Of a stretch of DNA of 64,000 nucleotides, positions 1 through 64,000 are shown piece by piece. The stretch is from positions 1 to 64,000 of the forward strand of contig NIVC01000338.1 of assembly GCA_002269645.1 (NCBI GenBank), written 5' to 3'. A model generated the notes under the pieces. The model was given only the letters and a program-made list of their open reading frames with translations. It was not told where the DNA came from and searched no databases. Positions within the stretch are counted from its first letter, which is position 1; every line of letters starts with the position of its first letter. Source of the stretch: Macrostomum lignano (taxonomy: Eukaryota). The translations under genes were made by a program, and so were the position numbers.

Positions 1-3000
1 AACCTGACCTCGGGCCTGGCACTGTAACCAACATCAAAGATCTAGACGAGACACGGACCCGGTGCTTGCCGACGGCTTTCGTCGCTGTGATTATCAAGGC
101 CAGCGAGGTGATTAACCAGACAGCGAAAATTTATGGAAATGAATAGTCTAACCACCGCCACCGCCACGCCTGGTCGTCACGGTCAACGGAATCAACAACA
201 AGGCGCCAACTTTCAGTCAGACCGCAGCTTCCGTCTTCATGCCGGAAAAACATACCGATCAATAGCCCCGTGCCTGGATTGTCACTCACGTGAGGGACCT
301 GGATCAGGGCGTCAATGCGTCGTTTTCTATCGTGCTGCTCAGCCACACAGACATATTTATGGTGGAGCCCGCCAGTGGACAGGAACTGGCCGTGGTCTCA
401 ATCCGAGTGAAGAATATCTCTACCATCGACTATGATTTTGGAACAAAAGCTTATGTATTGAACTTGGAAGCTCGCGAAGACAAGAGTCCGCCTGGACTGA
501 GACTCACAGGCAGTGCCATGATTGCTGTGGTGCTAGTCGACATCAATGACTTCAGTCCTCAGTTCAACAGCTCCTCCTACAGCTTCAGCGTTTCAGAGCT
601 GGCAGCCGAGGGAACCGCTCTGACTTTTGGCATCCAAGCGACCGATCCAGACTCCGGATGTTCGGCACGGCGCGGAATTCGCTACTCGCTGATCGGCAAC
701 GGAGCGGATAAGTTCGAGATCAGAGACGCCGACTCGTGCTGTGATCAGCGTCCGGCGCTGCACAGGCGTTCCCGGCAAGGGACCTCTCTGCCTGGACGCG
801 CGAGCTGGCCCCAAGTTACACTTTGTTCCTAGTGGCCACAGACAATCAGGGCACGCGGGAATTCGAATTCTACGTCGATTGTCTTTACTGTGCTCGACGA
901 GAATGACAATCCGCCGATATTTGACAGCGCGACGCAGGCCGTACGAGTTTTTCATCAACGAAGGTCAGACCAGCGGTTCTCCGATTTTCCAGGTGTCGGC
1001 CACGGACGCCGATTCTCCTCTTAATGGCAACAACGTCGTTCAATACTCAATTGTGGGAGAAAATGCTACCACCTACGACGGACTTTGGAGAATCCTATCG
1101 GGTGGGATTATCGTTGCGTCCAGGCCGGTGGACTACGAGACCATCCCAGGCCTGACTGGAGCTACGTGTTTTATGCGCAAGCTCAGGACTCTTCTTCGCC
1201 CTACTTCAAGGCCTACGACAAGATTGTGATCAACGTCATCGATTTGAACGATAACGCGCCTATATTTACCGTGCCCAGTCCGTCAGCCTCTCCGTGCTAG
1301 AGACGATGAATGGCTCGCACTATTTGACAACACTGAAGGCTACCGACGGAGATCTACCGACCACTGCTAACGGTCGCGTGTCCTACTCCATTCAGTCTGG
1401 GGCTCAGGGAAAATTTACCATTAACGACACGACTGGAGATCTGTACACCACCGCTGCTGCAACTTTTGACTACGATGTCCAACCAGTTTACGTATTAAAT
1501 GTTGTTGCAGAAGACAACGGTAGCCCGAGGCTACAGGCGGTGCTTAAAGTCAATGTGCACGTCATTGACACCAACAACCGGTTTCCTTACTTCCTTATGA
1601 ATCCAAAGTTGGTGCAGGTGTACGAAAACACTCCAGTTGGAAGTTTCGTAACTCAAATGACAGCCATGGATCAGGATTCGGCCTCTCAGCTCAATTTTAC
1701 TGTCCTATCGACTGTCTACAAGAGGCTTGACGGCACAGTCACAACCAGCAACGCGACTCTGTTCAACTTGAGTCCCACTTCAGCCAATGTGACTGTTCTG
1801 AACAAGCTGAATCGGGACATCGTGTCTGAAGTGACCATGTTGGTCCACGTTGCAGACCTCAACGCCACGTCTCCCCAGACAGCGACGGCCACCCTCATTA
1901 TTGCCATCTTGGACGTCAATGACAGGGCGCCGGAGTTCGTCAGGCCGTGGACATTGTCCAATCCGTACTACAACATGAGTATCGATGAAGAGCAACCAAT
2001 CGGTAGCTTTGTTGTGGTATTGACAGCCACGGATCCTGACGGCCCACTGAGCGGTTACTATATCGTCAATGATCCTCTTTCGGCCTTCTCTATATCCTCC
2101 TCAGGCACAGTGACACTGAGAGGACGACTTGACTTTGAAGCTGTTGAAGCGACCAACTTCACAGTTGTTGCCGTGGACTCTGGGGTGCCAAGACTGAGCG
2201 CTACAGCCACGGTGTCCATCACATTGAACAATATCAACGACATGAGTCCAATAGTTCAGCAGTCGCAGTACCAGTTCTCGTTGGTTGAGACCTACGGACC
2301 GGCTCCGTCTACACCGCTGAGCGGCCTAAATCGCTTCCTGGGAGTCGTGAACGCCTCAGACGCTGACAAGGGCGACTATGGTCGCGTAACTTTCCAACTG
2401 GCGGATCCTCGCTTCTTCTTGGTGCCCTCAGCCAACGGAGCCGAAGTCTACGCAAATGGGACGGCGTATTTTGACCGGGAGGTTACCAACCAAATCGTGC
2501 TTCAGCTGCAAGTCTCGGACAGCCCGGCCAATCCCACTGTCAGACGATTTGTATCGGCTCCTGTCTATGTTCAGATACTCGACGTGAATGACAACGCGCC
2601 TCGATTTCTGGTGCCTGATTACTATGCTACTGTGGGCAACAATGCTCCCATCGGAACTTTATTTGTTTCAGTTTTGGCCACGGATATAGACATAAACAAC
2701 ACATTGACCTACTCGCTACAGCCATCAGCCAACTCGGATCTGTTTGCTATGAACTCCAGTTCAGGGCAGCTTACCTCGACCCAATCTCTTACAACAAAGG
2801 CGGGCAATATGCTTCTAACGGGAGTTGTGTCCGATGGTGTGCACAACGCCACTTGCTCCATTCACATCACCATTCTCGAGTCGAGCAGGACGCCACCTGT
2901 GTGGGTTTCACCCAGCAGTGACAACAACACTCTGCAGGTGCTGGAGGAGCAGTACCTGGGCCTGATCATCACCCGGCTGCAAGCGCGTGCCGATAATAGC

Positions 3001-4389
3001 AGCAGCGCCGAGGTGGCCCGCCTCACCTACGGCATCCTCTACGGAGACGCATTCGTCGATGAGACGCCGCAGTTCAAGGTGAACCCAGTGACTGGTGTAC
3101 TCACTGCCAACATCATTTTCGATCGCGAGAGGCAGGACCAATATCTGTTGAACCTGGCCGTTAGAGATGGTCGCACACCGCCGCTTGAGTCCCGCCTGTT
3201 CGTCATGGTGCAAATATTGGACGTCGACGATAACAAGCCAGTATTCGACAGGTCTAATTACGCATTCAGCGTGGCCGAGAGCGTCTCTGTCAACACGAGT
3301 GTCGGCACGGTGCGCGCTACAGATTTGGACATTGGGGTGAACGCCATCATCCGCTACAGCATTGTGTTGGGCAACACGGGCAACGCCTTCCGCATCGACG
3401 CCGTCACTGGCGAGATTTTTGTCAACTCGCCGTTGGATCGCGAGACTACGGCCGATTATTCGCTGCAAGTCGGCTCAGGTAGTGCCGGCTCAAGCTCGGT
3501 TGCCTCGGTGGTCACGGTTAACATCAGCATTGGCGATGTGAACGACAATGTTCCGGCATTTTCTCAGCCGATTTTCAGCGCCAGTTTGCCGTACGACAGC
3601 CAGTTTGGCTCGTTGATTGTGAGAGTCAGTGCCGCTGACCCGGACTACGGAGACAATGCGCTTGTAGCCTTCTCTGTGGCGGACGACCGAGGCCTCATGA
3701 GCATCGACAGCGCTGGCCGAGTCACGCTAGTGAGCCTTCCAACTTCATCCTCGACCACCCCAGCCACTGCACGTCTTTCTGCATGGAATCCTGTCAGAGC
3801 GTCTGCGATATCCAGCGCCACACTGCGAGTTTGGTTCACCTCGTCCGCCGAGGTCGCGGTCCTGACCGTCACGCAGACCCCGGACTGGGTGTCGCAGCAC
3901 CTGGACATGTACCGAACTCAGTTAGTTGCCATTACCAACACTAGCAACGTGTTCATCACCTCTGTGCGCTACCACCTGAGTAAGGACGGAGAGCCAGACC
4001 TGACCCGAACTGACCTGCTGGTGACCGCGTCTCGACCCGACCTCACACTTTACTCCGGCCCCGAGCTCTCCAAACTGGTCCTATCAGCGATGTCCAGCGG
4101 CGACTCCGCGGCCAATTTGCGCTTCCTGAAACTGCAGGACGCCTCAGGTGCTTCAGACCCCGGCGCCGCTGGTGACGTCGATCTCAGCCTGCCGGCAATC
4201 GCCGCCTGCGTGGTGCTGGCGGTGGTGCTGCTGGCCGCCCTGGGCTTCGCCATCGCCATGTACTGCATGCAGAAAAGCCTGGCTGCCAGGTGCGCCGCCC
4301 AGGCTGGCGCCAACCACCTGCAGTTCCTGAACATTCAGGGAATGCAGAAGCACAACATGGCTTACGACGAGAGTACAATTGTCGGCTGA
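1..4389 (+). CDS. Large cadherin, 3' part (CDH23/PCDH15/Cad87A-like): at least 12 EC repeats, membrane-adjacent non-EC domain, TM, short tail. Clean ORF 1294-4389; 1-1293 carries multiple frameshifts
   Basis: EC-linker and Ca-binding motifs include GINNKAPTF, DINDFSPQF, DENDNPPIF, DLNDNAPIF (these four in shifting frames), then DTNNRFPYF, DVNDRAPEF, DVNDNAPRF, DVDDNKPVF, DVNDNVPAF, with DRE and AxDxD motifs. TM is LPAIAACVVLAVVLLAALGFAIAMYCM and the stop is at 4387-4389. No introns were seen. The 5' end lies outside the window. Confidence 0.93.
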
Positions 4390-5346
4390 ACCTCGGCGGC
4401 TGAGTTTTCATTTCCTTGCCTCACTACTTGCTGTTGTTAGTAGGTCTATGAGCTAACAATGCTATTTTTAACTTTGCGTGTAAATTAGTTTTTAATAATA
4501 AGAAATACTTGGATGATAAGTTATTTTGGCGACTAGGATTGACACCTGTTGCAAAATCTGCCATTCTGTGAATTTAATATGAAAATATTGAATATTAAGG
4601 CTTTAACCTTTACACTTTTTGAAAATCTAATCCCTGATATAGTGATATCATTTGACACTTTGAGGCCATGACGTCTGTTTACTTTAACAAGTCTAGTTAA
4701 CGTACGCTCGTATGTTTATTATTTATGCATGTACTGTTGGAAAGCAATTCCTGTGGATTTCACCGCAAATAGTGCTGTTGTTTCTGGTTTTCTGTTCAAA
4801 AATTTTAACAAAATAGATGTGCCTTCAGCTCCTACACAAACCCAAATTGCGAAGTATCATCGGATTTGATAATCAAATACTAAGGGACGAGTAGTCTGTC
4901 TTTTAAAATAGCTTCTTTTTAGCCCCCGGAGTTGAGCTTCCGCTGCACTGGAAGAATTTTAGACGGACGGCGGTTCCGACTAATTTAAATAATTCACTGC
5001 AGGCATCCCAGGTGTGCTCATGCATTTTTTAATCGGGCATTTCATCACGCCAAGCCACTGATATAGCGACGCTACTCAACGTGCTCGCGTCTGTCATGCT
5101 CAGGGCGACAGAACTCACAGTTTAAACCGGCCGACTGATTTTGGGCGCGGATTCTCCCGGCCGGATGCGTCGGACCAATCCATCTGATAGATTAATGGCC
5201 CCGTGATTAAGCAGAGCTCCAGTTGCATTGTGTTTGCCTCTTGTTTAATATGCACACTAATTATCTGCAATCGTACTTAGCAGTGTAATTATAATAAATG
5301 ACAATGCCGAGGCCTCCGGCACGAAGGTCGCGGCGCCGCTTCCTCC

Positions 5347-5409
5347 GGGGTTGACCCAAGGACCACTAGGAACACTTCGTTCTAATCTAGTAGTCCTTGG
5401 GTTGACCTC
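5347..5409 (+). ncRNA. Pre-miRNA-like hairpin (candidate only)
   Basis: Arms 5347-5369 and 5387-5409 pair over 23 positions with 1 mismatch and 3 G-U pairs, around a 17-nt loop. The G-U pairs favour folding on the + strand. Confidence 0.3.
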
Positions 5410-5600
5410 CGCAGTGAGCACTACCCCCTATTCATAAAGCATCGGCAATGAAAATGACCAATGACCACTATAGCAAAATCTGCTGCACCATGAAGATCTG
5501 CAACTAATTGACCTGGAGTCAGCGTTCTAAGAAACAAACTACGTCATATATGAACTATAGTCTGGACACTCCGTTTTTGAACAAAATGTCGACAGTAGTT

Positions 5601-5770
5601 GGCCCGAGGGTTTTCGTGCGATTCCCGCCCGTGAGGGCCAACCACCAAGGCACAGAGACTGTACATGCCTGATGATTAGAAATTCAGAGCCGTTGTTCAC
5701 CCTGCGTGAGCGTGTGAGTGCGTTCCTGCGTACTGGCGCGCTTGGATGTGCTCAGGAGCCAGCGGAATGC
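5601..5770 (+). repeat. Dispersed repeat family, copy A (others at about 34.2, 41.7 and 54.7 kb)
   Basis: Shares GAGGGTT..GTGC, AAGGCACAGAG..TGTACA..CTGA..TTAGAAA.TCAG and GTGCTCAGGAG.CAGC.GAATG blocks with the other copies. Confidence 0.75.
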
Positions 5771-6479
5771 TGTAACCTTCAACTGATTCTGTCAAACCTA
5801 TTTCTCTCACACAATGGTTCCCGATTTATAATGCTCCGGGAAGTCTCCACTCTCGGTACCCAACACCGATAGCCCTCAAAGCTAGCAGAGAAGAATCTGC
5901 AGCCTACGGCTCGGAGCCGAAGCATCTCTTCCTGTTGCGCTGTTGCTGACTTGAGTCCCTCACTCGTCAAAAAGTTTAATTGAACCTGCGCTGACTCCTC
6001 CCATCTGAGCAGCTCTTCTTGGCCTCTAAAGCGATCTCATAGAGAAAGGATGAAGTACAAAGGAAAGCAAAGGAAGGAAGACTCAAATTTGTGAGCCTGC
6101 AGACAGAGAGCAGTAGGATCAGAGCTCAATGAGGCTCAAAAAGCAACTGGAAGAAGCGACTCCAAAGTGAAATGCTGAAGAGGATGCCGGGACCGGTTTG
6201 CAAGAGTGGCTTGGAAGCTCAGCGGACTCGGCTACTATTGGCCAAAAATTCCTGCATCCTCAAAAAATACTCACTTAGTTGCGGCTGACAGGCAACCTGT
6301 GGGCTGGTCCAATCCGCTGCCCCGCCTGCTGCATAATACCACAGTTCCGGGCTAAAGCCCCGCAGCCTGCAGTTTGCCTCAGCCCGTGACCGCGCCTGAC
6401 CCCCCCCCCCCCTCACAACTTGCTCTGCTTCGAACAAAAGCGAGGCGAAGATTGTCTGTGCTGACCCACTGAGCTGTGC

Positions 6480-7571
6480 ATGGGCACCGGCAGGCCCCGG
6501 ACTCCACGGGTGTCAGCCGCTCTGACCGCTTCCGCCGCGATTCTGACCGCGCTGCTCCTGTCTCTGCTGATGCCAACGTCGGCAGTGTCCTCTGAGTGCC
6601 ACTGGAACGCCTGGAGCAGTCCTTCATCTGGGCGGCAGTGCGTGTGGCGCAACACAACCGTAGGACTACCGTCTAGAAGCCACGTGATCAGCCGGATTGT
6701 CACCTTCTGTGCGAAAGTGTCCCGCGTGCGCACAATGCACTGCAGCCAAGTCGACGACCTTGCAGACGGTGGCGAAGACTCGCAAACAGAGTTCCTCGAG
6801 CCGGCAGCGTTCGCGCCAGGCCTGGACCCGCTGAATGACCAGCCCGTGCCGGTGAGGCAGGCAGGCGATGACTGCTCAGAGCGCGGATGCCCGCCGCTCG
6901 ATGGCCAATGGTGCTACTGGACCGCCTCTTTGAACTGCGACTTTCAGTGCCGCCTGGCGCAGCCCAACGCCAGCCAGGGCGGCGCCGAGGTCTTCCTGGT
7001 CAGGCGCCGCTTGTGCGCCTGTCCGAGACCGCGTAACCACGGCGCCAACTGCCCAGGCGCCGGGCTGGAGCGGGTTCGCTGCCGGTGCGAGTCGCTGGTC
7101 GACAGCCTGCGCGCTTTTCTTGGCACAGCGCCTGGCGCGCTGACGGCAGCCGGCGCCGCGATCGGCTTCTGCATTCTCGTCGCCTGCTGCGTGTTGCGCG
7201 CCCGCTGGGACCCCGACGGCGACGAAGAAGGTGAAACCGAAGCCCAGAGCAGCGGCAACGGCGTGCCGAGATGCTCGGCGGTTCGACTGGTCAATGCACC
7301 GACCGAGCTGACCTCCCTGCCCTGCAGCAGCAGCAGCGCCCGCGATCCCAGCTCGCTTGAGTTCACGGACCCGCCGAGGATGCAGAGGCGGCAGCGACGT
7401 CCAGCGCCGCCCCCTCCGCGTGAGCCGCCTGCAGCCCAAAGCAGAAAGCGCAGGCCGCCGCCCCCGCCACCGACGTCGACCTCGGATCGACAATCATCCC
7501 ACTCATCTGCGGTGACTTTGCTGCAAACCGCCGTAATGTATTCTGCTCACCTTCCAGATGATGTGGTGTAA
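6480..7571 (+). CDS. Single-exon type I membrane protein with thrombospondin type-1 (TSR)-like domain(s) and a Pro-rich tail, 363 aa
   Basis: Signal-like stretch AILTALLLSLLMPTSAVS; partial TSR CHWNAWSS; TSR-like DGQWCYW...C...RRRLCACPRPRNHGANCPG..ERVRC; TM LTAAGAAIGFCILVACCVL; GC-rich codon usage. Confidence 0.8.
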   Translation: MGTGRPRTPRVSAALTASAAILTALLLSLLMPTSAVSSECHWNAWSSPSSGRQCVWRNTTVGLPSRSHVISRIVTFCAKVSRVRTMHCSQVDDLADGGEDSQTEFLEPAAFAPGLDPLNDQPVPVRQAGDDCSERGCPPLDGQWCYWTASLNCDFQCRLAQPNASQGGAEVFLVRRRLCACPRPRNHGANCPGAGLERVRCRCESLVDSLRAFLGTAPGALTAAGAAIGFCILVACCVLRARWDPDGDEEGETEAQSSGNGVPRCSAVRLVNAPTELTSLPCSSSSARDPSSLEFTDPPRMQRRQRRPAPPPPREPPAAQSRKRRPPPPPPTSTSDRQSSHSSAVTLLQTAVMYSAHLPDDVV

Positions 7572-8495
7572 CAGGGGTTGGGGGCTCGAGTTTTATCAGC
7601 TCAGTAAATTTATTCATGCATTACTTATGATGTCAGTCATTTACGGTAAACGTATACTTGTCATCGCGGACTTAACCGTGCGCTCAAATGCTGAAGTCAT
7701 TAGTCTCTGTGTTAGTGTGCGATACATGACGTTGCTCTGCTCGCCAAGTTGACCGCTGCCTTTGCCTTCCTTCAGCATGTGTGTATATGAAAAAATGCTT
7801 TTGCAAATCATTGATTCATGCAGCGGAGGATCGCTCCCATTTTTTTAATTCGAAAAAAGCATTTACGAATTCAGTGCAGTAGTTAATTAATGGAGTTGTA
7901 CTACTGTGTTAATCAATGCACCATAAATCTATTTTACGACTCAGATAATTGAATGCAATTGGAAAATCCGTTCATAAGGATTGCATGCTCTTTCTTCTTT
8001 GACCCTAGGCGCTGCCTCGCTCCCTTGCTGCAAGCAGCTGATGGACAGAAAATTCGAGCAGCAGAACTTCAAGTCTGAGAAACACAATGCAACAGTTAAA
8101 ATTGTAGAATAGTTAAAATCGTAAAATGAAAAAGGGAAATGAAAAGATTCTGGAATGGCTAAATGTACTGAAAATACACTTTTGAATCACCGGAACACCA
8201 CTCATATTACATAGAGATGCGGCTAGACCGCTGCTAGATTTGAGTGCGTACCACAGGAATCTGCGGAAAGATCAAATAATCTCTTATAACAGTTTACTAG
8301 TGCTGAAAATGTTTTTATATGGATTGATGTTGGCGAGAAAAAGGCAGACATTAGTTCATCAAGAGACAACCTCCAGCAAACCAACCTCCTACAAACTGGC
8401 AATTGATTAATAAAAAGACGTACATATAATGCTTCCAATAAAAATTAGAAAAAACTGTATACGCAGATAATAGTAAGACAAAACTCAATATTATT

Positions 8496-8533
8496 TGCGA
8501 CGCGTTTCGGCTAAAACTAGCCATCTTCAGGCA
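8496..8533 (-). ncRNA. Minimal type I hammerhead ribozyme (inverted copy)
   Basis: Reverse complement of 8913-8950 in the left arm. Confidence 0.85.
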
Positions 8534-8735
8534 CTATCGAACAGAATTTATTTCAACTTATTAAATACTGTGTAGACGACAAAATCAGGTATTGAAAAGA
8601 TATAAAAGGACTAAAGGATCAATGTACAGTATAGCAATGTTCATAATATTTTTTGTGGAATGACAGGACAGAGAAAAGAGAGAGAGAGAGAGATAGAGAG
8701 TGTTCTAAGCTAGAGTACATTTGGGGCGCATACGC

Positions 8736-8772
<37 letters not shown>

Positions 8773-8912
8773 CTCTGTCCTGTCATTCCACAAAAAATAT
8801 TATGAACATTGCTATACTGTACATTGATCCTTTAGTCCTTTTATATCTTTTCAATACCTGATTTTGTCGTCTACACAGTATTTAATAAGTTGAAATAAAT
8901 TCTGTTCGATAG

Positions 8913-8950
8913 TGCCTGAAGATGGCTAGTTTTAGCCGAAACGCGTCGCA
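8913..8950 (+). ncRNA. Minimal type I hammerhead ribozyme
   Basis: TGC-CTGAAGA-T-GGCTA gttt TAGCC-GAAA-CGCG-TC^GCA. The full core is present (CUGANGA, GAAA, UC cleavage site after 8947), with a 5-bp helix II and a palindromic ACGCGT helix III. Confidence 0.85.
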
Positions 8951-10109
8951 AATAATATTGAGTTTTGTCTTACTATTATCTGTTAAGAGTGCTTCTCTAC
9001 CGCAATTGTATACGCAGATAAAAGCAAAGCTTCTGAATTTTTCTTTTTGTGCTTTTCTTGTTTGTTTTAATGGATGTTTTTAATTTCCGTTCCTGCAATT
9101 TTAAAAAACGATTTCTATGAACTCAATCTTTCAAATCATAGCTCCGCTTAAAATCTAGCTTTTCATAACATTTTATAGCGGAGGTATACTCCTAGCTGGA
9201 TTAAAATTATTCTGTAAATCTGTTCGAATCAGAAGATGCATATTATGTGTTTATGATGTTAATATACATATAATATTGTCAATTTATAATGCTGAAAAGT
9301 GAAAACTCTAATTGTAATTCGAGCCGATTGATAACTTGATACTCTATTTATTGCTATTTATTGTATGTAATGGAATTTATTTCGATTTAGCTTCTGTTTA
9401 CATAGTTATCTAGCATAAATAAGATAGTTGGGAAAAGCATTAAGTTTGTTGGCTAGTGAGTATGAAATAATATTTGCATAGAAATAACAAACTTTGAACT
9501 TTGAAACAATTTCTCATGCATGGCTCTTTTTCATATTCTGTTGGCTATACTCATTATAGCTTTGAGTCAATAATATTAATATTATTTTTGGCTTAAATGA
9601 GCTATACCTAACATAAATATAATTTTGTCTTACTTTCTAAGTATTATTAAACTTAGTAAATAGCTTTGTAGTTGTATGTAATAGGCTTAAGAGTAAAAAC
9701 TTAAACCTAAGTGTCTGTTCAATTTATAATATTTATGTTATCATTTATAGTTTAATAATCTATATCTTTTTTTCTTTAGGAAAGTATGTTCTTATATATT
9801 TAAAATTGATTTTTTATACATCATATTTTAGGTGCAAAAACATTTAAGTCATTCTGTCATAATTTAAATCAAGCAAAATTTTTTTGTAAAATGAATATAT
9901 TAAAAACTGTATTAGTAGTAGTATCTCATCTTATAACATTAAATATCCATTTAGACTATTGTATTTAGTTTACATATAAAGCATTTTTCATTGGGTAACA
10001 TTACTAATGCAGATTGGAAAATATCATTGCCAGTGGTTTGTGATATTTATATCAGTTATTTTATGGGTATTTGCTTCCCGCAGTGCATCCGCTCCAGGCT
10101 GCCTCCTAC

Positions 10110-13100
10110 ATGCCTGACTACTATCTGCACCTTCGCCGACATCGCCGAGGCAGCCACCTGGTGCTGGACGCCTGGCGTCGGCAGCTGCGCGATCGATTCG
10201 AGCTGGAGGAGGCCGGCGGCGGCGGAATCCTGCTGCTGACCCTGCTTGATGAGGCAGACGAAAGTTCTACCGCGCCTTTGACTGGCCACGAGCGGGCGGC
10301 CGCCTGCGCCCGTGCTCTGGCTCAGTGCCGCGCGGATGGGCCTCTGGCTGACGCTTTTGGCGGCAGCGGCGGCAGCGGAAGTGGCGGTACCTCCTGGCTG
10401 GATGCCGACCCTTCCTTGATGCGATTCTGCAAGCGAAAGGTGACCATTGCAATGGCTCCCTGATTGGCTCTCAGCTGCTGGGCCAGCCTCCCAGATCCTT
10501 AGTTGCTGGGCCACCGCCACCCTCCCAGATCCTCAGAACTGCTGGTCAACCCTCCCAGATCCCCAGTTTCTGGGCCAGCTTCCCAGATACTCAGTTGCTG
10601 GGCCAGCCTCCCAGATACTCAGTTTCTGGGCCAGTCTCCCAGATCCTCAGTTGCTGGGCCAGCCTCCCAGATACTCAGTTTCTGGGCCAGCCTCCCAGAT
10701 CCTCAGTTGCTGGGCCAGCCTCCCAGATCCTCAGTTGCTGGGCCAGCCTCCCAGATCCTCAGTTGCTGGGCCAGCTTCCCAGATCCCCAGTTGCTGGCCC
10801 AGCCTCCCAGATCCCCAGTTGCTGGGCCAGCCTCCCAGATCCCCAGTTGCTGGGCCAGCCTCCCAGATCCTTAGTTGCTGGGCCAGCCTCCCAGATCCTT
10901 AGTTGCTGGGCCACCGCCACCCTCCCAGATCCTCAGAACTGCTGGTCAACCCTCCCAGATCCCCAGTTGCTGGGCCAGCTTCCCAGATCCTCAGTTGCTG
11001 GGCCTGCCTCCCAGATCCTCAGTTGCTGGGCCAGCTTCCCAGATCCTCAGTTGCTGGGCCTGCTTCCCAGATCCCCAGTTGCTGGGCCAGCTTCCCAGAT
11101 CCTCAGTTGCTGGGCCAGCCTCCCAGATCTTCAGCTGCTGGGCCAGCCTCATAGATCCTCAGTTGCTGCGTCACCATCCCAACAAATTTCTTCACTGAAG
11201 CAGTTCTTGACTTTATTTCTGATCACGCATTTCCCTGCCGCAGGGCTTTCTCCGCTCCCACGGTCCCCTGCACCGGCCGTCGGAGGCCCGCTCCCTGTGG
11301 CGCCGCCTGCTGATGTCGGCGCGTCCACCAGTGGAGGAACTGCGCGCCTACTTCGGCGAGCCGGTGGCGCTGTACTTCGAGTGGATGCACTGCTACTCCT
11401 GCTGGCTGGGCCCGCCCGCCGTCTTCGGCCTGCTGCTCTGGCTGGCGTCGCTTCGGTCGGGCGTGTCGGTGGACAACAACCCCTACTTGTCGCTGTACGC
11501 TGTCGGCCTGTCAGTCTGGGGCTTCACATTTCTAAAATTGTGGCATCGGCGCGAAACGGAGCTGGCGCACGCCTGGGGCACCCTGGGACTCGTGCGGCTG
11601 GCGTCCAAGCTGAGGCCGGAGTTCTGGGGGCACAAGCGGATCAGCCCGGTCACCGGGGAGCTGGAGATTCATTATCCCAGGTGCGGCTTTGGGGTAATGA
11701 TGAGCCGATCCAAGCACTGAGTGAGAGCGGAGAGGCAGATTCAAGCACTGAGGGAGAGTGGAGAGGCAGATTCAAGCACTGGGGGAGAGCGGAGAGGCAG
11801 ATTCAAGCACTGAATGAGAGCGGAGAGGCAGATCCAAGCACTGAATGAGAGCGGTGAGGCAGATCCAAGCACTGAATGAGAGCGGAGAGGCAGATCCAAG
11901 CACTGGGGGAGAGCGGAGAGGCAGATCCAAGCACTGGGGGAGAGCGGAGAGGCAGATTCAAGCACTGAGGGAGAGCGCAGAGGCAGATTCAAGCACTGAG
12001 GGAGAGCGGTGAGGCAGATTCAAGCACTGAGGGAGAGCGGTGAGGCAGATTCAAGCACTGAGGGAGAGCGGAGAGGCAGATTCAAGCACTGAGGGAGAGC
12101 GGAGAGGCAGATTCAAACACTGAAATAATTTGAATAGCATTTTATTCTACAAAAACAGATGGCGCCGCCGTCTGAAGCAGACCTGCTCGGGCATAGCAAC
12201 CGTTGCTATGCTGCTAGTGGCACTGGCTTACACCGTGTGCAGCCTGAATCTGCAGGGCATGGTGGAGCCGGTGCACAGGTTCAACTACACCAACCCCTTC
12301 CACATCGCCGTACTGGCGGCTCAGGCCGGCCCCGGCCGCGTCTTCGACCGCACCTGCGCCTGGCGAGCTACCCTGGCCGCCGTGCTGCACTCCGCCGGCG
12401 TCTTCGTGCTCAACCGCCTGCTGTTCCGCCGGGTGGCCGAGGCTCTGACTAAATGGGAGAATCATCCCACCGTGGCCGAGCACGAGTCCGCTCTGGTGGG
12501 TGGGCAGCTTGGGGAGGTTTTGGGGCCACTCTTCACTGCTTCTGCACTACCGCACTTTTTATATTCTACTCTTTAGCAAGGTTTAGCACAGGTAGCGTCT
12601 TATCTTATCTACCCCCTCCTCGCTTATCTACCCACTCCTCGCTTATCATCTACCCTCTCCTCGCTTATCAACCCTCTCCTCGCTTATCTACCCACTCCTC
12701 GCTTATCATCTACCCTCTCCTCGCTTATCAACCCTCTCCTCGCTTATCTACCCACTCCTCGCTTATCTACCCACTCCTCGCTTATCTACCCTCTCCTCGC
12801 TTATCTACCCACTCCTCGCTTATCTACCCACTCCTCGCTTATCTACCCACTCCTCGCTTATCTACCCACTCCTCGCTTATCTACCCTCTCCTCGCTTATC
12901 TACCCTCTCCTCGCTTATCTACCCACTCCTCGCTTATCTACCCACTCCTCGCTTATCTACACACTCCTCGCTTATCTACCCACTCCTCGCTTATCTACCC
13001 ACTCCTCGCTTATCTACCCTCTCCTCGCTTATCTACCCACTCCTCGCTTATCTACCCACTCCTCGCTTATCTACCCACTCCTCGCTTATCTACACACTCC

Positions 13101-15508
13101 TCGCTTATCTACCCTCTCCTCGCTTATCCACCCTATCCTCGCTTATCTACCCTCTCCTCGCTTATCATCTACCCTCTCCTCACTTATCTACCCTCTCATC
13201 GCTTATCTACCCTCTCCTCTACCCACTCCTTATCCACCCTATCCTCGTTTATCTATCTAATTCTTGCTTATCTACCCTCTCCTCGCTTATCATCTACCCT
13301 CTCCTCGCTTATCAACCCTCTCCTCGCTTATCTACCCTCTCATCGCTTATCTACCCTCTCCTCACTTATCTACCCTCTCCTCGCTTATCAACCCTCTCCT
13401 CGCTTATCTACCCTCTCCTCGCTTATCTACCCTCTCCTCGCTTAGCCACCCTCTCCTCCCTTATCCACCCTGTCCTCTCCTATCTATATTTTTTCTCTTA
13501 CCTACTCACTTCCCGCTTCACCCACACTTCCCCGTGCCCGCCGCAGGTGCTGAAGCGCTACTGCCTGGAGGCGTTCGACTACTACGCCGCCCCGCTCTAC
13601 TTGGCCTTCTACGAGCTCGACGTGCTGGCGCTTCGCTCGGCGCTGTTCACCCTGTTCGTGGCCGACTGCCTCCGCCGACTCGCCACCGAGCTGGTGCTGC
13701 CCTACTGCCTGCTGCTCGCCCAGGACCGGGCCAGGCGACTCCGCGACGCTGCTGCCAAGAAGGCGGACGCCGATCAGCAGCCTCCTCAGCAACAGCAGCA
13801 GCAGCCGGCACTTCAAGAAGGCGACGCCGTTGATTCAATTCAAGACGCTCGGGCTGACAATTGCGTCACGGACAAGACCCTGCTAGCTGAAGTATCCAGC
13901 GATAAGTATGAGCAGTTCGACGACTACCTGGAGATGTGCATCCAGCATGGCTACATCCTGCTGTTCGCCTCCTCCTTCCCGCTGGCCTCCTTGTTGGCCA
14001 TCGTCACCAACGCTGTGGAGACCCGGTCTGACGCCTACAAGCTCTGCTTTGTGACCAGGTGACCCACTGGGGCTCTGCTTTGTGACCAGGTGACCCACTG
14101 GGGGCTCTGCTTTGTGACCAGGTGACCCACTGGGGGCTCTGCTTTGTGACCAGGTGACCCACTGGGGCTCTGCTTTGTGACCAGGTGACCCACTGGGGGC
14201 TCTGCTTTGTGACCAGGTGACCCACTGGGGCTCTGCTTTGTGACCAGGTGACCCACTGGGGGCTCTGCTTTGTGACCAGGTGACCCACTGGGGCTCTGCT
14301 TTGTGACCAGGTGACCCACTGGGGCTCTGCTTTGTGACCAGGTGACCCACTGGGGCTCTGCTTTGTGACCAGGTGACCCACTGGGGGGCTCTGCTTTGTG
14401 ACCAGGTGACCCACTGGGGCTCTGCTTTGTGACCAGGTGACCCACTGGGGCTCTGCTTTGTGACCAGGTGACCCACTGGGGCTCTGCTTTGTGACCAGGT
14501 GACCCACTGGGGCTCTGCTTTGTGACCAGGTGACCCACTGGGGCTCTGCTTTGTGACCAGGTGACCCACTGGGGCTCTGCTTTGTGACCAGGTGACCCAC
14601 TGGGGCTCTGCTTTGTGACCAGGTGACCCACTGGGGGCTCTGCTTTGTGACCAGGTGACCCACTGGGGGCTCTGCTTTGTGACCAGGTGACCCACTGGGG
14701 GCTCTGCTTTGTGACCAGGTGACCCACTGGGGGCTCTGCTTTGTGACCAGGTGACCCACTGGGGCTCTGCTTTGTGACCAGGTGACCCACTGGGGGGCTC
14801 TGCTTTGTGACCAGGTGACCCACTGGGGCTCTGCTTTGTGACCAGGTGACTCACTGGGGCTCTGCTTTGTGACCAGGTGACCCATTGGGGCCCTGCTTTG
14901 TGACCCGGTGACCCACTGGGGCTCTGCTTTGTGACCAGGTGACCCATTATTTATCTTTAAACCAGACGGAGAGAGTGAAGATTCCTTATTGGGGATTAAA
15001 TTGGGATCTGTGGACCATAAAAGGTGAGATTTTAGTGACTTTCGCTACATCTGTGGATAATTGGTGTTCCTGACTGGAGATTCGCGGTCCGAATAATCCT
15101 CTCGCTCTCCCAAACCCCTCTCGAAGGCGGCCGGTGGCTCCCGCGGGAGGCGCCCGCCAGTCCGCGGCCTGGCAGTCGGTGCTGGCGGCGCAGACCTGCC
15201 TGGCTGCGCTGACCAACGCGGTGATCATCTGCGTGTCCTCCGAGCAGCTGGCGGCCTGGCTGCCCGCCCTGTACGACTCCGTGATTGCCGACGCGGCGCC
15301 CGAGGCCATCATCGCTGCCGGCATGGGCCGCTATGTGGTTGCCGCGGCCTTCATCATCGAGCACCTCATCCTGCTGGCCGGGGCTCTGATTTACCTGTCA
15401 ATCAGCGACGTGCCCGCGTCTGTCAGGGTGGCCTTGGACAGGCGGCTGTTCCTGGCCGAGACGGCCGCGGCCGCAGCTGGTGATGCCGGGGTCAAGAAGA
15501 CTAATTAG
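10110..15508 (+). CDS. ANO10: Anoctamin (ANO10/TMEM16K-like). Exons 10110-10439, 11244-11680, 12159-12495, 13547-14058, 15127-15508 (665 aa)
   Basis: All introns are GT-AG with compatible phases (0, 2, 0, 2) and the total is 1998 nt. Motifs include ELRAYFGEPVALYFEW, WENHPT, FDDYLEMCIQHGYILLFASSFPLA, TNAVETRSDAYKLC and RRPV...W..V. An acceptor at 10083 suggests an upstream UTR exon or a trans-splice site. The ANO10 subfamily call is by motif resemblance only. Confidence 0.9.
10471..11168. repeat. Intronic minisatellite, 28-bp unit CTCAGTTGCTGGGCCAGCCTCCCAGATC (ANO10 intron 1)
   Basis: Direct tandem copies, with a higher-order duplicated variant block near 10497 and 10897. Confidence 0.95.
11706..12123. 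repeat. Intronic minisatellite, 31-bp unit GCGGAGAGGCAGATTCAAGCACTGAGGGAGA (ANO10 intron 2)
   Basis: About 13 tandem copies. Confidence 0.95.
12598..13490. repeat. Intronic minisatellite, about 19-bp unit CTCCTCGCTTATCTACCC(A/T) (ANO10 intron 3)
   Basis: Tandem pyrimidine-rich copies; these explain ORF 12453..13445. Confidence 0.95.
14041..14945. repeat. Minisatellite spanning the ANO10 exon 4/intron 4 junction, 31-33-bp unit GCTCTGCTTTGTGACCAG|GTGACCCACTGGG
   Basis: About 28 copies. The first copy's first 18 nt are the end of exon 4. Confidence 0.95.
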
Positions 15509-15519
15509 GCTGGAGCAGA

Positions 15520-15895
15520 CAGGTGGGAGTAGGTTAGACAGGTGGGAGTGGGGTAGACAGGTGGGAGTGGGGCAGACAGGTGAGAGTATGGTAGACAGGT
15601 GGGAGTGGGGTAGACAGGTGGGAGTGGGGTAGACCGGTGGTAGTAGGGTAGACAGGTGGGAGTGGGGTAGACAGGTGGGAGTGGGGTAGACAGGTGGGAG
15701 TAGGGTAGACAGGTGGGAGTGGGGTAGACAGGTGGGAGTAGGGTAGACAGGTGGGAGTAGGGTAGACAGGTGGGAGTGGGGTAGACAGGTGGGAGTAGGG
15801 TAGACAGGTGGGAGTAGGGTAGACAGGTGGGAGTGGGGTAGACAGGTGGGAGTGGGGTAGACAGGTGGGAGTGGGGTAGAAAGGTAGGAGGTGGG
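15520..15895. repeat. 19-bp minisatellite GTAGACAGGTGGGAGTGGG just after the ANO10 stop
   Basis: Tandem copies. Confidence 0.9.
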
Positions 15896-16167
15896 TACAT
15901 GTAGAGTGGTGGCAAGCCATGACTTATTAAACTCTGAAGCGCAGTCTCCCTATACCCAAGCCCAAGTATTTATTCCCCTAAATTTTGCCCAATCTCGTCA
16001 ATCGCTTTTTCGCTCTATAGCTGTTTAGTTCACGTGCTATTGCCGAGTGTAATCAGACAGACTTTTTATGATTCATTGTTGCGCGGTTTTACTACTACTC
16101 GTACTGAGTAGTCAGTTGATTGATAAACATATTTCAACTTGTAACTCGAATTTATTTATTCTCGATA

Positions 16168-16237
16168 ATAGCTGAATTCGAGCCCTGGACCTTTGTCACA
16201 ACAGAGAAAAGTTTTAGACCACTGCGCCACTGCAGCC
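16168..16237 (-). pseudogene. Degenerate tRNA-like sequence or tRNA-derived SINE head
   Basis: The minus strand reads GGCTGCAG-TGGCGCAGTGG (A box) ... AGGTCCAGGGCTCGAATTCAGC (degenerate B box). The anticodon and acceptor stems do not pair properly. Confidence 0.45.
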
Positions 16238-16544
16238 ACGTGTTTTCAGTTAAACGGTCCTGCTGAGAAAGTGCCTTTTTGAAGTTCAATTTAGTATTTT
16301 CATATTTATATCAATTCTAACCCTTGCTTATCTTGATACCAAGAAATATAGTCATTTGAATCCCGTAGCATTTCCCAGCGCCGGTTAGCAACAAGTATTA
16401 TTTAACCATTGCTAATGAAGCCAAAATCATGCCTTGAAATCAAATCATTTTTAGACCTTAGCAAGTGTTAAGATTTTTTAAAATAATATACTAAGTTACC
16501 GTTGCTTCTAGATACGAGGCGTCTTAGATTTCTATATTTTTTTC

Positions 16545-16972
16545 TGTACAGTTAAGATGTACACAGCATAGGATTCTGTACAGTTCAGATGTACACAGCA
16601 TAGGATTCTGTACAGTTCATATGTACATAGCATATGATTCTGTACAGTTCAGATGTACACAGCATAGGATTCTGTACAGTTCATATGTACATAGCATATG
16701 ATTCTGTACAGTTCAGATGTACACAGCATAAGATTATGTACAGTTCAGATGTACACAGCATAAGATTATGTACAGTTCAGATGTACACAGCATAAGATTA
16801 TGTACAGTTCAGATGTACACAGCATATGATTCTGTACAGTTCAGATGTACACAGCATAGGATTCTGTACAGTTCAAATGTACACAGCATAGGATTCTGTA
16901 CAGTTCAAATGTACACAGCATAGGATTCTGTACAGTTCAAATGTACACAGCATAGGATTCTGACAGTTCAGA
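16545..16972. repeat. 32-bp minisatellite CTGTACAGTTCAGATGTACACAGCATAGGATT
   Basis: About 13 copies, ending just upstream of the first visible COLGALT exon. Confidence 0.95.
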
Positions 16973-16997
16973 TGCATTCGCAAGCATTTTCCTTCAG

Positions 16998-19847
16998 CTT
17001 CTCTCGCTTTGGCCTCATCTTCTGCTTTGCTGCATCGCAGCGGCTGTCGGCTTGGCCTCAGCCTCCTTAGCCAGCCTATCAGCCTCATCATCCTCAACTA
17101 GTGCGCCATCAATTCTGGTGGCTGTGCCGGCGCGCAACAAGGCGCACTCGCTGGGCCGCGCTCTGGCCTGCCTGCGGCGCCAGCGCTACCCGAAACGTCG
17201 CCTCGGTCTTCTGCTGATGACGGACCACAGCTCTGACGGCTCCGCCGCGGTGGCTGCCGACTGGTGCCGAGCCCTCCGACCCTGGTACGCCTTCGTGCAG
17301 CTGGTGGTGAGTCCGGAACTGTTCTCAATGATTCAGCAAGTAGAAAGCGAAACTCTTAGCAATCCATTTGTTTGCAATGGGAATAAAACCCAACTTAGGC
17401 GCTGAGTAGAAAATAATTGAAGGAGACTGGTCCGAACAGATTGAATAGTGTGGTTGCAAAAGTCCAACGGCATAACAGAGGCATAATCCACCCCAACATG
17501 TACGCAGGCCCTGCAGTAACCCCCTGCCCAGCAACACCCACCCCAACATGAACGCAGGCCCTGCAGTAACCCCCTGCCCAGCACCACCCACCCCAACATG
17601 AACGCAGGCCCTGCAGTAACCCCCTGCCCAGCACCACCCACCCCAACATGAACGCAGGCCCTGCAGTACCCCCTGCCCAGCACCACCCACCCCAACATGA
17701 ACGCAGGCCCTGCAGTAACCCCCTGCCCAGCACCACCCACCCCAACATGAACGCAGGCCCTGCAGTACCCCTGCCCAGCACCACCCACCCCAACATGAAC
17801 GCAGGCCCTGCAGTAACCCCTGCCCAGCACCACCCACCCCAACATGAACGCAGGCCCTGCAGTAACCCCTGCCCAGCACCACCCACCCCAACATGAACGC
17901 AGGCCCTGCAGTAACCCCCTGCCCAGCACCACCCACCCCAACATGAACGCAGGCCCTGCAGTACCCCCTGCCCAGCACCACCCACCCCAACATGAACGCA
18001 GGCCCTGCAGTAACCCCCTGCCCAATGCCATCCAATTAAAAGAAGAGCTCTCAATGGAGCCGCTGTTACGTCTGGCTAACTCGGCCTAAAGTAGCCCAAA
18101 GACGAGTCGCATTTGATCAGTTCGAGCATTATTTAAGTAGCTTTGGCTAGTCACACAAATCGTAACTTAGTCAAGCTTCTAAGGCATTCTGGGGCCTAAG
18201 TTTCCAACCATACTGCTGGCAGTAGCGCTACAAGAGTTTGGCTGCTTTCCCCGCTCTCAGGAGGAGACGGAGCCCTCCTCCTACCCTGGCGAGACCGACC
18301 AGCTGCATTGGCCGGAGGCCCGCATGCGCCACCTGCTGGGCCTTCGTCAGCGAGCCCTGACTGCTGCCACCAGACTCGGCTTCGACTTCCTGCTTCTGCT
18401 AGATGCCGATGCGCTGCTGACCGAGCCGACAACCCTGTCCGCCCTGGCCGCTCTCGGCCGCCCAGCCGTCGCTCCGCTGCTGCTCACCGGCCGGCCGAAT
18501 TCTCTGGCCGCGAATTTCTGGTCAGCCATCGGCCCGGACGGATTCTACAGGCGCGGCCGGGACTACGCCAGGGTGCAGGCCCGCCAGCCCGGCTGGGTTG
18601 GACTGCAGCCAGCCGCCGTGCTGCACACCTGCGTGCTGCTGCGCACCCGGCTGGACGTCGCACTGCACCCTCCGCCTGCCGACTATCCGGCCAGCTGGCC
18701 CATTGACGACCTGCCGCTGTTCTACTGGGTTGCCCGGCGGCTCCGGCCTCGCATTGACAACCGACGAGTGTACGGCTTTTATCCGCCATCTCCGGAGTCG
18801 ATTGACGGCCTGTCCGCAGCCCTGCTGGAGCGGGGCGCCTTCCGACGCCTGCTGACCGACCTGCGGGATCAGCTGGCGACGCCTGTTCCGCATCCTCATC
18901 CGCATCCACATCCGCATCTGCATCCTCATCCACATCCATATCCGCATCCGCATCCGCGTTCATATCCGCATCCGCATCCTCATCCGCATCCACATCCGCA
19001 TCCGCATCCGCATCCACATCCGCATCCACATCCGCATCCGCATCCGCATCCGCATCGGGATCCGCCGCCCGTGTTTATCATTGGCCTCGCGCGCCGTCCG
19101 GAGCGCCTTGCTCGCCTGTCTGCCGCCCTGTCGGACGCCGGCTGGCCTTATCAGCCGGTGCGCGCAGTCGACTGGCGCAGCCTTCGTCGCCGACGCCGCC
19201 GGAGACCGCTGCGGCAGCTGCCCGGCTACCGGGATCCCGCAACCGGCCGGCCGCTGACTCTGGGCGAAGCCGCCTGCCTGATGAGCCATCGGACTGTCTG
19301 GCGGCGAATTCGTCGGCTCCGGCTGGCCCGCGCCATCGTTCTGGAGGACGACGCCGACTTGTCGGCCGAATTCGAAGCGCTGGCGGAGGCGGCGCTCGCC
19401 GAAGCCGACGCCCTGCCCGCCTGGGATCTGCTGTACCTGGGCCGCAAGCCGCTGCTAGCGGGCGCGGAGACCCGGGTGCCGGGCAGCCGCTGGCTGGTGA
19501 GGCCGAACTACTCACACTGGACGGTGGCCTACGTGCTCAGCCTGTCGGGCGCCAGGAAGCTGCTCAGCCTGCGCTCGCTGCCCGACCGTCTGCTACCTGT
19601 TGATGAGCTGCTGCCTGCCGCCTCGGGCGTCAGCCCGCACTTTTGGTCCAGCGACGCTGTCGGGTTGTATGCCGACCGGCTGGCGGCCCTGTCTATCTGG
19701 CCGCTGCCGGTGGAGCCGCACAGGTACACCGGGATGCCGGGTCACCGGAGCGACACCGAGGATGCGCCTCCGCTTTGGTCACCGGAGCGGCTGGTCTTTG
19801 AGCGACTCGTTTTTGAGTCCAACTGGTGTCCGCGGCCTGAGTTCTGA
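16998..19847 (+). CDS. COLGALT1: Procollagen galactosyltransferase (COLGALT/GLT25D-like). Exons 16998-17306 and 18261-19847; the start codon is probably in an unlocated upstream exon
   Basis: Motifs include [16 protein letters not shown]...[80 protein letters not shown] and [19 protein letters not shown]. The intron is phase-0 GTGAGT...CAG. Confidence 0.92.
17490..18025. repeat. 50-bp intronic minisatellite (COLGALT intron)
   Basis: Unit CCCCAACATGAACGCAGGCCCTGCAGTAACCCCCTGCCCAGCACCACCCA, about 10 copies. Confidence 0.95.
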
Positions 19848-20282
19848 GGGCTCCGGCTACTTTTGTACTTTTGCATAAGTGCACATGTACTCCTCTTCAG
19901 CATTTGTCTGCTTTATTAACCAAGGTTTAATTTTTTACATACAAGCTTTGCGGCTAAAGCAAATATGATTTTTATCGGCAGCTGTTCAAAGTACCTGCTG
20001 ATGCGCAGCACTAAAATTGCCTTTGAATTGCCTGTTTTAACTTTAAATTGCATTTCAGTATTATTGTTTGACACCGTCTGACTGGTACCGTTAATATGAA
20101 TGAATTCAACTCGAAATAAACGCGTACAGATGGCCAGTTCAAAGCACTGTAGCGTTATTTAATTACTTAATATAAATAATTCCTTTCTAAACATTTTTTA
20201 CTTTTACTGCGCTTTTCTTTTTGAAGCTACCAAAACTCCTGGAGGTCTTTCGTTACTTTGACCTCCCTTACCTCCCTGACCT

Positions 20283-20318
<36 letters not shown>

Positions 20319-20944
20319 CTCCTTTCTCTGACCTCCCTTCTTCTCTGACCTCCCTTCTTCTCTGACCTCCCTTCTTCTCTGACCTCTCTTCTCTCTGACC
20401 TCCCTCCCCTCATTGACCCTCCTCCCTTCTCTGACCTCCCTCCCCTCATTGACCCTCCTCCCCTTCTGACCTCCCTCGCTATTACAAGAGAGCAGACAAA
20501 TTTTGCCGTTCACTTAGAAGCAATAACATAAGCCGTTAAAGTGCATCAATCATGATAGTTAAGTGACGTCGCTACAGATCCATTTGTCATTTACAAATGG
20601 GAATTACGAGTATTATCTAGGGATTGGGAGGTTTATTGCCTCCCCTTGTAGACGTCAGATGTTACTCAAATAGGATCAGACTGCTCCAGTCCTGATTCAG
20701 AAATTAATAGCCTACTCTGGCAATCTCTTAACCTTGTAGCTGTTTGTCTGCTTTGGTGTGTCGGGGTTTTCTGCCAGGATTTTTTACTTAGGAAGTAGAA
20801 GTGCCAAAGGGAATTGTACCCCAGCAGCTTAACCGAAAAAATAGCAATTTTCCTCAGTAGTAGTACCGCCAATAAGAATTACCCCTGTTGGTAATTCTAC
20901 TGGATCTACTGAAGATACTAAACAGTAGATCAGTTGAACCACTG

Positions 20945-21595
20945 GGGAGAATTCCTTCTAGCAGTATTACCACCAAGGAGAACTCCCCTAGAGGTATTAC
21001 CTCCAAGGAGAATTCCCCTAGAGGTATTACCACCAAAGATAATTCCCCTAGCAGTATTACCACCAAGGAGAATTCCCCTAGAGGTATTACCTCCAAGGAG
21101 AATTCCCCTAGAGGTATTAACACCAAAGGTAATTCCCCTAGCAGTATTACCACCAAGGAGAATTCCCCTAGAGGTATTACCACCAAAGAGAATTCCCCTA
21201 TCAGTATTACCCACCAAGGAGAATTCCCCTAGCAGTATTACCTCCAAGGGGAATTCCCCTAGAGGTATTACCACCAAAGAGAATTCCCCTAGCAGTATTA
21301 CCTCCAAGGAGAATTCCCCTTAGCAGTATTATAACCAAGGAGAATTCCCCTAGAGGTATTACCTCCAAGGAGAATTCCCCTAGAGGTATTACCACCAAAG
21401 ATAATTCCCCTAGCAGTATTACCACCAAGGAGAATTCCCCTAGCAGTATTACCACCAAGGGGAATTCCCCTAGAGGTATTACTACCAAAGAGAATTCCCC
21501 TAGCAGTATTACCTCCAAGGAGAATTCCCCTTAGCAGTATTATAACCAAGGAGAATCCACCTAGCAGTATTACCGCTAAGGAGGATTCCCCCTAG
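20945..21595. repeat. 30-bp minisatellite GAATTCCCCTAGCAGTATTACCACCAAGGA
   Basis: About 21 diverged tandem copies, intergenic. Confidence 0.95.
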
Positions 21596-22167
21596 CAATG
21601 GTAGTGCCGATAAAATTTTATCCAATCTGTAGAACTACCACGTAGAATCCTCCGCTGTAATAGAACAGCCAAGGGGAATTCCCTAACAAGCAATCCTAGA
21701 AGAACTGTAACCAAGCAAAAGTTATTCTAGCGAAGGAAATTACCTCCAGGTGTAATTCCCATGGTCTCAAACGCTGTTGACATGACTCCAGATGAGTCAT
21801 GTTTCACCCTCATCGCCAGCCTGACAATATTCACACTCACAATCTGAGCACAATAGTTGCCAGGCTTATTATTTTACTCAGAATTATGCTCTCATAAATC
21901 GCCAACCCTAAAGAAAGAAGCAGAGCCGATCCCAAAGAGCCGACTTCAGCCAGGCAGTAAAAGGCTGCACCTCATAGGTCCAAGTTTTGGCCGGGCAGCA
22001 GCCCCCTCCCGACGCGCGCTGCATTTGCGTGGAATTTCAATGCACCAGCTGGCTTCGCTGAGCTTCTGCCGCGAGAGACGGTGCGAGTCGGTCAGGCTGC
22101 TAAAATTCATTACCGGAGAGTCCGGCTCAGGTCTCAGCAAGGAGCTCTAGTGATCGGTCGGCTGTAT

Positions 22168-22830
22168 ACAGATCTAGCTGCGTCTACAGGTCTACTCAAT
22201 CTACAGATCTAGCTGCGTCTACAGGTCTACTCAATCTACAGATCTAGCTGCGTCTACAGGTCTACTCAATCTACAGATCTAGCTGCGTCTACAGGTCTAC
22301 TTAATCTACAGATCTAGCTGCGTCTACAGGTCTACTTATTAATCTACAGATCTAGCTGCGTCTACAGGTCTACTCAATCTACAGATCTAGCTGCGTCTAC
22401 AGGTCTACTCAATCTACAGATTTAGCTGCGTCTACAGGTCTACTTATTAATCTACAGATCTAGCTGCGTCTACAGGTCTACTTAATCTACAGATCTAGCT
22501 GCGTCTACAGGACTACTTATTAATCTACAGATCTAGCTGCGTCTACAGGTCTACTTAATCTACAGATCTAGCTGCGTCTACAGGTCTACTTAATCTACAG
22601 ATCTAGCTGCGCCTACAGGTCTTTAATCTACAGATCTAGCTGCGTCTACAGGTCTACTTAATCTACAGATCTAGCTGCGTCTACAGGTCTACTTAATCTA
22701 CAGATGTAGCTGCGCCTACAGGTCTTTAATCTACAGATCTAGCTGCGTCTACAGGTCTTTAATCTACAGATCTAGCTGCGTCTACAGGTCTACCTAATTT
22801 ACAGTTCTAGCTGCGTCTACAGACGTACTC
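22168..22830. repeat. About 35-bp minisatellite CTACAGATCTAGCTGCGTCTACAGGTCTACTTAAT
   Basis: Tandem copies upstream of the first visible channel exon. Confidence 0.95.
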
Positions 22831-22971
22831 TTTCTGTAGATCTAATCTACCTACGTAGATCTAGTTGCGATCTGCGATATCTATAGATCTATACAGTGAT
22901 TACCTATAGATCTGCTACATTTAGATACCAATCTACAGATCAAGAAGAGAATCTACGGACCTGCCAATCAG

Positions 22972-25900
22972 ATGCAGGTGCTGGACATCTGCTTCCACAG
23001 CCAGCCACCCTTCTCCGACTGGCGCCAGCCGCAGCAGCGGGCTGCCAACCTCTCGATCAGCGGCGGCGACATCGGCGACCTCAGTGACGGCATCGAGGGT
23101 GTCTTCTGGGACCTGGCGCGGTCCGGTCTCGACCAGTGCGCCGCTGAATGGCGCGGCCCCGGCGCCTTCAGCTACCGGCTGCACCAGCTGAGCAGCGAGA
23201 GCAGGCTGCTGGCCGCCACTGCCGAAGGCAACTGCAACGTCGGGTTCCCGGCGACCTGGACTCCGCTGATGGACCGGCTGGCCGCGGTGCAGTTCCTGCC
23301 TGTGGCCAGGTCGCCAGGTCTGGCCTTTCTTGGACATTTGTGAAGGCCGATGTTTGCAATTTTACGTCTGAAAGGAAGCCACTGAGCATTAAGAACTCAA
23401 ACACAGATCTTAACTTATTTAACTTATTAGATTAAATTAAGAGATGCTTATTACTGCCCTCAACAATGCCCTTATCAGTGCCCTTTTCAGTGCCCTTATC
23501 AGTGCCCTTATCAGTGCCCTTATCAGTGCCCTTATCAGTGCCCTTATCAGTGCCCTTATCTGTGCCCTTATCTGTGCACCTAGTCGGTTATTTGAAATGT
23601 CCCATCTAATGGGCTCTGCATAGGCCAGCGACGCCCGTCTCCATCAGAACCTCCTCACTTCCAGGAGCGGTCTGGCTGGACACAACTGGCGGCCCGCATG
23701 CTGACGACGGCGCGTGGCAGCTGCGCACCGTGGCGCAGGCCTGGCCGCTGCTGCTTGTCATCCTGCTGTCTTGCGGCTACGCCGGCATCGCCATCTGGCT
23801 GCTAGAGCGGCTGCGCAACTCGCAAGAATTTCCCAGGCCGTTCGTGCGCGGCTTCTGGGAGGGCTGCTGGTGGGCCTTCATCACCATGACTACTGTTGGG
23901 TAAGTAATTTGGTTTGGAATTGGCTTTGCTTGGAAGTTTAGAACCACCCACTCCACTCCAATCACAATATAGTAAATTTCTAATAGCCACCAAATTCTGA
24001 TAGAACCCACCTCACTCTGCTAGCACCCACCTCACTCCGCTAGCACCCACCTCACTCCGCTAGCACCCACCTCACTCCGCTAGCACCCACCTCACTCCGC
24101 TAGCACCCACCTCACTCCGCTAGCACCCACCTCACTCCGCTAGCACCCACCTCACTCCGCTAGCACCCACCTCACTCCGCTAGCACCCACCTTACTCCGC
24201 AACATGCCCATTCAACCCCCGTCGCCCAGCTACGGTGATCGGTCGCCCAAGTCAGTGTGCGGCCGTTTGTTCGCCTTCGCTTGGATCAGCTTTGGCCTGG
24301 TTGCCGTGTCAATGTTCACCGCTGGCATCACTGCGGCGCTCAGCGCTCAGGGCATGCAGCAGTTTGATGACGCCAAACTTATCGATGCGGGGGTGAGGCT
24401 GGTTTTGGTAGTTGCAGCGCATTTTCGCGTGGCAATAATACCTGTGCTACTCATTCATTCTCATTGGTACCCTGCTCGCACTGCAGATGATTGTGCTGAA
24501 CGGATCGCACGAGGAGAGCTTGGTTTACGAGTTCGGTTCTGCCCCTGTTGGTGAGGCGGCTTGAGTCTGGTGATGAAGCTTGGTTGTTCCCTCTCCCTTC
24601 ACGCCTCTCCCTTCACGCCTCTCCCTTCACGCCTCTCCCTTCACGCCTCTCCCTTCACGCCTCTCCCTTGATGCCTCTCCCTTCATGTCTCTTCCTTCAT
24701 GGTCCCTTCATGCTTCTCCCTTCATGATCCCTTCATGCTTCTCGGATCATCGCAGTCGTGCCCACCTGGACCGATCTGGTTTCTGCTGCCGCATCGTCGG
24801 CTTCTAAGGGCCGCCTGTCCTCGCCGTCCAACGACACTCAGGGGATCTCGCAACCTCCGCACGGCGTCCTGATGGAGCATTTCATGTACCTTCACGTCCG
24901 CCAGCAGCACCCGCACCGCTTGCGGGCCTCCGCAGCCGCCGGCGTCTCCCAGCCGATGCTCGTTAGGCGGCCCACTCTGCGGGGCTTTCTCATCCGCGGC
25001 CTGGCCGACAAACTGTCCGAGTGTCTGGCCGGCCGCCTCCTCGGACAGCAGCTCAGCGTCTACGAACGGCTGGCCGGGCTGGCGCACGCGGACGAGGAGA
25101 TCGGGGTGACTCGAGGGATTCGGGTGGGATTCGGGTGGGATTCGGGTGGGATTCGGGTGGGATTCGGTGGGATTCGGGTGGGATTCGGGTGGGATTCGGG
25201 CGGGATTCGGGTGGGATTCGGGTGGGATTCGGGTGGGATTCGGGTGGGATTTGGGTGGGATTCGAGTGGGATTCGGGTGGGATTCGGGTGGGATTCGGGT
25301 GGGATTCGGGTGGGATTTCCATTGGATTCGGGCGGGATTCGGGTGGGACTTCCAGTGGATTCGAGTTGGACTCGGGTGAGATTCGGGTGGGATTCCATGG
25401 GATTAGGATGGGAGTCGTGGGAGTTCATATAGATTCGTCTGAGATCTTATCAGGAAGAGGTCGGCGAGGGCTCCTGAGGTGTTACATGCGAGTGCAGCTG
25501 CACATGATGAAGGCTCAGGCTTCGACTTGAAGGAGAATCCTCAGGGATTTCTCATGATTTAAAAATTTTGTTCATCCTTCGAGATCACTCAGAATTGATG
25601 CAACATCGCGACTTCCCGAGATCCTGGATCTTCTCCGCTGCCGCATGCCGAGGGGAAAACAGAATGCATGCGAACTTCGCTCGCCAAATCCAATCTCTGG
25701 GATGCAAAATTTTCATTAGCGGTCAGCTCTATGTGGGACCATGCAGGGCTGATCTGGCTTCTGTCGCGGCTGTCCATCCGCACTTATTTATCTGCTGATC
25801 AGCTGAAGCTCGCTGCCCCCCCCCCCACTCAGACTGCAGGCCTTTCATCAGCTGTCTAAATCTTCTCGAATTCCTTTTCTTTTCATTCGAGTCTGTGCAC

Positions 25901-26760
25901 TACAGACTGCCAGCAAACTTCAGTGATCAGAATAAGTTATTTCCTGTGTTATTCTTCTTTTCCTAGATTTTTTTCCCAAAGAATCCTGATAATTATAAAA
26001 AAGTTTGCACAAAGCCTCATGCTATGACTAAGGCATAAGAATTTGAGTTGTTTGCTTCACTTTTGAACGGACGGGCAGTGAGGCGAGTGTCTGCGGGAGT
26101 GGGGATCTGAGCACGCTGGCAGTGAGGCAGGTGTCTGAGGGAGTGGGGATCTGAGCACGATGGCAGTGGGGCAGGTGTCTGCGGGAGTGGGGATCTGAGC
26201 ACACTGCATGGCAGTGAGGCGGGTGTCTGCGGGAGTGGGGATCTGAGCACACTGGCAGTGAGGCAGGTGTCTGAGGGAGTGGGGATCTGAGCACACTGGC
26301 AGTGAGGCGGATGTCTGTCCCGCATTTCAGCCACCCGAAGATCCACAGAGCCCGGAGGTGGTGGCCCGCTCCCTCTTCGTTGCCAACCGGCTGCAGCTGC
26401 TGGCGCTGGCGGTCTGCCTGGCGCTGCTGCTGGCGCTGCTGTTCGCCTGGGAGAAGCTGCGCTGGGCACCAAGGAATCCGCACTACCAGTGTAAGACTGC
26501 CGGTTCCCACTTGGCCTTACTGCAGTTTTTCTCGCTACAAGTCATCTTCCCAAATTTCAGACGTGGAGCGCAACTGGAAATACGAGCGTCAGCGCAAAGA
26601 CGCGGAGCTGCAGCACCTGCGGATGCAGGCGCTGGCTTCGCCGAATTCGAGAAGTCGGCGGCTTCAGAGGCTTCGACTAAACCGGGACCAGAAGTCGCAG
26701 CCGCCGCAGCCGCCGGTCCAAATGGAGGCTGCAGATGAAGCTGGTGATGTCTGTGCATGA
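22972..26760 (+). CDS. iGluR/GluR0-like ligand-gated channel with a K+ selectivity filter. Exons 22972-23317, 23665-23899, 24230-24392, 24487-24550, 24756-25105, 26331-26490, 26561-26760 (505 aa visible; the N-terminal signal exon was not found)
   Basis: All GT-AG introns are phase-compatible (1, 2, 0, 1, 0, 1) and the total is 1518 nt. Order is S1-like lobe, M1 (WPLLLVILLSCGYAGIAIWLLE), pore WWAFITMTTVG|YGDRSP, M3 (FAWISFGLVAVSMFTAGITAALS), S2 (VLNGSHEE...GVLMEHFM), an extra TM (LLALAVCLALLLALLFAWE) and a tail. Confidence 0.85.
23464..26315. repeat. Intron-specific minisatellites in the channel gene: 12 bp (23464-23578), 20 bp (24004-24200), 14 bp (24588-24735), 11 bp GGGATTCGGGT (25115-25420), about 44 bp (26074-26315)
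   Basis: Each array sits within a predicted intron and has an unrelated unit. Confidence 0.9.
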
Positions 26761-26949
26761 ATGCAGCTCGAATCGATTCACCAAGATTCAAATTGCTTTT
26801 TTAGTAAAAGCAGAGAAAGCGGTCAGCTTTTTCTTGTTACATGTGCATGTGGCTCGCTCTTACCCAATGGTCATTTCCGATTGATTTGACCTCTCATTAA
26901 GAAAAAACACTGCCATCTTATTCTGTCCTTCTATATCTCTGAGCCGTCA

Positions 26950-27360
26950 ACCCCACTCCCTAGCCCTGCTAACCCCTCACTCTGAGGCACCAACACCACT
27001 CGCTGCCCCCGCTACCCCTCATTCTGAAGCACCAAACCCACTCCCTGCCCCCGCTACGCCTCATTATCTGAGATACCAACCCCACTCCCTGCCCCCACTA
27101 CCCCTCATTATCTGAGATACCAACCCCACTCCCTGCCCCCGCTACTCCTCATTCTCTGAGGCGGCACCAACCCCACTTCCTGCCCCGCTACCCCTCATTA
27201 TCTGAGGCACCAACCCCACTTCCTGCCCCGCTACCCCTCACTCTCTGAGGCACCAACTCCACTCCCTGCCCCGCTACCCCTCACTCTCTGAGGCACCAAC
27301 CCCACTCCCTGCCCCGCTACCCCTCGCTCTCTGAGACACCAACCTCACTCCCTGCCCCTA
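26950..27360. repeat. About 44-bp C-rich minisatellite (CCCCACTCCCTGCCCCGCTACCCCTCA...GAGGCACCAA)
   Basis: About 9 diverged copies downstream of the channel stop. Confidence 0.9.
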
Positions 27361-28109
27361 CAAAGCGACTCTCTTCTGGATCTCCCACTCTTTTAACAGC
27401 CCAGTTAATCCCAAATCCTGATGTACTTTTTCGCAGCGTCAGTCTCTCATCTCTGCATGCGATTTCATAGATAAAAAAGAAAGTTAGTCAATAAATATAC
27501 GCTTTGTTGTAACGGTTATGAAATAAAAAAGGCATAAAATAATTTTTTCATTTATCAAGATACTACTTTACTCGAGTAGCTATAAGTAGAGTAGAAGGGA
27601 CTCGAGTGCAGTTTTATTTTTTTAATCAAACAGTTTTCAATGTGAAGAGTCTCTTAAAAAACAGTTGGAAAGAACAATCTGCGACACGTCTAATTTTCAG
27701 AATACAAAGCTGTAAAATTAGCCAGATGAATAAATAGCGGCTCACATAAACCTATTTTTATAAGCGTCTAAAAATCAACCTTTTGAGTTGAGAAGATCTG
27801 CAAATACTGAGGTCGAATAACAAATAGCAAAGGAGAGTTACAACTATCTGAAAGGGGCTGGTTGGGGAAGTTGTGTTCAATAGCGGCAGCAGGTACACAA
27901 AGAAGACTTATCAACAACAAAGAGAATAAACAAATAAGTAGATTTCAATAAAAACAAGTCAAATAAAATTAGTTATAATGACTGAATTTGGAGCTGAAAA
28001 AATCCTACACTTTAATCTGTCTCTACCTGGGACTTCATTAGAAATCAAAACAAAAATAGTCGACACCAATCGTTAATCACTAAGCCAGTTATCTGTCATT
28101 CACGAACTA

Positions 28110-29540
28110 GTTATCATCAACAATCATCATTTTCTAATGAGCCACCATTCATCATTTTTATAATGAGTCATAGTCATCATTTTCTAATCGGTCATCAATA
28201 ATCATTTTCTAATGGGTCATCAATCATCATTTTCTTATGAGTCATCAATCATTTTCTAATGGGTCATCAATCATCATTTTCTTATGAGTCATCAATCATC
28301 TTTTTCTAATGAGTCATCAATCATTATTTTCTAATAGGTCATCAATCATCATTTTCTAATGGGTCATCAATCATCATTTTCTAATGGGTCATCAATCATC
28401 ATTTTCTGATGAGTCATCAATCATCATTTTCTAATGAGTCAACAATCATCATTTTCTGATGAGTCATCAATCATCATTTTCTGATGAGTCATCAATCATC
28501 ATTTTCTAATCGGTCATCAATCATCATTTTCTAATCGGTCATCAATCATCATTTTCTAATGGGTCATCAATCATCATTTTCTAATCGGTCATCAATCATC
28601 ATTTTCTAATCGGTCATCAATCATCATTTTCTAATCGGTCATCAATCATCATTTTCTGATGAGTCATCAATCATCATTTTCTAATCGGTCATCAATCATC
28701 ATTTTCTAATCGGTCATCAATCATCATTTTCTAATGGGTCATCAATCATCATTTTCTAATCGGTCATCAATCATCATTTTCTAATCGGTCATCAATCATC
28801 ATTTTCTGATGAGTCATCAATCATCATTTTCTAATCGGTCATCAATCATCATTTTCTAATCGGTCATCAATCATCATTTTCTAATCGGTCATCAATCATC
28901 ATTTTCTAATCGGTCATCAATAATCATTTTCTAATGGGTCATCAATCATCATTTTGTGATGAGTCATCAATCATCATTTTCTGATGAGTCATCAATCATC
29001 ATTTTCTAATGGGTCATTAATCATCATTTTCTAATGAGTCATCAATCATCATTTTCTGATGAGCCAAAAATCATCATTTTCTAATGAGTCATCATTCATC
29101 ATTTTCTAATGAGTCATAATCATCATTTTCTAATCGGTCATCAATAATCATTTTCTAATGGGTCATCAATCATCATTTTCTGATGAGTCATCAATCATTA
29201 TTTTCTAATGGGTCATCAATCATCATTTTCTAATGGGTCATTAATCATCATTTTCTGATGAGTCATCAATCATCATTTTGTGATGAGTCATCAATCATCA
29301 TTTTCTAATGAGTCAACAATCATCAGTTTCTAATGAGTCATAATTCATCATTTTCTAATGGGTCTACAATCATCAGTTTCTAATAAGCCATCATTCATCA
29401 TTTTTATAATGAGTCATAATCATCATTTTCTAATGAGTCGTCAATCATCATTTTCTAATGGGTCATCATTCATCATTTTATAATGAGTCTTAATCAATAT
29501 TTTCTGATCAGCCAACAATCATTATTTTATAAGGAGTCAT
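28110..29540. repeat. 25-bp AT-rich minisatellite GTCATCAATCATCATTTTCTAAT(GA/CG/GG)
   Basis: Roughly 55 copies, degenerate at both edges. Confidence 0.95.
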
Positions 29541-30619
29541 CATCAATCCTCATCATTCACAAATAAATCAGTTACCACAAGCCATTATTAATGATCAAAT
29601 TCCGACCCAAATTAAAACGACTCCAGCCAGTCGCAAAAGAATTCGCAAAGCAGATCGCCGAGCATTGACTTTGACCAGGAGCTACAAAGCCGGGAAAAAA
29701 GGCGGGGGTCAGAAGTTGCCGCCAACACAGCAGCTTGATGATCAGGACTTGCTGCCGCCGTTACCGCCGCCTTCGCCAGGCTTCGAATCGGCGGGCGCAT
29801 TCGAACTGCCCAGGCGAGTTCGGCCAAGCTGCTGTACCAGAGCTGCTGTTCGATGGATAGCAATCACTGCGTCTGTGGCGGCCTGCCGTGCAAGTCAAAC
29901 AATTCAAGGGTCATTTTCACACAATTTCGCTCTTTAAAGCCAAATCAAAAAGCCATTGTAAACCCACGGAAAATCCACGGAAAACTCATGGGAAATCCAC
30001 GGTAAATCCACGGAAAACCCGCGAAAAATTCACGAAAAATCCGTGGAAAACCCGCGGAAATCCATCTGAAATACCCGTACAGCCTATCGAACCGATAAGG
30101 TGGCGCTTTGCAAACTACGGTTGTAGGGGGTGCCGCCTCCAGATCGGAATTATACCTAATTAGTAGTTGACCTAAATTCTGTGTCCATCTGAAGCATCCT
30201 GAGAAAAGTAGGCTTGTCCTTTCTGATGTCCTTTCTGTCCTTTCTCTGTCGCTCATCCTGCGTAATCAGACTGTCTACCTGCCCTGGGGCTGAAATCTCT
30301 TCAGTGCCCAAATCAGCAGCGGAGCGTCACACAACTGAAATCAATGCTGCGCATGACAAACAGAATGTAGCTGCGATTTCCGAGGGGATATAATTGTAGC
30401 TTCTTTGCCCTGCTCCCGACTCATTTCTCTTCGCCAATGCATGTCTGCTTGCTCAGGCTCGCTCGCCTTTGTTCTCGCTTCTGTTTCTTGCATGCATAGC
30501 TTTGCGGCTGCAAATAGGAATTCGTGAGTAGGGTTGCGTGTCCCGGGTTGCTTTCTGCTTTGTACCCAAGGAAGAGAGAATAAGATAGGAGTAGAGGATA
30601 AGGGAGAGATAGATGACAG

Positions 30620-31525
30620 GGACACAAGAAAAGAGGAAGAGAGGGAGAGGGAGAGGGGTTGAGAGGGAAAGATGAGACAGAGAGATTGGGAGGTAGAGAG
30701 GGGGGAGAGATAGAGGAGATAAGAAAAGGGTGAGTGGGAGAGGGAGAGGAAGAGAGAGACGGAGGGGGAGGGAGGGAAAGAGAGGGAGAGGGAGAGGGAG
30801 GGGGAGAGAGGGGGGAAGGGAGAAGGAGAGGGGAGAGGGCCAGAGCAGAAAGGAAGAGTGTGAGAGGGAGAGGGAGAGAGAGAGGGAGAGGGGGAGGGAG
30901 ATTGAGAGGGAGAGGGAGAGAGGGAGAGGGGGAGGGAGAAAGGGAGAGGGGGAGGGAGATTGAGAGGAAGAGGGAGAGAGGGAAAAGGGGGAGGGAGAAA
31001 GGGAGAGGGGGAGGGAAATTGAGAGGGAGAGGGAGAAAGAGAGGGGGAGGGAGATTGAGAGGGAGAGAAGAGGGGAGAGGGATAGAGGAGATAAGAAGAT
31101 GGTGAGAGGGAGAGGGAGAGAGAAAGAGGGAGGGGGAGAGGGAGAGAGAGAGAAGAGCGGGGGAGGGTGAGAGATAGAGGGGAAGGGAGGGAAAGGGAGA
31201 GATTGAAAAGGAGAGATTGAGTTGGAGAAAGGAGAGAGGGAGGGAGGGGTGAGATTGAGAGGGAGAGATTGAGAGGAAGAGAGGAGAGAGGGAGGGAGGG
31301 GTGAGAGAGGGGGGAGGGAGGGAGAGGGAGAGATTGAGAGGGAGAGATTGAGAGGGAGAGATTGAGAGGGAGGGAGAGGGAGGGAGAGGAAGAGATTGAG
31401 AGGGAGTGGATGAGAGGGAGAGAGGAGAGGGGGGAGGGAGGGAGAGGGAGGGAGAGGGAGAGGATTAGAGGGAGAGAGGAGAGAGGGAGGGAGAGGGTGA
31501 TAGAGAGAGGGACAGATGGAGGAGA
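30620..31525. repeat. Polypurine (GA-rich) low-complexity tract
   Basis: Almost only G and A; explains ORF 30341..31579. Confidence 0.95.
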
Positions 31526-31789
31526 GGAAAAAAAGTATTTTTCACTTTGACAAAAACTTGGCAAGGTTGCGACTCCCATTGAAGTCCGTTAGTTAGGCCG
31601 GCTTAGACAACAAACAGGCTATGCGATTGGCTCATCCGGTCTCATTCAGAGGTGATAATTGGCATAATTAGAACATTTCGGCATGCCAAAATGAATGCAA
31701 CGGGTGCTGCTCAGATCCACAGAAGAGACAGTTGAGATTCAGAAAGGAATGGAAGACAGTAGTCCCAGCAACTAAAGATTCGAAGATCT

Positions 31790-32060
31790 TGAAGATTTCG
31801 AACTGGCAGACTTCTATAGATTCAATATAGAGAACTGGCAGACTTCTATAGATTCAATATAGAGAACTGACAGACTTCTATAGATTCAATATAGAGAACT
31901 GACAGACTTCTATAGATTCAATATAGAGAACTGACAGACTTCTATAGATTCAATATAGAGAACTGACAGACTTCTATAGATTCAATATAGAGAACTGACA
32001 GACTTCTATAGATTCAATATAGAGAACTGACAGACTTCTATAGATTCAATATAGAGAACT
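31790..32060. repeat. 32-bp minisatellite AGAGAACTGACAGACTTCTATAGATTCAATAT
   Basis: About 8 near-identical copies. Confidence 0.95.
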
Positions 32061-32347
32061 TCATCGGTGCAGTTATTTCGCAACCGATTCCCTCAAAGTA
32101 AGTGCCCCGTAGCTTCCCACCCCGTTTAACAACAACAAGTAAGTGCCAGGAAAGTGCAAATTCTTTGCGAGCGTGTGTGCGGCGGATAACTCAAAATGCA
32201 GGTCCTGCACTAATTGCAGCTTCATCTGTAATTATCCCAGTCTCCTCCACGTGCCTTCGCCCCAGTTTCCCATCCCACACGTTCTCAGGCCGCATCTCGT
32301 GCCTGCAGGCGGTTTTCTGCAAAGTTCCTTGACGAGTTTCTTTTCAT

Positions 32348-42169
<9,822 letters not shown>

Positions 42170-42957
42170 CCACTCGGCGCGTACAGGAGCGGGTCAGGAA
42201 TAGAAAAGCGGACAGGGGGAGGCTCAGGCTGAGAACCGACTCAACTTCCTCATGCAGCTCCCCATCCCCTGCACCCTTGGCTAATCTCCATTTGTCTCTC
42301 TGCGGGATCTGAGCCCGCTGCACTGATGGATGCGACTTCTCTCCCCCCTCTCCCCCTCTCTCCCCCTTCCCCTCCACCCCACCCCTCTTTCTCTCCCATC
42401 ATCCAGCTTCCCAATCGGCCATCAGCAGCAGCGGCAATCGGCAACAATAAACTGTTGGCTCGGCTGCTGCTCCAGAGAAAACACCAACAAGCTGCAGCTG
42501 GGAGGAAAAACAAGTGGCCGTTCCTGCAACCCCCCGTTTTCAGCCTCCTCAGGCCTCTGCTCCAGCAGTTCCGCAGTCTGCCTGCCTCTCTCTCTCTCTC
42601 GCTCTCTAGATTAAAATTGCAGAGGCTCACAAAGACTCAGAGGCAGAGAGAGACTGTGTGTATATGTGCTACGAACCTCTAGCTGACCTCGGCGGGACCA
42701 ATATTCACCAGCAATGGCCGCTGATGTAAGTACCGCGATAGACTTTTTATTGTTTTGTAAAAATAATTAGTTAAACAAACAAGTGAACCCACGTCGGGCA
42801 AAACACTTGCAATTGCTCTTTCTTAAGATTCTGAAGTTCAGCAGGTAATATATTGTCAATTTAGTGTTCAAAACTGCAAACCGATTAACTTGCAAATGCA
42901 TCTGGCAGGCGTCCGATATTCGCCTACCAAACATTTGGGTTGTGGTTACAGTTATAG

Positions 42958-43130
42958 TTTAGGTTAGGGTTTTAGGTCAGGGTTTAGGTTAGGGTTTAGA
43001 TTAGAGTTTTAGGTCAGGGTTTCGGTCAGGGTTTAGATAAGGGTTTAGGTTAGGGTTTAGTTTAAGGTTTAGATTAGGGTTTAGTTTAGGGTTTATGTTA
43101 GGGTTTAGGTTAAGGTTTAGCTTAAGGTTT
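42958..43130 (+). repeat. Degenerate telomere-like repeat (TTAGGG/TTTAGG alternation)
   Basis: About 6 exact TTAGGG plus TCAGGG, TAAGGG and TTAAGG variants in a 12-13-bp period. Confidence 0.7.
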
Positions 43131-43432
43131 TTGCTCAGTTTGCGATCTTTCTTTTCCAAAATCAGCTGTCCCGTGAGTTTCAGCTGGCAATTAAATGTTT
43201 TTAATGGATAGTTACGAGCTAAAAACTTGCAGGCAAAATTTTTTTTTAATTTTCAACGGGGACGCTTGAGACTCTAAAATATTGTCTATTTAGCGCCCCA
43301 GAAATTCTGCTTGAGCAATGCAAACAGAAGCAAATTCATAATTTATGCAATAAAAAGACTAAAAGCTTAGAATCCCATCAGGAATTCCTCCCTCATCGCT
43401 TCCAGCCTCTCAAACCGGAGGATGACTGCGAC

Positions 43433-46400
43433 ATGGCGACCACACTGGAGGAGCCTTTTAGTGCGTGAGACCGTTCTGAAACAGTTTCTGCCGAAAAAAG
43501 ATGAATTATGATTTCTGATCCTGCTGCGGCCAGCTGGTGCAGCCGGATTGAAAAATATTTTATGATTATCAGGAGATGAAAATGAGTTAAAAGAATTAAG
43601 ATGAGGGAATTAAGACAAAGCTGGCCTAGTGCCAACTGTAGCTCGGGTCCCATCAACACAAATACCGACACCTTCCAAATCCAGGTACCCAAACAACCAT
43701 TCAGATACCCAAGCACTAATACAGGCACCCAAACACCCATCCAGGTACCCAAACACGCATCCAGGCACCCAAAAACCCATCCAGGCACCCAAACACCCAC
43801 CCAGGTACCGAAAAATACCCACTCAGGTGCCCAAACACCTATCCAGGTAACCAAAACATCCATCTAGGTACCCAAACACCCATCCAGGTACCCAAACACC
43901 CATCCAGGTACCAAAAAACTCACCCGCAGTGTCCAAAGGCGAGCTCGCCCTGCACGAGGCGGCCCGCACAGGCAAGGAGGCCCGTCTGGAGGAGCTGCTG
44001 ACGATCGTGAAGGTGGACTGTCGCAACAACCTGAACCGCACAGCGCTGCACATGGCGGCCAGCAAGGGCCAGACGGGGGCTGTCCGAGTCCTGCTCGAAT
44101 ACAAGGCCGGCATCGAGCTGGCCGACAAGTACGGCATGACCGCCTTGATGTGGGCGACCTACTTCGGCCACATCGAAGTTGTAGAACTGCTGCTGGAACG
44201 GTCGGCCAGCGTCAAGAAACGAAACAAGCTCGGCATGCACGCGCTGCACATCGCGGCCGACCAGAACAACTGCGAGCTGGTGCGGCTATACCTCACCAAG
44301 ACTAAGAAGAGCATCCTGAATGACACCGAGAAGGTGACAGTGGAGTTGCTTTAAATATCGACTGTAATGTTTAGACATTGATTTCAATATTATCGCTCCT
44401 TTCTGTAGAACGGCCAGACGGCTCTGATGATTGCGGCTGGAAAAGGCAACATTGAGGTTGTGCAACTGCTGCTGAGCTATCCGGAGGTTGATCTGATGGT
44501 CAAGGACGCTGTGAGTTTCTGCATCGTTGCAGGCTCTCCAATCAGGAAGACACTTGTAACGCTAGTCGTAACGCATTGACAAAGGGGTGGGAGTGAGTAT
44601 GGACTGGGAGTAGGGAGGGGCAGGGAGTGAGGAGGGGCAGGGAGTGAGGAGGGGCAGGGAGTGAGGAGGCGCAGGGAGTGAGGAGGGGCAGGGAGTGAGG
44701 AGGGGCAGGGAGTGAGGAGGGGCAGGGAGTGAGGAGGGCAGGGAGTGAGGAGGGGCAGGGAGTGAGGAGGGGCAGGGAGTGAGGAGGGGCAGGGAGTGAG
44801 GAGGGGCAGGGAGTGAGGAGGGGCAGGGAGTGAGGAGGGGCAGGGAGTGAGGAGGGGCTGGGAGTGAGGAGGGGCAGGGAGTGAGGAGGGGCAGGGAGTG
44901 AGGAGGGGCAGGGAGTGAGGAGGGGCAGGGAGTGAGGAGGGGCAGGGAGTGAGGAGGGGCAGGGAGTGAGGAGGGGCAGGGAGTGAGGAGGGGCAGGGAG
45001 TGAGGAGGGGCAGGGAGTGAGGAGGGGCAGGGAGTGAGGAGGGGCAGGGAGTGAGGAGGGCAGGGAGTGAGGAGGGGCAGGGAGTGAGGAGGGGCAGGGA
45101 GTGAGGAGGGGCAGGGAGTGAGGAGGGGCAGGGAGTGAGGAGGGGCAGGGAGTGAGGAGGGGCAGGGAGTGAGGAGGGGCAGGGAGTGAGGAGGGGCAGG
45201 GAGTGAGGAGGGGCAGGGAGTGAGGAGGGGCAGGGAGTGAGGAGGGGCAGGGAGTGAGGAGGGGCAGGGAGTGAGGAGGGGCAGGGAGTGAGGAGGGGCA
45301 GGGAGTGAGGAGGGCAGGGAGTGAGGAGGGGCAGGGAGTGAGGAGGGCAGGGAGTGAGGAGGGGCAGGGAGTGAGGAGGGGTAGGGAGTGAGGTGGGTAT
45401 GAAATAATAACTACCCAATAAATAACAATCGCTCCAGAAAAAGATGACGGCACTGCATCTGGCAGCGGAGAACGGATGCGCCAAGGTGCTAGAAGAGCTG
45501 CTCCGGGAGGTGTACAAGCTGCGGGACCTGGTGAACGAGAAGGACGAAAGTGAGCGAATCCCGCTGCACTACGCGGTTGAAAAGGGCCACATCGGGGCGA
45601 TCCGCTGCCTGCTGACCCACGGCAGCGAGGTGAACGCCACCGCTGAGGTAGGGAAGCCTTTCATAGCCCAATCTGAGTTATTTTATTGATACAACTCCAC
45701 CTTCAGAGTGAATAAATTTCAGCGCGAAATGACGGCTTTCCACCTGGCCGCTGTCAAGGGTCACATGGACGTGCTCAAATACCTCAAAGAGCACGGCGCC
45801 AACGTGAACGCTCTGAACCTTGTGAGTTCTAACTCGCTTTCTGAAAATAATCTTTTATAAAAATCAGAAGCTGATACAGTAATAACGGTATGACTGAGTC
45901 TCAGCCGCAACACAGGAATGAGGCTGAGGTGAAGAATTAGTACTGTCCAATTCATTCCTATGGCCACTGATAATGATACTGATTTTGTAGTGATTTCCCC
46001 TCTCCCTCTCTCCCCTTCTCTTTCTTCCCTCTGCCTCTCTACACCTCCCTTTCTCTCCTCTCCCTCTCTCCCCTTCTCTTTCTTCCCTCTGCCTATCTAC
46101 CCCCCCCCTTTCTCTCCTCTCCCTGTCTTATCCCATCCCTTTCTCCCCAGTCTCCCTCTCTACCCCCTCTCCATCTCTCCCTCTCTCTTCCTCTTTCTCC
46201 CTCTCTCTCCCTCTCTTCCTCTCCCTCTCTCTCTCTCTCTCTTCCTCTCTCCCTCTCTCTCCTCTCTCTCCCTCTCTTCCTCTCCCTCTCTCTCCCTCTC
46301 TTCCTCTCCCTCTCTCTCCCTCTCTCTCCCTCTCTCTCCTCTCTCCCTCTCTCTCCCTCTCTTCCTCTCCCTCTCTCTCCCTCTCTTCCTCTCCCTCTCT

Positions 46401-49400
46401 CTCCCTCTCTTCCTCTCCCTCTCTCTCCCTCTCTCTCCCTCTCTCTCCCTCTCTCTCCCTCTCTTCCTCTCCCTCTCTCCCTCTCTCTCCTCTCTCTCCC
46501 TCTCTTCCTCTCCCTCTCTCTCCCTCTCTTCCTCTCCCTCTCTCTCCCTCTCTTCCTCTCCCTCTCTCTCCCTCTCTTCCTCTCCCTCTCTCCCTCTCTC
46601 TCCCTCTCTCTCCCTCTCTTCCTCTCCCTCTCTCTCCCTCTCTTCTCTCTTCCTCTCCCTCTCTCTCCCTCTCTCTCCCTCTCTCCCTCTCTCGAAGTGG
46701 TCGCCCAGCCAGACTCTCCGCCTCATCCCTGAAATCCCCAGACGCACAGCACTGCTCTGCACTACGCCGCTCTAAACGACAGCGCGGAGCAAATCTTCAC
46801 CTTGGTGAGCCTGGGCTGCGAGACCTCCCTGCCCAACAACGTGAGCACACCGATTGCAGTCGCAAATTTCAGTTTAATAAAAGAATCATCAAAGCCCAGG
46901 CAAGCTCAGCCGTGCTTTAATCCCGACCCGCTCTCGTCTCCAGCGCAACCAGACTCCGCTTCATCTGGCCGTGGAGCAGAACAAGCCGAATGCTGCTGAG
47001 GCGCTGCTGTTGTGCGACGCCCCATCAACGTGCGAGACAAGGTGAGCCGCTGCCCCCCCCCCATGACTGCGGCGCTCCGGCAAGCCGGCAGTTAAAACTT
47101 ATTCCTACAAGAGCGCTGTTGTAAAAGTGCACAGTCTACTTCAGATTTTAATCTGCCATAAATCATATTGGCAACACTAAGAATATAACAGAATAGAATA
47201 GAATAGAATAGAATAGAATAGAATAGAATAGAATAGAATAGAATAGAATAGAATAGAATAGAATAGAATAGAATAGAATAGAATAGAATAGAATAGAATA
47301 GAATAGAATAGAATAGAATAGAATAGAATAGAATAGAATAGAATAGAATAGAATAGAATAGAATAGAATAGAATAGAATAGAATAGAATAGAATAGAATA
47401 GAATAGAATAGAATAGAATAGAATAGAATAGAATAGAATAGAATAGAATAGAATAGAATAGAATAGAATAGAATAGAATAGAATAGAATAGAATAGAATA
47501 GAATAGAATAGAATAGAATAGAATAGAATAGAATAGAATAGAATAGAATAGAATAGAGACTAGAATAGCTAGTCAGCTAGTTTGGTAGCCGTTCCGTCTA
47601 AAATTTTTATTTTTTATTTTTTTAGTCAAGGCCTGCAGCCTGCAACAACCAATCAACAGCGAGTGACCTTGAGTATTGTTCAGTACGCATTCCCACCAAT
47701 AATCCCACCAACATTCCAGACCGGGAAAACCCCCCTCATCCTGGCCACGAGAGGCAGCTACATCAGCATGGTGGACATGATTATCAAGGCCGAGAGATAC
47801 AGGGAGAGGAAAAAGGTCAGAAGCTGACGGGAGTTGCATAATTATCGCTTTACTTTCTAAAAGTACATTTTGCTCACCGCTTGGGTTGGCCGACTGCTTT
47901 CAAAAAACAAATAATTACTTCTCGCCTACTAACTCTTCTCTAGCTAAAATCTTAAAACCCGTCTTTTAGACAAGAACAGCTTTGCTGCATAAGCTTAGAG
48001 CAAATCGGGTAAGCCGAACCCCCTCACTTGGAGGAGTTGTGAATCAGTTAATACGAGGGAAGGTATTCGCATGACTCTCGCATATTATTGCACGAATACA
48101 TTTTTGTGGTTTAGTCACATCCATGTGACTGGCTACGGTTCGTTTTCTGCCAATCACTGACCAAGCTTATAATAGGATCTAGAAGAACGTAACATTCAAC
48201 CTCTGTTCCGAGAGGCATTAGCATGATTTTCGAGTGACCTTGGAGGGAATTCCCAACTTGCACCCACCTCCCTGCTTCACTGTACAAGAAAGGATGGAAA
48301 CAACAAGACATGCACGAGAGTGGCCTTGGGAATCCCCGACCGTCTCCACCGACAGTCAAAACAAATTAATTTGCGCCATTGGCTCAGAGTCGTCACGTGA
48401 CTGCAGGGAACTCCGGAGGGGCGACAAAAGCACAAGGAAGAAGCACAAAAGAACTGCACTGTAGCATTTTGCCCATCTCCCTAGTGTATCAAGGATCAAT
48501 GATACGAGCTACATTCCAGGGTGTTACGTTCTTCTAATAAACAAAGTGCTTCAAGTGTGGTTTCTTGCTTATTACGTCTCGTCATAGCTTTTAGTGAAAA
48601 GCTTTTTACAACTCGATTTAGACCACCAGTAAAGCCGCATAACAGTAAGGCAGAGGTTCAACACACCGACACCATCGTGTGTCTCTGCTTCGAGCTTATA
48701 GCTTAGAGCGCAACCGCACCATTCATTCAAGTTCGACTATCAACCCTTGAGGTTTGGACACTTCATGCGACTCCCCGCAGCCTCGAAGGTGCTTTTTAGT
48801 AGTTGTTATAGAATCCTTTTTACTCACGTTGTTAAATAAAGTTTGAAATATTAAGATAGATTTTGTTTAAATCATTATAACAATCGCTTATGCTCAGTAT
48901 CCCACTCCCTGTTAGGCAAGTCGCTGAAAATTTTGCTTTCAATTTTCAAAGTTCCTGTAACTTTTGGTTTGTTGGTAAATATAACTGTGAGCATGCTCAA
49001 CTAGTTTGCTTCAGTTTAGCTCGTAGTTTGTAATGGGGTGAAGGCTGCCATGGTCTATTTTACATTTCTGACTTAGGATTTCGCAGAGTTCGTATTATAT
49101 AATAATTACGCAATCAAAAGATATAATAAAAATTAGTTAATTCTATTCGATAAAATTTTATTCCACTCAGGACGCTTGTTTTTTAAATAAATGTATATAA
49201 CTCTGCAAAGCCTACTTGCATAGGTTAGTGAGTAGTATGATGCATTATGTAAGCACTTTTAACGTTTTTATTTACTTTGTAAGGGACGTGTATAAAATTG
49301 AATGAGTGAGGGGTATTGGAGCTGGGGTATTGGAACTGGGGTATTGGAGCTGGGGTATTGGAGCTGGGGTATTGGAACTGGGGTTTTGGAGCTGGGGTAT

Positions 49401-51459
49401 TGGAGCTGGAGTATTGGAGCTGGGGTATTGGAGCTGGGGTATTGGAGCTGGGGTATTGGAACTGGGGTTTTGGAGCTGGAGTATTGGAGCTGGGGTATTG
49501 GAGCTGGAGTATTGGAGCTGGAGTATTGGAGCGGGGGTATTGGAGCTGGAGTATTGGAGCTGGGGTATTGGAGCTGGGTATTGGAGCGGGGGTATTGGAG
49601 CTGGAGTATTGGAGCTGAGGTATTGGAGCGGGGGTATTGGAGCTGGAGTATTGGAGCTGGGGTATTGGAGCGGGGGTATTGGAGCTGGAGTATTGGAGCT
49701 GGGGTATTGGAGCTGGGGTATTAGAGCTAATGTCATTGAAGAAATGTTTGAGTTAATCTAATTGAAATGCTCAATAAAAATGAAATTAGTTCGAAACCCT
49801 TGACCCCTCAGCGTCAGCAGAGCGGCGAGGCCAAGCACCCGACGGCGCTGGTGGACCAGCTGGACTCCGATGGCGCGGTGTACAAGCCGGCAGACTACGA
49901 GAACCGCATCAACATCAACGAGCCCACTGAGGAGGAGCTGGAGCAGGAGATCTCCGCTGATGACGCGATGCACAACGGCACCGTGCCGACCTACCGGTTG
50001 CGGGAGTTTCAGCAGCCTTACGCCGAGGAGTTCAAGCAGTACCTGTGGAAGCTGGCCTTCAAGCACCTGCGCCAGAACGAGTGGAAAAAACTGGCTGCGT
50101 TCTGGCAATTCAAGACGGAGCACGTGGAGGCCATCGAGCATCAGTACACTGGTGGGCTGAGCAAGGATGTTGGGACAGGGGGCTGATCAAGGATGTTGGG
50201 ACAGGGGGCTGATCAAAGATGTTAGGACAGGGGGCTGATCAAGAATGTTAGGACAGGGGGCTGATCAAAGATGTTGGGACAGGGGGCTGATCAAAGATGT
50301 TAGGACAGGGGACTGATCAAGGATGTTGGGACAGGGACTGATCAAGGATGTTGGGACAGGGAGCTGATCAAGGATGTTGGGACAGGGGGCTGATCAAGAA
50401 TGTTGGGACAGGGGGCTGATCAAAGATGTTAGGACAGGGGCCTGATCAAGGATGTTAGGACAGGGGGCTGATCAAGGATGTTGGGACAGGGGGCGATCAA
50501 GGATGTTGGGACAGGGGGCTGATCAAGGATGTTGGGACAGGGGGCTGATCAAGGATGTTAGGACAGGGGGCTGATCAAGGATGTTGGGATAGGGGGCTGA
50601 TCAAGGATGTTGGGACAGGGACTGATCAAGGATGTTGGGACAGGGGGCTGATCAAGGATGTTGGGACAGGGGGCTGATCAAGGATGTTGGGACAGGGGGC
50701 TGATCAAGAATGTTGGGACAGGGGGCTGATCAAGGATGTTGGGACAGGGGCCTGATCAAGAATGTTGGGATAGGGGCCTGATCAAGCATGTTGGGACAGG
50801 GGACTGATCAAGGATGTTGGGACAGGGACTGATCAAGGATGTTGGGACAGGGGGCTGATCAAGGATGTTGGGACAGGGACTGATCAAGGATGTTGGGACA
50901 GGGGGCTGATCAAGGATGTTGGGACAGGGGGCTGATCAAGGTTGTTGGGACAGGCGGTTGATCAAAGATGTTGGGACAGGGGACTGATCAATGATGTTGG
51001 GACAGGGGGCTGATCAAGGATGTTGGTACAGGGGGCTGAGCAAGGATGTTGGGACAGGGGGTTGATCAAGGATGTTGGGACAGGGGGCTGATCAAGGATG
51101 TTGGGACAGGGGGCTGAGCAAGGATGTTGGGACAGGGAGGGTTGATCAAGGATTTTGGGACATGGGGCTGATCAAGGATTTTCATTCAAATAATATTAAC
51201 GCATTAGTTTACCCTCGCCCATAATCCACCAGACGAGAGCAGCTACAAGCAGCACGGTTACCGAGTGCTGTGCATCTGGTTCCACGGCGTGGACCGGCAG
51301 GACACGCCCATCCGGGAGCTCTACGAAGCCCTGGCCAGCATCGGCAGGCGGCCTCTGGCCGAAAAGGTCCGCCGCCAGCTGGATCGCAGCGCCGTCCAGG
51401 CCTACCCCGGCGCCGGGAGGGGCGCGGCAGGTGACGTCCGGCGCTGCTCTTTGCAGTGA
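43433..51459 (+). CDS. ANKDD1A: Ankyrin repeat and death domain protein (ANKDD1-like). Exons 43433-43460 (or 43422-43464), 43930-44333, 44409-44510, 45438-45647, 45723-45821, 46742-46840, 46944-47041 (1 nt short), 47720-47815, 49812-50151, 51233-51459
   Basis: Serial ankyrin motifs (ALHEAA, TALHMAA, TALMWA, TPLHLAV, TPLILA) in phase-0 exons of about 33 aa; SMVDMIIKAERY; death domain LWKLAFKHLRQNEWKKLAAFWQF..EHVEAIEHQYT..SYKQHGYRVLCIWFHG..LYEALASIGRRPLAE. One C is missing from a C-run near 47020. Confidence 0.92.
43675..43920. repeat. About 20-bp minisatellite CCAAACACCCATCCAGGTAC (ANKDD1 intron 1)
   Basis: About 12 diverged copies ending at the exon-2 acceptor. Confidence 0.9.
44585..45395. 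repeat. 17-bp G-rich minisatellite GGGGCAGGGAGTGAGGA (ANKDD1 intron)
   Basis: About 47 copies. Confidence 0.97.
45995..46692. repeat. Polypyrimidine (CT-rich) tract (ANKDD1 intron)
   Basis: Direct observation. Confidence 0.95.
47188..47557. repeat. (AATAG)n microsatellite
   Basis: Near-perfect array of about 74 units. Confidence 0.98.
49308..49725. repeat. About 14-bp minisatellite GGAGCTGGGGTATT (ANKDD1 intron)
   Basis: Tandem copies. Confidence 0.95.
50153..51180. repeat. 26-bp minisatellite GGGACAGGGGGCTGATCAAGGATGTT (ANKDD1 last intron)
   Basis: About 39 copies starting at the donor site. Confidence 0.97.
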
Positions 51460-51639
51460 CGTCATAGCGTCCACGACTCGGTTTCTTATTGGCTGAGAGA
51501 CTGTGACCAATCATATTTAAGCTACCAGCACATTTCAACAGCCAATCAGCAACGAATTGAATACTCGATGAAGTTGACTGTCTCTAATTGGCTGGGAAGT
51601 CTCTGAACCAATCGGGTTTCGGATTGTGGCGTGACGTCA
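51457..51639. promoter_or_regulatory. Cluster of 5 CCAAT (NF-Y-type) boxes and 2 CRE sites at the ANKDD1 stop
   Basis: TGACGTCA at 51457 and 51632; CCAAT/ATTGG at 51488, 51507, 51542, 51587 and 51608, all in RRCCAAT context. Confidence 0.35.
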
Positions 51640-52435
51640 ATTGATTGCGTCATCGCTCACGCACTATGCACGAAGCTTCTGTTTAATTATCTTCTGTCTT
51701 CCACACTGCGAATTAACCAAACTGAAAGAATCAGAATGCTTCAGTAAGTAGGGTGTATTACAATATTTTGTACCTATTTGTTAATTAACCATTATTCCTA
51801 ATTTAATACTAAACAAGCAAAAACTATGTATATTTCTGTTTACCTACTCAAGCCACGTTACTCGAGCACTTTTACCAGTACAAAAAGCACTTTTGAAAGC
51901 TTTGAATAGCTGAATAATTGCTGCCCAGAATCTATCCAGTATTCGCCACACTGTGCCCAAAAACTTGTCCCTCCTCGCATGTTCAACATTTTAATCGCGA
52001 AATGAACAATATTGTTATTTCTACAGCCAATGCACCGCTTCTCAAATACAAAACCACAACTGCCGTCATCTATGAATTAGTTGGACGCTTTTACCAGAAT
52101 TTAACAAATTCGCTTTCCTTGTATTATTATAGAAGTTCAAAATCAAACTGCGGTCGCTCAAAATAGCATTGAATGTGCATTGACGCAGAAAAGCAAGTGC
52201 AAGTAGGGAATAGAAATGAATATAGAGAAACTAAAATTTTATTACATTTATTACATTCTTACAAATCTACAAATCTATTATAACCCATGGTGGACACTCA
52301 ATAAGATCATTGTGGACGACGTAAAATCAGCGCTAAAATAGCAGAGTGATATAAGAGCTAAGAAGCTATCAAGATGCTTCATAAAATGTCTTACATCAGC
52401 TCAGATTTTCAGCATAAGCATCACAAAAGTATCAC

Positions 52436-52628
52436 TTAGCATCACTCAGCATCCCCCGGCATCCCCCAGCATCACTCAGCATCCCCCAGCATCACCCAGC
52501 ATCCCCCAGCATCACCCAGCATCACCCAGTATCACCCAGCATCACCCAGCATCACCCAGCATCACCCAGCTTCACCCAGCATCACCCAGAATCACCCAGC
52601 ATCACCCAGCATCACCCAGCATCCCCCA
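52436..52628. repeat. 10-bp minisatellite CAGCATCACC
   Basis: Abuts the AChR stop codon. Confidence 0.9.
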
Positions 52629-52633
52629 GTCTC

Positions 52634-55600
52634 CTACATCGGTCCCAGTCTGCAGCCGACGCCGCAGCTGTGCGCGGAGCCACCGCACGGCGGACTGCGG
52701 ACGGTCTGCACCCGGGCGGGAATAAACAGCAGGATGAAGGTGGCGATGAGGACCAGGTAGGTCACGAAGAACAGGCGGTCCAGCACCCGGGCCAGTGTCC
52801 GCCACTCCATGGAGATCACGTTGGCCGCATCGCTGGCCTTCTTCTTGCCGAGGAACATCCTGATGAGCCGGCTGATCTCCTGCAGATCCTCCTCAACATG
52901 CGGCGGGCAACCCAGCAGCAAACCGACGTGCGGCATCCGTCGGCTGGAGTCGCCAACGGCCGCCCAGGCCTTGCGAACTCCCAGAAGGCCGCTGCCGCTG
53001 CCGCGGTGATTCGCCGTCGACGACTCCGCGATACGAAAGTTGCGACACTTGGTGATGCCGCCGCCGCCGCCGCCGCCGTGACCACCGGCTGAGCAGCCGG
53101 ATGGACCCGCGACGCTTCCCGACACTGCAAACGTCGCCGCCGATGACGCTGCCGCAGATGTCGACGGCAACGCGGCAGCAGCCGATACTCCCGCGGCCTG
53201 GCCGGCAGAGTCGGCGCTGCCGCGCCGCTGCACCGGGTCATTGGGCGGCGGGGCCCGGCAGCGGACCAGCAGCAGGCAGCCGAGGCCCTCGATCATGATC
53301 TGCAGACGGAGGGTGGGGAAATGTCTTACTTTCTACTCACTCAAGTAGTGTCTCTGGAGGCTTTCTGGCCGGACATCTCGTAAGAAGAATCATCAGGACG
53401 TCTGATAGCAGCGCCCGGTCGGGCTATCGAGTGGGAACTTCTGGCGACACACAACTCAGCAGGAAATTTAATCAAGGAAGAGAAGATCAAGGGAGACGCG
53501 CCTTAGCTGCAGGGCGGTCCGAAGACGCAGCGGGGAGGCGAGCGTCGCCCATTCCGCTAAAGGAGACGCGCCGCGTCAAAAGAAAGTTCAGGCTCTGTAG
53601 TGAGGTTTGAAAGACAAGAATAAGCCGGGCACTGCATAGTACGAGCTCAGATTGACGGCAAGCCAGGATTCGGGCTTGAAAGTTGCTCATTTGAGCTCAA
53701 ATCCTAACCGGATGGATGCGGAGTGCAGCAGCTAACCAGTCTCCCGACTCGGGCTCACTGGATAATGATGATCGCCTCATCTCAGATGGAGCGCGCCTCT
53801 ATGTAAGCGCAGCAAGAAACGAGCGAGAGGAACTGCACTAATGATTAATCCGCCGCCCCGCCCCGCTGTGAGGCCGGCCGGTCCACCTGAGGGCACGATG
53901 GCCCATGCGGGCGGTGATTGGGAAATCGATGACAACAAGAGGACAGCAGCAGGGCTGAAGTGGGCCGGACGAGGCGACAGAGAAAGGAGCCCGAGCCTAC
54001 AAAGGTGGGGGGGGGGATCTGCGCCAGGCTCCTAATTCTTCTTTATGCCGGCCCATTCACTGCCTCCTCTCTCCATCCCCGCCGTGCAGTTCCTCCTTTA
54101 TGCCGCCCAGCCTCGTCAATCTCGCCGGGAGGAAGCCTCCCCGATGCCTCTCCGCCCCCCCTCCCACCGTCTCCCTTTCTGACTCGGCGGCGTCTCGCGC
54201 TAGTGAAAGCCAGGAAAAAGGCGAAGTCGGCTCGAGCTGGATGGAGGGAGGAAAGCCTTTGAGGAGAGGCCGAGAGCGGATGCGACCGGCGCGATGGCCG
54301 AGCACGAGAGAGGAAGGTGGCGAAGCGAAGCTCGGCAATCACGGAGAGGCGGACGGGGTGGGGCAGGTAGGGGCAATAATTCACTTTGCCGCCATTCCCC
54401 GAAGCAACGGGAAATGATAGAGACGCCAACTTTGTTCCGGGAGGGCAGACTCCGGCGAGTTGCGACTTTCTGAGTTCCGAATATCACAGGGCTGCATCGT
54501 GCCAGCTATCGGATCGCTCCCGCATCAGCTCTGCTTCCGGGAAACGTGGGGGAAGGAATAACATGGCGCGCTAATCTGTGAGCTGGTCACCGACAAGCCT
54601 GATGACATCGCTTTGGTAAAACTTTCGGTTCAAAGCTCTCATAACATCATAATCTATGCTATTTTCATCTTCATAGCGATAATAGAAGGGCCGGAGGGTT
54701 GTCGTGCAACTCACAACCGTAAGGGCCAACCAAGGCACAGAGTGTGTACATGCCTGAAATTAGAAAGTCAGGGCTGCTTTACTCGTACACCCTGTGTGAG
54801 CCCTTTTTGTGCTCAATAGTCAGCTGAATGTGCAGAATTCAGAATTGCTTCAGCGCTAGGACCGATGTCGCCGAAGACGTTGCGTCAGGGTGCCCACAAC
54901 TCTTCTGCGAATATTTACATTATCATTTACGGGGACTATGAGGCTGAAACTTTGGACTATGGGACACAAAAATAACCTTCTCAGATTACCGTAGTACTCC
55001 ATTCTATTTTATATGAGTTCTAAATGTACAATACCGAAAGGCCATCAGGAGAGGCCAAAAGGACATCTTATTTTGAAAATGCTGCATTACGAGCGTAGGA
55101 ATTAAATCTATTTAAATTTTTAAATGAAGTGATGCAGTTTCCGATTTTTATTAAAATGCAGGCTGCCCCATAGGAGGCTGTTCTCTGCTCCTCTCCCAAG
55201 CTTTCTTCATCTGCAAGAGTGGCAGCCACAGCCGGGCAACGACGGGAATTCGTGATCCCAGTTTTTGTCCTGAATAGGCAGGAGAAGCCGTTAAACTCGG
55301 CAGCCTCCTCGGTAGCCGGGTTTGAGGCGCCGGTTTTAAGCGGCAGAGATTCAGCGGGCAGTGAAAGTTGAGGAGAGCTGCAGGGAAGTCTCGGGGACAC
55401 CGCTGCCTCCTTCATGCCGAGTCGTGAGCGACAGGAAGCAGGTCTGGGAGAAGCCGAGGGAAGACGGGAGGGAAACTGAAAATAGCAGGGAGAGGAAAAT
55501 AGATGAGGTCAACTCACGCGTCTCAGCAGAGGTGGCATCGGACCGCTTTTGCCGCCGTTAAAGTGCAGATTAACGATAATTGTGACTAGAAAAGTCGAGA

Positions 55601-58600
55601 GCGTTATGATGCCCATGTTGACGCAGTAGTACCGACCTGCAATTGTGACTTATTTATTAAATTTGAGTTGAATTTGATGCACTGCTTACCGATCCCACAT
55701 GTCTGATGCACTGGATGCTTACCGATCCCACATGTCTGACTCACTGTATGCTTACCGATCCCACATGTCTGATGCACTGGATGCTTACCGATCCCACATG
55801 TCTGACTCACTGGATGCTTACTGATCCTACATGTCTGACTCACTGGATGCTTACCGATCCTACATGTCTGATGCACTGGATGCTTACCGATCCTACATGT
55901 CTGACTCACTGTATGCTTACCGATCCTACATGTCTGACTCACTGTATGCTTACCGATCCTACATGTCTGATGCACTGGATGCTTACCGATCCTACATGTC
56001 TGATGCACTGGATGCTTACCGATCCTACATGTCTGATGCACTGGATGCTTACCGATCCTACATGTCTGATGCACTGTATGCTTACCAATCCTACATGTCT
56101 GACTCACTGTATGCTTACCGATCCTACATGTCTGACTCACTGTATGCTTACCGATCCTACATGTCTGATGCACTGGATGCTTACCGATCCTACATGTCTG
56201 ATGCACTGGATGCTTACCAATCCTACATGTCTGACTCACTGTATGCTTACCGATTCTACATGTCTGACTCACTGTATGCTTACCGATCCTACATGTCTGA
56301 CTCACTGTATGCTTACTGATCCTACATGTCTGACTCACTGTATGCTTACCGATCCTACATGTCTGACTCACTGTATGCTTACCGATCCTACATGTCTGAC
56401 TCACTGTATGCTTACCGATCCTACATGTCTGACTCACTGTATGCTTACCGATCCTACATGTCTGACTCACTGGATGCTTACCAATCCTACATGTCTGACT
56501 CACTGTATGCTTACCGATCCTACATGTCTGACTCACTGTATGCTTACCGATCCCACATGTCTGACTCACTGTATGCTTACCGATCCTACATGTCTGACTC
56601 ACTGTATGCTTACCGATCCTACATGTCTGACTCACTGTATGCTTACCGATTCTACATGTCTGACTCACTGTATGCTTACCAATCCTACATGTCTGATGCA
56701 CTGTATGCTTACCGATCCTACATGTCTGACTCACTGTATGCTTACCGATTCTACATGTCTGACTCACTGTATGCTTACCGATCCTACATGTCTGACTCAC
56801 TGTATGCTTACCGATCCTACATGTCTGACTCACTGTATGCTTACCGATCCCACATGTTTGATGCACTGTATGCTTACCAATCCTACATGTCTGATGCACT
56901 GTATGCTTACCAATCCTACATGTCTGACTCACTGTATGCTTACCGATCCTACATGTCTGACTCACTGTATGCTTACCGATCCTACATGTCTGACTCACTG
57001 TATGCTTACCAATCCTACATGTCTGACTCACTGGATGCTTACCGATCCTACATGTCTGCCTCACTGGATGCTTACCGATCCTACATGTCTGATGCACTGT
57101 ATGCTTACCAATCCTACATGTCTGACTCACTGTATGCTTACCGATCCTACATGTCTGATGCACTGGATGCTTACCAATCCTACATGTCTGACTCACTGTA
57201 TGCTTACCAATCCTACATGTCTGATGCACTGTATGCTTACCGATCCTACATGTCTGATGCACTGTATGCTTACCAATCCTACATGTCTGACTCACTGTAT
57301 GCTTACCAATCCTACATGTCTGATGCACTGTATGCTTACCGATCCTACATGTCTGCCTCACTGGATGCTTACCGATCCTACATGTCTGATGCACTGTATG
57401 CTTACCGATCCTACATGTCTGATGCACTGTATGCTTACCAATCCTACATGTCTGACTCACTGTATGCTTACCGATCCTACATGTCTGATGCACTGGATGC
57501 TTACCAATCCTACATGTCTGATGCACTGTATGCTTACCAATCCTACATGTCTGACTCACTGTATGCTTACCGATCCTACATGTCTGATGCACTGGATGCT
57601 TACCAATCCTACATGTCTGATGCACTGTATGCTTACCGATCCTACATGTCTGACTCACTGTATGCTTACCGATCCTACATGTCTGACTCACTGGATGCTT
57701 ACCAATCCTACATGTCTGACTCACTGTATGCTTACCGATCCTACATGTCTGACTCACTGTATGCTTACCAATCCTACATGTCTGACTCACTGTATGCTTA
57801 CCAATCCTACATGTCTGACTCACTGTATGCTTACCAATCCTACATGTCTGACTCACTGTGTGCTTACCGATCAGCGGGAAAGTCTCCACTGCGCTGGGAA
57901 TGAGTTCGGCAAGCAGCAGCAGCAGAATGAAGAATGCGACAAAGATGTTCATGCCTGCATGGAATCGTTTGGTTTTCAGGGCTTTTTTGAGTTACATGTA
58001 CGAGTACTTTGGAGGCGGAGTTAGGAATCCCAATTATAGAAACTTTACAGAACAATCGGGGAACTCAACAGCTCCTCACCCAAGAGCATCTTGGCTGGTG
58101 CTTCAGGAGGCAGGCAGAAGACAACCAGGGTGAGCATGGACAGCAATATGCACGGCACAACCAGGATGGCAACGTAGAACGAAGGGTTCCGCATCATGCG
58201 GATGCGGTACTCCAGCAGGCGGAACTTCTTCTGCAACGGCCGGCCCAGCCAGTCATGCGCGGGCTCGTGCCGGTAGGTGACGCCGCTGCGGATCTGCATG
58301 ATCCGGTCGTCTGGGTCCGCCACGTCCATCTCGCTCTCGCCGTCCGTCTCCCACTCGTTGCTCTCAACGTAATCACTGAAGTCGACAAACGGCAGCAACT
58401 TCTGGATGGAGTAGGTGTCGTTGAGTCGCAGGTCCGTCATGGACCAGTCCAGCAGCAGTTGACGCTCGTCGTAGGTCCACGAGCCGAACCGGATGCAGCA
58501 GAGCTGAAGAGATGGTTATAGTCATGTCCATGCATTTACGCACTTAATGGGCTTGAATGTGGAGAAGCATGCCAATCCCTAGGCCAAATTTTTGTACACA

Positions 58601-60151
58601 AGCATGGAATCGAACCTTGCAGGTACTTTGAAGCGAGAGTCACATGCTCAAGCTCAAGTTTCACTTGCGAGGTGACGCAAGCAGTCAACTGAGCTGCAAC
58701 GTTCCAAAACGGGACCAACTCTGCTTAACTGGTATTTTTGATCGGGACTGAAGATCAGCAGAAATGCTGCTCTGCCCTTTGCGGAAAGCTACTTTGGATA
58801 ATCCACTAATCGCTAGACTGCTCAAAACGGCTGTCTTCACTGAATAAGAGGGCTAGCGAGACACAAGCTGAAAACAGTTAGCCGCAGTAATTACAGACAA
58901 GACAGGTCACTGAGACATTCACCTGCGTATCGAATGGGAAGTGCATAATGGTGACCTGACAGGTGGTCTTGAGCAACGCCTGCGGAATCCACAGAACTTC
59001 GCCGCTGCGATCCACTACGACTCGAGCCTCCCTGATCTCCATGGTTCTCTCGTCGGCACTGCTCAAGGTTTTAGGTTTAGAGCAAAGCATTGTTTTAAAT
59101 GACGATAGAAATTCTCTCTCTTGGTAGTTTTTGTATAAATCAACATCAAAAACTGATTGGCAAGCCTCACAAATTGTACAACTTGATGTCCGGCGTCCAG
59201 ATCTGCGATGGTGCGACCCGGATCTGCCGGATGGCGCGGAATTCCGGCTCGGTCCAGTTCTCCCAGGACAGCAGGTTGTCCCGCCAGGTCTGGAAATGGT
59301 GTGGAAGGTTGTCACATGTGTTATTAATCATCATGTTAGATTGGTGTTCGCAAGTCAGGTGCAGCCTCGTATTTGCATATTCTTGAATTGCAGCCTTCCC
59401 TATTCAGTCCCGAGTGTCAAAAGCCAATATGGAACTCACGAATCTCAACCAGCAGTTGGTTCGCAGCATCTGCTTGTTCTCCTCCAGGTCAAGAATCTGA
59501 ATCAGGGCCAGGCCCAGCCGGACAGTCATCACGTCTGAGCTGTTGACAACCGGCCGGCCGACAATGCCCCACTGCGCGTAGCGGCTCAGCAGCTGGGTTG
59601 TCAGGCGCTTCTCCACCGGCCAGCGGTGATCGCCCGGCGACCACTCCTCCTGCTCATCAGGCCTCGGCCGCCAGTCCGACTCGCTGGCGGCTCTGACGCA
59701 GCCTGAAGCGGTTTGAGCACAGCGCATCCTTGACTCAGGAAATTTACATACTGCCGCATACTAAGCTCTATCTGTACTCAATAAACGTCACTTTGCACCA
59801 TATAGCAGGTTTGAGTTCTCGGTAAATACAGAAGCGATAAACACACGGCAATGCTCCTGCAACACAACATGGACAGAAAAAGAACAGCCGGAGGGAGCGG
59901 CCGGGCCAAGTGCTTGAAACTGGTTGAAGCTGGTCACCCGCTGAAATTGCATTTCCTTCGTTCGATTGAGCGATTCAGAGAGCACTGAGAGGGGGGGCAG
60001 AGTGCCCCAGAGCACTTCAGACGGCGCAGCAGTTTCAAAACCTGAGCAGTTAGTCCTCTTGTCCCCGGAGCGCCCTGCATGTGGCTTCCCAGCTCCAGAC
60101 TTCACTTTCAGGTGATCGATGGAGCGACGAAGAAGGCTGGCCGACGAGAGC

Positions 60152-60217
<66 letters not shown>

Positions 60218-60414
60218 ACAAAGAGAGAAAGACCCAGCTTCTGAAGCCATTATTCTTGTCGCTATGGAAACAAGTGATTAATCAATCATTGATTTTTGAG
60301 CTCCGCTGGAGTTAAATTTCTCAAGCTCCATCACTTACCCAGCAAAAGCAGCAGACAAAAACGGACCAGCAACCTCGGTGGCGATGCAGCACCGCAGCCT
60401 CCTTGACGGCGCAT
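52634..60414 (-). CDS. Cys-loop receptor: nicotinic ACh receptor family, predicted anion-selective, non-alpha subunit. Exons 60414-60339, 59702-59440, 59289-59171, 59058-58923, 58503-58080, 57954-57868, 55636-55518, 53299-52634 (629 aa)
   Basis: The chain is phase-consistent and totals 1890 nt. It gives a signal peptide, EKRLTTQLL..GRPV.NSS..VRLGLALIQILDL, WTPDIKLYN, the Cys loop TCQVTIMHFPFDTQ|LCC, FGSWTYD, M1, the linker LPPEAPAKMLLG, M2, M3 and M4 (EWRTLARVLDRLFF). Loop C has no vicinal CC. Confidence 0.95.
54688..54840 (+). repeat. Dispersed repeat family, copy D (in an AChR intron)
   Basis: GGGCCGGAGGGTTGTCGTGC..AAGGGCCAACCAAGGCACAGAGTGTGTACATGCCTGAAATTAGAAAGTCAGG closely matches copy A. 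Confidence 0.8.
55680..57867 (-). repeat. 33-bp minisatellite with a splice donor in every unit (GTAAGCATACAGTGAGTCAGACATGTAGGATCG)
   Basis: About 66 copies filling the AChR intron after M2; the first unit starts at the true donor ATCG|GTAAGC. Confidence 0.97.
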
Positions 60415-61254
60415 CTGCTCCCTCGGGGGGGGGAGATAAAATGCCAGACAGAAACGGGAGGAAAGGCTGAAGACAGAGCGGCCGGCCGGGCAGCTGCGGA
60501 TGCGAGTTCGGGCTGTCCGCCTGCCTGCAGCTTCCCAGCCGCCTTTTCCATTGTTGAGGGCGAGAAGGGGAAGAACGGAGGAGAGGTGGGGAGTGGCTGA
60601 GGGGGGGGGGGAGAAATGAGCACGGGACCGGGGCCTGCAGTCTCCTCCTCTTCTTTCACCCCCCACCTTCCAATCGTGTTGAATCGCTTCTTCTTTCCAG
60701 TCATTTCTGCCCCACTATCCGCTCCCCTCTTCCCCGCTCCGAGCAGGTTGCATGCAATTGCCCGCGTCTGCTCCTGCTTTCTGTCAAGCAACCGCATGTT
60801 GCTGTCTACTTCAGTAGAGCTCGGATTAGAAAGAAAAATATTGATGAAGGTTTAAACCGGCCAGAAAAGTTCAACCGTCTCACCACAGATGCTGAATCTT
60901 AATCTGTGAATGATTAAGGAAATTGTCAGTGAACCAGTTATTCACGGCGGACACACTGAAAATAAAATGCATGGAAGCTGCAGGGACAGAGCAGCCCAGC
61001 GGTGACCGCGTCAGACCCTTACACCACGACATTGATTTGGAGCTTGTGCACAAAAATTGACTCGGGCGAGCCTCTAGCCCTAGCACTAGCCCTAGCACTA
61101 GCCCTAGCACTAGCCCTAGCACTAGCCCTGGCGAGCGGGAAGGACGGAAGGTGGAAGGTGATAGAAGAAGAGATATAGAAGTGAGACAGAAGGAGAGATA
61201 GAAATGTGATAGAAGAGAGACAGAAGAGAGATAGAAGCGAGATAAGTGGTCACT

Positions 61255-62800
61255 TACTACTTTTCACTGATCACATATTACTGGTCACTGGTCCCTTTTC
61301 ACTGGTCACTTATTACTGTTCAATGGTCAATGGTCACTGGTCACTTATCACTCGACACTGATCACAGTTTCCTAGTCACTGGTCACTGAGCACTGATTAC
61401 TGGTCACTGGTCACTGGTCACTGATCACTTATCACTGGCCACTGGTCACTTGTCACTGATCACTGATCACTGGTCACTTGTCACTGATCACTTTATTACT
61501 GGTCATTGGTCATAGAAGAGACATGGAAGCGAGATAAAAGAGAAATAGAAGTGAGACAGAAGTGAGACAGAAGTGAGACAGAAGCGAGACAGAAGCAAGA
61601 TAGAAGAGAGATAGAAGCGAGACAGAACAGAATGGATGGACAAGAGATGGAAGAGATTAAGTTGGCAGGGCAATAGAAAAACCTGTGCGACTCTGCGAGA
61701 CTCGCACAGACAGCAAAAGAAGCCAAAAGGCGGAGCGCAGCAAAGCAAAGCAGAAAAGTGGGCGAGCTGCCTCGGCAGTGCTCGGAGAAGGCGACCGCGG
61801 GGCCCGAGCGCGCTGAGGCGGAACTTGGGAAAATTAAATGCAGTCGCAGACCGAGCTCGGGGGGAGGGGGAGGAGGGAGGACAGTGGGAGGGAGAAAGGG
61901 AAGGCAGCCAAGCTAACGAACTTTACGAGGTGACGGATGCGAATCGCGCCCGGGTGAGCAAACAGCCGCCGGTGCTGCGTCTGAGTGAGTCCGGAGGGGG
62001 TAAGGAGGAGGGGGCGTCCCCCAGACACCAGCCAAATCAGAGTTCGCATTGTGCCTCGATAATAGGGCCTTATTACTGAGGCCTATTTTTAGTTAGTGGC
62101 AAATGTTTTTAAGAAACGCTTGTTTTATTTTAGCGAGCGCCACTTTATGATGTCTGAAAAAATGAAAACTGCTGTTCAAAGTCACTGGTCATTGGTCACT
62201 TACTACTTGTCACTGATCACATATTACTGGTCACTGGTCACTTGTCACTGGTCGCTTAATACTTGTCACTGATCACATATTACTGGTCACTGGTCACTTG
62301 TCACTGGTCGCTTAATACTTGTCACTGATCACATATTACTGGTCACTGGTCACTTGTCACTGGTCGCTTACTACTTGTCACTGATCACATATTACTGGTC
62401 ACTGATCACTTGTCACTGATCACTTATTACTGGTCACTGGTCACTTGTCACTGGTCACTGGTCACTTGTCACTGGTCACTGCTCACTGATCACTTGTCAC
62501 TGATCACTTATTACTGGTCACTGGTCACTTGTCACTGGTCACTGGTCACTTGTCACTTGTCACTGGTCACTGCTCACTGATCACTTGTCACTGATCACTT
62601 ATTACTGGTCACTGGTCACTTGTCACTGGTCACTTGTCACTGGTCACTTGTCACTGGTCACTTGTCACTGGTCACTTGTCACTGGTCACTGAGCACTGAT
62701 TAAAGGTCACTGGTCACTGGTCACTTGTCACTGATCACTTATCACTGGTCACTGGTCACGTGTCAATGATAACTTATTACTGGTCACTGGTCACTGTGCA
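61255..62800. repeat. Two arrays of the same TGGTCAC(T)-based repeat (61255-61510 and 62180-62800), interleaved with GA-rich repeats
   Basis: Both share TCACTGATCACATATTACTGGTCACTGGTC in the same orientation. Confidence 0.85.
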
Positions 62801-63449
62801 CAGTGAACTGCAGCAGTCGTGAATTGGCTATCACGCTAAGTGAATTTCTAGTTTTTTACTGAAGTATTTCTGTTTTCATGTTAACACAAAAGAACAAAAC
62901 ATTACCCAATTCAGCAATGGTTGCAATAAAATAAAAAATTCCCATTCAGTGACTCGCTTGACTTTCCAAGAGATCCCTCCCAGGTAGTCCCGGCCGGCTG
63001 CCAGAGCTATAAATGTCGACTTTCCGATTCGAGAGGAGGTTGCGACAAGGTGCGAGAGAGCAGCTTAGGGGACTGTTCGAGTAGCTCGGGCTGAGAGCCG
63101 CTCCCAGCTCCCGAGCACGCCTCATCAATAATAAACATACGCGCTTAGCAGCTGCAGGCTGGGAGAGACAGAAGTTGAGAAGCTCAACGAAGATCTCAGA
63201 GTTGCCTTGAGTGTCACAGCTGTCCCTGCTCTGCTTGTGCTGTGCTGCAGGGCACAACTCCCATGTTTTGAGATATTCAGGTCCGGCCTAGCAACACGAT
63301 ATGGGATTTTAATCCTTCTACCAAATGGACAAGCAGCACTCATGCCTGACCCCATCATATCGTTGTTATTGCCCTGGTGTGATCAGAATGATTCTGTGTT
63401 TAAAATTGCCATTTAGCATGGACGTCTGGTGACTCTTTGCAAAATGGGA

Positions 63450-64000
63450 AATGGGAGGGGAGATGGGAGTGCAAATGGGAGGGGGGTGGAAGAGGGAGAT
63501 GGGAGGGGAGATTGGAGGGGGAGATGGGAAGGGAGATGGGAGGGAGAGATGGGAAGGGAGATGGGAGGGGGAGATGGGAGGGGAGATGGGAAGGGAGATG
63601 GGATGGGGAGATGGGATGGGGAGATGGGAGGGGAGATGGGAAGGGAGATGGGAGGGGAGATGGGATGGGGAGATGGGAGGGGAGATGGGAAGGGAGATGG
63701 GAGGGGAGATGGGATGGGGAGATGGGAGGGGAGATGGGAAGGGAGATGGGAGGGGAGATGGGAAGGGAGATGGGAGGGGAGATGGGAAGGGAGATGGGAG
63801 GGGGAGATGGGAGGGGAAGATGGGAGGGGAAGATGGGAGGGAGAGATGGGAGGGGAGATGGGAGGGAAGATGGGAGGGGAGATGGGAGGGGAGATGGGAG
63901 GGAAGATGGGAGGGGAGATGGGAGGGGAGATGAGAGGGGAGATGAGAGGGGAGATGGGAGGGGAAGATGGGAGGGGAGATGGGAGGGAGAGATGGGAGGG
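63450..64000. repeat. G-rich about 12-bp repeat GGGAGATGGGA(G/A), running off the window end
   Basis: Direct observation. Confidence 0.95.

What the first reader, a model, noticed from the sequence alone, without database searches (positions are those of the whole stretch)
22972..26760. Animal gene for a GluR0-like channel: amino-acid-binding clamshell plus an intact K+ filter (TTVGYGD)
Seen: seven phase-compatible exons give S1-M1-pore-M3-S2-M4-tail, the iGluR topology. The pore reads WWAFITMTTVGYGD, with the filter split by the intron at 23900-24229, and M3 reads SMFTAGITAAL. Established: animal AMPA/NMDA/kainate receptors lack GYG and have SYTANLAAF. GYG-bearing iGluR-like channels are known from cyanobacterial GluR0 (K+-selective) and rotifer AvGluR1. 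Inference from by-eye alignment to GluA2: the alpha-carboxyl Arg (DRLAAVQFLP vs VREEVIDFSKP, codon 23275), the GS motif (NGSHE vs SGSTK) and the alpha-amino Glu (VLMEHFM vs LLESTM, codon 24875) look conserved. The side-chain Thr appears to be His. This suggests an inhibitory K+ channel gated by an amino acid that may not be glutamate. Multiple spliceosomal introns argue against bacterial contamination. Unnamed homologues may already exist in invertebrate gene sets; I cannot check this.
Basis: partly seen in the sequence, partly recalled or inferred. Interest (0 to 1): 0.85.

Follow-up and report, generated by a model that had tools for sequence, protein, structure and literature searches.

The report
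Animal glutamate-receptor-like potassium channel gene
The window holds an intact seven-exon animal gene for a channel built like a glutamate receptor but with a potassium-channel pore; it belongs to a large invertebrate family (cnidarians to acorn worms) that I found neither named in databases nor described in the papers I could search.

Summary
Seven GT-AG exons (22972-26760, + strand) splice into a 505-aa open frame. The order is S1, M1, pore (WWAFITMTTVGYGD), M3 (SMFTAGITAAL), S2, M4, tail.

- **Splice model:** three of the six introns, including the one that splits the filter (TTVG|YGD), sit at the same alignment column and phase as in a Nematostella homologue. The filter intron is also present in an acorn-worm homologue.
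- **Family:** about 300 clusters score E<=1e-30. All named members are annotated "uncharacterized" or given generic or plainly mistaken names. They come from cnidarians, annelids, a brachiopod, hemichordates and the flatworm Macrostomum. TTVGYGD is essentially invariant.
- **Fold:** Pfam sees only the pore. A confident AlphaFold model of a Saccoglossus member (pLDDT 88) matches AMPA/NMDA ligand-binding plus transmembrane chains over its whole length (Foldseek E~1e-13). The window's S1 and S2 are each homologous to the family's S1 and S2 by profile comparison.
- **Ligand site:** The acidic alpha-amino residue is conserved (D/E in 88%). The proposed alpha-carboxyl Arg is one to two residues out of register and is not conserved, even in the closest homologue.

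Most likely this is a subunit of a ligand-gated K+ channel with an unknown agonist. No paper describing the family was found. The signal-peptide exon was not found.

The parts
22972..23317 (+). Exon 1 (residues 1-115 plus one base): the S1 half of the ligand-binding-like domain. It includes the PPF motif, the invariant C56 and P93, R102 (codon 23275-23277) and FLP (108-110). The ATG follows an AG acceptor and no signal peptide is encoded.
   Evidence: S1 profile against family S1: prob 95.9%, E 5.5e-9. S1 against the family HMM scores 10 bits, versus a maximum of 1.8 in 200 shuffles.
23665..23899 (+). Exon 2: pre-M1, M1 (residues 142-163, 23742-23807), the N..EFPRPF..GFWEG motif, the pore helix WWAFITM, and the first half of the filter (T191 T192 V193 plus GG of G194, 23889-23899).
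   Evidence: The TMD segment scores 180 bits against the family HMM.
23900..24229 (+). Intron 2 (phase 2), which splits the Gly codon of TVGYG. It contains a 20-bp minisatellite (24001-24200).
   Evidence: It has the same column and phase as Nematostella P0198 intron 2. Glandiceps P0002 also has ...ACAGTTGG|gtaagt after TTVG.
24230..24392 (+). Exon 3: the last base of G194, then Y195 G196 D197 (24231-24239), RSPK, M3 (residues 203-232, 24255-24344, including SMFTAGITAAL), and the M3-S2 linker.
24487..24550 (+). Exon 4 (21 codons): the first strand and helix of S2, MIVLNGSHEESLVYEFGSAPV. G254-S255-H256 are at 24502-24510.
   Evidence: Both flanking introns match the 21-codon exon of Nematostella P0198 in column and phase.
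24756..25105 (+). Exon 5: the remainder of S2. It includes the conserved acidic residue E310 (24875-24877) in GVLMEHF, RG (345-346, the family's YG), and C359.
   Evidence: S2 profile against family S2: prob 92.9%, E 3.6e-7.
26331..26490 (+). Exon 6: pre-M4 and M4 (residues 404-425, 26382-26447).
   Evidence: It aligns with the M. lignano P0011 segment 'KSPEGIAKSLFFTNQLHLLVLAFVFAVLFAALLCWERFWWAPRNPDYQ'.
26561..26760 (+). Exon 7: the cytoplasmic tail (NWKYERQRKDAEL...) and the TGA stop at 26758-26760.
   Evidence: The tail motif is shared with M. lignano P0011.
19848..22971 (+). Upstream interval, where the missing 5' (signal-peptide) exon should lie. It holds 17/36-bp, 30-bp and 35-bp tandem arrays.
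   Evidence: No convincing candidate was found.

Best explanation
The locus is an intact, spliced animal gene, most likely from a flatworm related to Macrostomum. It encodes one subunit of a channel with the ligand-binding-domain plus pore architecture of ionotropic glutamate receptors. An extracellular two-lobed clamshell is made of S1 and S2. It is interrupted by M1, a re-entrant pore loop and M3, and followed by M4 and a cytoplasmic tail. The pore is a complete K+-channel selectivity filter (TTVGYGD) preceded by a WW pore helix.

The gene is a divergent member of a large metazoan family that I found neither named nor described. By analogy with GluR0 and iGluRs, four subunits should form a channel. 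A ligand closing the clamshell would pull on the M3 linkers and open a K+-selective pore, which would hyperpolarise the cell.

The agonist is unknown. The family keeps the acidic residue that binds the ligand's amino group in iGluRs and SBPs, but it has no conserved alpha-carboxylate-binding Arg. A canonical alpha-amino-acid site is therefore not indicated.

Shown here: the gene structure, the architecture, the filter, family membership and the family's distribution. Inferred: tetramer formation, K+ selectivity, ligand gating, ligand class and physiological sign.
For: - **Gene model:** 7 GT-AG exons, 505 aa, GC3 0.80.
- **Introns:** introns 2, 3 and 4 have the same alignment column and phase as in Nematostella P0198. 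Introns 5 and 6 have the same phase, within 3 and 11 columns. The filter intron is also present in Glandiceps. M. lignano models carry insertions exactly at the window's intron 1 and intron 3 sites.
- **Pfam:** Ion_trans_2 at 55 bits and Lig_chan at 36.4 bits, both above cut-off.
- **Family size:** 302 cluster representatives at E<=1e-30 and 144 proteins at E<=1e-25. Named sources include Nematostella, Hydra, Acropora, Owenia, Dimorphilus, Lingula, Saccoglossus, Ptychodera, Glandiceps and Macrostomum.
- **Filter conservation:** T191-D197 are 97-100% conserved in 194 members.
- **Fold:** the AF2 model of Saccoglossus P0013 has pLDDT 87.8 and pTM 0.74. Its top 50 PDB matches are all iGluR LBD-TMD chains, with 424-474 aligned columns and E 1e-13 to 3e-12. 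Every secondary-structure element of that model has an aligned counterpart in the window protein.
- **Window S1 and S2:** each is independently homologous to the family's S1 and S2 (E 5.5e-9 and 3.6e-7).
- **Link to bacteria:** family against bacterial GluR0-like proteins gives prob 99.8-99.9%. The shared N-x-x-E-F motif lies between M1 and the pore, and S2 alone gives E 3.4e-7. Those bacterial proteins hit GluR0 and Nostoc iGluR LBD structures.
- **Acidic residue:** position 310 is D or E in 171 of 194.
Against: - No functional data exist for any family member.
The clamshell is therefore inferred through homologues.
- The window's S2 is very divergent. Alone it scores 0.0 bits against the family HMM, barely above shuffles.
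- The flatworm branch has lost family-conserved residues: C57, C60, G246, G250 and Y345.
- No Pfam SBP domain is detected in any of 14 members.
- No signal-peptide exon was found, so an extracellular location of S1 is assumed from homologues that have signal peptides (P0004, P0005, P0013).
- A GYG filter does not guarantee K+ selectivity. HCN channels are an example (own knowledge).
Confidence: 0.6

Rival explanations
1. One reading: a K+ channel gated by an alpha-amino acid, bound in the canonical iGluR manner (Arg to the alpha-carboxylate, Ser/Thr backbone, Glu/Asp to the alpha-amino group).
For: The window protein has an Arg (R102) near the expected place, a G-S pair (254-255) and E310. Position 310 is acidic family-wide. 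GluR0 and AvGluR1 are gated by amino acids (PMC12332018, PMC11479355, PMC12226733).
Against: R102 is out of register by 1-2 residues: the bacterial Arg aligns with D101, and P93+7 is M100. Positions 97-102 are all variable in 194 members. The M. lignano counterpart is Leu. In iGluR relatives, loss of this Arg goes with ligands that are not amino acids (insect IRs; own knowledge).
Confidence: 0.2
2. A ligand-independent or orphan subunit. The clamshell is a degenerate structural or regulatory domain, and the protein is either a constitutive or otherwise-regulated K+ leak channel or an obligatory partner in heteromers with other family members.
For: The window's S2 is barely recognisable. The flatworm branch lost two of the three conserved S1 cysteines and two conserved S2 glycines. 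M. lignano has at least two paralogues (P0011, P0003). Orphan or constitutively active iGluRs are known, such as placozoan AKDF1 (PMC12226733).
Against: The acidic pocket residue and most fold-defining positions are kept. The ORF is intact across seven exons, with strong coding-type codon bias.
Confidence: 0.2
3. A non-selective cation channel (excitatory) despite the GYG signature.
For: Some GYG-bearing pores, such as HCN, are poorly selective (own knowledge). In iGluR topology the pore is inverted in the membrane relative to classical K+ channels.
Against: The full signature T-T-V-G-Y-G-D, the WW pore helix and the following Pro are all conserved as in KcsA-type channels. GluR0 has the same inverted pore and is K+-selective (PMC12332018).
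Confidence: 0.1
4. A pseudogene, or an assembly or contamination artefact.
For: No start with a signal peptide was found. The locus is embedded in minisatellites. No transcript evidence is available here.
Against: There are no stops or frameshifts in 1518 nt. Splice sites are canonical and intron positions are conserved with a cnidarian. All near-invariant family residues are retained. The flanking genes are animal genes.
Confidence: 0.05

Closest known systems
GluR0 (Synechocystis slr1257) and other bacterial SBP-fused K+ channels (e.g. the Nostoc homologue, PDB 2PYY LBD)
   Same: Both have a K+-channel signature (TxVGYGD) inside an S1-M1-P-M3-S2 arrangement, with no amino-terminal domain. 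They share the N-x-x-E-F motif between M1 and the pore helix, an FTAxxT-type M3, and an S2 that is detectably homologous.
   Different: The window protein has an M4 helix and a cytoplasmic tail. Its gene is an animal gene with spliceosomal introns. Its S1/S2 are too divergent for Pfam SBP_bac_3 or Lig_chan-Glu_bd. It has no conserved ligand-binding Arg.
AvGluR1 (rotifer Adineta vaga)
   Same: It is an animal iGluR-type subunit with M4 and the TXVGYG signature. It is the only such animal receptor mentioned in the reviews I read (PMC12332018, PMC11479355, PMC12226733).
   Different: AvGluR1 is described as having the full eukaryotic iGluR architecture and a canonical amino-acid-binding LBD. The window family shows no ATD, although some cnidarian members carry CUB+Ig domains instead, and it lacks the Arg.
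Animal iGluRs (AMPA/kainate/delta/phi, NMDA, epsilon, lambda classes)
   Same: The LBD-TMD fold is the same: the best PDB structural matches are GluA1-4 and GluN1/2 chains. Lig_chan scores above Pfam's threshold. M4 is present.
   Different: The window protein has a GYG filter instead of a Q/R/N-site pore, and SMFTAGITAAL instead of SYTANLAAF. No ATD is detected, and the ligand-binding triad is incomplete. The family is not mentioned in the text I searched of the 2018 and 2025 iGluR phylogenies; their trees and supplements were not examined.
Two-TM K+ channel pores (KcsA, Lmo2059/NaK-type, KCNQ pore)
   Same: By sequence, the best PDB hits are these pores (E 6.5e-9 to 1e-5), with identical filter and pore-helix features.
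   Different: The pore is embedded between two halves of an extracellular clamshell, followed by a third TM helix. By homology the topology is inverted.

Membership tests
iGluR superfamily (Pfam Lig_chan architecture) | The transmembrane module matches PF00060 Lig_chan above its gathering score. | tested here: met
   36.4 bits against a cut-off of 30.8. All 14 scanned family members match.
iGluR superfamily (Pfam Lig_chan architecture) | S1 and S2 together form a bilobed periplasmic-binding-protein-like clamshell flanking M1-P-M3, followed by M4. | tested here: met
   This was tested on a homologue. The AF2 model of P0013 (pLDDT 87.8) aligns over 424-474 columns with GluA/GluN LBD-TMD chains at E~1e-13. 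The window's S1 and S2 are homologous to the family's S1 and S2, and all secondary-structure elements are aligned. The window protein itself could not be folded.
iGluR superfamily (Pfam Lig_chan architecture) | SYTANLAAF gate motif in M3 and a Q/R/N-type pore without GYG. | tested here: not met
   M3 reads SMFTAGITAAL and the pore reads TTVGYGD.
iGluR superfamily (Pfam Lig_chan architecture) | Conserved ligand-binding Arg (alpha-carboxylate) plus acidic residue (alpha-amino). | tested here: inconclusive
   The acidic residue is conserved (D/E in 171 of 194). The Arg is not conserved and is off register in the window protein.
GluR0-type prokaryotic glutamate-gated K+ channels | TxVGYG K+ signature within S1-M1-P-M3-S2. 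| tested here: met
GluR0-type prokaryotic glutamate-gated K+ channels | A recognisable SBP_bac_3-type binding domain, no M4, and a prokaryotic gene. | tested here: not met
   There is no SBP Pfam hit. M4 is present. The gene has six spliceosomal introns and animal neighbours.
GluR0-type prokaryotic glutamate-gated K+ channels | Glutamate or amino-acid gating and K+ selectivity. | not testable with these tools
   This needs electrophysiology.
AvGluR1-type eukaryotic K+-signature iGluR | ATD plus a canonical LBD plus TXVGYG plus M4. | tested here: inconclusive
   The TXVGYG signature and M4 are present. No ATD-type domain appears in the model or in homologues, but the 5' end of the gene is unresolved. 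No AvGluR1 sequence was available for direct comparison.
K+ channel pore superfamily (Pfam Ion_trans_2) | HMM match above threshold, and the T-x-G-Y-G-D filter with a pore helix. | tested here: met
   55 bits against a cut-off of 22.5. PDB K+ channel hits confirm the pore.
Unnamed metazoan LBD-K+ channel family (Nematostella XP_032231243, Saccoglossus XP_006819198, etc.) | A full-length match to the family profile, including the EFPRPF..G.xEG.WW..TMTTVGYGD core, S1 PP(Y/F) and P93, S2 G306-L-x-D/E310, and shared intron positions. | tested here: met
   221 bits against an HMM built without flatworms. Conserved positions are retained. Three introns are identical in column and phase to Nematostella.

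The most novel reading that the evidence does not exclude
This gene flags an unrecognised class of animal ionotropic receptors. The class would be ligand-gated, K+-selective channels of iGluR architecture that lack the amino-terminal domain; in some cnidarians CUB and Ig domains take its place. It would have been present in the cnidarian-bilaterian ancestor, expanded in cnidarians, and retained in annelids, brachiopods, flatworms and hemichordates. Such channels would provide fast K+-based inhibition or chemosensation, gated by a ligand that is not a canonical alpha-amino acid.
Probability: 0.4. Interest if true: 0.85.

Novelty: new variant of a known kind. Interest (0 to 1): 0.68.

Why it matters
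Fast inhibition in animals is attributed to Cl- channels of the Cys-loop family. Ionotropic K+-selective receptors are known only from bacteria (GluR0) and one rotifer protein (AvGluR1). If this family works as its sequence suggests, many marine invertebrates would have a second, K+-based ionotropic inhibitory or chemosensory system.

It would also bear on the old question of how iGluRs arose from a K+ pore fused to a binding protein. The family looks like a living intermediate between the bacterial and animal forms: it has a GluR0-like pore and M3, has already gained M4, and has no ATD. The cloned homologues (Nematostella, Hydractinia, Saccoglossus) make this directly testable. A small ligand-gated K+ channel would also be attractive as a silencing tool.

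Tried and rejected
I used homologues plus exon-wise rows instead.
2. Exon 5 and exon 6 fragments misaligned as separate rows and were dropped.
3. The first AF2 run, on Glandiceps P0002 with a 15-row alignment, gave pLDDT 56 and an unusable S1. Its Foldseek hits were already iGluRs, but at TM-scores (normalised by query length) of 0.13-0.18. The 125-row run superseded it.
4. The second homologue search, with an alignment containing low-complexity tails, returned nothing new.
5. Pfam and PDB sequence searches detect only the pore. No SBP or LBD hit was found.
6. Family S1 alone against bacterial S1 by hhalign is not significant (E 0.05).
7. The search for a signal-peptide exon in 19850-22971 gave only AT-rich, non-coding-like candidates.
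8. Seven literature searches and six within-paper term searches found no description of the family.
9. Bacterial contamination or horizontal transfer is rejected, because of the introns shared with cnidarians and the animal flanking genes.
Full report
**1. The observation**

Reading 22000-27500 and translating in three frames shows GC-rich coding blocks separated by minisatellite-filled spacers. I enumerated donor/acceptor pairs. This gives one consistent model of seven exons:
- 22972-23317
- 23665-23899
- 24230-24392
- 24487-24550
- 24756-25105
- 26331-26490
- 26561-26760

All introns are GT-AG and the phases are compatible. The CDS is 1518 nt (505 aa). Exon GC is 0.66, GC3 is 0.80 and intron GC is 0.52.

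The pore reads WWAFITMTTVGYGD. The intron at 23900-24229 splits the Gly194 codon (GG|C). M3 reads SMFTAGITAAL.

**2. Comparative support for the splice model**

No transcripts were available, so I used gene structures of homologues. I compared the window model with the NCBI-annotated Nematostella gene for P0198 (locus L003).
- Introns 2, 3 and 4 fall at the same alignment column and in the same phase: the filter intron in phase 2, the M3-linker/S2 intron in phase 0, and the end of the 21-codon exon in phase 1.
- Introns 5 and 6 have the same phase, within 3 and 11 columns.
- Intron 1 differs.

The acorn worm Glandiceps (L002) also has ...ACAGTTGG|gtaagt after TTVG. The M. lignano protein models carry spurious insertions exactly at the window's intron 1 and intron 3 sites, as expected from retained introns. 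An intron inside the selectivity filter, shared by a cnidarian, a hemichordate and this gene, is strong evidence for the model and for an old animal gene.

**3. What the protein is**

Pfam finds only the pore: Ion_trans_2 at 55 bits and Lig_chan at 36.4 bits, both above threshold. There is no binding-protein domain. PDB sequence hits are K+ channel pores only.

Homologue searches show that the protein is not isolated.
- The closest relatives are two chimeric Macrostomum lignano models: 45% identity for P0011 and 39% for P0001. P0011 covers exons 1-7, including M4 and the NWKYERQ tail.
- Next come hemichordate proteins at about 28-31% identity.
- An exhaustive profile search found 302 cluster representatives at E<=1e-30, mostly 430-510 aa and full-length.
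- A cleaned profile retrieved 144 proteins at E<=1e-25.

The named members come from these groups:

| Group | Genera |
|---|---|
| Cnidaria | Nematostella, Actinia, Exaiptasia, Acropora, Porites, Stylophora, Oculina, Montipora, Xenia, Dendronephthya, Paramuricea, Hydra, Hydractinia, Clytia, Rhopilema |
| Annelida | Owenia, Dimorphilus |
| Brachiopoda | Lingula |
| Hemichordata | Saccoglossus, Ptychodera, Glandiceps |
| Platyhelminthes | Macrostomum |

All are annotated as uncharacterized or hypothetical proteins, as "Potassium channel domain-containing protein", or with names that do not fit the family, such as Cubilin, Kv subfamily F and SGF29 C-terminal domain-containing protein. A cnidarian subgroup of 680-870 aa carries CUB and Ig domains in front.

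Across 194 aligned members the filter T-T-V-G-Y-G-D is 97-100% conserved. So are the WW pore helix, the EFPR.F..G..EG motif, and an FTAxxT-type M3.

**4. Is there a clamshell?**

Sequence methods alone are weak here.
- No member hits SBP_bac_3 or Lig_chan-Glu_bd.
- The window's S2 alone scores 0.0 bits against the family HMM.

Profile and structure methods settle the question.
- **Link to bacteria:** the family profile aligns with bacterial SBP_bac_3+Lig_chan proteins at prob 99.8-99.9%, running from M1 through the pore and M3 into S2. S2 alone gives prob 93% and E 3.4e-7. S1 alone is not significant. Those bacterial proteins are genuine GluR0 relatives: their best PDB hits are the Nostoc iGluR LBD 2PYY, GlnBP, GLR3.4, Slr1257 and GluA2.
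- **Structure:** with a 125-row alignment, AlphaFold2 models the Saccoglossus member P0013 at pLDDT 87.8 and pTM 0.74, including an alpha/beta S1 and S2. Foldseek against the PDB returns only iGluR LBD-TMD chains in the top 50 (GluA1-4, GluN1/2). They have 424-474 aligned columns for a 440-aa query, E 1e-13 to 3e-12, and TM 0.35-0.50, as expected for flexible multi-domain chains.
- **The window protein:** paired with its M. lignano homologue, the window's S1 and S2 are each independently homologous to the family's S1 (prob 95.9%, E 5.5e-9) and S2 (prob 92.9%, E 3.6e-7). Every secondary-structure element of the P0013 model has an aligned counterpart. The only differences are loop insertions, at residues 23-37 and 281-289.

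This step is therefore an inference through homologues.

**5. The ligand site**

|---|---|---|---|
| Acidic alpha-amino residue | E310 in GVLMEHF | D 156, E 15, N 11 | Conserved family-wide; aligns with the bacterial VYDEP Asp |
| G-S pair | 254-255 | S 78, T 30 in one subfamily; the other has (K/R)HR | Partly conserved |
| Alpha-carboxyl Arg | R102 | T 32, K 25, E 23, R 21... | Not supported |

On the Arg: in the profile alignment the bacterial binding Arg falls on D101. Counting from the invariant P93, as in GluA2 P478 to R485 (own knowledge), it would fall on M100. All positions 97-102 are variable. The M. lignano residue is Leu.

Canonical alpha-amino-acid binding is therefore not a family property. 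A ligand with an amino or cationic group is plausible but unproven. The flatworm branch has also lost conserved C57, C60, G246, G250 and Y345, which leaves room for an orphan or auxiliary role.

**6. Context**

The window is animal DNA. It contains:
- a cadherin-repeat gene (290-4389), an anoctamin exon (13547-14062) and a GT25 glycosyltransferase (18324-19847);
- a CaMK-like kinase on the minus strand (about 32.8-38.8 kb);
- an nAChR-like gene on the minus strand (52.6-59.7 kb).

The antisense of that kinase is fused to the C-terminus of the M. lignano channel models. The channel-kinase neighbourhood is therefore shared. This points to a flatworm related to Macrostomum as the source, which is an inference.

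No signal-peptide exon was found upstream. Homologues P0004, P0005 and P0013 have signal peptides, so one is expected.

**7. Comparison with what is known, and novelty**

Reviews describe GluR0 as a bacterial, K+-selective, glutamate-gated channel without M4 or an ATD. They describe AvGluR1 as the eukaryotic iGluR with a TXVGYG signature (PMC12332018, PMC11479355, PMC12226733). The searched text of the 2018 and 2025 metazoan and eukaryotic iGluR phylogenies recognises AKDF, NMDA, epsilon and lambda classes and does not mention a K+-filter clade in cnidarians or bilaterians. Seven full-text searches found no paper on this family. Subscription journals are not covered.

The gene works like a GluR0-type channel but fails GluR0 membership: it has M4, introns and no recognisable SBP domain. 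It also fails classical iGluR hallmarks: it lacks SYTANLAAF, a Q/R/N pore and the Arg. I file it as a new variant of a known kind, and as a divergent member of a large animal family for which I found no name or description.

**8. Verdict**

The architecture and the gene model are solid, at about 0.9. A function as a ligand-gated K+ channel is the best-supported mechanism, at about 0.6 overall.

Noticed in passing
window 20259-29542 (arrays at 20259-20477, 20946-21597, 22167-22822, 23447-23577, 24001-24200, 24590-24750, 25115-25417, 26074-26317, 26935-27358, 28117-29542): Every intron of the channel gene, its upstream region and its 3' flank contain a different minisatellite, with periods of 11 to 44 bp and up to 57 copies. 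Long spurious ORFs elsewhere in the window are read-throughs of similar arrays.
   Followed up: partly
window 32800-33130 and 38440-38820, minus strand: These are exons of a CaMK-like Ser/Thr kinase (HRDLK catalytic loop, C-lobe). Their antisense translation matches the junk C-terminus of the M. lignano channel models P0001 and P0011. This indicates conserved channel-kinase microsynteny and a mis-fused gene model in M. lignano.
   Followed up: partly
window 52634-59727, minus strand: This is a nicotinic-receptor-like Cys-loop channel gene. Recognisable exons cover the N-terminal ligand-binding domain, the Cys-loop (FPFDTQ), M1, M2 and M4. One intron (55.6-57.9 kb) is filled by a tandem array of a short unit (11-codon periodicity in the ORF translation).
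   Followed up: partly
window 290-4389 (+), 13547-14062 (+), 18324-19847 (+): A cadherin-repeat protein has a 1031-aa open exon (Pfam Cadherin 293 bits). There is also an anoctamin exon, and a GT25 glycosyltransferase ORF containing a long His-Pro dipeptide run.
   Followed up: partly
related proteins P0096, P0209-P0240, not in the window: A cnidarian subgroup of the family has CUB and Ig (or fn3) domains fused N-terminally, where iGluRs have their amino-terminal domain. CUB domains are otherwise known from Neto auxiliary subunits of kainate receptors.
   Followed up: no
related proteins P0001, P0011, P0003 (M. lignano): The public M. lignano models of this family are chimeric. They carry an SGF29 Tudor domain at the N-terminus, retained introns, and an antisense kinase at the C-terminus. 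P0003 shows GYGG instead of GYGD. All need re-annotation.
   Followed up: partly
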